Assembly (NCBI GenBank): GCA_002839125.1
Contig: PGXI01000001.1
Span: 1 to 37,335, forward strand
DNA: 37,335 bases
Source of the DNA: Tenericutes bacterium HGW-Tenericutes-5
Lineage (GTDB): Bacteria; Bacillota_I; Bacilli_A; Izemoplasmatales; Hujiaoplasmataceae
Reading direction: 5' to 3'
How positions within the stretch are numbered: position 1 is the first letter of the stretch; the number at the start of each line of letters is the position of its first letter. The notes below the pieces were generated by a model. The model was not told where the DNA came from. It saw only the letters and a list, made by a program, of their open reading frames with translations, and ran no database searches. The translations under genes and the position numbers were made by a program. Positions 1 through 37,335 of the stretch are shown one piece after another.

Positions 1-326
1 GCTAACCCCGCCGGAATGCAAGCGACTAAAATTTTGACTAAAAATAGTGTGTTTTCTTCGTTTTCTAATCTTTTTGATGGTTTGAACACATAAATAAGAA
101 AAGATTTTATTAACTCCTTTAATCTTTTAAAATAGATTATTATGAAAGTAAACAAAGATCCGGTGTTTAACAATATCAAAAATATAATATCTTGTTCAAT
201 ATCCAACCCAACTAAAGCTTTGGTCAATTCAACATGCCCACTAGAAGAAACCGGTAAAACCTCTGTAATTCCTTGAATTAAGCCTAAAAAAAGATACTTA
301 AGCAATTCAATAAAATCAAAGCCCAA
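1..326 (-). CDS. uppP: undecaprenyl-diphosphate phosphatase (UppP/BacA), N-terminal part; the gene runs off the window edge
   Basis: Not in the ORF track because it is truncated. Minus-strand translation from TTG at 326 gives MGFDFIELLKYLFLGLIQGITEVLPVSSSGHVELTKALVG... GITEvLPVSSSGH is the hallmark N-terminal BacA/UppP motif. A G-rich SD (GGGGGGG) lies about 8 nt upstream. Confidence 0.8.
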   Translation of the reverse strand, partial: MGFDFIELLKYLFLGLIQGITEVLPVSSSGHVELTKALVGLDIEQDIIFLILLNTGSLFTFIIIYFKRLKELIKSFLIYVFKPSKRLENEENTLFLVKILVACIPAGL

Positions 327-355
327 GATAAACGCCCCCCCAATATAAGTTAAAA

Positions 356-386
356 GAAAAAGCCTTGTTAAAGAAAAGGCTTTTTC
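356..386 (-). terminator. rho-independent terminator downstream of dfx
   Basis: Inverted repeat GAAAAAGCCTT / AAGGCTTTTTC with a 9-nt loop. On the minus strand it is followed by a T-rich tract. Confidence 0.65.
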
Positions 387-401
387 TTTACTTCTTAATT
401 A

Positions 402-776
402 CTATTTAAATTCTTTCATCCATAAACCATGGATGTTGCAATACTCATAAACCTTGATTTCTTTAGAAAAATCTACAAAGAATTCAGTTTCTGGCTTATC
501 TTCAGGTTTAAAAGTCTTGATATAGTATTTGTCGCCGTTTTCTACAAAAATCCATTGAATAAAATGTTTTTCAAGCATTGGATGAGGAACTGACCCAACT
601 TTTACACTTATTTTGTTGTCACTAATTTTTTCAACAACAGGTAAGTGTTTTTCATTTCCTTCTTCCTCTTTTTTAGGCTTAAGAAGTATCATTTCTTCTC
701 CGCAACAAACTAAAGTAGAATCAACTGGGTAAGTATAGCAAATTCTTTTGCAAAGCTCACAATAATAAATATTCAT
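402..776 (-). CDS. dfx: desulfoferrodoxin (2Fe superoxide reductase)
   Basis: N-terminal desulforedoxin-type Cys cluster (CELC...VCCGEEM). Centre II ligands are present: KHLPVV, HPMLEKHF, CNIHGLW. The 124-aa length is typical of class I SOR. SD GGGAGGA lies upstream. Confidence 0.9.
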   Translation of the reverse strand: MNIYYCELCKRICYTYPVDSTLVCCGEEMILLKPKKEEEGNEKHLPVVEKISDNKISVKVGSVPHPMLEKHFIQWIFVENGDKYYIKTFKPEDKPETEFFVDFSKEIKVYEYCNIHGLWMKEFK

Positions 777-866
777 ACTAAATCCTCCCTTTAATATAAT
801 TCAGTTTTATATTACCATAAATGCCGTTCTTTTTAAATAGATTCTCAAAAATCATTACATTTAGAT

Positions 867-2003
867 TTAAATACTTTTTTTACTATTTTTCAGAGTATAG
901 CTGATGCCATCAAAGATAATCATTGGATCCTTTAATTTGAATAGATATGATTTTTTTCCATATCTAAAAAATAATTCATTTCTTCTAATTAAACTCAAAC
1001 CTTTAATCTTATCAATTTCAAACATATACTCTTTCATCTTGTTTAATACAAACAATTGACCTCTAATTATCTCTAAATCCGCATGTCCCAAAGATGATAA
1101 CTCCATTGATTTTGGGTTTAATGAAAACATTGACCCTTCTGAATAAATTACTTCTTTAGAAAGTTTTGGTAATTCTTTTTTCTGCAATTGATCCCAACTA
1201 ACTAAATTATCGAAATCTAAACCGTTTATTAAGGAAAAATCATCAAAAGAAGCAATATGACCACATTGAGAACAATATATATCGTTCTTTTTAGTAGATA
1301 GAGTTTGACTCTTCATACATTTTGGACAAATGTATAAGTATCCTTCTAATCCTAAAGCCCTATTTTTGGGATTATAAAAGTGCTTATGCTTACTATTCCA
1401 ATCGTAATCGTTATATTTTAAGTTATCTTTAACTATTTCATATATTTCATCTAGTTTAGTATTCTCAATTTCATACTTAGTTAAAATGGTTTTGAAATTA
1501 AACTCAACTAAACCCTTCTTTGTATTTTTTAAACCCCATCTTGGGTGAGATAAATAACTACCGTTAATCTGGCATAATATTACATCTTTTTTTTCTTTTT
1601 TAATTAGTTTAGCGATTGATTTTGGAATATCTTGGACTTCACCAAAAAAACTGGTTTCAACTTCCGGAAAAATTAAGACCGGGTTTTTTTCTAGCGAATT
1701 ATGAATATTTTTTACTAAAACCGTATCAAAATCTAAATTCCGCTTAAAAAGCCAAAAATCATAGTTAGCAAAGAAGTAATTAGCGAATCTATTTGTTTTT
1801 TGAAGTTCGTTTAAAACAACTATAGGCTTATTTTTTAAAAGATTCGAAACATAAAAACTATTTAATAAAGAAGAGTTATTTCCAAGCAAAATATAAGTGT
1901 CTTCTCTATTGGGGTTTAAATCCCCAAAATCAACTTTGTAATTGATCTTTCTATTAATATATATCTTAATTAAACGATCAATTACACTGTTTTTTATACT
2001 CAT
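867..2003 (-). CDS. PlsC-type acyltransferase-like protein with internal C4 zinc ribbon; degenerate HX4D motif
   Basis: The block I position reads ILLGNNSSLLNS (NX4N where HX4D is expected). The block III-like sequence is FPEVETSFFG. Zinc ribbon CPKC-x15-CSQC. The layout matches the roughly 380-aa Firmicute acyltransferase family as I remember it. Confidence 0.55.
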   Translation of the reverse strand: MSIKNSVIDRLIKIYINRKINYKVDFGDLNPNREDTYILLGNNSSLLNSFYVSNLLKNKPIVVLNELQKTNRFANYFFANYDFWLFKRNLDFDTVLVKNIHNSLEKNPVLIFPEVETSFFGEVQDIPKSIAKLIKKEKKDVILCQINGSYLSHPRWGLKNTKKGLVEFNFKTILTKYEIENTKLDEIYEIVKDNLKYNDYDWNSKHKHFYNPKNRALGLEGYLYICPKCMKSQTLSTKKNDIYCSQCGHIASFDDFSLINGLDFDNLVSWDQLQKKELPKLSKEVIYSEGSMFSLNPKSMELSSLGHADLEIIRGQLFVLNKMKEYMFEIDKIKGLSLIRRNELFFRYGKKSYLFKLKDPMIIFDGISYTLKNSKKSI

Positions 2004-2025
2004 ACTATCACAACCTTTATGAAAA

Positions 2026-2036
2026 ATTATACCACA
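2026..2036 (-). promoter_or_regulatory. candidate extended -10 (TGTGGTATAAT) for the acyltransferase-like gene
   Basis: Minus-strand TGTGGTATAAT lies 22 nt upstream of the ATG at 2003. There is no good -35. Confidence 0.35.
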
Positions 2037-2070
2037 CTTTTTCTATTAATTATATCAGCGTTTTTTCATA

Positions 2071-2109
2071 AAACAAAAAAACAGAAACTCCATTTATGAG
2101 TTTCTGTTT
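2071..2109 (-). terminator. rho-independent terminator of the lipoprotein gene
   Basis: 12-bp stem AAACAGAAACTC / GAGTTTCTGTTT with a 7-nt loop, followed on the minus strand by TTTTGTTTT. Confidence 0.8.
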
Positions 2110-2127
2110 AAGTTTAAAATAAAGTTA

Positions 2128-4323
2128 CTATTTTGCCCACATTATATCTTGTAAATCTTCCATGATTTCATCGATTCTTGTTTTGTTTGCAGTAGTTAAG
2201 TTTGTGTAATCAAATCCAGCTACTTCTCCAGAAACAGTATCTAGAAAATCTAAAATGTCAGTTACAAGATCAGGATATGAATCAACTTCTAAATCCGCAA
2301 GCATTTCGTTTTCTAACAATACTACAACTGCATCGATGATGCCGTCTAAGTATCCACGAGTTTCATTATCAACTAAACCATCATAAACATCCATTAAGAA
2401 TGCAAATAGGAAATAGTCATTGTCTTCAGAATAAATATCTTCATAGTTGTCTTCATAAAGAGTAACGTATGCATTTGCATAATCTAAGAATACATCTTCT
2501 TCATCAAGATAAGCGAATATGTTTTTGATTAATCCATATTGTTCTTCTGTAGTACTTTCCATGAAAGTTTCAATATCAGTAATAATTGATGTTAAATCCA
2601 TACTGTTATCAGTACTTTCAACATTCATCATACTACCCATAGCCATTGGAATTACAAAGCCAACATAGTCAATGATTAAACCTCTTACAGTTTCAAAATC
2701 TTCTTGAGTTCCTTCGCTAACAACAGCGTTCAATAATGTAACTACTTCATTCATAACCTTGAATTGATAAACAGTATTATTATAATCATGTTCATCCCAA
2801 TCTCTAGTTTCCCAAGGTTCTTGATAAAACTCATCATTTAAAATATTGATTTCAGCAATTAACAATAAGATTGCGCCATCTGATTCAACAAATGCATCTA
2901 ATAAATCGTTGAATGCTTCATCAAAAATTTCGCTGACAGCCATTAATTGATCGTAATTAATGAATGCTAAATCTAATGTCATGCCTTCATCGGCTATTGC
3001 ATCTTCAAGAGTTTCTACATAATCATTAAACATTGCTTCTTTTTCTTCTTCTGTATAAACATTGTCGATTTCATCTAAAAGATCTTCATTTTCTTCTAAG
3101 AAGTTATCGAAATATTTAATAACCAATGTAGCTACTTTAGCTTGTTGAGTATATTCGTGATCAGTACTTGTCAAAATTGCTTTTAAATCTTCGAAGAAAG
3201 CTTGATCAAAATTGTCAACATAGTTAATGAAAGCTTCAAATGACAATAACATTGTTCCTGCCATTTTTTCTGGGCTTCCCATGTCACCAAATTGTACTTC
3301 TTGCATTTCTTCTAAGATTGCAGTCATAGAATATAAAGTATTGATAGCAAGAATTACATCTGTAGAATCTGGCATAGTAGTTCTTAAAATATTTACGATT
3401 TCGTCTTTAACTAAAACTAATTCCGCAACATTTAAGTCTTCTGGTCCTTCTGTTTCACTTAAATTTTGAATCTTAGTGATTAAGTCTTCTGTAATCATTT
3501 CTTCGATACTCATAATGTAATCAATAACAAACAATACAGTCTTTACAACTTCATCAGATGAATCAGCTAACATATCTTGTAATTCTTCTAAAGCGGCAAT
3601 TTCGTCATCGATTTCATCAACACGTTCTTGATAATAACCCCAATAATCTTGGTCATCATCAATCATTGATTGATACCAAGCTTGGTCATCTTCTAACATT
3701 TCGATTTGTTGATCTAATAAATCAGGAAGTAAGTATTTTACAACTGCAGAAATGATAGCTTCAGGATTTTCAACGCTTTCCATCATTGTATCGATAACTG
3801 CAAATCCTTCATTCATGTTATCAACATCATCCATGTCTTCAACGAATGTCATGAAAGCATCCACCATATCTTCAAACTCAGATGCTAACATCCCTTTATT
3901 TACTAATTCTTCAGCAAATCCAGGATCTAATTCCATAGGTAAGTTTTCGCTTAAAGCCAATTGCATAGCAGTAACTTCTTGTTCTTTATTTTCTACATAA
4001 GCAACTGAAGCACTTTGAGCAGAGTCTTGCATACCTTTTGGAGCTTTAGTAATAACGGTAAAAATAATTCTTGTTCCATCTAAACTTGAGAAATCATATG
4101 AATTAGTTTTAACTTCTTTAACTTCTTCTCCATCAGCATATACATAATATCCAGCCGCATTTTCTACAGCGTCCCAACTTAAAGTTTTTCCGTCTATAGT
4201 TAAATTGGTTGGAAATGCGATTTGTTCGTCATAACTAATTTCAACGTTAGAAGGATTACCACCACAAGCAGCAATACCTAAAACAGAAAATAGCATGATA
4301 AATACTAAAAATAATTTTTTCAT
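2128..4323 (-). CDS. hyper-acidic surface lipoprotein with N-terminal Fn3-like domain
   Basis: Signal peptide plus lipobox (MKKLFLVFIMLFSVLGIAAC). An Fn3-like segment follows (LTIDGKTLSWDAVENAAGYYVYADGEEV). The remaining roughly 600 aa are D/E-rich helical sequence with very few K/R. SD GGGGAGGA. Confidence 0.8.
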   Translation of the reverse strand: MKKLFLVFIMLFSVLGIAACGGNPSNVEISYDEQIAFPTNLTIDGKTLSWDAVENAAGYYVYADGEEVKEVKTNSYDFSSLDGTRIIFTVITKAPKGMQDSAQSASVAYVENKEQEVTAMQLALSENLPMELDPGFAEELVNKGMLASEFEDMVDAFMTFVEDMDDVDNMNEGFAVIDTMMESVENPEAIISAVVKYLLPDLLDQQIEMLEDDQAWYQSMIDDDQDYWGYYQERVDEIDDEIAALEELQDMLADSSDEVVKTVLFVIDYIMSIEEMITEDLITKIQNLSETEGPEDLNVAELVLVKDEIVNILRTTMPDSTDVILAINTLYSMTAILEEMQEVQFGDMGSPEKMAGTMLLSFEAFINYVDNFDQAFFEDLKAILTSTDHEYTQQAKVATLVIKYFDNFLEENEDLLDEIDNVYTEEEKEAMFNDYVETLEDAIADEGMTLDLAFINYDQLMAVSEIFDEAFNDLLDAFVESDGAILLLIAEINILNDEFYQEPWETRDWDEHDYNNTVYQFKVMNEVVTLLNAVVSEGTQEDFETVRGLIIDYVGFVIPMAMGSMMNVESTDNSMDLTSIITDIETFMESTTEEQYGLIKNIFAYLDEEDVFLDYANAYVTLYEDNYEDIYSEDNDYFLFAFLMDVYDGLVDNETRGYLDGIIDAVVVLLENEMLADLEVDSYPDLVTDILDFLDTVSGEVAGFDYTNLTTANKTRIDEIMEDLQDIMWAK

Positions 4324-4386
4324 TCTTTTCCTCCCCTTATTGGATATAATAATTTACGTCATGCAAATTATAATATTTGTATATAT

Positions 4387-4415
4387 ATTATAATACTTAA
4401 TCGTGAACATTACAA
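4387..4415 (-). promoter_or_regulatory. candidate sigma70-type promoter of the lipoprotein gene
   Basis: Minus strand: TTGTAA (4410-4415), 17-nt spacer, TATAAT (4387-4392). Confidence 0.4.
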
Positions 4416-4436
4416 ATGACAATTAATAAATAATAG

Positions 4437-4464
4437 AAAATATAGACAAATTTGTCTATATTTT
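4437..4464 (-). terminator. perfect 28-bp palindrome; probable terminator of the ABC operon, possibly also an operator
   Basis: AAAATATAGACAAATTTGTCTATATTTT starts 26 nt after the permease stop and is followed on the minus strand by a T-rich tract. Confidence 0.5.
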
Positions 4465-4489
4465 GATATATAAAACTTTTGATTTTATT

Positions 4490-6931
4490 TTATAAAACCC
4501 GAATTTCATCAGCTAGATTGATATGTTTCACATAACTATAATAATAAACATAACTTAAAAACAAACTGAAGAATACTATCAAATATCCAAGAATTAGAGC
4601 CAAATAGTTAACACTCATGTTTTTGTAGTAATCGAAAAACAATAGTAGATTCTTTAAGTACCCAGACAAAATAAAGACTTCGACTAGTCCGACTAGAACT
4701 AGAGATAAAACTAAGATTAATAATTCTTTAAATAAATTTTTAAAAATCAACCTATTTGTAGAACCCAGTACCTTTACTTTAGAATAATCATTTTTAAGAG
4801 CAAAGAATTTCAAGTAAGTATTATTGAAGACAACGAACATAAAGCTAAAAACTACAAATACCGTTATTACCGTAAATAAAGCAAGAACATTTTTAGAGAT
4901 TGCAATCTGGCCCTCTAAAGTCGCTCTAGCATCAATCAAGTAATACATTTGTCCGCCGTAATCTTTAATTAAATCATCGAACAAAGCTTCGGGATTATTA
5001 GAATTTATCATTATTGAATTATATTTCAAATCCAAAGCATCAATTTTGTCAACGAGATTAGTATATGCAAATTGGTCAAAATCTGTTCTAACAAAACCAG
5101 CAACCACAAAATTAAACCCTCTTAAATCTGGTGATAAGTCCAACTCCATAATGTCACCTTTTTTAATTCCAAATACAATCTCATATGATTGTGGCAAAAG
5201 AATATAAGGCATTGAATTATCTATATACACTTGATCTATTTCATCTAAAACATAGTTAAAATAATCATCAAACTTTTCAATATCAACTGATACTATCATT
5301 TTAATCATAAAACTAGAAGATTCACCATATCTAGCTATTACTTTTTCATGAATAAATGAAGGGTTAACTTCTAAAGTGTCATAATTCTTAATTTCATCGA
5401 TTAAATTATCATCATAATTATGGATGTTAGTCATTACAATATCAAAATCATTGGAATCTCTAACTTCTTTTATTTGATTATCAATAAAAAATCTCACCGT
5501 CAGCATAATAACAATAACAATTAAAGCAACAAACACTACTGACAAAGACTGATGAATATTCTTATTATGTTCTATATGTCTTGCGTTAAACAATGAAAAT
5601 AAAGTCTTCCTTTTTGAAAACAATCTCGATAGTTTTTGTGCTACAAAAATGATAATTGACAAACTTAAATAAATCGACGAAAGAACAATAACTAGAGAAT
5701 TAAATCTTAATGAAAAAGGTTTAATTATTAATACCGCTAAGAAAATTATCGCAATAACTCCAATAAAATAATGGTTATAAAGCCTCAAAACGAAACGTTT
5801 ATCACGTATTTTATCTATCGAGTTCTTAATATAGAATTTTCTTACTAATATAAAATTTTTTATTATAATAAAGACAAGTATAATTATGAAGCTAAGTAAA
5901 ATAATGAGTGGATTAATAAGGATTAAATCATTAACTCCATAAAATCTCCCGCCGATATAGATAACTATATGCGCGATGAAAAGCCCAATAATAAAACTAA
6001 TAAAAACTGAGATCATCCACTGAAAGAAACACACTCGATAACCTAATTTTTTATTATCTCCTAAAGTTTCAAAAACGCCTATTTCTTGAAAAATGTCTTT
6101 AAGCACTATTAAAAATAAAGAGTTTAAAACTATTATTAATGCTACCAAAACCAAAATCCCTGCTAAAGCGATAATTGATATATATTCATTGATTAAACTA
6201 TTGATTTGTTCTTCATCAACTACTAATCTGATTCCATAATTTTGATAGTTTACATCGTTTAACAACTTATCATATACTTCATCAATATTATCCGTATTGA
6301 TGTATACTGCATTGCCAAAATTACTTAAATAACTTACATCATAAATCTTTTCCAACAAATCCGCTTTCTCAACATAGAAAACTCTACCACTAAAAATCCC
6401 ATTATCTTCAATTATTTCTTTAACTGTATACTCATAAACATCATTCAAAATATAAAAACTAAAACTATCTCCTGGCTTAAGATTCTTTTCATCGGCTAAG
6501 CTTTTTGAAATAATTGCTTCATCATCTCTAATAGTTATGTCTTTATCAATTAATATTTCAAATTCATGTGGAAGTGAAGATAGCAATTGTGAGTAAAAAG
6601 TATCTTCACCTTTTTCTGTAAGAACTTGGAGATTGAAAAATGATAAAGCATAATTAATTTCATCATAATCATCGGTAAGATTTCTTTTGTTTATAAATCT
6701 AGCTTCCGAGTATTCATCATAGCTAATTACGATATCTATATTTGGATAAGCGTTTTGAGAATCAGCAGTAAATACAGTTTTATATATCTCCTTAATACCC
6801 ATCATCATCATAAATATAGCGAAAATAAGTGATAAAGTAATAATTATCACCGCTGTTGTTTTTTTATTATGAAGGGCATTTCTCTTGGCGATTAAAAAAC
6901 TAAATTTATTTGTTGTCAATAAACTCACCAT
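4490..6931 (-). CDS. ABC transporter permease, MacB/FtsX-type with two FtsX modules
   Basis: 813 aa. Two blocks of about 4 TM helices are each preceded by a large extracytoplasmic domain. It overlaps the upstream ATPase gene by 26 nt. The start is uncertain (an in-frame TTG lies 12 nt downstream). Confidence 0.8.
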   Translation of the reverse strand: MVSLLTTNKFSFLIAKRNALHNKKTTAVIIITLSLIFAIFMMMMGIKEIYKTVFTADSQNAYPNIDIVISYDEYSEARFINKRNLTDDYDEINYALSFFNLQVLTEKGEDTFYSQLLSSLPHEFEILIDKDITIRDDEAIISKSLADEKNLKPGDSFSFYILNDVYEYTVKEIIEDNGIFSGRVFYVEKADLLEKIYDVSYLSNFGNAVYINTDNIDEVYDKLLNDVNYQNYGIRLVVDEEQINSLINEYISIIALAGILVLVALIIVLNSLFLIVLKDIFQEIGVFETLGDNKKLGYRVCFFQWMISVFISFIIGLFIAHIVIYIGGRFYGVNDLILINPLIILLSFIIILVFIIIKNFILVRKFYIKNSIDKIRDKRFVLRLYNHYFIGVIAIIFLAVLIIKPFSLRFNSLVIVLSSIYLSLSIIIFVAQKLSRLFSKRKTLFSLFNARHIEHNKNIHQSLSVVFVALIVIVIMLTVRFFIDNQIKEVRDSNDFDIVMTNIHNYDDNLIDEIKNYDTLEVNPSFIHEKVIARYGESSSFMIKMIVSVDIEKFDDYFNYVLDEIDQVYIDNSMPYILLPQSYEIVFGIKKGDIMELDLSPDLRGFNFVVAGFVRTDFDQFAYTNLVDKIDALDLKYNSIMINSNNPEALFDDLIKDYGGQMYYLIDARATLEGQIAISKNVLALFTVITVFVVFSFMFVVFNNTYLKFFALKNDYSKVKVLGSTNRLIFKNLFKELLILVLSLVLVGLVEVFILSGYLKNLLLFFDYYKNMSVNYLALILGYLIVFFSLFLSYVYYYSYVKHINLADEIRVL

Positions 6932-7583
6932 CTATCAAATTAATCGTTTTATTACAGTATTTTAAATAATCTTCATTATGAGTAACTAAAATAATGGTTA
7001 AATTTTCATCCTTATTTAGTTTCTCTAGCAAATCCATTATTTCTTTTCCTTTTTTCTGATCAAGGTTTCCCGTAGGTTCATCAGCAAAAAGGATTCTTGG
7101 GGTATTAACCAAAGCTCTTGCAATCGCTATTCTTTGTTGCATACCTCCAGATAACTCATTCGGATAATAATCTCGGTACTCACTCATACCAACCAAAGCA
7201 AATAATTCATTAATCTTGTCTTCATCATTTTTTCCAGCTATTACACTTGCTAGCAGCACATTTTCGTATGCTGTTAAGTTAGGAACTAAATTATAAAATT
7301 GGAAAATAAACCCTAAATGTTTTTGACGCAATTCCGACACTAAAGAGTCTGTTAAATTATTTATGTTTTGGCCATCCAAACTAATTTCGCCATTATCTAT
7401 GGTTTCTAATGAACTTAGGCAATAAAGCAGAGTTGTTTTACCAGATCCAGATGGTCCTATAATACCTAAAAAATCACCTTCGTTTACACTCATGGTGATG
7501 TTTTTTAAAATATGGTTTTTATATTTTCCTTGTATATAATACTTATTTAGATTCTTAACTTCCAAGATTGCCAAAACTATCAC
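6906..7583 (-). CDS. ABC transporter ATP-binding protein (MacB/LolD-like)
   Basis: Walker A GPSGSGKTT, signature LSGGMQQR, Walker B ILFADEPT, H-loop VTHN. The start is ambiguous: GTG at 7583, or in-frame TTG at 7565 giving MEVKNLNKYY. Confidence 0.9.
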   Translation of the reverse strand: MIVLAILEVKNLNKYYIQGKYKNHILKNITMSVNEGDFLGIIGPSGSGKTTLLYCLSSLETIDNGEISLDGQNINNLTDSLVSELRQKHLGFIFQFYNLVPNLTAYENVLLASVIAGKNDEDKINELFALVGMSEYRDYYPNELSGGMQQRIAIARALVNTPRILFADEPTGNLDQKKGKEIMDLLEKLNKDENLTIILVTHNEDYLKYCNKTINLIDGEFIDNK

Positions 7584-7640
7584 TACTTTCTTGTTTTTTA
7601 TTATCTAAATAATATCATTATAAAGGTTTTTTTTCAATGT

Positions 7641-7670
7641 TAAAAGAAAAAACCCATTAATTTGGGTTTT
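7641..7670 (-). terminator. rho-independent terminator ending the DUF5320/NifX/MinD operon
   Basis: Stem AAAACCCA / TGGGTTTT with a 6-nt loop that contains the stop codon, followed on the minus strand by TTCTTTTA. Confidence 0.7.
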
Positions 7671-8142
7671 CTTTTTTTACTTTACATTTAACGTGATTTG
7701 CTTCATACCTCAACCAGAAAAATCCTAAAACTAGAAGTACTAAAGCAAGGAATTTATAAGGTAATCCTGCTAAAGGCAATACTGCTACAGCGAATGTTAT
7801 TCCTATCGTTGAGAAAAAAGCTATTACACAAGGGGTACAACCATATGTCAACATTCCAAATATCACTGCCGCACCTGACATAAACGATCCTTTGCCTTCT
7901 CTACCGGTCAATTTAACTAAAGCGGTTGAGACATTCCACATGAATGCACTTATGAATGCCATAACTACATTCAGTAAAATATTTCCAATTACTAAAAAGA
8001 TACCATATTCTTCCAACATTCCATCATAACCGATATTTAAAAAATCAAGCAATGTATATAATCCCATAAAAATTATAAACACGATTGACCCTTGAATAAT
8101 GTATTTTTTTTCTTTTTGCATACTAAGAATAGTAGTAAACAT
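7657..8142 (-). CDS. small polytopic membrane protein with intramembrane CxxC (GCTPC)
   Basis: About 4-5 hydrophobic helices. The motif TYGCTPCVIAFF lies inside a helix. The start is moved to ATG 8142, 6 nt after SD GAGGTG; the ORF-track GTG at 8151 lies inside that SD. Confidence 0.6.
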   Translation of the reverse strand: MFTTILSMQKEKKYIIQGSIVFIIFMGLYTLLDFLNIGYDGMLEEYGIFLVIGNILLNVVMAFISAFMWNVSTALVKLTGREGKGSFMSGAAVIFGMLTYGCTPCVIAFFSTIGITFAVAVLPLAGLPYKFLALVLLVLGFFWLRYEANHVKCKVKKENPN

Positions 8143-8207
8143 AAAAATCACCTCATATTATGTGAATAATTATAACATAATTACTACTCTAATTAATATT
8201 TAAATGC

Positions 8208-9065
8208 TTATGAAAAAATCTTCAACGTATTTATATATACTTCTTTAATTTCTTTATAAGCTTTGGAATTTTCTTCTAAGAAAACTCCATTATTTATGCT
8301 ATCGATAATTGCTTTATGATATCCTACTTTTCCAACAAAATTATATTTATTTTCTTTTGTATATTTTATTATTTCGTTTGTTAATCTCGAGTTCAAATTA
8401 TGCTTATTAATACATATTGCAATCGGCAAATGGAAACTTGTAGCTGTTTTAATGATTCTTTTCAAATCCGAGATTCCTGAAACTGAAGGTTCTGCAACCA
8501 AAAGAATCATATCAACACCAGACATTGAAGCTATAACTGGACATCCAATACCTGGCGGTCCATCAATGATAACTAAGTCATCTTCCTTGATATATTCCTG
8601 CATATTCTTTTTAACTTTGGTAACCAATAACCCTGAATTTCCACTACCCATTTGTAATTCAGCGGTCGTAAATACTTGCCTATCTTCATATAAACAAATT
8701 TCACCATCTATATACTTGACAAAACTTATAGCATTAACAGGACACACATAATTACAAACTCCGCATCCTTCGCACATATGCTTATTTATTTCATACATAC
8801 TATCAGCAAAACTAATCGCACTAAACTTGCACGATTCTTTACAAAGTCCGCATTGAATGCAATGTTCTTGATCAATGACTGATTTGTCCAAACCATAATA
8901 GTTTTCGCGCTTTTTTACGTCTTTAATTGCCGATACAAGATGCAAATTTGGTGCTTCAACATCGCAATCTGCAAAAACACGAGCTTTAGAAATATTAATA
9001 AAATTACTAGCAAAGGTAGTTTTTCCAGTGCCGCCTTTTCCACTTAATATTAGAAGTTTTTTCAT
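8208..9065 (-). CDS. MinD/ParA-superfamily P-loop ATPase with inserted 2x[4Fe-4S] ferredoxin domain
   Basis: Deviant Walker A GKGGTGKTT. Two CxxCxxCxxxC(P) motifs: CIQCGLCKESC and CEGCGVCNYVCP. Walker B-like sequence LVIIDGPPG. The start overlaps the upstream stop (ATGA). Confidence 0.85.
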   Translation of the reverse strand: MKKLLILSGKGGTGKTTFASNFINISKARVFADCDVEAPNLHLVSAIKDVKKRENYYGLDKSVIDQEHCIQCGLCKESCKFSAISFADSMYEINKHMCEGCGVCNYVCPVNAISFVKYIDGEICLYEDRQVFTTAELQMGSGNSGLLVTKVKKNMQEYIKEDDLVIIDGPPGIGCPVIASMSGVDMILLVAEPSVSGISDLKRIIKTATSFHLPIAICINKHNLNSRLTNEIIKYTKENKYNFVGKVGYHKAIIDSINNGVFLEENSKAYKEIKEVYINTLKIFS

Positions 9066-9889
9066 ACTTTTCTCACCAATAACTTATCAGCTAATTTTTC
9101 AAAAAAATGTTTGTACTTCATATCTTTGGCAGCTATTTCACCATTAGAATTTATCAACCCTAATTCTTTATCAAATGGTACTTCTAAAAGCACTTCAATA
9201 TTTTCAGATTCCGCAAAGTCATTAATTATTTTATGTTGGGATGCTTTATTAATTACTATACCAACTTTTTTTTCAAACACTTGAGTTAACTCATAAACCA
9301 TTTTTAAATTGTGTAAACCGAAAATTGTTGGTTCAGCAACTAATAAACAATAATCCGCATTTTTTATGCTCCCCATGACGCTGCATCCATTACCTGGTGG
9401 GCAATCAATAACTACATCTTCTAAAATGTCTTTTGAAATTTCGATTATTTCATCAATTATTTTTACACCAGTTTCTTCTTTTATATTCATTTCACCACCT
9501 ATGACTCGGTGACCTTCAAATTCTGTTTCTTTTATTGTTCCTATTGATTTTTTTACTTCAGTTATCGCAGAAACAGGACAAACCAGCTTACATCCACCAC
9601 AGGAATGACATAGTGAAGAGAAAACTCTCACCTTATCAATGATTATCGCTAAAGCATTAAACCTGCAAAAATCTGCACATTTTCCGCAAAGTGTACAAGC
9701 ATCGTGATCAATAACTGGAATATCTACATCAACTTGTTTTACAATTTTATCACCTTTGAAATATAAATCTCCATTGGGTTCTTCTACATCACAATCTAAA
9801 TAAGCTGCGTTTTTTATTACGTAAGCTAAATTTACCGATATAAATGTTTTTCCAGTTCCGCCTTTACCACTTAACACAGCTATTCTCAA
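9062..9889 (-). CDS. MinD/ParA-superfamily P-loop ATPase with inserted 2x[4Fe-4S] ferredoxin domain (paralogue)
   Basis: GKGGTGKTF; CTLCGKCADFC and CHSCGGCKLVCP; VVIDCPPG. TTG start, with SD AAGGAG inside the end of the upstream gene. Confidence 0.85.
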   Translation of the reverse strand: MRIAVLSGKGGTGKTFISVNLAYVIKNAAYLDCDVEEPNGDLYFKGDKIVKQVDVDIPVIDHDACTLCGKCADFCRFNALAIIIDKVRVFSSLCHSCGGCKLVCPVSAITEVKKSIGTIKETEFEGHRVIGGEMNIKEETGVKIIDEIIEISKDILEDVVIDCPPGNGCSVMGSIKNADYCLLVAEPTIFGLHNLKMVYELTQVFEKKVGIVINKASQHKIINDFAESENIEVLLEVPFDKELGLINSNGEIAAKDMKYKHFFEKLADKLLVRKV

Positions 9890-9890
9890 A

Positions 9891-10220
9891 CTAAATTAAC
9901 TCCTTTAAGTTCCCATCAAGAAAATCCTTGATATTTTCTTTTACAATAGAATCGTTAGGAATGAATACTTTAACATTACCTCTAAGCAGTTCCATGGATT
10001 TTTCACCAATTCTTGGCGAAATTATAATATCAGCTTTGTGTTTTAAAACGAATTCAGCCGTCTTAATGCCAACACCATGAGGGTTGTCTAAATGTTCATT
10101 TATATATGTTTCGCCAATCTGTTTTTGGGTATCATAAACATAAAAGTAGTTTGCTCTTCCAAAATTTTCTGAAATAAAAGATTTTTCACCGCTTGTTTTT
10201 GTTGGTATTACAATAATCAT
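9891..10220 (-). CDS. NifB/NifX-family (dinitrogenase FeMo-cofactor-binding fold) small protein
   Basis: 109 aa. SENFGRANYFYVYD... and GVGIKTAEFVLKHKADIIISPRIGEKSMELL match the NifX/NifB C-terminal domain pattern. SD AAGGAGA. Confidence 0.75.
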   Translation of the reverse strand: MIIVIPTKTSGEKSFISENFGRANYFYVYDTQKQIGETYINEHLDNPHGVGIKTAEFVLKHKADIIISPRIGEKSMELLRGNVKVFIPNDSIVKENIKDFLDGNLKELI

Positions 10221-10241
10221 AATAATTCATCTCCTTAAAGT

Positions 10242-10269
10242 GTAATAAGCGACCAAGGTCGCTTATTAC
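10242..10269 (-). other. 13-bp-stem intercistronic hairpin without a U-tract
   Basis: GTAATAAGCGACC-AA-GGTCGCTTATTAC starts 3 nt after the DUF5320 stop and is followed by the SD of the next gene, not by a T-run. Confidence 0.6.
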
Positions 10270-10272
10270 TTA

Positions 10273-10488
10273 TTATTTTTCTTCTAAATTCTTGTCGATA
10301 TCTTTTAGTCTTTGTTCTAATAGTTCTTTTTCCTTTAACAAATCTTCTTTTGTGTAAGAAGATTGGAGATTTCTTCCGTAACCCATTCCAAAGCCAGTTC
10401 TATTTCCATCTCTGCGATTACAATTACCCATTCTTCTTCCTGTTAAAGGCCCATAACCATTAGGTCCAGTACCATCTCTTCTTGGCAT
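10273..10488 (-). CDS. DUF5320-family small protein
   Basis: MPRRDGTGPNGYGPLTGRRMGNC... followed by a coiled-coil tail (KEKELLEQRLKDIDKNLEE). The start is moved to ATG 10488, 5 nt after SD GGAGGTG; the 13 codons upstream in the ORF track have no SD. Confidence 0.8.
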   Translation of the reverse strand: MPRRDGTGPNGYGPLTGRRMGNCNRRDGNRTGFGMGYGRNLQSSYTKEDLLKEKELLEQRLKDIDKNLEEK

Positions 10489-10504
10489 AATAACACCTCC
10501 ATTT

Positions 10505-10518
10505 TTGACATATGTCAA
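10505..10518 (-). promoter_or_regulatory. perfect 14-bp palindrome between the -10 and the SD; candidate operator
   Basis: TTGACATATGTCAA lies 13 nt downstream of the -10 hexamer of the promoter at 10532-10559. Confidence 0.45.
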
Positions 10519-10531
10519 TAACATCAACTTT

Positions 10532-10559
10532 ATTATACCACTATAAAAACAATTGTCAA
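10532..10559 (-). promoter_or_regulatory. consensus sigma70 promoter of the DUF5320 operon
   Basis: Minus strand: TTGACA (10554-10559, directly abutting the arcA stop), 16-nt spacer ending in TGG, TATAAT (10532-10537). Confidence 0.7.
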
Positions 10560-11786
10560 CTATTCTCTTTCAAAAGGCATAGACATACATCTAGGTCCGC
10601 CCCTACCTCTAGATAATTCACTAGATGGCATTTTATGAATCTTGATTCCATTTTGCTCCAAAAGACTATTAGTAATATGATTTCTTTCATAAACAATTAC
10701 TTCACCCGGTCTAATTACAATTGTATTAGCTCCATCGTTCCACTGTTCTCTATCACTAGCCACAGGATCATCTTCACCACCACATGGAATAAGTGTAATA
10801 TTTCTTCCTAAATATTTAGATAAGATATCATCTAATTTCCCTTCAATTGGCAAAACGTCAAGTTTTTCTTTATGCGTTTTTGATTTTGTAACTTCGTAGG
10901 CTTTAATAACATGTCTTAATTCTTGATGAATTAAGAATTTATCATAATCAACCTGCGTAAATACAGTATCTAAATGCATAAAAGCTCTACTCTTAGGGAT
11001 ATCAAAAGCTAAGACTATTTCAAAATCGGTTTTATTGTAATAGAATAAGTTTTTTGCTAATCTTTCAATTGCTGCTGGATGAGTTCTTTCAGAAACGCCG
11101 ACAGCCAATATCTTGTCGTTTAATACAAGAATATCTCCACCCTCTAATGTTGGTACCAGCTGACGATTATAGTAATGAGGAATATCTTTGTTTCCATAAA
11201 TCGGATGATATTTAAAGATATATTCTCCATAGATAGTTTCTCTTGATCTTGTTACTGAAAACATCTTTGAAATTGAAACTCCATTAGCAATAATTGAAAA
11301 TGGGTCTCTGGTAAAATATAAATTCGGCATTGGATCAGTAACGAACGGATAATCACGAATATAATCTGATAAAGTTCTTTTTGTGAAATTTGGAACTTCA
11401 TCTTTTCTAATTCCTGCCATCGTAGCACTTACCATTTTCTTTGTAATCTTCATGGACTTTAAATAATCGAAAATTAATAGTTTTAAAGTATCGCTTGTTA
11501 TTGAGGCTTCTTCAATGAATTGATTGATAAATTCATTTTTTACATCTTCAGATGTTTCTAAAGCTTCAGCTACCAAATCAACTAAATACAATACTTCAAC
11601 ACCATTTTTTCTAAATATATCTGCAAAAGCATCATGTTCCTTTTGCGCTAGATCTAACCAAGGGATATCATCAAACAATAGTTGGTTCAACCATTTTGGA
11701 GTTAGGTTTTCGAGTTCTCTTCCCGGTCTATGTAAAAGCACTTTCTTTAATTCTTTAATTTCTGATTTCACATTTAATAAACTCAT
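10560..11786 (-). CDS. arcA: arginine deiminase
   Basis: 408 aa with typical ArcA N-terminus (EIKELKKVLLHRPG.EL..LTP) and C-terminal catalytic Cys motif GGPRCMSMP. SD AGAGAGGA. Confidence 0.9.
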   Translation of the reverse strand: MSLLNVKSEIKELKKVLLHRPGRELENLTPKWLNQLLFDDIPWLDLAQKEHDAFADIFRKNGVEVLYLVDLVAEALETSEDVKNEFINQFIEEASITSDTLKLLIFDYLKSMKITKKMVSATMAGIRKDEVPNFTKRTLSDYIRDYPFVTDPMPNLYFTRDPFSIIANGVSISKMFSVTRSRETIYGEYIFKYHPIYGNKDIPHYYNRQLVPTLEGGDILVLNDKILAVGVSERTHPAAIERLAKNLFYYNKTDFEIVLAFDIPKSRAFMHLDTVFTQVDYDKFLIHQELRHVIKAYEVTKSKTHKEKLDVLPIEGKLDDILSKYLGRNITLIPCGGEDDPVASDREQWNDGANTIVIRPGEVIVYERNHITNSLLEQNGIKIHKMPSSELSRGRGGPRCMSMPFERE

Positions 11787-11799
11787 AAAAATCCTCTCT

Positions 11800-13182
11800 T
11801 TACTTGATTGGTTTAAATTCTGCAGTAAAATGCCTTAAGATAGGGGACTCATAAACGAATTCCAATCCTTTTAGTTTTGGCCCTCTTTTACTTACTTCAA
11901 TCAAACACTCAGCTACATAATTCAAGTGTTCTAACGTATATGTTCTACGTGGTATAGTCAGTCTTAAAAATTCTTTATCCGCTCTTAGATTTTCATGAGT
12001 GTCTGGATCTCTACCTAATAAAAGTGATCCGATTTCTACCGCTCTTATTCCGCCTTCAAGGTATAACTCGTTACAAATAACTTGGGCAGGAAATTGGTTA
12101 AAAGGAATTTGTGGACAGATTGCTCCACAATCAACAAATACCGCGTGTCCACCAGTCGGATACTGAATAGGAACTCCTCCAGCTCTTAATTTATCTCCTA
12201 AATATCTAATTTCATCAAGACGATATTGTAAATAATCTTCTTCTAAAGCTTCTTTTAAGCCAACAGCTAAAGCATCCATATCCCTTCCGGATAACCCACC
12301 ATATGTTGGGAACCCTTCCATCGGTATGACTCTAACCTGACAAGCTCTAAACATTTCTTCATTATCTTTTATCGCTATTAACCCACCGATATTAACAAGA
12401 CCATCTTTTTTACTACTCATTAAAAACAAGTCAGCTAAATCAAATTGCTCTCTCGCTATATCTTTAACAGATTTATTTTCATAACCTTTTTCTCTAAGTT
12501 TGATAAAATATGCGTTTTCAGCATATCTAGCCCCATCGATAACTACAGGTATGCCATTTTCTCTGGCAATCTTATTAACTTCACGCATATTCTCTAAAGA
12601 TACTGGTTGTCCGCCAGCGGAATTATTAGTAATAGTCATGATAATTGCGGCAATATTTTCTTTTTTCTTATCTGCGATTATCTCTTTTAATTTTAATAAA
12701 TCAAAATTACCTTTAAAAGGATAATCCAACTCCAGATCAAAACACTCTTTACAAACACAATCAATCGCTCTACCACCAGCTAATTCTACATGGGCTCTAG
12801 TTGTATCAAAATGAATATTTGATATAACATACATCCCTGGTCTTTTAATTAAGTTCGGTAAAGCAACTTGTTCAGCTCCCCTGCCTTGATGAGCCGGAAT
12901 TACATACTTATATCCTGTAATCTCTTTAACCGCCGCTTCTAGGCGATAAAAGCTTCTAGAACCAGCATATGCTTCATCACCCATCATCAATGCTCCCCAT
13001 TGAAAATGAGACATTGCTCCTGTTCCTGAATCAGTTAAAAGATCAATAAAAACATCTTCTGATTTTAATCTAAAAGGATTAAAACCCGCCTGTTCTAATT
13101 TCTTTTCTCTTTCTGCTTTTGAAATAAGTTTTATTGGTTCCACCATTTTGATTTTAAATGGGGGTAAAGAATAATTTTTCAT
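11800..13182 (-). CDS. tnaA: beta-eliminating lyase, tryptophanase-like (tryptophanase / tyrosine phenol-lyase family)
   Basis: [12 protein letters not shown] and the PLP-Lys motif [18 protein letters not shown] carries Asp at the substrate-specificity position where TPL has Thr (FTTTR). GFPTYGG resembles TnaA rather than TPL (GMPSYGG). Comparison is to remembered E. coli and C. freundii sequences. Confidence 0.7.
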
Positions 13183-13234
13183 CTACACTCTCCTCTCGAT
13201 AATCTACTTATGAAAACCCTTTCTTTCCTTAACA

Positions 13235-13263
13235 ATTATACTATAAATACAAACTTTAGTAAA
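13235..13263 (-). promoter_or_regulatory. candidate promoter of tnaA-arcA
   Basis: Minus strand: TTTACT (13258-13263), 17-nt spacer, TATAAT (13235-13240). Confidence 0.45.
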
Positions 13264-13277
13264 TGCAAACTTGGGCG

Positions 13278-13311
13278 AAAAAAAAGATTAGAATCTTATC
13301 AATTCTAATCT
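13278..13311 (-). terminator. rho-independent terminator ending the photolyase operon
   Basis: Stem AGATTAGAAT / ATTCTAATCT with a 7-nt loop. It overlaps the Nudix stop codon and is followed on the minus strand by T7. Confidence 0.8.
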
Positions 13312-13721
13312 TTAAATATTATATCTCGATGTAATTTATAGATTTCTATCATGTGACCGATATTACCTTCTCCAGCAAACTTTTCGGTATCATAGAAATT
13401 CTCTTCGATATCAATCCAATGAAGTTTGTGAACTTCTTCAATCAATTCTACGTCTTCTTTAAGTTTTCCAATAAAAACAATCATTTTCATGTCAATCGGA
13501 TGCCAAACAAAATCCATAAACATTGATAGTAATATATCGTTTTTGGTTATTCCGGTCTCTTCAAATAATTCCCTATAAGCACTAGCTAAATAGTCTTCAC
13601 CGTTTTCAATTTTACCGCCAACAAGATTAAACTTACCAATATATGGATTTTTTGATCTATGACACATTAAAACTTTATCTTCATTCTTATTTAAAACTAA
13701 AATCAAGTTAAATAACTTCAT
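13305..13721 (-). CDS. Nudix hydrolase (MutT-like size)
   Basis: Nudix box GGKIENGEDYLASAYRELFEETG. 138 aa. Confidence 0.85.
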   Translation of the reverse strand: MKLFNLILVLNKNEDKVLMCHRSKNPYIGKFNLVGGKIENGEDYLASAYRELFEETGITKNDILLSMFMDFVWHPIDMKMIVFIGKLKEDVELIEEVHKLHWIDIEENFYDTEKFAGEGNIGHMIEIYKLHRDIIFKD

Positions 13722-13728
13722 CCAAAAA

Positions 13729-14124
13729 TTACCAAATCCAATGATAAATCAAATATGTTAATAAACTAATAGAAGTTGATAAGAAGGTTCCCCAAATTAA
13801 ATCCACGATAGTAACTGTGATTGGCCAATCTTTTAAAGTTGCTAAATTAGTTAAATCATATGTTGCATAAGTCATGAATCCAAAAACTGCACCAGTTAAA
13901 ACAACCTTACCTAAGTCTTTAGCTTCTATGCCTGATTTTAGGAAAAATACAAGCCCAACAATAAACAGTAAATAAAACACTAAAGCCGCAATAAAGTTAG
14001 GTCTTTCAGCCATCAAATGACCGATTTGAGCTTTATAAAACTTCGGAGCCACTAATCCTAACCAGATAGCGTCAATAGCTAAAAACACCACAAAAGCTAT
14101 CGCATACATTTTAATAAAATTCAT
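13729..14124 (-). CDS. DUF2177-family 4-TM membrane protein
   Basis: 131 aa with four hydrophobic helices. The pattern IDAIWLG...P.FY matches DUF2177 as I remember it. SD AAGGGG lies inside the photolyase 3' end, with a 2-nt gap. Confidence 0.6.
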   Translation of the reverse strand: MNFIKMYAIAFVVFLAIDAIWLGLVAPKFYKAQIGHLMAERPNFIAALVFYLLFIVGLVFFLKSGIEAKDLGKVVLTGAVFGFMTYATYDLTNLATLKDWPITVTIVDLIWGTFLSTSISLLTYLIYHWIW

Positions 14125-14126
14125 AA

Positions 14127-15362
14127 TTATTCCCCTTTTCTTATTTCATTCATTTTTACTACATAATCTTCAATATTAAACTTTCTTTTTAAGCCATTGT
14201 CATTCATATATCTTAACTTACCAAATATTGGTCTTTCAGTCCAAGCTCTGTCATGTTTTCCAAAACACCAAGCCACACCACAATACCCATTTGGAGTAAA
14301 CCCATCAATAAAGTAATAATTATTTAACTCAATCGCAATATCATATGCTTCTTCATAACTTCTAGACCATTCTATAATTTTCTTACACCAATACATTCTC
14401 ATATAAGAATGCATTCTACCTGTATAAACCATCTCAATCATGGCCGCGTTAAAATATGGATCATGAGTATTAAAATTAATATAATCTTCTTTAGAATAAA
14501 TATACTCTCTTTTATCCTTTAAGTGTTGATTCATTGATTTATATGCCCAGTCATATGTCATATATTGAAATTGATCATATGTAGGATTAAAGTAGACAAA
14601 GTTATATGCAAGTTCTCTTCTTACAATTAACTCTTCTAAAAAAGCATCCTTATTTTCAGTATTTACTTTAGCTAACCGATCAAAAATTGTCACTGGTGAT
14701 ATAAATCCATATTTTAAGTATGCACTAAGTAAAGAGGTGTAATTTAATGATGGATCATTATGTAAATGGTAATTATCTAATTTATTTTCAATAAAATTAT
14801 CTAAAATTCTTAGCGCTTCTTTTTCACCAATTGTTGTTGGCATATTATCAAGCACTGAAATTCGATATTCATTAAGTTTTGAATTAATCTTATTTCTAAT
14901 TGTTCTGGCTGAATATTCTTCTTTATCAGAAGCTACTGATACTGGAACAAAAACATTTGACTCAACGGTAAAAAGATTTATGTTATTTGTTAAGCATTTT
15001 TGCTTAATTTGTTCATATTGATTTATGTCGAAGCGCAAATAGGCTTTATCTACAAAAATTGAATTAAAACCTGCTAATAAATCATATAACTTATCGTTTC
15101 TTTTTACATATTTAACACTGTCAGAAAAAAGCTTTAAATTATCAACCAAATCAATAGTATTTTGTTCAAAAAATTCTATATTTCGAGGATTCTCTTCATA
15201 AGGTTCAACGACAACTATCTCTAGTTTTAATTGATAAAATTTTGCATGATTTATAGCTTCATAAAGAGAATAATTATTTCTTATCCTAAATGATTTGGTC
15301 ATAATATAAAGGCATTTTTTATTATCGTTATTAAATTCTAATATTTTAAGTATTCTACTCAT
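14127..15362 (-). CDS. phr: class II CPD deoxyribodipyrimidine photolyase
   Basis: Class II signature blocks: KEEYSARTIR, FLEELIVRRELAYNF, THDPYFNAA, GRMHSYMRMYWCKKIIEW, PNGYCGVAWCFGKHDRAWTERPIFGKLRYMN..GLKRKF. The start abuts the upstream stop (TAAATG). Confidence 0.88.
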   Translation of the reverse strand: MSRILKILEFNNDNKKCLYIMTKSFRIRNNYSLYEAINHAKFYQLKLEIVVVEPYEENPRNIEFFEQNTIDLVDNLKLFSDSVKYVKRNDKLYDLLAGFNSIFVDKAYLRFDINQYEQIKQKCLTNNINLFTVESNVFVPVSVASDKEEYSARTIRNKINSKLNEYRISVLDNMPTTIGEKEALRILDNFIENKLDNYHLHNDPSLNYTSLLSAYLKYGFISPVTIFDRLAKVNTENKDAFLEELIVRRELAYNFVYFNPTYDQFQYMTYDWAYKSMNQHLKDKREYIYSKEDYINFNTHDPYFNAAMIEMVYTGRMHSYMRMYWCKKIIEWSRSYEEAYDIAIELNNYYFIDGFTPNGYCGVAWCFGKHDRAWTERPIFGKLRYMNDNGLKRKFNIEDYVVKMNEIRKGE

Positions 15363-16148
15363 TTATTTCTTGGGAAACCAGGGAATAAATGCATTTGTTT
15401 TTTTTGCGTATTCATCCCAACCAGGGGCTTCCTTCATCTTTCTTTCTAACATAGGAACACCGCTAACAAATCTCAGTAAGTAAGTTATAACAATTGGGCT
15501 AATTATTGATAGGTACTTCCAGAAAGAATCTGTTGGCATTGCTAAAACAACAATGAACAAACCCCACCACATAACTGCTTCACCAAAATAATTAGGATGC
15601 CTTGTATATTTCCATAATCCAGTAGTCATTAATTTTTGCAATTTATTCTTATTAGCAATATGTTTTTTTAATTGATAATCTCCTACAACTTCAAAGAAGT
15701 AACCGAAAATCCAAACTAAAACACCAATAACAACTAATATCCAACTGAAACCACTATCAAGCCCTGGAGTAACATTAATCCAAAACACTCCCAAACCAAC
15801 AACAAACATAAATAATCCTTGAAGCATAAAAACTTGTAAGAAAGCACGAGGCACTACCCATTTACCCCAGTCCTCACGCCACTTTTTATATCTAAAATCT
15901 TCTTCAGCAAAAATGTTTCTTTTTAAAATATAATAGAAAAGTCTTAATCCCCATAAACTAACCAAAACATTAACAATAATTTTATCAATGCCATAATCAG
16001 CTTTTACAAAGAAGAGAATCCAAGCCGTCACTACAAACCCTAATCCCCAGCCGATATCCACAATGCTATTATTCTTAATAATTGTTGCGACTACAAAAAA
16101 GACTAAAAAATAGATAAATATAACTAAAGCTGCTAATTCGATTCCCAT
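15363..16148 (-). CDS. DUF1295-family polytopic membrane protein (steroid-5-alpha-reductase/ICMT-like)
   Basis: About 6-7 TM helices. The C-terminal motif [19 protein letters not shown] is typical of DUF1295. SD AAGGAGA. Confidence 0.75.
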
Positions 16149-16160
16149 ATTTATTTCTCC

Positions 16161-17924
16161 TTATTTTTTTATATATCCAATCGCAACAGATCCCTTACCG
16201 CTATGAATAGCAGTTGCACTGGATACTTCTGATATATATTCCGGTTCTCTACCGATAATTTCAGTGAAAAGGACTTTATATTCATCTAATAGTTCTTGAT
16301 TTAAACAATGGATTAAAGCATATCTATCAATACCTTTGGTTTCCAAATCCTTTTTAACATGTTTAACTATTTTTTTTGTAATTCCCTTTTGTGATAAAGC
16401 AAATCCAAAAGCAGCTCCTTTACCTAATTCATCAATTGACATTATCGGTCTAATTCCAAAGAACATACCTATTTTACCAACTGCTTTAGGTAATCTTCCG
16501 CTCATCATTGCATACTTAAATGTTTCTAGACAAACTAAGATTTCCGATTTTGCTTTTTCTTCATTTAAAACTTTTTCTATTTCATCAATATTCTTTCCAT
16601 TTTTAAGCATTTCAACTGCTTTATTAACTAAAAGACCTTGAGCCACTGAATTTGTCAAAGTGTCTACAATTCTTATGTTTTTTCCCTTAGCTACTAACTG
16701 ATCGACCTCTTTTTTAATAACATTAAATGTTGCGCTTAAATTACTAGAAACAGCTACAACCAAGATATTCTTATAATTCAACAATAATTTTGAAAATAAA
16801 TCATTGATATATTTAATTGTTGGAGTTGCAGTTGTCGGATATTCTAGACTATTTTCAATCAAATCAAAAAGAATCTCATTATTCAAAGTAATTTTATCAA
16901 AATAAGTAATCCCTTCGATATTAACATTTAAAGGAATTACTACAACATTGTTTTCTTTTAAATAATTTTGATCAATATCGGCAATTGAGTCAGTAACAAT
17001 TACAGTATCACTTTCGGAATACTTCATATTGATATCACCAATCATGTCATCAACTTTTTGACTGATTACTTTACCGAATTTCCTTAATTCTTGGAATACT
17101 AATTCAGGTTGATTCGTATGAATATGGATCCTAAACATCTTAGCTCCCATAACGACAATCAAACTGTCTCCATAAGGTTTTAATGTTTCTTGGATAATTT
17201 CCTCTTTTTGATTACTATATTCAACTAAACCTTCTGTACAATATCTAAAATTAATTTCCTCATGAAAATCATGAGTATTTTCAATTTCTAGTTCTTCGTA
17301 TGCCATCTCTTCAATTTGTTCTTTATTGAAATAACTGTTAATACCCTTTAAGAATAAAACAAATCCCATTGCCCCACTATCCACGACATTATTCTTCTTT
17401 AATATCGCTAACTGTTCTTTAGTTTTCTCTAAAGCTTGCTCTGCTATAGTATAAGCAACCAAAAAGAAATCTTTGATATTTTTTGCGGCTGATAGAGTTT
17501 CTTTTAACCCTTTAGCCCATTCTTTAATTACGGTAATCATGGTTCCTTCCACAGGATTACTTAAAGATGAATATGTATGTTCTACACTCTCAAGAGCCAT
17601 ATCGGCAAACTCATCCAAACTCACTAATTCTTTACCTTTAGAGGCTGTTCTCAAACCATTAACAAACTGAGCAAAAATAACTCCACTATTCCCTCTAGCT
17701 CCAATAAGCGCTGAATCACTGATTGAATCTAAGGTAGTTTGAAAAGACTCTTGAGGTTTTGATTCTCTCGAGATTGTTTGCATAGTATAAACTAAATTAT
17801 TACCCGTATCACCATCAGGAACGGGAAAAACATTGATATCATTAAGTTTCTTTCGTTTCTTAACAACAAAAGTAGTCCCGTAGTTAAACATTTGATATAA
17901 ATCATGACCAGTTAGATATTCCAT
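16161..17924 (-). CDS. DAK2/DhaL (FakA-like N-terminal + middle domains) fused to a DegV (FakB-like) fatty-acid-binding domain
   Basis: N-terminus: FPVPDGDTGNN (DhaL/DAK2). Middle: FRYCTEGLV...GDSLIVVMG...RIHIHTNQP (FakA/YloV middle domain). C-terminal roughly 280 aa: VIVTDSIADI...VVIPLNV...YFD, ATPT, AVSSNLSATF, DTLTNSVAQG, MSGRLPK, IHSGKGSVAIGY (DegV). The start is moved to ATG 17924, 6 nt after SD GAGGTG. Confidence 0.75.
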   Translation of the reverse strand: MEYLTGHDLYQMFNYGTTFVVKKRKKLNDINVFPVPDGDTGNNLVYTMQTISRESKPQESFQTTLDSISDSALIGARGNSGVIFAQFVNGLRTASKGKELVSLDEFADMALESVEHTYSSLSNPVEGTMITVIKEWAKGLKETLSAAKNIKDFFLVAYTIAEQALEKTKEQLAILKKNNVVDSGAMGFVLFLKGINSYFNKEQIEEMAYEELEIENTHDFHEEINFRYCTEGLVEYSNQKEEIIQETLKPYGDSLIVVMGAKMFRIHIHTNQPELVFQELRKFGKVISQKVDDMIGDINMKYSESDTVIVTDSIADIDQNYLKENNVVVIPLNVNIEGITYFDKITLNNEILFDLIENSLEYPTTATPTIKYINDLFSKLLLNYKNILVVAVSSNLSATFNVIKKEVDQLVAKGKNIRIVDTLTNSVAQGLLVNKAVEMLKNGKNIDEIEKVLNEEKAKSEILVCLETFKYAMMSGRLPKAVGKIGMFFGIRPIMSIDELGKGAAFGFALSQKGITKKIVKHVKKDLETKGIDRYALIHCLNQELLDEYKVLFTEIIGREPEYISEVSSATAIHSGKGSVAIGYIKK

Positions 17925-17959
17925 TATTATGCACCTCAATAGTTTTAATTTATGGACAT

Positions 17960-17968
17960 ATTTTATCA
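17960..17968 (-). promoter_or_regulatory. candidate extended -10 (TGATAAAAT) for the Fak-photolyase operon
   Basis: Minus-strand TGATAAAAT lies about 35 nt upstream of ATG 17924 and downstream of the terminator at 18005-18038. The -35 is weak. Confidence 0.3.
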
Positions 17969-18004
17969 CAGAATGACTTACTATAAAATGATTAAGCATT
18001 TATT

Positions 18005-18038
18005 TTTAAAAAAATATCAAGCAAATTTTGCTTGATAT
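18005..18038 (-). terminator. rho-independent terminator of the padR-HAAS bicistron
   Basis: Hairpin ATATCAAGCAAA-T-TTTGCTTGATAT lies 5 nt after the stop and is followed on the minus strand by T7. Confidence 0.75.
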
Positions 18039-18042
18039 TAAT

Positions 18043-19029
18043 CTATTTTAAATGCTTAATTTTCTTGAAATACAAGCTAATTAAATCAATAATATTAGCT
18101 ACTATTATAATCCCAACTATTGAGGATTTAAATATATTAATGAAATTTTCAACTTGATTATAAGTAAAACTTAGTTCTGTAGAAATTCTAGTAATAAAAT
18201 CTACACTTATTAAATCTCCGGTTAAGAACACAACAGCAACAACTACACTAAATATCTTCGAGATAACATACATAATCAATAAGTTATAGTTCCATTGTGC
18301 ATATTTTATTTTGAATGCATATACTATAGCTTCAACAAATAATGATACTCCAAATATTAAAACAAATAATCTTGTATACTCTAGATTGAAAATACTTTCT
18401 TCAACAACCCATTCGCCGCCTACTTCAAACCAACCTAAATAAAGGTTGCTATAATATAAAATATATAACCATATACTTCCAAAGATTATTGTAACTACAA
18501 GACCTGCAATAGAACCACTTCTTGATATTGAAAGATTGGTCTTTTTTGGCACTTCAGGCAAGTCTTCAACTTTCCAATCATCTTTCTTTTCTCCATATCT
18601 ATCAATCGCAATAAATATTAGAGTAACAATCGCAAATCCGCTAAGCAAAGAACTAAATGCATTACCTATAGTTTCGAAGAAAACTTCAAAAATAGTTCCA
18701 AAAACCATATTTGACTCAATATTTTGCAGCGATTCAATCAGACCAAAAACAATCCCAATAGCTCCTAAAATAATCAATACAATCTTCAAAGTATAAAGAT
18801 AATCTCCCATCCATATAGGTGAAATCAGTCCTCTATAATTCCGATAGCTATTAGCAATTTGTCTTGGTGAACCCAATGAATAAAGCGCTCTTTTTACTTC
18901 TTCTTCATTAGATTCATCTTCAACCATTTCAAGAATATTGGCTCTTAATTCATTACCAACATCTTCTCTTTCTTCTTCTTTAAGTCTTCTTGTTACATCA
19001 TAAATATACTTTTCAATTAATTTACTCAT
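18043..19029 (-). CDS. HAAS (DUF1700)-domain membrane protein, about 6 TM; partner of PadR
   Basis: The N-terminus MSKLIEKYIYDVTRRLKEEEREDVGNELRANILEMVED...LGSPRQIANSY matches the DUF1700/HAAS pattern and is followed by six hydrophobic helices. The ATG at 19029 overlaps the padR stop (ATGAGTAA), with SD AGGTGA 5 nt upstream. Confidence 0.7.
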   Translation of the reverse strand: MSKLIEKYIYDVTRRLKEEEREDVGNELRANILEMVEDESNEEEVKRALYSLGSPRQIANSYRNYRGLISPIWMGDYLYTLKIVLIILGAIGIVFGLIESLQNIESNMVFGTIFEVFFETIGNAFSSLLSGFAIVTLIFIAIDRYGEKKDDWKVEDLPEVPKKTNLSISRSGSIAGLVVTIIFGSIWLYILYYSNLYLGWFEVGGEWVVEESIFNLEYTRLFVLIFGVSLFVEAIVYAFKIKYAQWNYNLLIMYVISKIFSVVVAVVFLTGDLISVDFITRISTELSFTYNQVENFINIFKSSIVGIIIVANIIDLISLYFKKIKHLK

Positions 19030-19360
19030 TAGTTTCACCTACAATTTTCATAATTTCTTCGTTAATTTTTTTCCATTCATTTAATAACTCATCTAATACT
19101 TCTTTTCCCAAATCACTAATTTCATAGTATTTTCTAGGTCTTGCCGAAGATGTATCCCACTCACTTTCTAATAAACCCTGACTTTCTAGTCTTCTCATTA
19201 AAGGATATAAGGTCCCCGCTTCTATCGATAGGTCTTTATCAATTAACTTCTCTAATAAAGAGTAACCATATTCTTTATTGCTTAACTGACTTAAAACCAT
19301 CATTATTTGTGTGCCTCTTCTGAGTTCGACCTTTAACGACTCAATGTCAACTTTACTCAT
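19022..19360 (-). CDS. PadR-family transcriptional regulator
   Basis: 112 aa winged HTH: YGYSLLEKL....IEAGTLYPLMRRLESQGLLESEW......RKYYEISDLGK. SD GAGGTG. Confidence 0.88.
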   Translation of the reverse strand: MSKVDIESLKVELRRGTQIMMVLSQLSNKEYGYSLLEKLIDKDLSIEAGTLYPLMRRLESQGLLESEWDTSSARPRKYYEISDLGKEVLDELLNEWKKINEEIMKIVGETNE

Positions 19361-19377
19361 TTTACCACCTCGAATAT

Positions 19378-19407
19378 ATTATACTGTATGTCATACTATA
19401 TTGTCAA
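19378..19407 (-). promoter_or_regulatory. consensus sigma70 promoter of padR-HAAS
   Basis: Minus strand: TTGACA (19402-19407), 18-nt spacer, TATAAT (19378-19383). The -35 is centred in the 15-bp palindrome TATATTGTCAATATA (19397-19411). GTATG-N-CATAC (19386-19396) lies in the spacer. Confidence 0.7.
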
Positions 19408-19453
19408 TATAAAATTATTAATTTTTTTAAATTTTTATTCTTGTGCAAACGAG

Positions 19454-19481
19454 TTGACAAATTGTCATAATATGATATATT
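19454..19481 (+). promoter_or_regulatory. near-consensus sigma70 promoter of the heliorhodopsin gene
   Basis: TTGACA (19454-19459), 16-nt spacer, TATATT (19476-19481). The -35 overlaps the perfect 13-bp palindrome TGACAAATTGTCA (19455-19467). SD AAAGGAGA lies 8 nt before the ATG. Confidence 0.65.
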
Positions 19482-19513
19482 TAAATTAGAAAATAAATAA
19501 AGGAGATATAACA

Positions 19514-20305
19514 ATGGAAAAAACAAGTTTTCAAAGCTTAAGAAAGTTTAATTTAATTATGGGCGCTATACATTTTGTACAGGGCATACTAATGATTATT
19601 TTATCCTCAACAGTAATTCAAACAATTTCCGAATTCAAACCTACTATTACCCAAATATTTTTAAGATTTGACACCACTACTCAATCACTAGTGGTTGATA
19701 TGAAAAATCTATTTGATTTACCTTTCGGTATCATGGTAGCTTTATTCTTACTACTATCAGCTGCTGCTCATGCTATTATTTCTTTACCTAAAAAGACGAA
19801 TGCCATTTACAACGCCGACCTTGAAAAAGGTATTAATCGTTTCAGATGGTATGAATACGCGCTAAGTTCATCAATAATGATCGTTTTGATTTCCACTCTA
19901 TTTGGAATCTATGACATCGGATCATTAGTTTTAATCTTTATCGTTAACGCCAGCATGAACCTATTTGGTCTATTGATGGAACAAGTTAACTCTGGAAGAG
20001 AAAAGAAAGATATTAAATGGGGAGCTTTTATCTTCGGTTCAATCGCTGGACTAGCTCCTTGGATTGTAATTATCCTTTACATGGTTGGTAATGGCAATTA
20101 CGAAATGGTTCCATGGTTTGTTTGGGCGATCGTAGGTACATACTTTGTAGCTTTCAATACTTTCCCAATCAATATGATTCTTCAGTACAAAGGGATTGGA
20201 AAATGGAAAAACTATCTTTATGGTGAAAGAGTATATATTACTTTAAGTCTAGTAGCTAAAACTCTTCTTGCTTGGTTAGTTCTATTTGGAGCCATGCAAC
20301 CATAA
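19514..20305 (+). CDS. heliorhodopsin (retinal-binding 7-TM protein with inverted topology)
   Basis: Block-wise near identity to heliorhodopsin 48C12 as remembered: RFRWYEYALSSSIMIVL (counterion Glu114), FIVNASMNLFG, IAGLAPWIVIILY, LQYKGIGKWKNYLYGERVYITLSLVAKTLLAW (Schiff-base Lys249, codon 20258-20260). His20 and His86 sit at the conserved His positions. Confidence 0.9.
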   Translation: MEKTSFQSLRKFNLIMGAIHFVQGILMIILSSTVIQTISEFKPTITQIFLRFDTTTQSLVVDMKNLFDLPFGIMVALFLLLSAAAHAIISLPKKTNAIYNADLEKGINRFRWYEYALSSSIMIVLISTLFGIYDIGSLVLIFIVNASMNLFGLLMEQVNSGREKKDIKWGAFIFGSIAGLAPWIVIILYMVGNGNYEMVPWFVWAIVGTYFVAFNTFPINMILQYKGIGKWKNYLYGERVYITLSLVAKTLLAWLVLFGAMQP

Positions 20306-20324
20306 AATCTTATTTTTAAAAATA

Positions 20325-20366
20325 AAAAGCATATATATCCTGAAAATGGATTATATGCTTTTTTTA
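20325..20366. terminator. bidirectional terminator shared by the heliorhodopsin gene and the convergent Nudix gene
   Basis: AAAAAGCATATATATCC / GGATTATATGCTTTTTTT (one bulge), 7-nt loop, with A-run and T-run on both flanks. Confidence 0.7.
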
Positions 20367-20893
20367 TTATTTTTGTAATATTCAAGAATTTTAATATCTC
20401 TAGTCACAATAAATTTTGTAATATAAATATTTTCATATTTACTTCCGATTAAGTTATCAAAACTATTTTTCATTGTTTCTAAAGCTTTGTCTATATCCAT
20501 CCAAAGTAGGGTTCCACCTTCTTCTTTTTCCTTTTCAGTTAAGTTGAGAAAATTGTTTTGTTTACTACATTCACCGATAAACACTTTGCTAATCTGTTTG
20601 AAATTACTTTGTGATTTATGTTCTTCAATATAACCTATTTCTCTAACACTACTTAAAATGCAGCCGGTTTCTTCTTTTACTTCTCTAATGAAAGCTTCTT
20701 TAAATGACTCTCCATTTTCAACACCGCCACCTGGTAATTTAAACTCATTTTTATTAACTTTATTGAAAATGGCAATTTTATTTTCCTTATTATAGACTAT
20801 TCCTCTAGATGCATAGCGAATAATCGGATTGTTAAAAGGTATATTTTCATAACCAATATCAGAATCTTTTATTATAGCGATTAAATTATCCAT
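20351..20893 (-). CDS. Nudix hydrolase
   Basis: Nudix box GGGVENGESFKEAFIREVKEETG. 180 aa. Confidence 0.85.
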   Translation of the reverse strand: MDNLIAIIKDSDIGYENIPFNNPIIRYASRGIVYNKENKIAIFNKVNKNEFKLPGGGVENGESFKEAFIREVKEETGCILSSVREIGYIEEHKSQSNFKQISKVFIGECSKQNNFLNLTEKEKEEGGTLLWMDIDKALETMKNSFDNLIGSKYENIYITKFIVTRDIKILEYYKNNKKSI

Positions 20894-21024
20894 AATTATC
20901 TCCTTACAATTATTAGTATTTCTATATAATTATATCACCGGAATTGGCAAATCTGTTGAACGAAAAAAAATTTTATGTTACATTATAAACGAAACGAATA
21001 TAAATCAATTTTAGGAGAACTAGC

Positions 21025-21810
21025 ATGGATGTATTGTTTGCGTTTTTACTAACTTTATTTGCTGGACTAGCAACAGGTATCGGAAGTATATTCGCCTTTA
21101 ACAAGAAAATTAAAAAAGAAACATTATTGTCATTTGCTCTAGGATTAAGTGCTGGAGTAATGATATACGTTTCTTTTGTTGAAATCTTTCCAAAGGCTCT
21201 TGAATCACTAAGCCAAATATATGCGACAGAAACAGCTTATTTGTTTACTACACTTTCTTTCTTCTTTGGAATCGCTTTAATAGCCTTTATTGATTATATA
21301 ATTCCAGAAAAATCAAATCCCCATGAACTTCATGATGAATTAGATGAAAAAGGAAAAAAGGACAGTTTAATGAGATTGGGAATGTTTTCTGCTATAGCTA
21401 TAGCAGTTCATAACTTTCCTGAAGGTTTAGCTACTTTTATTGGAGCACTAGAAGATCCAGCACTCGGTATCAGCATCGCAATAGCTATCGCTATTCATAA
21501 TATTCCTGAAGGAATTGCAGTAGCTGTACCAATATTTCATGCTACAAACTCAAAAAAGAAGGCCGTCGGTTTGACTTTGCTTTCCGGTTTAGCTGAACCA
21601 TTAGGCGCTGTTGTCGGCTTTGTTCTACTTAGATCGATATTTACTGATGCAACTTTCGGGTTTTTATTTGCTGCTGTAGCTGGAATCATGGTTTACATAT
21701 CTCTAGATGAACTGTTACCGTCAGCCGAAAAATATGGAAAGCATCATTTATCTATTACGGGTCTTATACTTGGAATGATTATCATGGCTGTATCACTAAT
21801 ATTGTTTTAG
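21025..21810 (+). CDS. zupT: ZIP-family zinc transporter ZupT
   Basis: HNFPEGLA and HNIPEGIAVA metal-binding motifs, about 8 TM, 261 aa. SD AGGAGAA. Confidence 0.88.
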   Translation: MDVLFAFLLTLFAGLATGIGSIFAFNKKIKKETLLSFALGLSAGVMIYVSFVEIFPKALESLSQIYATETAYLFTTLSFFFGIALIAFIDYIIPEKSNPHELHDELDEKGKKDSLMRLGMFSAIAIAVHNFPEGLATFIGALEDPALGISIAIAIAIHNIPEGIAVAVPIFHATNSKKKAVGLTLLSGLAEPLGAVVGFVLLRSIFTDATFGFLFAAVAGIMVYISLDELLPSAEKYGKHHLSITGLILGMIIMAVSLILF

Positions 21811-21821
21811 AAAACACTAAC

Positions 21822-21862
21822 AAAAAATAATACCTTATCATAATCGATAAGGTATTTTTATT
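21822..21862. terminator. bidirectional terminator between zupT and the S66 peptidase gene
   Basis: 10-bp stem ATACCTTATC / GATAAGGTAT with a 6-nt loop, an A-run upstream and a T-run downstream. Confidence 0.75.
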
Positions 21863-21870
21863 AGGAAAAA

Positions 21871-22947
21871 TTAATCACTAAAAACCGGTTCATTCAAAGA
21901 AATAATCCCTAGATCAAAATCAATAGTTGCGGTAATGCCGTATGGAATAACATTTCTAGGATAAGCATGGCCAAAATTAATATTTACAATAGTAGGTATC
22001 TTATGTTTTGAAGCGAAATCAGATAATATTTTATTATATTCATCAAAGTAAATTTCATTCTGTGGCTTTCCAACCATCATAGCTACAATCTTATCAAACA
22101 CTCCTTGTCTTTCTAATTCTTCTAAGTAAGTCTTAAATTCATTTGGTTTTGGTGTTTCTTCACTAGTTTCAAAGAATAAGATTTTATCTTCCCAGTCAAA
22201 TAAATCTGGCATTAATTTATATTTAATATAGATTTCCCTTTGCATTGGGTATCTTGTACCAGTATAACCATCATACAAACTCTCCAAACATCCTCCCAAA
22301 AGTCCACCAGTAATTTTTCCATTTCCATATAAAACTTTATAGCCGAACTTTTCACTCTGTGATTTTCTTTTAGTCCCCAATGCTTCAACCGAAAAATCAT
22401 TTCTTTCCAAATACCATATTGGCGAAGATTTAATAAGTCGAGTATTCGGATTCTTAAAGAATGTTTCAAATGCTTCTTTGGTGTAAGGAAGCATTTCTTC
22501 TTCTAATTCAGCTATGTCGCTTAGAAAATTAGGCCCATAAAAACTCACCACACCTAACTTATAAAACATTAGATGATTGTTTGTTGTATCAGAAAATCCT
22601 GTAAATAACTTCGGTGATTCTTTAACTTTTTTTATGAATTCTTCATCCTCAATTAAATGAGGTAACAATCGATATGTATCATCCCCACCAATTGCGCAAA
22701 TTATTCCTTTTATTCTGTCATCAAAAAAAGCATCTTTCAAATCTTGTGCTCTAGCTTTAGGATTTTGATCCAAAAAATCAATACCCTTTAAGGCATTGGG
22801 CATAAATATTGGTTTTAGACCAAAACTCTCAAGTCTTTCTATTCCTCTTTTTAACTGATGTTTGCACATACTTTCACCAAGTATTCCTGAAGACAAACTA
22901 ACAATTGCTATATAATCTCCTTTTTTTAACTTTTTTGGTTTTTTCAT
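21871..22947 (-). CDS. S66-family LD-carboxypeptidase / MccF-like serine peptidase
   Basis: Nucleophile elbow FTGFSDTT, acidic FFETSEE, C-terminal His in NINFGHAYP. The 358-aa length suggests the MccF-like subgroup. Confidence 0.75.
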   Translation of the reverse strand: MKKPKKLKKGDYIAIVSLSSGILGESMCKHQLKRGIERLESFGLKPIFMPNALKGIDFLDQNPKARAQDLKDAFFDDRIKGIICAIGGDDTYRLLPHLIEDEEFIKKVKESPKLFTGFSDTTNNHLMFYKLGVVSFYGPNFLSDIAELEEEMLPYTKEAFETFFKNPNTRLIKSSPIWYLERNDFSVEALGTKRKSQSEKFGYKVLYGNGKITGGLLGGCLESLYDGYTGTRYPMQREIYIKYKLMPDLFDWEDKILFFETSEETPKPNEFKTYLEELERQGVFDKIVAMMVGKPQNEIYFDEYNKILSDFASKHKIPTIVNINFGHAYPRNVIPYGITATIDFDLGIISLNEPVFSD

Positions 22948-23017
22948 GTTATTTACACCTTTCTTAAAAACAACTCATAATAATTATAATTCACAAACAG
23001 CAAATATTCTATACCAA

Positions 23018-23050
23018 ATAAAAACTAAGCATTCAATTAAGAATACTTAG
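23018..23050 (-). terminator. rho-independent terminator of the RumA-type methyltransferase gene
   Basis: CTAAGCATTC / GAATACTTAG (one mismatch) with a 6-nt loop, followed on the minus strand by TTTTTATTT. Confidence 0.6.
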
Positions 23051-23066
23051 AAAATTATTATTTTGA

Positions 23067-24410
23067 TTATTTTATTGAAAGGAGAGTAACACTTTCAACA
23101 TGACTGGTTTGAGGGAACATATCCACAGGAGCTATTCTGTTAATAGAATAGTTATTATCCAAGAGATAATCTAAATCTCGTGCCAAAGTTGCCGGATTAC
23201 AAGATATGTAAACCACTTTAGGGAACTTCATTTTAACTATCGTATTTAAAAGTTCTTTGGAACAACCTTTACGAGGTGGATCAACTATTATAACGTCGAA
23301 ATTAAAACCTTTCCATTTTTCTAGTACTTTATCGATATTTCCTAGTTCAAACAAAGCATTTTTGACGCCGTTAAGTCGAGCGTTTCTTTTAGCATCATTT
23401 ACTGCCGATTTCACTATTTCAACACCAAAAACTTTATTGACTTTATCAGATATAGAAATTGCAATTGACCCAATTCCACTGTAAGCATCAATTACTCTTT
23501 CGTTGCCTGTAAATCTAGCGAATTCAATGACTTTTTTATAGAGTCTTTCTGCTTGTAGAGTATTAACTTGGAAGAAAGATCTAAAACCAATTTCAAATTG
23601 TTTTCCCAATATTTCGTCTTTAATATAATCTCTTCCGTGAACTAATCTAATTTCTTCATCTGAAAACGGACTTTCATCTATTGTTTTAGAAATCCCGATT
23701 CCTACAACTTCTGGTAGGTTCTTAACGATGCTTTCAACAAACTCAACTTCATTAGGAATTTCATCTGTAGCAATGTTAAATAAAACAGAAATTTCTTTAT
23801 ACTTACTTGATTCACGTATAACAGCTGATTTTAATACTCCAGTATTATCTAAAGAATTAAAAGCTTTGATTCCATATTGATTAGCTAAATTTCTTATTAA
23901 ATTTAGCAACTCAAAAGATTTTTTTTGCATTATATGACACTCTTGCAAATTCACTACATGATGTGATTTTGCTTTAAAAAAGCCAGCCTTAATACCTTTA
24001 TCTTCTTGAGAAAATTTAATTTCAATTTTGTTTCGATAATGATAAGGGTTAACCATCGTAATAATATCTTCAATTATGATATCGGCTTGTTTTAATTTTT
24101 TCGCCATAAGCTCTAATCGATACTTTTTAAATGCGGCTTGGACATCATAATCCATATGCATCAATTCACAGCCACCACACTCATAAAAATGTTTACACTT
24201 TGGAGCTTGACGATATGGACTACGGTTTAATCTTTCGATAACCTTACCGAATCCATAACTTTTCTTTCTTTCTATAACTTCAATTTTAGCAGCTTCACCC
24301 TTTAATAAATCTTCAACGAAAACTGTGTAACCATCTTCTAACTTGGTTACACCTAATCCATCATGAGTTAAATCAACTGCTTTTACAACAAAAATATTAT
24401 TATCCGACAT
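23067..24410 (-). CDS. 23S rRNA (uracil-C5)-methyltransferase, RumA/RlmD family
   Basis: N-terminal TRAM domain. Fe-S Cys cluster CKHFYECGGCELMH. SAM motif DAYSGIGSI. Catalytic Cys in YISCNPATLARD. Confidence 0.88.
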   Translation of the reverse strand: MSDNNIFVVKAVDLTHDGLGVTKLEDGYTVFVEDLLKGEAAKIEVIERKKSYGFGKVIERLNRSPYRQAPKCKHFYECGGCELMHMDYDVQAAFKKYRLELMAKKLKQADIIIEDIITMVNPYHYRNKIEIKFSQEDKGIKAGFFKAKSHHVVNLQECHIMQKKSFELLNLIRNLANQYGIKAFNSLDNTGVLKSAVIRESSKYKEISVLFNIATDEIPNEVEFVESIVKNLPEVVGIGISKTIDESPFSDEEIRLVHGRDYIKDEILGKQFEIGFRSFFQVNTLQAERLYKKVIEFARFTGNERVIDAYSGIGSIAISISDKVNKVFGVEIVKSAVNDAKRNARLNGVKNALFELGNIDKVLEKWKGFNFDVIIVDPPRKGCSKELLNTIVKMKFPKVVYISCNPATLARDLDYLLDNNYSINRIAPVDMFPQTSHVESVTLLSIK

Positions 24411-24490
24411 TTTCTACCCTTTCTTATCTATAATAAAAAAGCACATAAGCCTCAATTTATTATACCACATTTTGTTAAAACAATGTAAGT

Positions 24491-24523
24491 TTAAAAATAA
24501 AAAGCCAGAATTGACTGGCTTTT
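24491..24523 (-). terminator. rho-independent terminator of the VanZ-DUF2089-MFS operon
   Basis: Stem AAAAGCCAG / CTGGCTTTT with a 6-nt loop. It overlaps the MFS stop and is followed on the minus strand by TTATTTTT. Confidence 0.75.
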
Positions 24524-25829
24524 ATAGATGTACATATGTTTTCTTTTTGTAGTATACCAAAATTACAATTCCGAGACCAAATGTACATAATATGTATAAA
24601 GAGATAATTGAAAAATTTGAAATTATAAATCCCGCTAGCAAAGATGCTAAAGGTATTAACGCTTGAGATACAATGTTTGATACACTTATTACTTTTCCGA
24701 GTTGATTCTGATCTATATTGTTTTGCATAATAATTTGAACCGGAACATTAAACGATGTTGAGGCTAAACCCGCTAACAGACCTGAAATAACCGTTAAAAT
24801 TAAAGTCAAATTTATTGAAATATAGTTTAAATAATAAAGTATCATTACCGAAGCCATCAACGCTATAGCTACACCCATAGCGAAGACCGATCTCATTAAA
24901 CTCTTGCCATAACTTTTCTTTTTTGGGGCTTTTGCGAGTATTAAAGCCATTACTATTCCAGCAACTGAAAAACCAATTAATATTATTGAATACCAATTTT
25001 CTACTGTCAAAAAATTCATAAAAAGATACTTAGGTTCAGAATTTAGTCCATAATCTATAAAATAAGGAAAACCATTATTCAGAATTGGAACTATGAAAAA
25101 ATTAAGAGATAGAGCCATAATTAGCAAACTAAACATAGCCTTATAATTATATAGATACTTCATACCACTTTTAATTTCTTCAAAAACCTTAATCTTTCGA
25201 TCTTCACGATGTTCAAAATGATCATACTTGATAAACATTTCCGTGACCGCAGAAATCAAATAGGCTAATCCATTAATGAAAAATATGATATAGATATTGA
25301 AAGCAGAAAACATGATGCCACCCAATATAAGTCCAGCAATATTTTGAAGACTCATTGAACCATGTAATAAACTGGATGCTTGTGGCAATTCATCTTCAGT
25401 AACAATGAATTTTAATAATGATCCGCTTGCCGGATTAAAAAAAGCTGAGTTTAAACCTAAGATTACATTCATTGCGAATAATGCAATCAATTTAAAATTT
25501 GAAGCTGGATCTAAAAAAATAATTAATCCAACTGATAATATTACAAAACCTCTTATATAATCAGTTAAATACATAATTTTAACCTTATTTATTCTATCTG
25601 CCAACACCCCTCCAAAAGGCATAAAAACCAATAGAACTAGACCCGCAACACCTAAGTATATTCCTTGAACTAAAGGGGCATATGTTTCTCCATATACCTC
25701 TTTAGCTATTCTAAGAACATATAGACTCATCACAAAATTAAATAAAATGTGTGCTACATTCGAAACCAATACTCCATAAAACAATAATGTATAATTCTTA
25801 TTTTTGAATACGTTCACTTTGTTTTCCAT
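24522..25829 (-). CDS. MFS transporter (12 TM)
   Basis: 435 aa with twelve hydrophobic helices. GGVLADRINK lies in loop 2-3 (MFS motif A-like). Confidence 0.8.
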   Translation of the reverse strand: MENKVNVFKNKNYTLLFYGVLVSNVAHILFNFVMSLYVLRIAKEVYGETYAPLVQGIYLGVAGLVLLVFMPFGGVLADRINKVKIMYLTDYIRGFVILSVGLIIFLDPASNFKLIALFAMNVILGLNSAFFNPASGSLLKFIVTEDELPQASSLLHGSMSLQNIAGLILGGIMFSAFNIYIIFFINGLAYLISAVTEMFIKYDHFEHREDRKIKVFEEIKSGMKYLYNYKAMFSLLIMALSLNFFIVPILNNGFPYFIDYGLNSEPKYLFMNFLTVENWYSIILIGFSVAGIVMALILAKAPKKKSYGKSLMRSVFAMGVAIALMASVMILYYLNYISINLTLILTVISGLLAGLASTSFNVPVQIIMQNNIDQNQLGKVISVSNIVSQALIPLASLLAGFIISNFSIISLYILCTFGLGIVILVYYKKKTYVHL

Positions 25830-25837
25830 GATGTTCT

Positions 25838-26224
25838 CTATTCTACAAGAATCTTAATTATATCTCCATCCGCAGATTTCACATTTACGATTTCACCCAT
25901 AACTCCTGAGTTGATCATACCGATTAGTTCATCAATATCCAAATCAAAGTCTGCTGTATCAACTTTCATAATCTTTTTGCTTTTTAAAAGTTTTGCGAAT
26001 TCGATTGGTAGTTCGATTCTAACTTCATCACCATCAGCTGAATCTACAAGAATCTTTAACATTCTAAATTGATTCTTCTTAAATACTACTTGTGATTCTT
26101 CCTTTTCTTCTGAAGCTCCTAATGAATTCAATAATTTTTCTGCTTGTTCAGCATTAATAACATTTTTTGATAATAAATCTAATATTTTAAGTCTTTCTGC
26201 CTTTAAATCATTATTTCTTGCCAT
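25838..26224 (-). CDS. SHOCT-like-helix protein with C-terminal beta-rich module (DUF2089-associated)
   Basis: ERLKILDLLSKNVINAEQAEKLLNSLG (SHOCT-like), then MLKILVDSADGDEVRIELPIEFAKLL...GEIVNVKSADGDIIKILVE. It lies directly downstream of a DUF2089 gene. Confidence 0.55.
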   Translation of the reverse strand: MARNNDLKAERLKILDLLSKNVINAEQAEKLLNSLGASEEKEESQVVFKKNQFRMLKILVDSADGDEVRIELPIEFAKLLKSKKIMKVDTADFDLDIDELIGMINSGVMGEIVNVKSADGDIIKILVE

Positions 26225-26238
26225 TTTCTTTATCCCCC

Positions 26239-26736
26239 TTATTTTAATTTAGCTAGCAATTCAGCTGCTTCTTCAGGTGTAATTTCACCTTTATCTATTT
26301 TTTCTAAGATTTCAACTCTTGATGTATCTGGTGTTTCATCAACTTTTACTTCTTTTTCTTCTTTTTCTTCTTTACCATCTAGTTGGTATCCTAATCCTAC
26401 TACTACGTCATCAAGCATTTTTTTGATTGTTGGGTATGAATACCCCATTTCTTTTTCAATTGCTTTGATATTTCCGCGATTCTTAACAAATACTTCGATG
26501 AAATAAAGTTTCTCTGTGTCTAAATAATTGAATTTTGATAATGTGAATTGCCCTTTGATCTCTGTTGAACAATGGTTACAAACTAATTGAACAACTTCTA
26601 AATCATGATGACAAACTGGGCATTCAGATATAACCGGATATTTCTTTGAATTTTGTTTGTGACCTTTTAAATTAAATGATTTTTTGATATCTTCTTCGAT
26701 TGATCTTCTTAAATCGTCTTTTAAATCTAACTTCAT
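26239..26736 (-). CDS. DUF2089-family zinc-ribbon/HTH protein with C-terminal SHOCT-like helix
   Basis: Zinc ribbon CPVCHHDLEVVQLVCNHCSTEIKGQF. HTH-like segment NRGNIKAIEKEMGYSYPTIKKML. C-terminal EILEKIDKGEITPEEAAELLAKL. Confidence 0.75.
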   Translation of the reverse strand: MKLDLKDDLRRSIEEDIKKSFNLKGHKQNSKKYPVISECPVCHHDLEVVQLVCNHCSTEIKGQFTLSKFNYLDTEKLYFIEVFVKNRGNIKAIEKEMGYSYPTIKKMLDDVVVGLGYQLDGKEEKEEKEVKVDETPDTSRVEILEKIDKGEITPEEAAELLAKLK

Positions 26737-26759
26737 AATTTGTCTCCTTTTTTATTTTT

Positions 26760-27566
26760 TTATATTGTTTTAATTATTACTTTTTCTTTAGTGTGAGCAT
26801 TAACTTTGATTTTGATTCCTTTAGAATTAACGATTTTAATTAATTCAGCTTTTGTTATTGGCATATCCATTTTATCAAACTTAATGAACGGTATAGCTAA
26901 TTTAAATAAAACTAATGGTATTGGAAAAAAGAACAGAACACTCAAGAACTTTGTTACTTTTGCTTCATCAGGAATTATTATTCTTAATTTTACAAAATGA
27001 GCATTATTTGTAAATCTGATATAACTTTCACTACTATATAAATATTTATAAGCTTTCCTTGGCGATATTTCATTTGATTGAAGTTTATTATATATTTCAT
27101 AATCACTTAGATTATACTTTTTGTTAAAAATCAACATAAATAATCCAAATCCTAAGATGAAACCTCCGAAATCATATAAGAATATATCTAATGCACTAGC
27201 TGTTCTATCTATCGGTATATTTTGTAAAAGTTCATCCGCTGTAGCTGTTAATAATCCTAAAACCAAAACTTTTAAAATTGATAATCTCCATTCCCTAGCT
27301 GTAAAGAAATATGAGATTCCCAAAATCATGTATTCAAAAACGTGTGCTCCTTTTCTTACAACGATGTTAAGCGTTGATAATGAGATAGTGTTGTTTACAA
27401 ATACAGAGTCTAACAATGATTTGATATTAACACTTAAACCCGAACTCATCTCTCCCGATTCTGTTCCTGAGAACAGTGACATAGAAAATATGAATAGTGT
27501 TATTACGATTGTTATACTTAGTGTAATTACTTTCTGCTTATTTCTTTTCAGTTTCTCTGTTAGCAT
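26760..27566 (-). CDS. VanZ-family membrane protein with C-terminal SHOCT-like/beta-module extension
   Basis: VanZ core (VRKGAHVFEYMILG, ...DELLQ...DR.AS..D). The C-terminal roughly 120 aa resemble the 128-aa protein two genes downstream. Confidence 0.7.
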   Translation of the reverse strand: MLTEKLKRNKQKVITLSITIVITLFIFSMSLFSGTESGEMSSGLSVNIKSLLDSVFVNNTISLSTLNIVVRKGAHVFEYMILGISYFFTAREWRLSILKVLVLGLLTATADELLQNIPIDRTASALDIFLYDFGGFILGFGLFMLIFNKKYNLSDYEIYNKLQSNEISPRKAYKYLYSSESYIRFTNNAHFVKLRIIIPDEAKVTKFLSVLFFFPIPLVLFKLAIPFIKFDKMDMPITKAELIKIVNSKGIKIKVNAHTKEKVIIKTI

Positions 27567-27669
27567 AAACTCTCTCCCAATATCCTTCTGATGATAAATC
27601 TTGATTAACTGCTCTTGTCATATCGTTCCATCTGACAATGCTATTCAGTCTCTTCATAATATTTTTCAT
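27538..27669 (-). CDS. small ORF (43 aa), hand-called, below the ORF-track threshold
   Basis: ATG 27669 lies 7 nt after a perfect SD AGGAGG. Translation: MKNIMKRLNSIVRWNDMTRAVNQDLSSEGYWERVYANRETEKK. It overlaps the VanZ start by 29 nt in another frame and shares a YW(D/E)xVY motif with the preceding small ORF. Confidence 0.45.
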   Translation of the reverse strand: MKNIMKRLNSIVRWNDMTRAVNQDLSSEGYWERVYANRETEKK

Positions 27670-27689
27670 ATAAGATCCTCCTAATTTAT

Positions 27690-27800
27690 TTATTTGTTTT
27701 TACAAGGTTTGCAAATATCTGTGTATACTTGATCCCAATATTCTTGTGGGCATACGCCATAAGTGTAAACTCTTACTAATTTGTCATTTCTTTGTTTCAT
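27690..27800 (-). CDS. small Cys-containing ORF (36 aa)
   Basis: ATG 27800 lies 6 nt after SD AAGGGGGAA. Translation: MKQRNDKLVRVYTYGVCPQEYWDQVYTDICKPCKNK. The 65-aa ORF-track version starts at a TTG with no SD, only about 5 nt from the predicted TSS. Confidence 0.5.
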   Translation of the reverse strand: MKQRNDKLVRVYTYGVCPQEYWDQVYTDICKPCKNK

Positions 27801-27898
27801 TTTTATTTCCCCCTTATTAATAAAAATGGGTTTAAGTGTTAATTCAATCTTATTGATTAATTTCAGTTGATTTATTAACTTTATCAACTTACACCTTA

Positions 27899-27926
27899 AT
27901 TATATCAAGGTTTTTATTAATGTCAA
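27899..27926 (-). promoter_or_regulatory. consensus sigma70 promoter of the sORF-VanZ-DUF2089-MFS operon
   Basis: Minus strand: TTGACA (27921-27926), 16-nt spacer, TATAAT (27899-27904). The roughly 95-nt leader contains the small hairpins GTTGAT-N11-ATCAAC and TTAATCAAT/ATTGAATTAA. Confidence 0.7.
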
Positions 27927-27967
27927 GCATTTTTTATTATTTTTTTTAATTTTTTTAAACTTTTATT

Positions 27968-27995
27968 AAAAAAAGCCAATTTTCTTGGCTTTTTA
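27968..27995 (-). terminator. rho-independent terminator of uvrB
   Basis: AAAAAGCCAA / TTGGCTTTTT with a 5-nt loop, followed on the minus strand by T7. Confidence 0.75.
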
Positions 27996-28024
27996 AATTA
28001 ATTTTTTTAATTTTTACTTTAATT

Positions 28025-29986
28025 TTATAAATTTTTCTTCAATTCAAATATTAAATCTCGAATTCGAGCAGCTTGTTCAAAATCTAATTCCTTTGCATAA
28101 ACCATCATTTGTCTTTCTAACATTTCAATATTCTTTTCAATTTCTTTTTTACTCAACTTATCAAAATCATAAGAATCTTGATTAGCTTCAGTTTTAATTG
28201 ATATTGAATCCGGAATATTTTTAAGAATTGTTTTTGGAGTAATCAAGTTCACTTTATTATATTCTTCCTGGATTGATCTTCTTCTATTAGTTTCATAGAT
28301 TGCTTTTTCCATTGATTGCGTGATACGAGTCGCATACATTATGACGTGACCGTTAACATTTCTCGCAGCCCGACCAATTGTTTGGATTAATGATTTCTCA
28401 CTTCTTAAGAATCCTTCTTTATCAGCGTCCAAAATTGCAATCAAAGAAACTTCAGGTAAATCTAAACCTTCACGTAAAAGATTGATACCGACTAAAATAT
28501 CGAAATCACCCAAACGCAACTTTCTTATTATTTCCATTCTTTCAAGAGATTTAACCTTCGAATGTAAATAACCCACTTTATATCCCAGGGATTTTAAATG
28601 GTTTGTTAAATCCTCGCTCATTTTGATTGTTAAGGTTGTAATTAGAACTCTTTCTTTTTGGTTGATTGTTTTATTTATTTCAATTAATAAGTCATCGATT
28701 TGGTTCATTGACTCTCTTACTTCAACAATCGGATCAACAAGTCCAGTCGGTCTAATAATCTGTTCAATTACATACTTACTTCTTTCAAGCTCATAATCAC
28801 CAGGCGTCGCAGACACATAGATGACTTGATTTATCTTTTCATTGAACTCATCAAAATTAAGTGGTCTGTTATCCATAGCGCTTGGTAATCTAAACCCATA
28901 ATCAACAAGAGTTTGTTTTCTTGATCTATCACCATTAAACATACCTCTTACTTGAGGTAAAGTAACATGAGACTCATCAACAATCAATAAAAAGTCTTTC
29001 GGGAAAAAGTCTATAAGAGTTGATGGTGTCTCACCTTCTCCTCTTAAAGCTAAATGTCGGGAGTAGTTTTCTACTCCAGCCACGGTTCCCATTTCCCTTA
29101 GCATTTCTAAATCATACATTGTTCTTTGTTCTATTCTTTCAGCTTCTAAAAGCTTATTATTATCCTTGAAAAATTTAATTCTTTCTATAAGTTCTTCCTT
29201 GATTCTTCCTAAAGCTTCTTCTAATTTATCGCTATCCGTTAAGAAGTGAGACGCTGGGAATAAAGATAACATTTCATAGTCTTTATAAATTTCTCCAGAA
29301 ACAATATTAAATTCTCTAATTCTTTTTACTTCATCAAAATCAAATTCGATTCTTATTCCTTTAGTTTTATTGTATGGCGGCAATATTTCAACTACATCAC
29401 CTCTCACTCTAAAACTTCCTCTGACAAAATCAATATCATTTCGAACATAAAGAATATCAATCAAACGATTTAACAAGGCTTCTCGAGAAATTTGTTCAGA
29501 TTTTCTTATCGTTACCATTCCGGCTTTATAAACTTCAGGATCACCGATACCATAGATACAAGATACACTGGCAACGATTATAACATCTCTTCTTTCTAAT
29601 AAAGATGAAGTAGCCGCATGCCTAAGCTCATCAATTTCGTCATTGATTGAAGCATCCTTTTCAATATAAATATCCGCTCCGGGAACATAAGCTTCCGGTT
29701 GATAATAGTCATAATAAGAAATAAAATACTCAACGCGATTTTCTGGAAATAAGGCTTTTAATTCCGAATAAAGCTGTCCCGCTAAGGTTTTATTATGAGC
29801 AAGTACAAGCGTGGGACGATTCACTTCCTGAATAACATTAGCTACAGTATAAGTTTTACCTGTACCAGTAGCCCCCAACAATACTTGTTCTTTTATTCCA
29901 TTATTTAAATTGTCAATTAATTGCTCGATTGCTTTGGGTTGATCCCCCATCGGCCTATAATCTGACTTTAAAATAAATTTATCCAT
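28025..29986 (-). CDS. uvrB: excinuclease ABC subunit B
   Basis: Canonical UvrB throughout: [10 protein letters not shown], Walker [13 protein letters not shown], beta-hairpin [11 protein letters not shown]-terminal UVR domain [12 protein letters not shown]. The start is taken as ATG 29986 ([10 protein letters not shown]...), 5 nt after GGTGA. Confidence 0.95.
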
Positions 29987-30073
29987 TTTAATCACCGGTA
30001 TTAGTATATCATATAAATTAAATCAACTGGTTATTTATTGATTAAATTGATAGAATAGTAATAGGTGAAATTA

Positions 30074-31732
30074 ATGAAAATTCTATTAGTAGGAATAAAC
30101 TCTAAGTTTATCCATCCTAATCTCGCAATAAGATATTTAAAAGCAAATTGTGATTATGATGTAAAAATATTAGAGTACACAATCAAAGATAAGTTTGATG
30201 ACATAATTAAAGATATGAAAATTGATCAATATGATATTATTGGTTTTAGTTGTTATATTTGGAATATCGAACTCATCACAAATATCCTAAATCATATAGA
30301 GATTACCTTTAAGAATAAAACAATTATTCTCGGTGGTCCGGAAGTAAGTTATGATTATGACTCTTACTTGCTGGAAAAACTTGCCCAATTTATTATTACT
30401 GGCGAGGGAGAATTAACTTTTAATTCTTTGGTAACGGCAATCGACAAAAAAACCGACCTTTCTTCCATACCAAATCTATCCTATATATATAAGGATGAAA
30501 TAATCAGAACTAAAACAGAACAAATTAAAGATCTTAACATTTTAAAATCTCCTTATCATTTTGCAAATGATTATCATGATATTCATAATAAAATTCAATA
30601 TGTTGAACTATCTCGCGGTTGCCCTTATAAATGTAGCTATTGCTTAGCATCTCTAGAAAAAGGATTAAGATTCTTTGAAATCAAAAATGTTTTTACAATT
30701 ATTGATCACTTAGTTGATAAGGGAGCTAAAACCATCAAGTTTTTGGATAGATCCTTCAACGCTAATAAAACCATAGCTTTAGATTTTTTCAAAATTCTCA
30801 TTGAAAAGGACTACCCAAATACAGTTTTCCAGTTCGAAATAAATGGCGATGTATTACATGAAGACATAATTGAGTATCTTAAATTAAACCTTAAACAAAA
30901 TTATATTCGCTTTGAACTCGGCATTCAATCAACCAATCCTATCGTTAACAAAGCTATTGATAGAAAACAAAACACTGAACAATTAATCAATAACATCATA
31001 AAACTTCAAGAAACCAATGTAATTCTTCATCTCGATCTTATCGCAGGTCTACCACATGAAGACCTGGAGAGTTTTAAAAACACTTTTAATGAAATATTTT
31101 TATTGTTTTCACCAGAACTTCAACTAGGATTTTTGAAGATGTTGAAAGGAACTAAAATAAGAAAAGAAGCTAAAATCTACGATTACAAATTTCAAGAATT
31201 ATCACCTTATGAGATTACTGAAAATAAATTTATTTCTAATGAAGAACTAAAAATAATCCATAAAGTAGAAACCATGCTTGAAATCTATTGGAATCGACAT
31301 TTTATGAACAATACTATAAAATTGATTCTTTCAAATAATTCAAATCCATTCGATTTCTTTCTAAAATTCTATGAGTATCATGAAAACAAAAATATTTCTT
31401 TTAGAAATTACCAATTGTCAGACTTGTTTATAAACATCAAAAATTTTCTGTTAGACATGAATCTCTTTAACATTAAAATAGATGATAGTTTGAAGTTAGA
31501 TTACTTATCGTATAACAAGATTAAACCAAAGATCTACTGGGAAGACAAACTTAATAAACAGGAAATACTAAGAGAGTTCTTTGTTATTAATAATACTTAT
31601 CCAATCGATCTACTATACAAATACTCTCTCGTTACTAAATATCAATTAGGTTATCTAATTGTAATTTATCTTCCCAATGGAAAAATCATTTACTATTTAT
31701 CAAACAATCAAACAAAAAGAATTAGTCTCTAA
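30074..31732 (+). CDS. B12-binding-domain radical SAM protein with DUF4080-type C-terminus
   Basis: N-terminal Rossmann-like B12-binding region. Radical SAM motif GCPYKCSYC (CX3CX2C). Long helical C-terminal extension. The start is moved to ATG 30074 after SD AGGTGA. Confidence 0.75.
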   Translation: MKILLVGINSKFIHPNLAIRYLKANCDYDVKILEYTIKDKFDDIIKDMKIDQYDIIGFSCYIWNIELITNILNHIEITFKNKTIILGGPEVSYDYDSYLLEKLAQFIITGEGELTFNSLVTAIDKKTDLSSIPNLSYIYKDEIIRTKTEQIKDLNILKSPYHFANDYHDIHNKIQYVELSRGCPYKCSYCLASLEKGLRFFEIKNVFTIIDHLVDKGAKTIKFLDRSFNANKTIALDFFKILIEKDYPNTVFQFEINGDVLHEDIIEYLKLNLKQNYIRFELGIQSTNPIVNKAIDRKQNTEQLINNIIKLQETNVILHLDLIAGLPHEDLESFKNTFNEIFLLFSPELQLGFLKMLKGTKIRKEAKIYDYKFQELSPYEITENKFISNEELKIIHKVETMLEIYWNRHFMNNTIKLILSNNSNPFDFFLKFYEYHENKNISFRNYQLSDLFINIKNFLLDMNLFNIKIDDSLKLDYLSYNKIKPKIYWEDKLNKQEILREFFVINNTYPIDLLYKYSLVTKYQLGYLIVIYLPNGKIIYYLSNNQTKRISL

Positions 31733-31753
31733 ATGACTAATTCTTTATTTTTT
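31720..31753. terminator. bidirectional terminator between the radical SAM gene and pfkA
   Basis: 8-bp stem AATTAGTC / GACTAATT with a 7-nt loop that contains the radical SAM stop codon. T-rich tracts follow on both strands. Confidence 0.6.
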
Positions 31754-31756
31754 AAC

Positions 31757-32707
31757 TTAGTTTAATTTGCTTAAATACTTGTACAAATCACTCGGTTTAT
31801 TTTCTTGAATCAATGCTTTATCAAATTCAATATGTCCCACATCAAGACTCTTAGTATAAACAGCATAACCGCCTTTGCCTTCGCTAAGTAATTCTACTGC
31901 ATGTACACCCATTTTGCTTGCTAAAACTCTATCAAAAGCGCTAGGAGTACCTCCTCTTTGAATATAGCCAAGAACTGTGGCTCTTGCTTCATAACCGGAA
32001 TTTTCTTGAATCTTTTCAGCTAAGATTTTTACATCAGTTATATGTTCAGCGACAACTACGATTAAATGTCTTTTTCCCATACTTTCCGCTTTTTGAACTT
32101 GTTTTAAGATATCAGCTTCGTTATACCCTGTGTCTTTGGTAATGACGATTTCCGCTCCTGTTGCTATCCCTGAAAAAATTGATAAGTCGCCACAGTTTCT
32201 TCCCATAACTTCAACTACGGTACATCTTTGATGAGAAAAAGATGTATCTCTTAATTTATCAATAGCGTCAATTGCCGTATCTAAAGCCGTGAAGAACCCA
32301 ATTGTAAATTCTGTACATGCAATATCATTGTCAATAGTACCAGGAATTCCGATACATTTAATCCCCATCTCATTTAGAGCCATAGCGCCTCTAAATGTAC
32401 CATCTCCACCAATACATATCAAATTTTCTATCTCTAGAGCCTTTAAATTATTAACTGCAATTTGCCTTACTTCTTTCTCCTTAAAAGATTCTAATCTTGA
32501 AGATCCTAAAATTGTCCCGCCACGATTTAAAATTTGTCCAACATCGTTGCGTTCCATTCTTTTAATTTTTCCTTCTACTAATCCTTTATATCCATCAAAA
32601 ACTCCATAAGCTTCAAAACCATAGTTTATAGCGCTTCTGACAACCGCTCTAACACAAGCGTTCATTCCGGGTGCGTCGCCACCGGATGTTAACACAGCTA
32701 TTTTCAT
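31757..32707 (-). CDS. pfkA: ATP-dependent 6-phosphofructokinase
   Basis: MKIAVLTSGGDAPGMNA, GGDGT, PGTIDND, MGR, LGYIQRGG. The second ATG (32707) is preferred because it is 9 nt from GAAAGG. The first ATG abuts the dnaE stop (TAAATG). Confidence 0.93.
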   Translation of the reverse strand: MKIAVLTSGGDAPGMNACVRAVVRSAINYGFEAYGVFDGYKGLVEGKIKRMERNDVGQILNRGGTILGSSRLESFKEKEVRQIAVNNLKALEIENLICIGGDGTFRGAMALNEMGIKCIGIPGTIDNDIACTEFTIGFFTALDTAIDAIDKLRDTSFSHQRCTVVEVMGRNCGDLSIFSGIATGAEIVITKDTGYNEADILKQVQKAESMGKRHLIVVVAEHITDVKILAEKIQENSGYEARATVLGYIQRGGTPSAFDRVLASKMGVHAVELLSEGKGGYAVYTKSLDVGHIEFDKALIQENKPSDLYKYLSKLN

Positions 32708-32713
32708 AATCAT

Positions 32714-35700
32714 TTACCTTTCTACCGTTCTTAAATCATCAATAATTATTGATTGACGATTTCTATTATAATCCATTTTCCCAAAAATCAAGTATACTTT
32801 GCCTTCGACAATATTCATTCTTTGATATAACCTTGGGAAAACCACGCCACTAATACCATTGATTTCATCTTCCATATCAACAAAAGCCATATCATCACCA
32901 TTTTTAGTCTGATGCTTTTTGACTCTAGTTATAACAGCTATGAACTTCAAATTGCCTTCATGTGAATCTAGTATTTCTGATAAGGTTTGATACTTGTTAT
33001 CTCTAATAAGGTTCTTATATTTATGAATTGGGTGATATTCAAAATTGACCCCTAATAATTCCTTTTCTTTATTCTGAAGAAATTCAAAATCATACTCAGA
33101 GTATTCGACAAACTTAAACATTCCTCTTTTTCCAAAGGAAATATAATTTTGAATGTTGCCTATATTTTGGATAAGTGTTTTCTTATTCATACCAAAATCA
33201 TTAAATACTCCGGCAAAAATCAAGGCTTCAACTACATTACTATTAACATCTTTTGATCGATCCATGAAGTCTATAAAATCACTGACTTCTCTAACTTGTT
33301 GAATAGAACTTATATTTTTGGCCATTATTTCCCCTATACCTTTAATCGCTTTATAAGGAAAACGCAAATTATTATCTTCGAAAGTATAAGTGTCACTAGA
33401 CTTATTAATTCTCGGCGGTAATATCTTAATATCTAGTTTTTGACATTCCATAATATATTTCTTAGTTCCGATTACTGAACCAATTTGAGTATTCAATAAA
33501 ACAGCCAAGAAATACTTAGAAAAGTTCGCTTTTAGGTAAGCCATCCAATAAGCTATATAACTATATGCAACAGCGTGACTTTTGTTGAACCCGTAATTTG
33601 CGAATTTAACGATATAATCATAAATTTGTTCGCCAGTATCTTTTGTATACCCTTCTTTTATTACACCTTCAACAAACTTTGTCCGTTCTTTTTCTAAAGT
33701 TTCTCGGTTTTTCTTGCTAACGGCTCTTCTTAAAACGTCAGCTTCACCCAATGAGTATCCAGCGAACTTGTTAGCTATTTTCATTATCTGTTCTTGATAA
33801 ACAATGATGCCTTGTGTATCTTTAAGAATTGGTAATAAATCCAAATCAAGATAAGTGATTCGCTCTTCTTTATTTCTTCTTCTAATAAAACTCGGAATGT
33901 TTTCCATTGGGCCTGGACGGTGTAAAGAAATACAAGTCGCAATATCTTCAAATTTATCAATTTGCATCTGCCTTATCAAGCTCATCATACCTTCAGATTC
34001 AAGTTGAAATATTCCTACAGTATTAACGTTTTGCAACAAGGCAAATGTCGGTTTATCATCTAAAGGAATTTTGTATATATCGATGTCAATGTTCTCGTTT
34101 TTCTTAATTAACTCAATAGTATCAGAAATCATTGATAAGTTTCTGATTCCTAAAAAATCAATCTTTAAAAGACCAAGATTTTCTAAATCACTCGCCTCAT
34201 ATTGAGTTTGTAACATATCCAATAATCCTACTTGAGTTGGAGAAAAATCATGAATACTGTTTTCGGTAATAATAATTCCTGCGGCATGCGTCGATGTGTG
34301 TCTACACAAACCATTCAATTTCAATGCAACCGTCAGTAATTGATTAATTTCAGGATTATTGATATAATACTGATATTTTTTCGGATATTTTGTTTTGTAC
34401 TCATCAATTGAGTTATCTGTTTCTGATATTTTACTGGTAATATCATCAACTATTGTATTTGAAATACCTAAAACTCGAGCTACGTCTCTAACTGCTGATT
34501 TTCCTTGGAAAGTTCCGAAAGTGATGATTGAAACAACTCTTTCCAAACCGTATTTATTTACTACATATCTAATTATTTCATCTCGTTTATCATCGGGAAA
34601 ATCCATGTCAATATCTGGCATGGTAATTCTTTCCGGATTCAAAAACCTTTCAAAATAAAGGTCAAATTCCAGCGGATCAACATCTACTATCCCTAATACA
34701 TATGCAACTAAAGATCCAGCTGCTGAGCCTCTGCCAGGACCAACTAGAATCCCTGACTTTTTGGCATATAATACAAAATCCCATACAATCAAGAAGTAAT
34801 CTTCATAATTCATCTTCTCAATAATACTTAGTTCGTAATCTAATCTTTCTTTATACTCTTGATATTTTTCCTTATAAGCGCTTTTTTGTTTTAACCTTCT
34901 GATTAAACCTTTATTCGTTAATTCTCTTAGCTTATCCTTAGCCAATTCATCTTTTAGAGGATATTTTGGTAAATGTAAGTTGCTAAAATCAATTACAACA
35001 TTACATTGCTCAATCATCTCCATGGTGTTTTTAACAGCTTGAGGGTAATTCTTATAAAGTTTGTTTAACTCATTTTTATTTTTAAAATATAAGTCCAGAT
35101 TATCGCTTTCAAAGAACCCTTGATTTTCATAATCTTTTTGCAGAATCTTTCTTAGTATACTAGAGGCTTCCTTATCTTCCTTATCAATATATAAAACGTT
35201 ATTGATAATTACTGTCTTCCCTAAATCATCTAATTTAGGCGCAATTTTTATTTCAGCGCTATAATCTCTTAAGTCTAGTCCTAAATAGAGATTTTCTAAT
35301 TTTTCAGAAATTTGGTTTATCATAAACTCAGCTAAATCAATTTTATCATTATATAACGCTTGCGCAAATGGTCCGCTGTCTGTAACAATTACACCAATCA
35401 AACCGGTTGAATAATTGCTCAAAACGTCTATTGGTAAAGATTTGTTTCCATTGCCTAAAAAAGAACTAATTTTAATCAAGCTTTTATACCCAATATCATT
35501 TTTGGCATACAATAAGATATTTTGTTCCTTGAAGTGTTCATCATCTAATAAAACTTCTAATCCCAATAAAGGTTTAATGCCTTTATTTAAGCAAGCTCGA
35601 TAAAACTTAATCACTCCATACATATGATTCATGTCGGCTAGTCCAAGTGATTTAAAACCAAAAGAGGCTGCTTTTTCTACAGCCTTCTCAATGCCAATCA

Positions 35701-35752
35701 AACTACCGTTGAAAGAATATGAACTTTGTATATAGAGTTCGAAATCAATCAT
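32714..35752 (-). CDS. dnaE: DNA polymerase III alpha subunit (DnaE type)
   Basis: N-terminal PHP domain, palm/fingers blocks (PDIDMDF, GLLKIDFLGIRNL, FQLESEGM), OB fold at the C-terminus. The start is moved to ATG 35752 (MIDFELYIQSSYSF...), 5 nt after GGTGA. The 25-codon Cys/Tyr-rich ORF-track extension overlaps the upstream gene. Confidence 0.93.
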   Translation of the reverse strand: MIDFELYIQSSYSFNGSLIGIEKAVEKAASFGFKSLGLADMNHMYGVIKFYRACLNKGIKPLLGLEVLLDDEHFKEQNILLYAKNDIGYKSLIKISSFLGNGNKSLPIDVLSNYSTGLIGVIVTDSGPFAQALYNDKIDLAEFMINQISEKLENLYLGLDLRDYSAEIKIAPKLDDLGKTVIINNVLYIDKEDKEASSILRKILQKDYENQGFFESDNLDLYFKNKNELNKLYKNYPQAVKNTMEMIEQCNVVIDFSNLHLPKYPLKDELAKDKLRELTNKGLIRRLKQKSAYKEKYQEYKERLDYELSIIEKMNYEDYFLIVWDFVLYAKKSGILVGPGRGSAAGSLVAYVLGIVDVDPLEFDLYFERFLNPERITMPDIDMDFPDDKRDEIIRYVVNKYGLERVVSIITFGTFQGKSAVRDVARVLGISNTIVDDITSKISETDNSIDEYKTKYPKKYQYYINNPEINQLLTVALKLNGLCRHTSTHAAGIIITENSIHDFSPTQVGLLDMLQTQYEASDLENLGLLKIDFLGIRNLSMISDTIELIKKNENIDIDIYKIPLDDKPTFALLQNVNTVGIFQLESEGMMSLIRQMQIDKFEDIATCISLHRPGPMENIPSFIRRRNKEERITYLDLDLLPILKDTQGIIVYQEQIMKIANKFAGYSLGEADVLRRAVSKKNRETLEKERTKFVEGVIKEGYTKDTGEQIYDYIVKFANYGFNKSHAVAYSYIAYWMAYLKANFSKYFLAVLLNTQIGSVIGTKKYIMECQKLDIKILPPRINKSSDTYTFEDNNLRFPYKAIKGIGEIMAKNISSIQQVREVSDFIDFMDRSKDVNSNVVEALIFAGVFNDFGMNKKTLIQNIGNIQNYISFGKRGMFKFVEYSEYDFEFLQNKEKELLGVNFEYHPIHKYKNLIRDNKYQTLSEILDSHEGNLKFIAVITRVKKHQTKNGDDMAFVDMEDEINGISGVVFPRLYQRMNIVEGKVYLIFGKMDYNRNRQSIIIDDLRTVER

Positions 35753-35795
35753 TATCTTCACCAAAATTATTATAACATAACCACAGTAAAAATAA

Positions 35796-37118
35796 TTATC
35801 TTTTCCGCAAAAATAACATACCACCAATTAATGCTAAAAAGATGAAAATATATTTAAAATACTCTGTATAATCTTCTTCATTCTCTTCAATAATCTCTTC
35901 AGCTGCTAATATATTAAAAATCAAGGTTTCAAAGATTTCACCCTCAAAAAGCAACTCCAACTTATACTCACCCGGTTCATTTAAAGTAATTTCACCAGTT
36001 ATCAAATCCTCATTCAATAAAGCTTCTCCGAAGACTATAAAAGTTACATTTTCATAAGTATTACCATCTTCTACCCCAGAGATTTTTGGATAGATTGAAA
36101 AAGTTAAATCCAATGTATATCCATTAATTCCAATAAATGAGATATTGTGTAATCCAACTTGATTAATGTATTCAGAATTATAAAACTCTCCGTCTAAAAA
36201 CATCGCTTGAGCATTGCTATAGATTCTTATTGAAGTATTAAACTCTGCATCGTTTAAAAGTTGACCCTCGATATCTCCGTTATTATAACTAATATCTGGT
36301 AATATTACAAAAAACACATCTTTTCGGTAACCATTTTCCCCAATAATAAGCATATGATGATTGCCTACATCGTTTATCGAACTTCCAATATTATAAACCT
36401 TATCATTTAAATAAAGATCCCCAAAACTATAAAAAGAGACTTCTCCTAAATACCCGGCCACATATTTATCACCTAATATCTTATAATCGGCTTCAACTGT
36501 AACAAAAAGATCAAAAATATAATTAGCATCGACTATTCTTATATTATAATGACCTGGATAATTTATTTGCAAGTCATCAACCAATTCATCATTAACATAA
36601 GCTATACCTTGATATTGATACTCAAAACTGCTCAATACTTCATATTCAGTATCAATTTCATCAATAGTCCTTAACTCTTTGTTTATAATTAGATTATTTT
36701 GTCCATTCTTTAATATTAATAAATGATTATGATTATGATACTCATTAGGTCTAAAACTCAAAAAAAGCTTATCTAGCAGTTCTCCTTCGAGATTATACTT
36801 CAAGACAATTGAATCTCTATAAATTGGCATTGTATACTCTTCGTTAAAATAATAAGAGTCACATACAATCAAAAAAGTATTCTTATCGACAACGGCTAAA
36901 TACCTAAAATAATCGTTTGCTTTACTATCATAATGAATTTCCTTTAATAATATCTCATCTTCTTTATCAAAAAACTTAATATAACCATCTGAATCATTAT
37001 CACTGACTACACTACCGTATTCAATGACAGTATTATCAAAAACAATCGTGTTAACTTTGTTATAGTCACTTATAAATGAGAACAAAATCGGTGAAAATAA
37101 AAGAAAGACAAATTTCAT
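35796..37118 (-). CDS. repeat-containing surface protein: signal peptide, three Ig-like-looking repeats, C-terminal TM anchor
   Basis: N-terminal MKFVFLLFSPILFSFI and C-terminal YIFIFLALIGGMLFL-RKR. The internal thrice-repeated pattern G.H.h.I.G.NGY....F.I.P.I is read by eye. Confidence 0.6.
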   Translation of the reverse strand: MKFVFLLFSPILFSFISDYNKVNTIVFDNTVIEYGSVVSDNDSDGYIKFFDKEDEILLKEIHYDSKANDYFRYLAVVDKNTFLIVCDSYYFNEEYTMPIYRDSIVLKYNLEGELLDKLFLSFRPNEYHNHNHLLILKNGQNNLIINKELRTIDEIDTEYEVLSSFEYQYQGIAYVNDELVDDLQINYPGHYNIRIVDANYIFDLFVTVEADYKILGDKYVAGYLGEVSFYSFGDLYLNDKVYNIGSSINDVGNHHMLIIGENGYRKDVFFVILPDISYNNGDIEGQLLNDAEFNTSIRIYSNAQAMFLDGEFYNSEYINQVGLHNISFIGINGYTLDLTFSIYPKISGVEDGNTYENVTFIVFGEALLNEDLITGEITLNEPGEYKLELLFEGEIFETLIFNILAAEEIIEENEEDYTEYFKYIFIFLALIGGMLFLRKR

Positions 37119-37160
37119 AAAAAAAACCTCCTTTTATTAAATCTTACTAAAAAGGAGGTT
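37119..37160 (-). terminator. rho-independent terminator of ackA; its 3' arm carries the SD of the next gene
   Basis: AACCTCCTTTT / AAAAGGAGGTT with a 13-nt loop, followed on the minus strand by T8 and then ATG 37118. Confidence 0.75.
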
Positions 37161-37174
37161 CTATTCTTTAATTT

Positions 37175-37335
37175 TTATAGTAAAGCTAAAGTATCTCTAG
37201 CAATCATAACTTCTTCGTTAGTTGGAACAACGAATACTTTAATTTTTGAATCATCTGCAGATATTAAGCGTTCAATACCGCGACAATCATTTCTTTCATC
37301 ATCAATCTTAGCGCCTAAAGCAGCTAAACGGTTAA
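37175..37335 (-). CDS. ackA: acetate kinase, C-terminal 52 codons; the gene enters from the window edge
   Basis: Not in the ORF track. Minus-strand translation: ...[52 protein letters not shown]. VxPTNEExMIARDT is the canonical AckA C-terminus. Confidence 0.8.

Follow-up and report, generated by a model that had tools for sequence, protein, structure and literature searches.

Gene order and expression signals of the locus

The window, the whole 37,335-nucleotide stretch of DNA that was analyzed, carries five minus-strand genes in the order FakA-FakB/DegV fusion (fak), DUF1295, class II CPD photolyase (phr), DUF2177, and Nudix hydrolase. A heliorhodopsin (HeR) gene lies 1.59 kb from the operon start, as the 1.6 kb given in an earlier sequence-only reading of this DNA had indicated, and a PadR-HAAS pair sits between HeR and the operon. 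The features are listed below.

13275..13313, minus strand: intrinsic terminator at the operon 3' end, overlapping the stop codon of the Nudix gene; its 13-bp AU-rich stem leads into U8
13305..13721, minus strand: small Nudix hydrolase, Nudix box (GKIENGEDYLASAYRELFEETGI) intact; PF00293, 59.9 bits
13729..14124, minus strand: DUF2177 four-helix membrane protein; PF09945, 153 bits
14127..15362, minus strand: compact class II CPD photolyase, 411 aa; starts directly after the stop codon of DUF1295 (TAAATG)
15363..16148, minus strand: DUF1295 membrane protein, putative lipid ene-reductase or methyltransferase; PF06966, Steroid_dh
16161..17924, minus strand: FakA-FakB/DegV fusion, a predicted single-chain fatty-acid kinase, 587 aa; Pfam and PDB matches
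17960..17987, minus strand: probable operon promoter, with a -35-like TTTATA, a 16-nt spacer, and an extended -10 (TGTGATAAAAT)
18007..18045, minus strand: bidirectional hairpin, terminator of the upstream PadR-HAAS pair and 5' boundary of the operon
18043-19038, minus strand: HAAS-domain polytopic membrane partner of PadR; Pfam HAAS, 34.1 bits
19022-19360, minus strand: PadR transcription factor; Pfam PadR, 63 bits
19514..20305, plus strand: HeR; Pfam, 326.2 bits; NCBIfam HeR equivalog, 303.9 bits

The ORF coordinates and the TAAATG junction agree with the five-gene operon proposed from sequence alone, with intergenic gaps of 12, 0, 2, and 7 nt from 5' to 3' along the operon, and Pfam and structure matches agree with the five families assigned to its genes. 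The longest ORF for fak spans 16161-17999 (minus strand); the start at 17924 is backed by a GAGGTG ribosome-binding site and by gene calls of 587 aa. Both hairpins said to bracket the unit are stable when folded and compared with shuffled sequences: -15.1 kcal/mol and z -5.37 for the upstream hairpin (18013-18039), and -12.6 kcal/mol and z -4.74 for the downstream hairpin (13283-13313) with its U8 run, which a consensus scan missed solely because its stem is AT-rich. Scans gave no sign of internal elements that would split the unit. Terminator-like sites were absent from the coding strand within the five genes, and the promoter-like matches inside the operon were all weak (9/12) and not in excess of shuffled sequence (67 versus 61.3 +/- 9.3). 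The probable promoter has a TG ahead of its -10, and an extended -10 of the TGTGATAWAAT type occupies the equivalent position 5' of fak in seven related loci. The operon is predicted to give a single transcript and to be induced by light.

The PadR-HAAS pair, found within or beside the module also in two related loci (L006 and L007), is a candidate local regulator. Desulfoferrodoxin and Fe-S proteins are also encoded in the window, whose host, a wall-less Candidatus Izemoplasmatales bacterium, is apparently a fermenting anaerobe.

Predicted activities of the encoded proteins

The first gene of the operon encodes a self-contained FakA-FakB fusion. Its Dak2, FakA-like_M, and DegV domains score 125.5, 73.5, and 199.7 bits in Pfam. 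The N-terminal Dak2 ATP-binding domain of FakA carries the DGDTG motif (VPDGDTGNN in the translation) and is followed by the FakA middle domain; the DegV domain takes the place of the FakA C-terminal domain. In a PDB search, residues 10-295 align to FakA (7w7h_A) and residues 307-587 to FakB/DegV structures, and the FakB/DegV part exceeds the cut-off of TIGR00762 (208.2 versus 99.7 bits). Equivalog level was not reached for FakA_VfrB (162.8 versus 975 bits) or FakB1 (81.9 versus 350 bits), and the protein belongs to a fused subfamily of its own.

The DUF1295 protein matches PF06966 with 214.9 bits across profile positions 1-235 and contains the motif that had been pointed out earlier. [quoted passage not shown] Methyltransferase-side profiles match as well (PEMT, 25.6 bits; ICMT, 22.9 bits), so the sequence fits either a reductase or a methyltransferase, with NADPH or SAM as cofactor, and cannot decide between them. 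UsgR, a fungal DUF1295-like protein, is an ene-reductase (PMC8597850). For DUF2177, an alignment of 52 diverse members identifies D18, Y30, Y51, Y86, Y89, T92, N93, D108, and W111 as conserved, intramembrane Asp, Tyr, and Asn among them. Its AlphaFold model has four helices (pLDDT 97.5), a fold with no significant match in the PDB.

The Nudix box GKIENGEDYLASAYRELFEETGI satisfies the pattern GX5EX7REUXEEXGU, and the top PDB matches are MTH1/MutT-like (E ~1e-6). The description of this enzyme as MutT-sized needs one correction: although the box is intact, its scores fall below the MutT equivalog cut-offs in NCBIfam (PRK10776, 29.5 versus 148 bits; TIGR00586, 29.6 versus 97.9 bits). The JGI label "8-oxo-dGTP diphosphatase" is an automatic annotation.

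By sequence and model, the photolyase is a class II enzyme with both domains complete and its predicted FAD and lesion-site residues retained. Its matches to class II structures from M. mazei and rice have E ~1e-70 (phmmer E 2e-70 to 8oet), and the AlphaFold model (pLDDT 93) resembles MmCPDII (2xry, 8oet) over the full-length fold (TM 0.90). Query-normalized Foldseek TM scores are 0.86-0.91 to MmCPDII and rice class II enzymes, compared to 0.63-0.72 to class I/III enzymes and a cryptochrome. The N-terminal domain is strongly divergent, and at 411 aa the protein falls about 40-50 residues short of the usual class II length (about 450-460 aa). Consistent with this, the Pfam DNA_photolyase N-terminal domain barely passes (27.9 bits, cut-off 26.6), and the curated TIGR00591 phr2 cut-off is not reached (350.2 versus 550.05 bits), good alignment being confined to residues 178-403, the C-terminal domain, owing to the short and divergent N-terminal part.

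Equivalents of MmCPDII N403, M379, W421, W381, and W388 are kept in the operon enzyme and are invariant throughout its clade. In the MmCPDII Trp chain W381-W360-W388, however, the medial W360 is replaced by Phe304. This position is Phe in 45 of 46 clade members and Trp in 66 of the 73 other class II sequences aligned; one of the seven Phe sequences outside the clade (L088) is a mis-sized ORF of the short clade. This clade is monophyletic and HeR-enriched. In its sister clade, phr is divergent from a pair consisting of HeR and a tocopherol-cyclase-like gene.

Conservation among relatives and in a wider survey

The order fak-DUF1295-phr-DUF2177 is repeated in five loci from several genera (L087, L167, L168, L169, and L170), with photolyase identities of 59-75%. 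HeR is directly upstream in L087, L168, L169, L008, and L006, and in the last four it is divergent from the fak operon; in L087, a HAAS remnant alone separates the two. DegV, DUF2177, and DUF1295 are all near HeR in the window and directly adjacent to it in L168, L169, and L006. No HeR lies within 8 kb of the operon in L167 and L170. A Nudix gene comes after DUF2177 in no loci other than the window's copies, L087 and L167, and its orthologues are placed elsewhere in L171 and L172, which suggests a late 3' addition that joined the module in one subclade only.

In other genomes, too, phr is linked to DUF1295 and DUF2177, at about 12 distinct loci, all of them in Izemoplasmatales and related Bacilli. 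Such linkage is no general property of the DUF1295 or DUF2177 family: class II phr was found at 3 of 80 DUF2177 loci, and the class II phr loci contained DUF1295 in 5 of 80 cases and DUF2177 in 2 of 80. In 80 diverse genomes, DUF2177 occurred with DUF1295 in 40 and with the Dak2-DegV fusion in 14. All three DUF2177 loci holding class II phr fall among these 14, and none among the other 66 (p ~0.004, hypergeometric, calculated by hand from the survey counts). HeR lay at most 8 kb from 10 of the 80 class II phr loci sampled and was absent within 8 kb at 78 of the 80 DUF2177 loci, which come from diverse phyla. Given that 77 of 80 lack a nearby class II photolyase and 78 of 80 a nearby HeR, the DUF2177/DUF1295 pair has some function that depends on neither.

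One interpretation of the operon is that a wall-less host needs exogenous fatty acids and expresses a constitutive fak operon for their uptake, into which phr and the Nudix gene were inserted with no functional relation. Among relatives, the PadR-HAAS pair and the Nudix gene evidently come and go, gene order is shuffled, and PDB entry names present FakA/FakB as a general fatty-acid incorporation system in Firmicutes. We consider this housekeeping role unlikely, since the phr/HeR association recurs through rearrangements (L006, L008, and, with a convergent W-type phr beside the trio, L046 and L064) and the adjacency of DUF1295 and phr persists at loci lacking fak and DUF2177 (L004, L088). In addition, stand-alone DegV genes in related genomes, such as the separate one in L007, suggest that the fusion is probably not the general Fak.

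A probable light-damage response unit and its known counterparts

We favor, with a probability of roughly 0.55, the reading that the operon is a co-transcribed light-damage response unit, combining DNA repair and membrane-lipid handling, in a HeR-centered gene island of Izemoplasmatales. Exposure to light or UV would call for two repairs at once, and one promoter together with translation of phr coupled to DUF1295 could supply both. The photolyase would reverse cyclobutane pyrimidine dimers, perhaps boosted by HeR as in Trichococcus. The membrane branch would handle light-damaged or light-sensitive acyl chains: DUF1295, with its steroid-reductase fold, would most likely reduce an activated lipid C=C bond, with DUF2177 as its near-obligate 4-TM partner, and the fused kinase would then phosphorylate free fatty acid to acyl-phosphate, which could be built back into phospholipid. 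The integrated photodamage module of the sequence-only reading is thus partly supported, as an operon with a conserved phr-lipid gene association that is interpreted as a co-regulated unit; the Nudix enzyme, presumably a later add-on, is a candidate for the nucleotide-pool role proposed for it there.

What ties phr to the membrane proteins would be co-regulation, with no physical complex required. A more intimate arrangement would be a membrane-anchored repair complex in which HeR, DUF1295, and DUF2177 recruit the photolyase and two-sided translational coupling sets the assembly stoichiometry. On either side of phr, the stop codon of one gene touches or overlaps the start of the next, both in the window and in L167-L170 (overlaps of 1-4 nt or gaps of a few nt, also in L087). 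TfHeR of Trichococcus flocculiformis binds TfPHR (KD ~22 uM) and broadens repair to include green light (Shim et al. 2022, PMC9769723), and the HeR-linked photolyase clade, whose photoreduction chain lacks the medial Trp, might need a partner. A complex seems distinctly improbable, however. The published affinity is weak, the photolyase model shows a usual soluble enzyme of two domains and no extra membrane-binding segment, and the DUF1295/phr junction hairpin does not exceed shuffles in stability (z -1.68). Gene order also varies: L006 reads HeR-fak-1295-2177-PadR-HAAS-phr, with phr away from the lipid trio, L008 reads fak-phr-2177 without DUF1295, and in L004 and L005 phr accompanies DUF523/DUF1722 without DUF2177, which together indicate that a stoichiometric complex is not required.

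Alternatively, fak, DUF1295, and DUF2177 could obtain or alter a ligand that HeR needs, an isoprenoid or fatty acid (retinoid or fenestration lipid), with phr present only because it is HeR-regulated. The superfamily of DUF1295 includes isoprenoid-acting enzymes (polyprenol and sterol reductases, ICMT), which would fit such a role, and the window has no evident gene for retinal biosynthesis. DegV, DUF2177, and DUF1295 are the families that best separate HeR from proton-pump rhodopsin neighborhoods, and HeR crystal structures hold a fatty acid at the fenestration (bioRxiv 10.1101/2021.02.16.431466). Ligand supply is nevertheless quite unlikely, given the 78 DUF2177 loci lacking a nearby HeR, the many HeR-less genomes that contain these families (bioRxiv 10.1101/2021.02.16.431466), and the HeR-free surroundings of the operon in L167 and L170.

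The light-damage unit has precedents in part. Chazan et al. described DegV (including Dak2-DegV fusions), DUF2177, and DUF1295 in HeR neighborhoods of Firmicutes and Chloroflexi and put forward a lipid-remodeling hypothesis (bioRxiv 10.1101/2021.02.16.431466). The same three families and the same fusion lie beside HeR here, in a Firmicutes-related lineage, and that hypothesis applies. The sequence-only reading did not take up this signature. Because it was published in 2021, the novelty of the present locus is modest. What differs is a class II photolyase placed between DUF1295 and DUF2177 in one tight operon, with a Nudix gene appended; in the text of Chazan et al., photolyase figures only as a family shared with proton-pump neighborhoods, outside the trio. 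Likewise, Cho et al. (2024, PMC11109279) treated the PHR and DUF2177 groups of HeR operons as separate. The new elements are the merged single operon and the monophyletic, HeR-enriched photolyase clade with Phe in place of the medial Trp.

The Trichococcus interaction cited in the sequence-only reading is the published pair discussed above. There too, a monoderm lineage has the gene for a class II CPD photolyase close to HeR, but that operon contains DUF2238, HIT, and pentapeptide genes and lacks fak, DUF1295, and DUF2177, whereas here the HeR-photolyase link is one of genomic proximity, with PadR-HAAS intervening. A far-reaching speculation, to which we give the lowest credence, is that the HeR-linked class II photolyases are one lineage that lost its intrinsic Trp photoactivation wire (W360 to Phe) and in Izemoplasmatales became hard-wired into a membrane module, and that HeR, DUF1295, DUF2177, and the fak fusion form a light-gated membrane platform that keeps the flavin active or widens the action spectrum and also repairs photo-damaged acyl chains. 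If so, DNA and lipid photorepair would be mechanistically coupled, beyond co-regulation.

Photolyase genes have been combined with membrane-lipid genes independently in other lineages, the sister photolyase clade with its tocopherol-cyclase-like gene among them. The proteobacterial sigmaE-ChrR regulon joins phrB with cfa, amine oxidase, and DUF1365 (PMC3546557, PMC5507510), and resembles the light-damage unit in that a photolyase is co-regulated or co-located with acyl-chain-modifying enzymes (cfaS/UfaM, UfaD, and UfaO, together with an SDR and a lipoprotein) under photo-oxidative stress. Its phrB is of class I/III type rather than class II, and its lipid branch differs from the fatty-acid kinase, DUF1295, and DUF2177 found here; no ECF sigma/ChrR, cfa, UfaD (amine oxidase), or UfaO (DUF1365) gene is among the window ORFs scanned. 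As the present host is apparently anaerobic, singlet-oxygen chemistry would be limited. In the analogous operon of R. sphaeroides, deletions other than those of UfaD/UfaO left the fatty-acid profile unchanged (PMC7380195), suggesting that such roles are hard to detect.

The statement in the sequence-only reading that DUF1295- and DUF2177-type genes recur in singlet-oxygen-responsive clusters of proteobacteria is borne out in part. They are missing from the core sigmaE-ChrR regulon of R. sphaeroides, which comprises SDR, lipoprotein, cfa-like, DUF1365, amine oxidase, phrB, and cfaS genes (PMC5507510, Table 2), but in the Chlamydomonas SAK1 regulon singlet oxygen induces DUF2177, DUF1295, DUF1365, CFA1/2, and SOUL together (PMC4067076). 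In two deltaproteobacterial loci, both from Desulfuromonadales (L069 and L073), DUF2177 and DUF1295 flank a DUF1365-CMAS fusion and an amine oxidase, and TspO, SOUL, lipocalin, and AhpC genes repeatedly adjoin DUF2177 cores.

Architecture and conservation of the operon

We predict, with slightly better than even confidence (about 0.55), that the five genes form a co-regulated light-damage unit that combines DNA photoreactivation with the handling of acyl chains damaged by, or sensitive to, light and is tied to heliorhodopsin (HeR). The photolyase (phr) would provide the photoreactivation branch, the DUF1295 and DUF2177 proteins would form a membrane enzyme pair handling the acyl chains, and the fused kinase (fak) would re-activate the free fatty acid. 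An integrated photodamage module had been proposed in the sequence-only reading, which is partly supported: its operon and the conservation of that operon stand, and we infer the enzymatic steps, induction by light and any contact with HeR. The genes are separated, 5' to 3', by 12, 0 (TAAATG), 2 and 7 nt.

Features of the operon and its boundaries
18013-18039, hairpin and U-run, operon boundary (-15.1 kcal/mol, z -5.4)
16161-17999, minus strand, Dak2+FakA-like_M+DegV ORF (Pfam), real start most likely 17924
15363-16148, minus strand, DUF1295 ORF (Pfam)
14127-15362, minus strand, DNA_photolyase ORF (Pfam)
13729-14124, minus strand, DUF2177 ORF (Pfam)
13305-13721, minus strand, NUDIX ORF (Pfam)
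13283-13313, hairpin and U-run, operon boundary (-12.6 kcal/mol, z -4.7)

The fak start at 17924 has a GAGGTG ribosome-binding site 7 nt upstream and yields the 587-aa protein called on three public contigs. Both bracketing hairpins are far above shuffled controls in stability; the one at 13283-13313 was missed by a consensus scan solely because its stem is AT-rich. ORFs, Pfam domains and hairpin stability confirm the proposed five-gene operon between terminators. Internal promoters or terminators had been named as features that could split it, and a scan of the unit found no coding-strand terminator and only weak promoter-like hits, no more frequent than in shuffled sequence. An Rfam search of window 12000-21500 returned no RNA family, and base composition did not point to a recent arrival of phr from a foreign source (GC 25-36% across the region). 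An inverted repeat at 15360-15391 covers the DUF1295 stop and the phr start and could hide the latter until DUF1295 is translated; we rejected it as a translational-coupling hairpin, as its stability (-8 kcal/mol, z -1.68) does not stand out from that of shuffles.

The feature itself is real, and it is conserved. A photolyase identical to that of the window is encoded on three metagenome contigs with the same gene neighbours, and homologues are annotated as Candidatus Izemoplasmatales. Among the loci of relatives compared with the window (L-numbers), the fak-DUF1295-phr-DUF2177 order is found in L087, L168, L169 and L170, at 59-75% photolyase identity and with 1-4 nt overlaps or few-nt gaps at both phr junctions; L167 has the same order without fak. 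Seven loci share a conserved extended -10 element, TGTGATAWAAT, ahead of fak. In L168, L169, L008 and L006, HeR is the immediate upstream neighbour, in divergent orientation. It is also upstream in L087, where only a 3'-end remnant of the HAAS-domain membrane protein gene and its terminator (about 415-560) intervene between HeR and fak, compared to a full PadR-HAAS pair in the window. The remnant points to either a deletion or a join made during assembly.

Other relatives carry rearranged versions: HeR, fak-DUF1295-DUF2177, PadR-HAAS and phr-flavodoxin in L006; fak-phr-DUF2177 without DUF1295 in L008; DUF1295-phr-DUF523/DUF1722 in L004 (Xianfuyuplasma); and phr-DUF523/DUF1722 only in L005. Because gene orders are shuffled in this way, a required physical complex of the products is less supported than a co-regulated unit. 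The reading of a housekeeping operon in which the photolyase merely hitch-hikes is also less supported, since the gene association recurs across the rearrangements. The related species Xianfuyuplasma coldseepsis has been cultured, and its genome is complete (CP048914.1).

Two side observations concern genes near these loci. A DUF523 (2-thiouracil desulfurase-like) and DUF1722 protein is encoded 3' of the photolyase in the Izemoplasmatales-related L004 (9238-10209) and L005 (9244-10218), and just upstream of DUF2177 in the deltaproteobacterial L073 (6999-7949); E. coli YbgA belongs to the DUF1722 family, and its gene precedes phr. After the operon in L170 (11571-14415) lies a DNA-damage tolerance cluster of SRAP (abasic-site sensor), Y-family polymerase (IMS) and YolD.

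The photolyase clade and its link to heliorhodopsin

Alignment and modelling place the window photolyase in class II. Its C-terminal domain matches class II structures from M. mazei and rice (~1e-70), and the confident model (pLDDT 93) superposes over its whole length on the Methanosarcina mazei enzyme, MmCPDII (TM 0.90). It falls under the TIGR00591 cut-off because its N-terminal domain is divergent, and it is compact, with 411 aa compared to ~450 in 73 other class II sequences. The position of MmCPDII W360, the medial Trp of the photoreduction chain W381-W360-W388, is Phe in 45 of 46 short-clade photolyases (F304 in the window); the remaining functional residues are kept in the alignment. 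All 20 Phe-type class II photolyases fall in one clade of a neighbour-joining tree.

Phe-type photolyase loci
window 14127-15362; L001-L008, L087-L092, L096, L102, L117, L134, L161

HeR is encoded within 8 kb in 9/16 Phe-type loci, compared to 5/66 of the Trp type (Fisher p = 5e-5, without phylogenetic correction). The difference suggests a lineage of HeR-linked photolyases whose route of photoactivation is altered, and the W360F clade offers a specific, testable explanation for why certain photolyases might require a rhodopsin helper. The HeR-photolyase interaction cited for Trichococcus in the sequence-only reading is indeed published: HeR of T. flocculiformis binds a class II photolyase with a KD of about 22 uM, increases repair about 3-fold and permits repair in green light (PMC9769723). 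The published primers for the Trichococcus photolyase, used to see whether it belongs to the W360F clade, matched none of the loci compared. Two conflicting accessions are given for it in that paper, WP_086990817.1 and WP_086990819.1.

In a sister photolyase clade (L096, L102, L117 and L161, about 4400-9400), the photolyase gene is divergent from HeR and a tocopherol-cyclase-like gene follows HeR, which is another pairing of HeR and photolyase with a lipid-antioxidant-type enzyme. Both this arrangement and the coupling of proteobacterial phrB with cfa, UfaD and UfaO, as convergent evidence, support the theme of a light-damage unit. DUF92 is additionally present in L161.

Putative lipid-side genes across bacteria

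The first gene is predicted to encode a single-chain fatty-acid kinase, as residues 10-295 align with FakA (7w7h_A) and 307-587 with FakB/DegV structures. Pfam and a structure match assign the DUF1295 protein to the steroid-5-alpha-reductase/ICMT/PEMT superfamily; one DUF1295-like protein from a fungus acts as an ene-reductase (PMC8597850). DUF2177 is modelled as a bundle of four membrane helices (pLDDT 97.5), and Asp, Tyr and Asn residues inside the membrane are conserved. Searching the PDB with this model by fold found no structural neighbour (best E = 0.79), so structure gave no functional hint. Apparent DUF2177-DUF1295 fusions in L075 and L084 were rejected as overlapping ORFs in different frames, judging from ORF coordinates.

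We sampled DUF2177 loci from 80 species-representative genomes of many phyla, and 80 metagenome loci anchored on class II photolyase with neighbours counted within 8 kb. DUF1295 was present in 40 of the DUF2177 loci (in 38 of them no more than 3 kb away and on the same strand), the Dak2-DegV fusion in 14, class II photolyase in three, all among those 14, and HeR in two. Since 78 of the 80 lack HeR, supply of a chromophore or ligand to HeR is less supported than a co-regulated light-damage unit. The photolyase loci contained HeR in 10, DUF1295 in five and DUF2177 in two cases. The expected linkage of phr to DUF1295 and DUF2177 thus holds in related loci but is rare across the samples (phr in 3/80 DUF2177 loci, DUF1295 in 5/80 phr loci). 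Together, the samples indicate that DUF2177-DUF1295 is an ancient, widespread pair, to which the fused kinase is a Firmicutes/Chloroflexi addition and the photolyase a lineage-specific insertion.

When Pfam families in DUF2177-core flanks (L007-L086) were counted without bias, TspO/MBR (5), SOUL (3), lipocalin (2), AhpC (2) and also DUF523/DUF1722 emerged. TspO/MBR, SOUL haem-binding, lipocalin and AhpC proteins have tetrapyrrole or photo-oxidative-stress connections and come from diverse phyla; seven alpha-amylase hits are probably Anaerolineales loci sharing one arrangement, judging from ORF lists. Flanks of Gram-negative DUF2177 loci contained amine oxidase (4), CMAS (2) and DUF1365 (2). 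In the Desulfuromonadales loci L069 (8361-12999) and L073 (8400-13017), genes for DUF2878, a DUF1365-CMAS fusion (655-657 aa) and amine oxidase lie between DUF2177 and DUF1295. The fusion is a UfaO/UfaM-like enzyme of a furan/cyclopropane fatty-acid-type cluster, whose families match those of the published pathway (PMC7380195).

The proposal that these families recur in singlet-oxygen-responsive clusters was half right. The Chlamydomonas SAK1 regulon co-induces DUF2177, DUF1295, DUF1365, CFA1/2 and SOUL (PMC4067076), but the published R. sphaeroides core regulon names neither DUF1295 nor DUF2177 (PMC5507510). Both families are widespread in bacteria and, per the Chlamydomonas data, occur in algae. 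Chazan et al. described DegV (including Dak2-DegV fusions), DUF2177 and DUF1295 as signature HeR neighbours in Firmicutes and Chloroflexi, and hypothesized lipid remodelling (bioRxiv 10.1101/2021.02.16.431466). Cho et al. placed photolyase and DUF2177 in separate HeR operon groups (PMC11109279), whereas the window operon holds both. We consider the novelty moderate: one operon merges gene sets whose association with HeR was known, accompanied by a distinctive photolyase clade. Two separate published leads on HeR, photolyase help and lipid-handling neighbours, are joined in an operon conserved across Izemoplasmatales genera, which therefore provides a compact test bed of five genes and HeR in which to probe a possible role of DUF1295 and DUF2177 in protecting membranes from photo-damage.

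Regulatory region, Nudix genes and other neighbours

PadR and its HAAS membrane partner recur within the module or next to it, in three different arrangements (window 18043-19360, L006 4907-6279, L007 2-1239). The HeR/PadR intergenic region (19361-19513) contains two divergent promoters of perfect or near-perfect consensus, with palindromes that are possible PadR operators; none was obvious upstream of fak.

Palindromes in the HeR/PadR intergenic region
19397-19411, palindrome over -35, TATATTGTCAATATA
19455-19467, palindrome over -35, TGACAAATTGTCA

The operon Nudix protein has an intact Nudix box yet falls under the MutT equivalog cut-offs. Only the window, L087 and L167 have its gene 3' of DUF2177; in L171 and L172 the orthologues are located elsewhere. 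A 407-aa protein upstream of the L171 orthologue, considered as a hidden photolyase, had no similarity to one. A second Nudix gene (20351-20893, 180 aa), convergent with HeR, is closest to YtkD-like RNA pyrophosphohydrolases, under cut-off, and is in two fragments in L001 (4521-4998), a contig otherwise identical to the window. The window also encodes desulfoferrodoxin (402-776), an oxygen defence of anaerobes, UvrB (28025-29995) and an LD-carboxypeptidase (Peptidase_S66, 21871-22947), which is unexpected for a lineage described as wall-less.

Follow-up and report, generated by a model that had tools for sequence, protein, structure and literature searches.

The window, that is, the whole 37,335-nucleotide stretch of DNA analysed here, contains a heliorhodopsin gene (HeR) and, divergent from it across a 153-bp intergenic region, a padR gene followed by the gene of a HAAS-domain membrane protein. 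The genes, promoters and terminator of the locus, together with the cluster downstream of the HAAS gene, are as follows.

19514-20305, plus strand: heliorhodopsin (HeR), 263 aa, full-length PF18761 match
19022-19360, minus strand: padR, small PadR-family wHTH regulator, 112 aa, PF03551
18043-19029, minus strand: HAAS-domain membrane protein, 328 aa from the ATG at 19029 (PF22564, alignment A1, AF2)
19378-19407, minus strand: padR-HAAS promoter, -35 TTGACA (19407-19402), 18-nt spacer, -10 TATAAT (19383-19378), 12/12 consensus
19454-19481, plus strand: HeR promoter, -35 TTGACA (19454-19459), 16-nt spacer, TGn-extended -10 TATATT (19476-19481), 11/12 consensus
18013-18039, minus strand: intrinsic terminator hairpin 3' of the HAAS gene, 12-bp stem, T-runs on both strands (terminator scan)
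13305-17924, minus strand: co-directional cluster downstream of HAAS with its own promoter (this row and the next five from Pfam and NCBIfam)
16161-17924, minus strand: Dak2-FakA_M-DegV fusion
15363-16148, minus strand: DUF1295 gene
14127-15362, minus strand: class II-type photolyase
13729-14124, minus strand: DUF2177 gene
13305-13721, minus strand: NUDIX gene

The profile PF18761 matches the HeR protein over positions 1-242 of 242 (E=1.4e-97; 326 bits against a cutoff of 26.7), and the NCBIfam HeR equivalog NF038020 scores 303.9 bits against a cutoff of 100. In the segments SLVAKTLLAW and RWYEYALSS, the lysine and the glutamate presumably occupy the positions of the Schiff-base lysine in the last helix and of the helix 3 glutamate counterion, respectively. 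The closest GTDB locus (L006), from an Izemoplasmatales MAG, encodes a HeR 100% identical to that of the window. The PadR protein matches PF03551 with 63 bits (cutoff 27), and its profile match and its size of 112 residues assign it to the small subfamily 2, as defined in PMC3506622. Its closest solved relative is the PadR-like 4EJO (E=2e-30 over residues 6-107); the LmrR-type and bcPadR-type chains 3F8B and 4ESB align at about 1e-9.

The membrane protein matches PF22564 (34.1 bits; cutoff 27) and carries the GxP motif of HAAS domains, with G53 and P55 invariant across the 26 homologues of alignment A1. The homologue alignment also agrees with the start ATG at 19029. In the AF2 model (mean pLDDT 84), an N-terminal four-helix HAAS module is fused to 6 TM helices, and the protein also carries an extracytoplasmic beta-hairpin. 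A fold search of the PDB with this model returned no match (best E=1.3), and a profile search of PDB sequences returned only a chance match to CrcB (E=0.81); the 6TM domain is therefore without a solved relative in the PDB. The start codon region of the HAAS gene overlaps the padR stop codon by 8 nt (ATGAGTAA). Together with the profile matches, this overlap confirms the gene identities and the translational coupling of padR to HAAS assigned in an initial annotation of this DNA.

The two strong divergent promoters recognized in that annotation are indeed near-consensus, the HeR promoter also having a TG extension. The padR-HAAS promoter is kept in nearly all loci of the family. The HeR promoter includes a conserved GCAA box (19445-19448), and the elements GCAA-N5-TTGAnn and TGnTATATT are conserved over HeR loci both with and without PadR-HAAS. 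At L012 and L077, where PadR-HAAS is not adjacent, the same architecture (GCAA-N5-TTGAca ... TGnTATATT) is found. The hairpin 3' of the HAAS gene has a folding energy of -11.9 kcal/mol (RNAfold); most cluster-linked loci likewise have a terminator behind HAAS, those of L009, L010 and L087 being poor. An Rfam scan of positions 17700-20500 yielded nothing near any gathering score, and thus no riboswitch or sRNA to explain the conserved leaders.

Palindromes and the predicted PadR operator

Three palindromes in the intergenic region had been singled out, two of them around the -35 boxes and one, GTATG-N-CATAC, in the padR promoter spacer.

19381-19401, minus strand: predicted PadR operator, a 21-bp dyad filling the padR promoter spacer; minus-strand sequence ATATAGTATGACATACAGTAT, family consensus ATAGTGTATGaCATACAGTAT
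19397-19411, no strand: 15-bp palindrome TATATTG-T-CAATATA around the padR -35, outer arms not conserved
19455-19467, no strand: palindrome TGACAA-A-TTGTCA over the HeR -35, not conserved

All three are present at the positions given for them; however, only the spacer dyad proved to be conserved. With arms of 5 or longer, 9 palindromes were counted in the 153-bp region, some of them at two loop sizes, against 2.6 expected from dinucleotide shuffles, about 0.6% of which reach 9. In 21% of such shuffles, some palindrome has arms of 7 or longer. The outer arms of the palindrome around the padR -35 differ between loci, reading TATATTGTCAAGAAA in L006, TATATTGTCATAAAA in L007 and ACTATTGTCAAGTAT in L014.

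The spacer dyad extends into a 21-bp predicted operator, ATAnTGTATGnCATACAnTAT, which overlaps the first bases of the padR -10. The arrangement TTGACA-ATAGTGTATGnCATACAG-TATAAT, with its N18 spacer, recurs in 79/84 distinct PadR-HAAS loci, most of which lack HeR, and the predicted operator is also kept in the HeR-less L002, L004, L088 and L089. What had been termed an operator-like dyad is thus a conserved predicted operator. Inside the 21-bp palindrome, TGT and ACA lie 7 nt apart (nTGT-ATGnCAT-ACAg), and this TGT-N7-ACA core resembles, but is not identical to, the canonical PadR ATGT/ACAT repeat with its spacing of 8-10 nt. A PWM of the operator scored 22-34 bits at the true padR-promoter sites, including 28.9 bits at the window site. 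In a scan of 1.78 Mb of loci, covering about 8 kb on each side of every locus, nothing exceeded 13 bits away from padR promoters and nothing exceeded 8 bits at the HeR or Dak promoter of any locus; the 37-kb window contains no second good match. Given that the -10 bases confound the full-length PWM, the scan was repeated with the 13-nt core alone, which gave a single extra site, TGTATGACACACA in L105, just downstream of the Dak -10.

The initial annotation had also suggested that HeR is under PadR control, a claim that is not supported by the sequences compared here: the conserved PadR box is confined to the padR spacer, and no HeR-linked locus has one at its HeR promoter. In its most direct form, PadR would repress HeR through the TGACAAATTGTCA palindrome over the HeR -35, one repressor thereby serving both divergent promoters. 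That palindrome does exist and does overlap the -35, the stretch TGTCATAaTAT (19463-19473) repeats TGTCATAcTAT of the padR operator, and divergent PadR/target pairs, possibly with one shared operator, have been discussed elsewhere, as in the case of LadR and mdrL (Hauf et al. 2019, PMC6624303). However, the palindrome is limited to the window and to L006, L007, L008 and L090, relatives with at least 95% identical HeR, and is absent from seven other HeR-PadR-HAAS loci (L009, L010, L014, L087, L091, L092 and L099). Its degenerate pattern TGACANNNTGTCA, with one mismatch allowed, is expected about once per window by chance in such AT-rich DNA. Moreover, the HeR promoter is unchanged in the PadR-less L012 and L077, and at L086 HeR and padR do not share an intergenic region. 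We consider repression of HeR through this palindrome extremely unlikely, and the palindrome is probably not an operator. Since the HeR promoter is separate and strong, with an extended -10 and without a PadR box, PadR is probably not its controller; the centre of the predicted operator, about 80 nt upstream of the HeR -10, also lies too far away for classical repression.

The TTGA...TCAA-type palindromes at the HeR -35 of L010, L014, L086 and the window were considered as a common operator and rejected, because they are spaced differently (by 1, 3 or 6 nt) and are missing from other loci. As a separate observation, several divergent loci place the HeR -10 at a distance of exactly 80 nt from the padR operator, which may reflect a constraint and counts against reading padR-HAAS as a self-contained module.

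Gene neighbourhoods and the heliorhodopsin-associated island

Gene neighbourhoods were compared over about 170 related loci, a tabulation suggested in the initial annotation. PadR lies immediately upstream of HAAS in 79/80 metagenomic loci, the exception being a truncated contig; metagenomic relatives of the PadR-HAAS-6TM family number at least 490. None of the neighbouring gene families turns up repeatedly in more than about 11% of loci. HeR adjoins the pair in 4/44 HAAS-sampled loci (40 without HeR), and PadR-HAAS adjoins HeR in 6/80 HeR-sampled loci (74 without the pair). An iterative PadR and HAAS HMM search of these 80 HeR loci, also at relaxed thresholds, found no further PadR or HAAS neighbours except a lone PadR 4 kb from HeR (L012) and marginal 150-aa matches in L061 and L062 (E about 0.007). 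All HeR-linked pairs belong to one clade, from Izemoplasmatales and relatives. Thus, in the loci compared, a HeR-PadR/HAAS linkage is conserved within one clade only. The linkage was not found in the HeR-neighbourhood studies consulted (Chazan et al.; PMC11109279; PMC9769723), and literature joining heliorhodopsin with PadR gave only spurious matches, such as the author name Padros.

The cluster downstream of HAAS corresponds to a HeR-associated neighbourhood already published, comprising Dak2-DegV, DUF1295, photolyase and DUF2177 (Chazan et al. 2021, bioRxiv 10.1101/2021.02.16.431466; Nat Commun 2024, PMC11109279). In the cluster-linked HAAS clade, all 14 of 14 members carry this cluster and 12 of 14 carry HeR. 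The clade keeps its place in this HeR/Dak island down to about 36-40% HAAS identity, with changed outer flanks; one member lies on the complete chromosome of Candidatus Izemoplasma sp. B36 (L014). At L086, DUF2177 and photolyase flank PadR-HAAS, which is 3.3 kb away from HeR. L002 and L105 keep PadR-HAAS and the Dak cluster without an adjacent HeR; conversely, HeR and the Dak cluster stand without PadR-HAAS at L011, L012, L032 and L077.

PadR-HAAS might regulate the Dak2-DegV/DUF1295/photolyase/DUF2177 genes, by read-through from the very strong padR promoter or through secondary operators, as a lipid/photoprotection stress switch. Consistent with such a role, in every case Dak (the type A arrangement) or photolyase (L086) lies downstream of the pair on the same strand; the HAAS-photolyase gap of L086 holds just a weak 5-bp hairpin and no obvious promoter; the terminators of L009, L010 and L087 are poor; and the L105 site immediately after the Dak -10 has a placement expected only about 0.005-0.02 times by chance. 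Against it, most loci have a clear terminator 3' of HAAS, and the Dak promoter is separate and conserved, with its own, different palindrome AAATGCTTAATCATTT that is shared by the PadR-less L012 and L077. A PadR box is missing from the Dak promoter in the window and in 12 other loci. We regard regulation of the island by PadR as unlikely. A second proposal would make the HAAS-6TM protein a partner of HeR: the two would be in contact, the photocycle would be turned into release of PadR, and padR-HAAS, with any distant PadR targets, would be light-regulated in this clade. The two polytopic membrane proteins are encoded by neighbouring genes, HeR adjoins 12 of the 14 clade members across divergence down to about 36-40% HAAS identity and with changed outer flanks, and the HAAS-PadR dyad has been proposed to relay membrane-domain signals (Ravi et al. 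2024). HeRs are also reported to act through binding of partner proteins. In this respect the earlier statement that no HeR partner or transducer is established is dated, as photolyase (PMC9769723), glutamine synthetase and ABC-transporter partners have been reported.

However, the linkage has a single evolutionary origin with no independent recurrence among the 74 other HeR loci, 40/44 HAAS-family loci lack HeR, either partner persists with the Dak cluster without the other, and the clade tracks the Dak-DUF1295 genes (14/14) more closely than HeR. A transducer role of the HAAS protein is hence weakly supported, and we judge contact with HeR and light-regulation of padR-HAAS to be very improbable. 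The fuller scheme for the Izemoplasmatales-type clade, in which HAAS-6TM would have been recruited as the HeR transducer and light would change the 6TM domain so that the HAAS groove frees PadR for light-dependent transcription, is a shade more doubtful still; if true, it would be the first rhodopsin-to-transcription pathway via a PadR-HAAS dyad. In a softer variant, the dyad may sense the photo-oxidative or lipid state of the membrane served by the HeR/DegV/DUF1295/DUF2177/photolyase island. At the other extreme, the adjacency could be devoid of functional meaning, a gene order inherited within a small lineage. The single origin of the linkage, the self-contained module with unrelated contexts elsewhere, and the occurrence of PadR-HAAS and HeR each without the other all favor this view; the survival of the linkage through deep divergence and an internal rearrangement (L086), with different genes beyond the island, speaks against it. 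We consider it possible, though rather unlikely.

The TATG-N2/5-CATA dyads at the Dak transcription start were rejected as PadR sites because they are spaced unlike the operator and because L012 and L077, which are PadR-less, have them too. The PadR-box-like site of L105 is a separate case, and counts against a reading in which PadR acts only on its own operon.

Proposed model and comparison with known systems

The operator footprint and the neighbourhood comparison lead us to favor, as the probable explanation, a self-contained, insulated and autorepressed membrane-signal module of the published PadR-HAAS type. In this putative model, a PadR dimer would bind the 21-bp dyad ATAnTGTATGnCATACAnTAT, whose footprint is conserved in about 80 loci; since the dyad takes up the entire spacer of the consensus promoter from which the module itself is transcribed, binding would shut off padR-HAAS transcription. 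The co-translated HAAS protein would detect a membrane-associated cue via its 6-TM domain, and its cytoplasmic HAAS/GxP groove would then release or sequester PadR, leading to derepression of the operon, both steps by analogy with the model of Ravi et al. and with Listeria LltR-Lmo0600. The operon would end at its own terminator. The adjacency to HeR would be due to one module clade, of Izemoplasmatales and related Bacilli, having been embedded once in the known island and then retained. With such a single embedding, a functional tie would most plausibly concern the membrane-lipid or photodamage state handled by the island, rather than HeR transcription. That the clade has stayed within the HeR/Dak island despite divergence hints at a functional tie beyond the module model.

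With little known about what heliorhodopsin does, a signalling partner dedicated to it would be of value. The present analysis removes the most attractive part of the proposal, in which operators would be shared and PadR would control HeR. What remains is a sharply defined predicted operator (ATAnTGTATGnCATACAnTAT in TTGACA-N18-TATAAT) of a widespread, uncharacterised PadR-HAAS-6TM family, and one clade of the module stably embedded in a HeR-associated lipid/photoprotection island.

Sensory rhodopsin-transducer pairs such as SRII-HtrII and Anabaena SR-ASRT are co-transcribed and co-distributed. The window resembles them in having a rhodopsin gene beside a signalling gene; in contrast, its HeR and PadR-HAAS genes are divergent with their own promoters, and each family mostly occurs without the other. 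Compared with published HeR neighbourhoods (Chazan et al.; PMC11109279), the window carries exactly the reported island, whereas the regulator family listed there is MerR, PadR and HAAS not being among the reported families. In Bacillus cereus bcPadR1 (BC4206)-BC4207 and in LmrR, a PadR-s2 protein recognizes an inverted repeat of the ATGT/ACAT type within its own promoter, and the bcPadR1-BC4207 membrane-protein pair is induced by a membrane-active peptide (PMC3506622). The window likewise pairs a PadR-s2 regulator with a neighbouring membrane-protein gene, its predicted operator being TGT-N7-ACA within a 21-bp dyad as against the ATGT-N8-10-ACAT of bcPadR1/LmrR.

The view of PadR-HAAS as a two-component-like dyad, expressed in the initial annotation, is a published one: Ravi et al. 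2024 (mSystems, PMC11237479) present the HAAS-PadR dyad as a proposed alternative to two-component systems, in which HAAS domains with GxP always stand beside a standalone PadR wHTH and are fused to uncharacterized 6TM, 4TM or 2TM domains. The window shares the GxP motif, the adjacent PadR and the 6TM fusion with the dyads described there, but lacks their PspC, LiaF or Toastrack context; the embedding of its clade in a HeR/DegV/photolyase island is an association not found in the text consulted. A close parallel to the favored module is Listeria monocytogenes LltR (Lmo0599)-Lmo0600-Lmo0601, an operon that is autorepressed about 150-fold, with a regulon essentially confined to the operon's own genes (Hauf et al. 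2019, PMC6624303). Unlike the window, the Listeria locus has a third gene, DUF4097/Toastrack (Lmo0601), and no rhodopsin or Dak/photolyase context. As in the window, the gene of a small PadR repressor immediately precedes that of a polytopic membrane protein with a DUF1700/HAAS domain, and the restriction of the LltR regulon to its own operon is matched by a predicted operator that the window carries only at the promoter of the module itself.

Organization of the padR–HAAS and heliorhodopsin region

In the window, the gene of heliorhodopsin (HeR) is separated by a 153-bp intergenic region from the divergent padR, which is directly followed by the gene of a HAAS-domain membrane protein (HAAS-6TM).

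19514–20305, + strand: HeR gene (Pfam PF18761, E = 1.4e-97; NCBIfam HeR equivalog, 303.9 bits against a cutoff of 100)
19022–19360, − strand: padR (PF03551, 63 bits)
start ATG at 19029, − strand: HAAS-domain gene (PF22564, 34.1 bits)
18013–18039: terminator with a 12-bp stem, 3′ of the HAAS gene
beyond the terminator, on the HAAS strand: separate operon of a Dak2-FakA_M-DegV fusion, DUF1295, class II-type photolyase, DUF2177 and NUDIX (Dak operon)
intergenic region: padR promoter, TTGACA-18-TATAAT, 12/12
intergenic region: HeR promoter, 11/12, with a TGn extension

Alignment with 25 homologues assigned the HAAS start codon to ATG 19029; it and the padR stop codon thus overlap in ATGAGTAA, the reading given by the initial annotation. 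In the same alignment the two residues of the HAAS GxP motif, G53 and P55, are invariant. In the AlphaFold2 model (mean pLDDT 84), four short helices at the N terminus are followed by six TM helices, with a small beta-hairpin on the extracytoplasmic side. Searches by fold and by sequence found no solved relative of the 6TM domain. The class II-type photolyase (14127–15362) matches TIGR00591 (phr2) with E = 2e-104, yet under its cutoff; in Pfam it shows only a weak N-terminal photolyase domain, with no reported match to FAD_binding_7.

The three palindromes described initially were all found in place: a 15-bp palindrome at the padR −35 (19397–19411), GTATG-N-CATAC in the spacer (19386–19396) and a 13-bp palindrome at the HeR −35 (19455–19467). 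The intergenic region holds nine short palindromes against 2.6 expected, a number reached by about 0.6% of dinucleotide shuffles. Of the shuffles, 21% contain a palindrome with arms of 7 or more, and with one mismatch allowed the HeR-side pattern should turn up by chance about once per window. Symmetry by itself is weak evidence in AT-rich DNA; we therefore judged the elements by their conservation.

Conservation of the predicted PadR operator

With the HeR protein as query, a scan of GTDB species genomes returned 80 HeR loci of 48%–100% identity, among them an Izemoplasmatales MAG (L006; L-numbers denote related loci) with a HeR 100% identical to that of the window. Searching for homologues of the HAAS protein retrieved MAG proteins from Izemoplasmatales, Bacilli and Acholeplasmataceae, and a metagenome scan with the resulting alignment yielded at least 490 relatives, from which 80 loci were retained; seven further contigs were added by exact-protein look-ups.

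In 79 of 84 distinct PadR–HAAS loci, most without a nearby HeR, the padR promoter reads TTGACA-ATAGTGTATGnCATACAG-TATAAT in padR orientation, down to loci whose HAAS is only 27%–30% identical to the query. Position frequencies define the conserved block as a 21-bp dyad, ATAnTGTATGnCATACAnTAT, which occupies the promoter spacer and extends into the −10.

19381–19401: predicted PadR operator, PWM score 28.9 bits (true sites, 22–34 bits)

The spacer dyad GTATG-N-CATAC forms the core of this newly defined predicted operator and is the only one of the three symmetric elements that looks functional, the other two not being conserved. The 15-bp palindrome has different outer arms in L006, L007 and L014, so its symmetry is incidental to the −35 hexamer. 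The HeR palindrome TGACAAATTGTCA is confined to the window, L006–L008 and L090, with HeRs of at least 95% identity, and is missing in L009, L010, L014, L087, L091, L092 and L099, all with HeR beside PadR–HAAS. The TGT/ACA cores of the operator lie 7 nt apart, similar but not identical to the canonical PadR repeat ATGT/ACAT with 8–10 nt spacing (PMC3506622). Outside padR promoters, no site in the 1.78 Mb of collected loci exceeded 13 bits in a PWM scan, and the 37-kb window holds no second good match.

These data bear on the initial proposal that PadR controls HeR. In every HeR-linked locus, PWM hits above 8 bits were confined to the padR promoter. The conserved elements of the HeR promoter are GCAA-N5-TTGAnn and TGnTATATT, equally conserved in L012 and L077 though PadR–HAAS is absent there between HeR and the Dak operon. 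Moreover, the operator centre lies about 80 nt (range 72–86) upstream of the HeR −10, which is too far for steric repression. Given the lack of an operator at HeR, the unconserved palindrome and this distance, PadR control of HeR is not supported. Across the window, L006–L008, L010, L014 and L090, the distance to the HeR −10 (at 19476 in the window) is exactly 80 nt in several loci despite diverged sequence in between, which could reflect a constraint. A conserved (A)AGCAA box, set 5 nt before the HeR −35 (19445–19448; also in L009, L010, L012, L014, L077, L086, L087, L091 and L092), is common to HeR loci with and without PadR–HAAS and could be a UP-like element or an activator half-site.

Genomic neighbourhood and possible control of the island

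PadR–HAAS was found in six of the 80 HeR loci, all Izemoplasmatales-type (L006–L010, L014); iterative HMM searches, relaxed thresholds included, detected none in the other 74. The conserved linkage envisaged initially thus holds within one clade only. Elsewhere HeR directly faces Dak2-DegV/DUF1295/photolyase (L011, L012, L032, L077) or shares a strand with Dak2-DegV (L046, L050). In L039 (1055–3159) and L080 (58–1811) a photolyase gene lies immediately 3′ of HeR on the same strand and overlaps it, consistent with the published HeR–photolyase partnership.

Among HAAS-sampled loci, 4 of the 44 distinct ones with sufficient upstream sequence have an adjacent HeR and 6 of 41 an adjacent Dak cluster; other neighbour families (EamA, ClpB, flavodiiron protein, Y-family polymerase and others) each reach at most about 11%. 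Outside the HeR clade (L004, L089, L088, L151 and others), PadR–HAAS-6TM often neighbours stress-type genes: ClpB, flavodiiron protein, ECF sigma factor with glutathione peroxidase, Y-family polymerase and AP endonuclease 2.

In a neighbour-joining tree of 75 HAAS proteins, all cluster-linked ones form one clade of 14 members, 14 with Dak-DUF1295 and 12 with HeR (exceptions, L002 and L105). The linkage thus arose once and has been retained across deep divergence (HAAS about 36%–40% identical), and it follows the island (the Dak2-DegV, DUF1295, photolyase and DUF2177 genes) more closely than HeR itself. L086, a member of this clade, is rearranged (HeR <-> Dak-DUF1295-DUF2177-PadR-HAAS-photolyase), with PadR–HAAS 3.3 kb from HeR and no intergenic region in common. 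Genes flanking the island on the outside vary between loci.

Two further observations concern HeR itself. Tandem HeR pairs occur in one Izemoplasmatales and one Bacillota MAG (L061, 4829–6461; L062, 7158–8795), with a weak PadR-like 150-aa ORF about 1 kb downstream (E ~0.007). HeRs 61%–74% identical to the window's lie on diderm-assigned contigs (L040, L042, L043 and L044, Spirochaetales/Sphaerochaeta; L038 and L080, labelled Muribaculaceae). Diderms are reported to lack HeRs. Mis-binning may explain the short contigs but perhaps not the 229,760-bp Sphaerochaeta contig (L044).

The Dak operon has its own promoter region.

17951–18001, − strand: Dak promoter region
17986–18001, − strand: near-palindrome AAATGCTTAATCATTT, Dak −35 region
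− strand: TGTGATAAAAT, extended −10
17951–17960, − strand: TATG-N2-CATA dyad at the likely Dak transcription start

All three elements are conserved in the PadR-less L012 and L077; in L014, L086 and L105 the dyad has a spacing of 5 nt. Together these features suggest a further regulator or a leader hairpin. Such a separate promoter with its own conserved elements argues against control of the island by PadR–HAAS, directly or by read-through, as do the terminator after HAAS in most loci and the lack of a PadR box at the Dak promoter in the window and 12 other loci. We consider such control unlikely but give it some weight because of two features. Terminators are weak in L009, L010, L087 and, upstream of photolyase, L086, where leakage into downstream genes is possible. 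In addition, L105, which has PadR–HAAS and the Dak cluster without adjacent HeR, carries TGTATGACACACA (3112–3124), a 12/13 match to the operator core directly downstream of the Dak −10; the Dak2-DegV start follows 34 nt later. No other secondary PadR-box candidate was found at a promoter in the collected loci.

Putative mechanism and relation to known systems

We propose a putative model in which PadR dimers would bind the 21-bp dyad in the consensus-promoter spacer and autorepress padR–HAAS, as its footprint suggests. By analogy, HAAS-6TM may sense a membrane-linked cue, whereupon the HAAS groove would lift repression. The unit would be insulated by its own terminator. HeR and the Dak operon have separate promoters with conserved elements of their own. 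For the cue, the lipid state of the membrane or photo-oxidative damage is the best guess, though a speculative one, given that one clade has kept its place in an island concerned with lipids and photodamage. Synteny alone hints, weakly, at HAAS-6TM as a HeR transducer, the other role suggested initially.

The HeR-DegV-DUF2177-DUF1295-photolyase neighbourhood, Dak2-DegV fusions included, has been published (Chazan et al.; Nat Commun 2024), as has HeR–photolyase binding; neither PadR nor DUF1700 is mentioned in the texts and supplements consulted. The PadR–HAAS dyad, which the initial annotation had named as a proposed two-component-like switch, is indeed described, with fusions to 'uncharacterized 6TM' domains (Ravi et al. 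2024). The window module belongs to this known type; its genomic association with HeR is unreported but lineage-restricted. In Listeria, lltR-lmo0600-lmo0601 forms an operon in which a PadR is encoded together with a DUF1700 multi-TM protein and a third protein; it shows about 150-fold autorepression with a regulon of essentially its own operon. The operator distribution predicts the same behaviour here.

What the first reader, a model, noticed from the sequence alone, without database searches (positions are those of the whole stretch)
19514..20305. Heliorhodopsin gene, monocistronic, with all key retinal-pocket residues intact
The 263-aa product aligns by eye block-for-block with the founding heliorhodopsin 48C12, recalled from memory. 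RFRWYEYALSSSIMIVL carries Glu114 at the counterion position. GERVYITLSLVAKTLLAW carries Lys249 (codon 20258-20260) at the Schiff-base position. His20 and His86 sit at the two conserved His positions. The gene has its own near-consensus promoter (19454-19481) and a bidirectional terminator (20325-20366), so it is expressed alone. The physiological role of heliorhodopsins is still largely unresolved, so each new genomic context is informative. No retinal or carotenoid biosynthesis gene (blh, crtEBIY) is visible in the 37 kb, so the chromophore source is open. Heliorhodopsins are reported to be restricted to monoderms, which fits the Firmicute-like gene content here.
Basis: partly seen in the sequence, partly recalled or inferred. 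Interest (0 to 1): 0.8.

Follow-up and report, generated by a model that had tools for sequence, protein, structure and literature searches.

The report
Canonical heliorhodopsin gene, already-known kind
This is a textbook, intact heliorhodopsin (a light-sensing retinal membrane protein) from an uncultured wall-less Izemoplasmatales bacterium; it sits back-to-back with a lipid-handling and DNA-photolyase operon, a pairing the literature already describes, so it is real but ordinary.

Summary
ORF 19514-20305 (+) encodes a 263-aa protein that matches Pfam Heliorhodopsin PF18761 (326 bits, cutoff 26.7) and NCBIfam HeR (304 bits, cutoff 100) and gives no type-1 rhodopsin hit. An AlphaFold model superposes on solved heliorhodopsins (HeRs) at TM 0.81-0.91, against about 0.55 for type-1 rhodopsins. 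H20, H86, E114 and K249 align to 48C12 H23, H80, E107 and K241. Charge distribution predicts a cytoplasmic N-terminus. The gene has its own promoter-like site and a bidirectional terminator hairpin.

It is not new. An identical protein sits in a public Izemoplasmatales MAG, and 90%-identical ones are already named "heliorhodopsin HeR".

Upstream, on the other strand, lie a PadR-HAAS regulator pair and then an operon: Dak2-DegV fusion, DUF1295, class II CPD photolyase, DUF2177, NUDIX. These four families are the most recurrent HeR neighbours in 80 related loci, in different arrangements across orders. Chazan 2021 (DegV/DUF2177/DUF1295) and Shim 2022 (class II photolyase) already published these links. 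Lack of blh/crt genes is also typical of HeR loci.

Most likely function: a non-pumping light sensor that modulates these photoprotection and lipid proteins. Interest is low (0.25).

The parts
19454..19481 (+). HeR promoter-like site: TTGACA, 16-nt spacer, TATATT, with an extended -10 TG
   Evidence: 11 of 12 matches, TG present. The extended -10 TGATATATT is conserved upstream of HeR in L001-L005, L007, L008, L009 and L072.
19500..19505 (+). Ribosome-binding site AAGGAG, 8 nt before the ATG
   Evidence: Read directly from the sequence.
19514..20305 (+). Heliorhodopsin coding sequence, 263 aa
   Evidence: PF18761 scores 326 bits and NF038020 304 bits. Foldseek TM-scores to 6is6 and 6su3 are 0.83-0.91. 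dN/dS is 0.01-0.04.
19853..19855 (+). Codon for Glu114, the Schiff-base counterion position (48C12 E107), in TM3
20258..20260 (+). Codon for Lys249, the retinal Schiff-base lysine (48C12 K241), in TM7; part of the S245-x3-K249 motif
20324..20370 (.). Bidirectional intrinsic-terminator hairpin shared by HeR (+) and the convergent NUDIX gene (-)
   Evidence: z about -4.1 on both strands, and 0 of 200 shuffles fold as well.
19378..19407 (-). Divergent promoter of padR (TTGACA-18-TATAAT, 12 of 12), with a GTATGtCATAC palindrome in its spacer
   Evidence: The palindrome is conserved in all six PadR-containing loci, with one mismatch in L005.
19022..19360 (-). PadR-family winged-helix transcription factor
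   Evidence: PF03551, E 2.5e-17.
18043..19038 (-). Multi-TM protein with an N-terminal HAAS domain, the partner of PadR
   Evidence: PF22564, residues 9-62. The dyad concept comes from PMC11237479.
18013..18039 (-). Terminator-like perfect hairpin followed by a T-run, ending the padR-HAAS unit
   Evidence: -22.3 kcal/mol, z -6.05. The same hairpin occurs in L001-L003, and a different terminator-like hairpin occupies this position in L009.
17960..17987 (-). Promoter-like site of the Dak2-DegV operon (TTTATA-16-TAAAAT with TG), inside a conserved non-coding block
   Evidence: The block AAATAAATGCnnAATCATTTTA ... TGATAAAAT is conserved in L001-L005, L007 and L072.
16161..17924 (-). Dak2 + FakA-middle + DegV fusion (fatty-acid-kinase-like). 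The likely true start is the ATG at 17924 after a GAGGTG ribosome-binding site; the mechanical ORF runs up to 17999.
15363..16148 (-). DUF1295 membrane protein (steroid-reductase/ICMT-like)
   Evidence: E 1.5e-63.
14127..15362 (-). Class II CPD photolyase homolog, 411 aa, with a shortened interdomain region
   Evidence: TIGR00591 gives E 2.5e-104 but the score (350) is below the cutoff (550). 2xry gives E 2e-69.
13729..14124 (-). DUF2177 small membrane protein
   Evidence: E 4.9e-45.
13305..13721 (-). NUDIX hydrolase, last gene of the operon
13277..13313 (-). Terminator-like hairpin plus T-run that ends the operon
   Evidence: z -3.6.

Best explanation
The gene encodes a canonical heliorhodopsin (HeR): a seven-helix membrane protein with its N-terminus in the cytoplasm. 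All-trans-retinal would bind covalently at Lys249, with Glu114 as counterion and His20/His86 lining the cytoplasmic polar cavity. It is transcribed on its own from an extended -10 promoter.

It most likely works as a slow-cycling light sensor that moves no ions. Its long-lived photo-intermediate would change the cytoplasmic or membrane-facing surface and so modulate partner proteins by direct contact. The most probable partners are the products of the neighbouring divergent operon, in two groups:
- the Dak2-DegV fusion, DUF1295 and DUF2177 trio (membrane and lipid handling);
- the class II CPD photolyase (light-driven DNA repair).

Shown here: family membership, fold, key residues, predicted topology, purifying selection, transcription signals, and the conserved gene linkage. 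Inferred: retinal binding, absence of transport, the identity of the partner, and the direction of the effect.
For: Identity:
- PF18761 scores 326 bits and NF038020 304 bits.
- PDB HeRs match at E 1e-49 to 1e-55.
- The AlphaFold model has pLDDT 85.9 with seven helices plus the HeR-typical beta-hairpin at 44-68.
- Foldseek gives TM 0.81-0.91 to 6is6, 7u55 and 6su3, against about 0.55 for type-1 rhodopsins.

Residues:
- Nineteen structurally important 48C12 residues are identical here: N16, H23, Q26, S76, H80, Y92, N101, R104, W105, E107, Y108, S111, E149, Q216, Y226, E230, S237, K241 and W246 (residue list from Kovalev et al.; mapping).
- The only changes are Q213 to M221, which that paper calls a frequent variant, and S242 to T250.

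Topology: 10 Lys/Arg lie in the predicted cytoplasmic loops against 3 outside, and six more sit at the cytoplasmic helix ends.

Selection: there are zero amino-acid differences from L001 at dS 0.41, and dN/dS is 0.012-0.042 against six relatives. This is the lowest value in the locus against L001 and second lowest against L002 and L004.

Linkage:
- Among 80 HeR loci the top recurrent neighbours are Dak2-DegV (12 loci), DUF2177 (12), DUF1295 (11) and class II photolyase (9).
- The arrangements differ between lineages: divergent in Izemoplasmatales; same-strand HeR>DUF2177>Dak2-DegV>DUF1295 in Facklamia L045; DUF2177>HeR with an 8-bp gap in Erysipelothrix L049; HeR>Phr2 overlapping in L034 and L075.

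Literature:
- Chazan et al. found the same trio to be the most HeR-specific neighbourhood.
- Shim et al. showed that a Firmicute HeR binds and enhances a class II CPD photolyase.
- Kim et al. list photolyase and DUF2177 among ten HeR operon groups.
Against: - No experiment exists on this protein or on any Izemoplasmatales HeR.
- No retinal or carotenoid pathway is visible in the window, so holoprotein formation depends on an unknown or external chromophore source.
- HeR is not co-transcribed with the candidate partners here. It is divergent and separated from them by the padR-HAAS unit.
- The photolyase is the least constrained operon gene (dN/dS 0.13-0.17). It scores below the TIGR00591 cutoff and has Phe at the medial Trp of the electron-transfer triad. 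It is absent from the equivalent operon of Izemoplasma sp. B36 (L009), so it may be an accessory rather than the core partner.
- The biochemical role of DUF2177 and DUF1295 is unknown.
Confidence: 0.65

Rival explanations
1. Transcriptional photosensing. HeR passes its light signal within the membrane to the multi-TM HAAS protein. That protein then releases or reconfigures PadR, switching transcription of padR-HAAS and/or the downstream photoprotection operon.
For: - PadR and a HAAS-domain multi-TM protein lie directly between HeR and the Dak2-DegV operon.
- They share the 153-bp divergent promoter region with HeR.
- The HAAS-PadR dyad has been proposed as an alternative two-component system that responds to membrane signals (PMC11237479).
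- A conserved palindrome, GTATGtCATAC, sits in the padR promoter spacer.
- Bulzu et al. argue that HeRs are sensory and linked to signal-transduction genes.
Against: - The PadR-HAAS pair accompanies HeR only in L001-L005 and L009.
- Closely related loci (L006, L007, L027, L072) and all other orders lack it, yet they keep the link between HeR and Dak2-DegV, DUF1295 and DUF2177.
- The padR-HAAS unit ends in a strong terminator-like hairpin, and the operon has its own conserved promoter block, which is also present where PadR is absent.
- No shared operator was found at the HeR promoter. The palindrome over its -35 is confined to L001-L003.
Confidence: 0.1
2. Energy or antenna role. HeR recruits an external xanthophyll at its lateral fenestration and acts in light harvesting or ion transport rather than in sensing.
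For: - The fenestration motif described by Kornilov et al. (48C12 F162, C166, G169, F206, N207, A210) is present here as F172, S176, G179, F214, N215, P218.
- Some viral HeRs transport protons (abstract of PMC12873467).
Against: - According to that preprint the motif occurs in about 91% of HeRs, so it does not single out this protein.
- Kovalev et al. describe the extracellular half of HeRs as hydrophobic and the Schiff-base proton as not released to the bulk.
- This protein carries the canonical sensor-type residue set.
- The antenna idea rests on docking in a preprint.
- The gene context is photoprotection and lipid handling, not energy metabolism.
Confidence: 0.08
3. Chromophore-less relic. 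Without a retinal supply the opsin is never functional, and the gene is a drifting horizontally transferred remnant.
For: - No blh, crt or carotenoid-cleavage genes occur in the 37-kb window.
- The host looks like a fermentative anaerobe, with desulfoferrodoxin, arginine deiminase and Fe-S proteins.
Against: - The gene is under extreme purifying selection: zero amino-acid changes at dS 0.41 and dN/dS of 0.04 or less.
- All pocket residues are invariant across 40 homologs.
- Promoter, ribosome-binding site and terminator are conserved.
- A photolyase nearby also implies exposure to light.
- Lack of blh is general for HeR-only genomes.
Confidence: 0.02

Closest known systems
Heliorhodopsin 48C12 (PDB 6su3/6uh3) and TaHeR (PDB 6is6), the structural archetypes of Pfam PF18761 / NCBIfam NF038020
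   Same: - The fold matches (TM 0.81-0.91, about 42% identity).
- The Schiff-base Lys, Glu counterion, His pair, S-x3-K motif, cytoplasmic polar-cavity residues, beta-hairpin AB loop and predicted inverted topology are all shared.
- Met at the 48C12 Q213 position, as in TaHeR.
   Different: - The AB loop is a few residues longer.
- S242 is Thr250 here.
- Pro218 occupies the 48C12 A210 position (Pro as in Cv06).
- The host is a wall-less Mollicutes-type anaerobe rather than an actinobacterium or archaeon.
- No spectroscopy exists for this clade.
TfHeR-TfPHR pair of Trichococcus flocculiformis (Shim et al. 2022, PMC9769723): a HeR that binds and enhances a class II CPD photolyase
   Same: A Firmicute-type HeR sits within a few kb of a class II CPD photolyase. 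In relatives L034 and L075 the photolyase directly follows HeR, as in an operon.
   Different: - Here the photolyase is about 4 kb away on the other strand, inside a different transcription unit.
- It is about 50-70 aa shorter than solved class II enzymes and than the L034/L075 homologs.
- It has Phe at the W360 triad position.
- The interaction is untested.
- Identity between this HeR and TfHeR was not measured.
HeR-DegV-DUF2177-DUF1295 neighbourhood (Chazan et al. 2021, bioRxiv 10.1101/2021.02.16.431466)
   Same: All three families, with DegV as a Dak2-DegV fusion, lie within 6 kb of HeR. The same set recurs in Izemoplasmatales, Lactobacillales, Clostridia and Erysipelotrichales loci.
   Different: In this lineage a class II photolyase is inserted between DUF1295 and DUF2177, and a PadR-HAAS pair lies between HeR and the operon. 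The combination merges two published themes, but the parts themselves are not new.
Type-1 microbial rhodopsins (bacteriorhodopsin, proteorhodopsin, xanthorhodopsin; Pfam PF01036)
   Same: Seven-TM retinal-protein architecture with a lysine in helix 7. Weak structural similarity (TM about 0.55).
   Different: - No sequence-profile match.
- Predicted opposite membrane orientation.
- Glu, Ser and His replace the Asp/Asp counterion complex.
- 9-14% identity.

Membership tests
Heliorhodopsin (Pfam PF18761 / NCBIfam NF038020 HeR) | Full-length match to the family profile above the curated cutoff | tested here: met
   PF18761 scores 326.2 bits against a cutoff of 26.7, covering profile positions 1-242 of 242. 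The NF038020 equivalog scores 303.9 bits against a cutoff of 100.
Heliorhodopsin (Pfam PF18761 / NCBIfam NF038020 HeR) | Not a type-1 rhodopsin (control) | tested here: met
   No Bac_rhodopsin or other rhodopsin family is reported even at E<=10. Type-1 structures match only at TM about 0.5-0.6 and 9-14% identity.
Heliorhodopsin (Pfam PF18761 / NCBIfam NF038020 HeR) | Seven-TM fold that superposes on solved heliorhodopsins, including the extracellular AB beta-hairpin | tested here: met
   The AlphaFold model has pLDDT 85.9 and pTM 0.83, seven helices, and strands at 44-53 and 58-68. Foldseek top 10 hits are all HeRs, at E 9e-18 to 6e-14 and TM 0.81-0.91.
Heliorhodopsin (Pfam PF18761 / NCBIfam NF038020 HeR) | Schiff-base lysine in TM7 within an S-x3-K motif | tested here: met
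   S245 and K249 align to 48C12 S237 and K241. They lie in helix 234-261 and are invariant in 40 homologs.
Heliorhodopsin (Pfam PF18761 / NCBIfam NF038020 HeR) | Single Glu counterion in TM3, stabilised by Ser residues | tested here: met
   E114 aligns to E107, S82 to S76 and S118 to S111. E114 lies in helix 109-129.
Heliorhodopsin (Pfam PF18761 / NCBIfam NF038020 HeR) | His pair and polar cytoplasmic cavity (H23, H80, N16, N101, Y92, Y108, R104, E230, E149) | tested here: met
   H20, H86, N13, N108, Y99, Y115, R111, E238 and E156 are all present, and all are invariant in alignment A1.
Heliorhodopsin (Pfam PF18761 / NCBIfam NF038020 HeR) | Inverted topology (N-terminus cytoplasmic) | tested here: met
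   Positive-inside count on the model's helices: 10 K+R in the N-terminus and the BC, DE and FG loops, against 3 in the AB, CD and EF loops and the C-terminus. R10, K11, R109, R111, K226 and R239 sit at the cytoplasmic helix ends. This is a computational prediction only.
Heliorhodopsin (Pfam PF18761 / NCBIfam NF038020 HeR) | Binds all-trans-retinal, has a slow photocycle and shows no ion transport | not testable with these tools
   This requires expression with retinal, followed by spectroscopy and electrophysiology.
Heliorhodopsin (Pfam PF18761 / NCBIfam NF038020 HeR) | Host is a monoderm | tested here: met
   An identical protein is found in an Izemoplasmatales MAG (L001), and 75-95% relatives occur in Izemoplasmatales, including the complete genome of Izemoplasma sp. 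B36. The lineage is Mollicutes/Mycoplasmatota within Bacillati.
HeR-photolyase regulatory pair (TfHeR type) | Class II CPD photolyase encoded in the same operon as HeR | tested here: not met
   A class II photolyase homolog is present. However, it is on the opposite strand, in a separate unit about 4 kb away. Same-strand adjacency is seen only in relatives L034 and L075.
HeR-photolyase regulatory pair (TfHeR type) | Physical binding of HeR to the photolyase and light-dependent enhancement of repair | not testable with these tools
   This requires ITC or pull-down experiments and photorepair assays, as in PMC9769723.
HeR-DegV-DUF2177-DUF1295 neighbourhood (Chazan et al.) | All three families encoded close to the HeR gene | tested here: met
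   DegV (as a Dak2-DegV fusion) lies at 16161-17924, DUF1295 at 15363-16148 and DUF2177 at 13729-14124, all within 6 kb of HeR. They recur in 11-12 of 80 related loci across at least four orders.
HAAS-PadR dyad (PMC11237479) | A standalone PadR-like wHTH gene adjacent to a protein with an N-terminal HAAS domain fused to TM segments | tested here: met
   PF03551 PadR occupies 19022-19360 and overlaps by 17 bp the gene for a 331-aa protein with PF22564 HAAS at residues 9-62 followed by hydrophobic segments. Any functional coupling to HeR was not tested.

The most novel reading that the evidence does not exclude
HeR, the PadR-HAAS dyad and the operon Dak2-DegV / DUF1295 / photolyase / DUF2177 / NUDIX form a single light-response unit. 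HeR would be the photoreceptor, acting either through the membrane HAAS protein on PadR-controlled transcription or by direct contact with DUF2177 and Dak2-DegV. The lipid-handling trio would carry out a light-dependent lipid or chromophore-processing reaction that explains how blh-less HeR organisms cope with light, or obtain their chromophore. This would give HeRs a defined output pathway in Firmicute-type bacteria.
Probability: 0.12. Interest if true: 0.7.

Novelty: already known. Interest (0 to 1): 0.25.

Why it matters
As a gene call it matters little. The protein is a canonical member of a family described in 2018, with solved structures and a dedicated NCBI naming model. An identical or near-identical sequence is already public.

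Its modest value is as a clean, well-delimited example of the two strongest published HeR gene associations sitting side by side in one locus: the DegV/DUF2177/DUF1295 trio and a class II photolyase. A related complete genome (Izemoplasma sp. B36) is available. That makes this clade a reasonable place to test experimentally what HeRs do and where HeR-only, blh-less anaerobes get their retinal.

Tried and rejected
1. One seven-gene minus-strand operon from padR to NUDIX. Rejected: a strong terminator-like hairpin lies at 18039-18013, and a conserved promoter block lies downstream of it, also present in loci without PadR. There are two units.

2. The 13-bp palindrome TGACAAaTTGTCA over the HeR -35 as a conserved operator. 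Rejected: it is present only in L001-L003 and absent in L004, L005 and L009.

3. The half-site of the 18013-18039 palindrome as a recurring operator. Rejected: with up to 2 mismatches, matches in the window are at chance level, 18 against 13 +/- 3.3 expected.

4. The downstream NUDIX gene (20351-20893) and ZupT (21025-21810) as conserved HeR partners, the latter tempting because zinc binding by HeRs has been reported. Rejected: they are syntenic only in the closest relatives, L001-L003.

5. Structured RNAs in the window: no Rfam hit at gathering thresholds.

6. Carotenoid or retinal genes: none among all ORFs of 80 aa or more.

7. HeR homologs in 'diderm' MAGs as a new exception to the monoderm rule: the Sphaerochaeta UBA6084 case is already published. 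The others were not verified.

8. The photolyase as a degenerate pseudo-enzyme. Not supported as such: E301, Y345, M379, W381, W388, N403 and W421 are kept, and W305R is shared with the full-length HeR-linked homologs. Only W360F and the short linker are lineage-specific.
Full report
**Observation**

The ORF at 19514-20305 on the + strand is real, starts with ATG and encodes 263 aa. A script confirms H20, H86, E114 and K249, and codon 20258-20260 is AAA.

- A promoter-like site, TTGACA-16-TATATT with an upstream TG, lies at 19454-19481 and matches 11 of 12 positions.
- An AAGGAG ribosome-binding site lies 8 nt before the ATG.
- A hairpin at 20324-20363, flanked by an A-run and a T-run, follows the stop codon. 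It folds significantly better than shuffles on both strands, at -17.7 and -15.9 kcal/mol, z about -4.1, with 0 of 200 shuffles as good.
- The pattern-based terminator scanner did not report it, probably because the stem has a bulge.
- The downstream gene is a convergent NUDIX hydrolase whose last codons lie inside the hairpin.

The description 'monocistronic, own promoter, bidirectional terminator' therefore fits the sequence.

**Identity**

The family assignment is about as firm as an in-silico assignment can be.
- Pfam Heliorhodopsin PF18761 matches end to end at 326 bits (cutoff 26.7).
- The NCBIfam equivalog 'heliorhodopsin HeR' scores 304 bits (cutoff 100).
- All six PDB hits are heliorhodopsins, at E 1e-49 to 1e-55.
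- An AlphaFold2 model built on 40 homologs has mean pLDDT 85.9 and pTM 0.83. It shows seven helices plus the two-stranded AB hairpin typical of HeRs.
- Foldseek against the PDB returns only heliorhodopsins in the top ten, at TM 0.81-0.91 and 42% identity. Type-1 rhodopsins then follow at TM about 0.55 and E>=5e-4.

**Key residues**

The HMMER alignment to 48C12, combined with the residue list of Kovalev et al. (bioRxiv 10.1101/767665), gives the mappings below. The left residue of each pair is in the window protein and the right residue is in 48C12.

| Group | Window = 48C12 |
|---|---|
| Schiff-base and counterion support | S82=S76, S118=S111, S245=S237 |
| Polar cytoplasmic cavity and nearby | N13=N16, Q23=Q26, Y99=Y92, N108=N101, R111=R104, W112=W105, Y115=Y108, E156=E149, Q224=Q216, Y234=Y226, E238=E230, W254=W246 |
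| Differences | M221 at Q213 (a frequent variant according to that paper; TaHeR also has Met here), T250 at S242 |

K249 lies in helix 234-261 and E114 in helix 109-129 of the model. All of these positions are invariant in the 40-sequence alignment.

The lateral 'fenestration' motif proposed by Kornilov et al. (bioRxiv 10.1101/2025.11.27.691015) is also present, as F172, S176, G179, F214, N215 and P218. The authors report that motif in 91% of HeRs, so it is not distinctive.

**Topology and selection**

With the model's helix boundaries, the N-terminus and the BC, DE and FG loops carry 10 Lys/Arg, while the opposite side carries 3. Six further Lys/Arg sit at the cytoplasmic helix ends. This gives the inverted, N-in orientation expected of HeRs.

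The gene is under very strong purifying selection. dN/dS is 0.012-0.042 against six relatives, and there is not a single amino-acid difference from locus L001 at dS 0.41. Among neighbouring genes compared the same way, HeR has the lowest value against L001 and the second lowest against L002 and L004. That argues strongly against a chromophore-less relic.

**Source organism and prior knowledge**

A scan of representative genomes finds three relevant relatives:
- a 100%-identical protein in an uncultured Candidatus Izemoplasmatales MAG (L001);
- a 99% match in 'Bacillales bacterium UBA2289' (L002);
- a 75% match in the complete genome of Candidatus Izemoplasma sp. B36 (L009).

In the large protein collection, 90%-identical proteins already carry the NCBI name 'heliorhodopsin HeR [Candidatus Izemoplasmatales bacterium]'. 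Izemoplasmatales are Mollicutes within Bacillati, so the monoderm rule holds. The window's other genes (desulfoferrodoxin, arginine deiminase, Fe-S/NifX-like proteins) indicate an anaerobic fermenter.

Upstream of HeR, on the minus strand, lies the following series.

| Coordinates | Gene product |
|---|---|
| 19022-19360 | PadR |
| 18043-19038 | Multi-TM protein with an N-terminal HAAS domain |
| 16161-17999 as a mechanical ORF | Dak2 + FakA-middle + DegV fusion |
| 15363-16148 | DUF1295 |
| 14127-15362 | Class II CPD photolyase homolog (TIGR00591 E 2.5e-104; M. mazei 2xry E 2e-69) |
| 13729-14124 | DUF2177 |
| 13305-13721 | NUDIX |

I first read this as one seven-gene operon but had to revise that.
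- A perfect 12-bp-stem hairpin followed by a T-run sits between HAAS and the fusion gene (18039-18013; -22.3 kcal/mol, z -6.05).
- Just downstream there is a promoter-like site with an extended -10 (17987-17960) inside a non-coding block. That block is conserved in L001-L005 and also in L007 and L072, which have no PadR-HAAS at this position.
- The likely true start of the fusion gene is the ATG at 17924, behind a GAGGTG ribosome-binding site. This gives 587 aa, as in relatives.
- The operon ends at a hairpin at 13313-13277.

The locus therefore has three units: HeR (+), padR-HAAS (-), and Dak2-DegV to NUDIX (-).

**Is the linkage real?**

I clustered all ORFs within 6 kb of HeR in the 80 related loci. 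The four most recurrent neighbour families are exactly these: Dak2-DegV (12 loci), DUF2177 (12), DUF1295 (11) and class II photolyase (9). The arrangement changes while the association persists.

| Loci | Lineage | Arrangement |
|---|---|---|
| L001-L007, L009, L027, L072 | Izemoplasmatales | Divergent from HeR |
| L045 | Facklamia | Same strand: HeR>DUF2177>Dak2-DegV>DUF1295 |
| L041 | a Clostridium MAG | Same strand |
| L049 | Erysipelothrix | DUF2177>HeR with an 8-bp gap |
| L034, L075 | Bacilli MAG (L034); MAG labelled Muribaculaceae (L075) | HeR>photolyase, overlapping |

PadR-HAAS accompanies HeR only in L001-L005 and L009. The downstream NUDIX gene and ZupT accompany it only in L001-L003. 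The core linked set is thus the lipid-type trio. The photolyase is a frequent addition, though it is absent from the B36 operon.

**This is already in the literature**

- Chazan et al. (bioRxiv 10.1101/2021.02.16.431466) found DegV and DUF2177, often with DUF1295 and sometimes as Dak2-DegV fusions, to be the families most characteristic of HeR neighbourhoods in Firmicutes and Chloroflexi. They proposed a role in membrane-lipid remodelling. They also noted that blh is rare near HeRs and in HeR-only genomes.
- Shim et al. (PMC9769723) showed that a Trichococcus HeR binds and enhances a class II CPD photolyase from its operon.
- Kim et al. (PMC11109279) list photolyase and DUF2177 among ten HeR operon groups.
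- The HAAS-PadR dyad was proposed as an alternative two-component system by PMC11237479.

The window's locus is a tidy combination of known themes, not a new one.

**Mechanism**

- Shown: family, fold, residues, predicted topology, constraint, transcription signals and conserved linkage.
- Inferred: the protein binds retinal at K249 and behaves like characterised HeRs, with a slow photocycle and no net transport. It would act by light-dependent contact with partner proteins, most probably the trio and/or the photolyase.
- Confidence: I put this composite at 0.65. Family identity alone would be above 0.95.
- Rivals: signalling through HAAS-PadR to transcription (0.1; lineage-restricted, with a separate promoter); an antenna, energy or transport role (0.08); a non-functional relic (0.02; contradicted by the selection data).

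**Side observations on the photolyase**

The photolyase scores below the TIGR00591 cutoff (350 against 550). It is about 50-70 aa shorter than solved class II enzymes because the interdomain region is short. It is the least constrained gene of the operon, at dN/dS 0.13-0.17.

I aligned it to M. mazei 2xry, taking native numbering as chain numbering minus 18, an offset that fits all three triad tryptophans.
- It keeps E301, Y345, M379, W381, W388, N403 and W421.
- It has Arg at W305, as do all HeR-linked bacterial homologs.
- It has Phe at the medial triad Trp W360, only in the Izemoplasmatales group.
- Whether this matters in a reducing anaerobic cytoplasm is unknown. The native residue numbers and the roles assigned to these residues come from my own recall of the class II photolyase literature, not from a tool result.

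**Verdict**

The object is an already-known kind of gene with published context, so the interest score is 0.25. Its main use is as a clean test locus for HeR function in a clade that has a complete genome.

Noticed in passing
window 14127-15362 (-); L001-L005, L007, L027, L034, L075: The class II CPD photolyase homolog is unusual. It scores below the TIGR00591 cutoff, has a short interdomain region (411 aa against 454-498), and has the highest dN/dS in the operon. Phe replaces the medial electron-transfer Trp (M. mazei W360) in all Izemoplasmatales copies. The copies that directly follow HeR in L034 and L075 keep Trp there. Arg at W305 is shared by all copies.
   Followed up: partly
window 16161-17999 (-): This is a Dak2 + FakA-middle + full DegV (FakB-like) fusion rather than a canonical FakA/YloV; the TIGR03599 match stops at profile position 400 of 530. 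The mechanical ORF is over-extended by 25 codons. The likely start is the ATG at 17924 after a GAGGTG ribosome-binding site.
   Followed up: partly
window 17975-18005 (-); same block in L001-L005, L007, L072: A conserved non-coding block, AAATAAATGCnnAATCATTTTAyA, overlaps the -35 region of the Dak2-DegV operon promoter and contains the inverted repeat AAATG-N6-CATTT. It is present whether or not PadR-HAAS is adjacent, so it may be the operator of an unidentified regulator.
   Followed up: partly
window 19385-19395 (within padR promoter spacer 19378-19407, - strand): The palindrome GTATGtCATAC lies between the -35 and -10 of the perfect-consensus padR promoter. It is conserved in all six PadR-containing loci, with one mismatch in L005, and is a probable PadR autoregulation site.
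   Followed up: partly
window 19514-20305 vs L001/L002: HeR is among the slowest-evolving proteins of the neighbourhood. It has 0 amino-acid changes against L001 at dS 0.41, whereas flanking genes are 84-99% identical. DUF2177 and DUF1295 are almost as constrained (dN/dS about 0.01-0.02).
   Followed up: yes
L056 4829-6461; L057 9158-10795: Two HeR genes in tandem on the same strand, about 60 bp apart, in an Izemoplasmatales MAG and a Bacillota MAG. In L056, DUF2177 and DUF1295 lie a few kb away.
   Followed up: no
L035, L037, L038, L039, L042, L052, L071, L033, L075: HeR homologs at 60-74% identity lie on contigs of MAGs labelled as diderm lineages: Spirochaetales/Sphaerochaeta, Halobacteroidaceae/Halanaerobiaceae and Muribaculaceae. 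Sphaerochaeta UBA6084 (L039, a 229-kb contig) is the published exception. The others could be mis-binned contigs or further exceptions to the monoderm rule.
   Followed up: partly
window 21025-21810 (+): A ZupT zinc transporter (NF003243, 363 bits) lies one gene downstream of HeR. This is notable because zinc binding by HeRs has been reported, but the synteny holds only in L001-L003 plus one unrelated locus.
   Followed up: yes
window 402-13182 and 13305-20305: There is an ecological oddity. The gene content is that of a strict anaerobe (desulfoferrodoxin, NifX-like and MinD-type Fe-S proteins, arginine deiminase, beta-eliminating lyase), yet a photoreceptor, a photolyase and, further along at 28025-29995, UvrB lie alongside. 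This implies regular exposure to light.
   Followed up: no
window 867-2003, 2128-4323, 7657-8151, 35796-37118 (all -): Four sizeable ORFs (377, 730, 163 and 439 aa) have no significant Pfam family. The 730-aa and 377-aa ones sit next to a MacB-like FtsX/ABC pair at 4490-7583.
   Followed up: no
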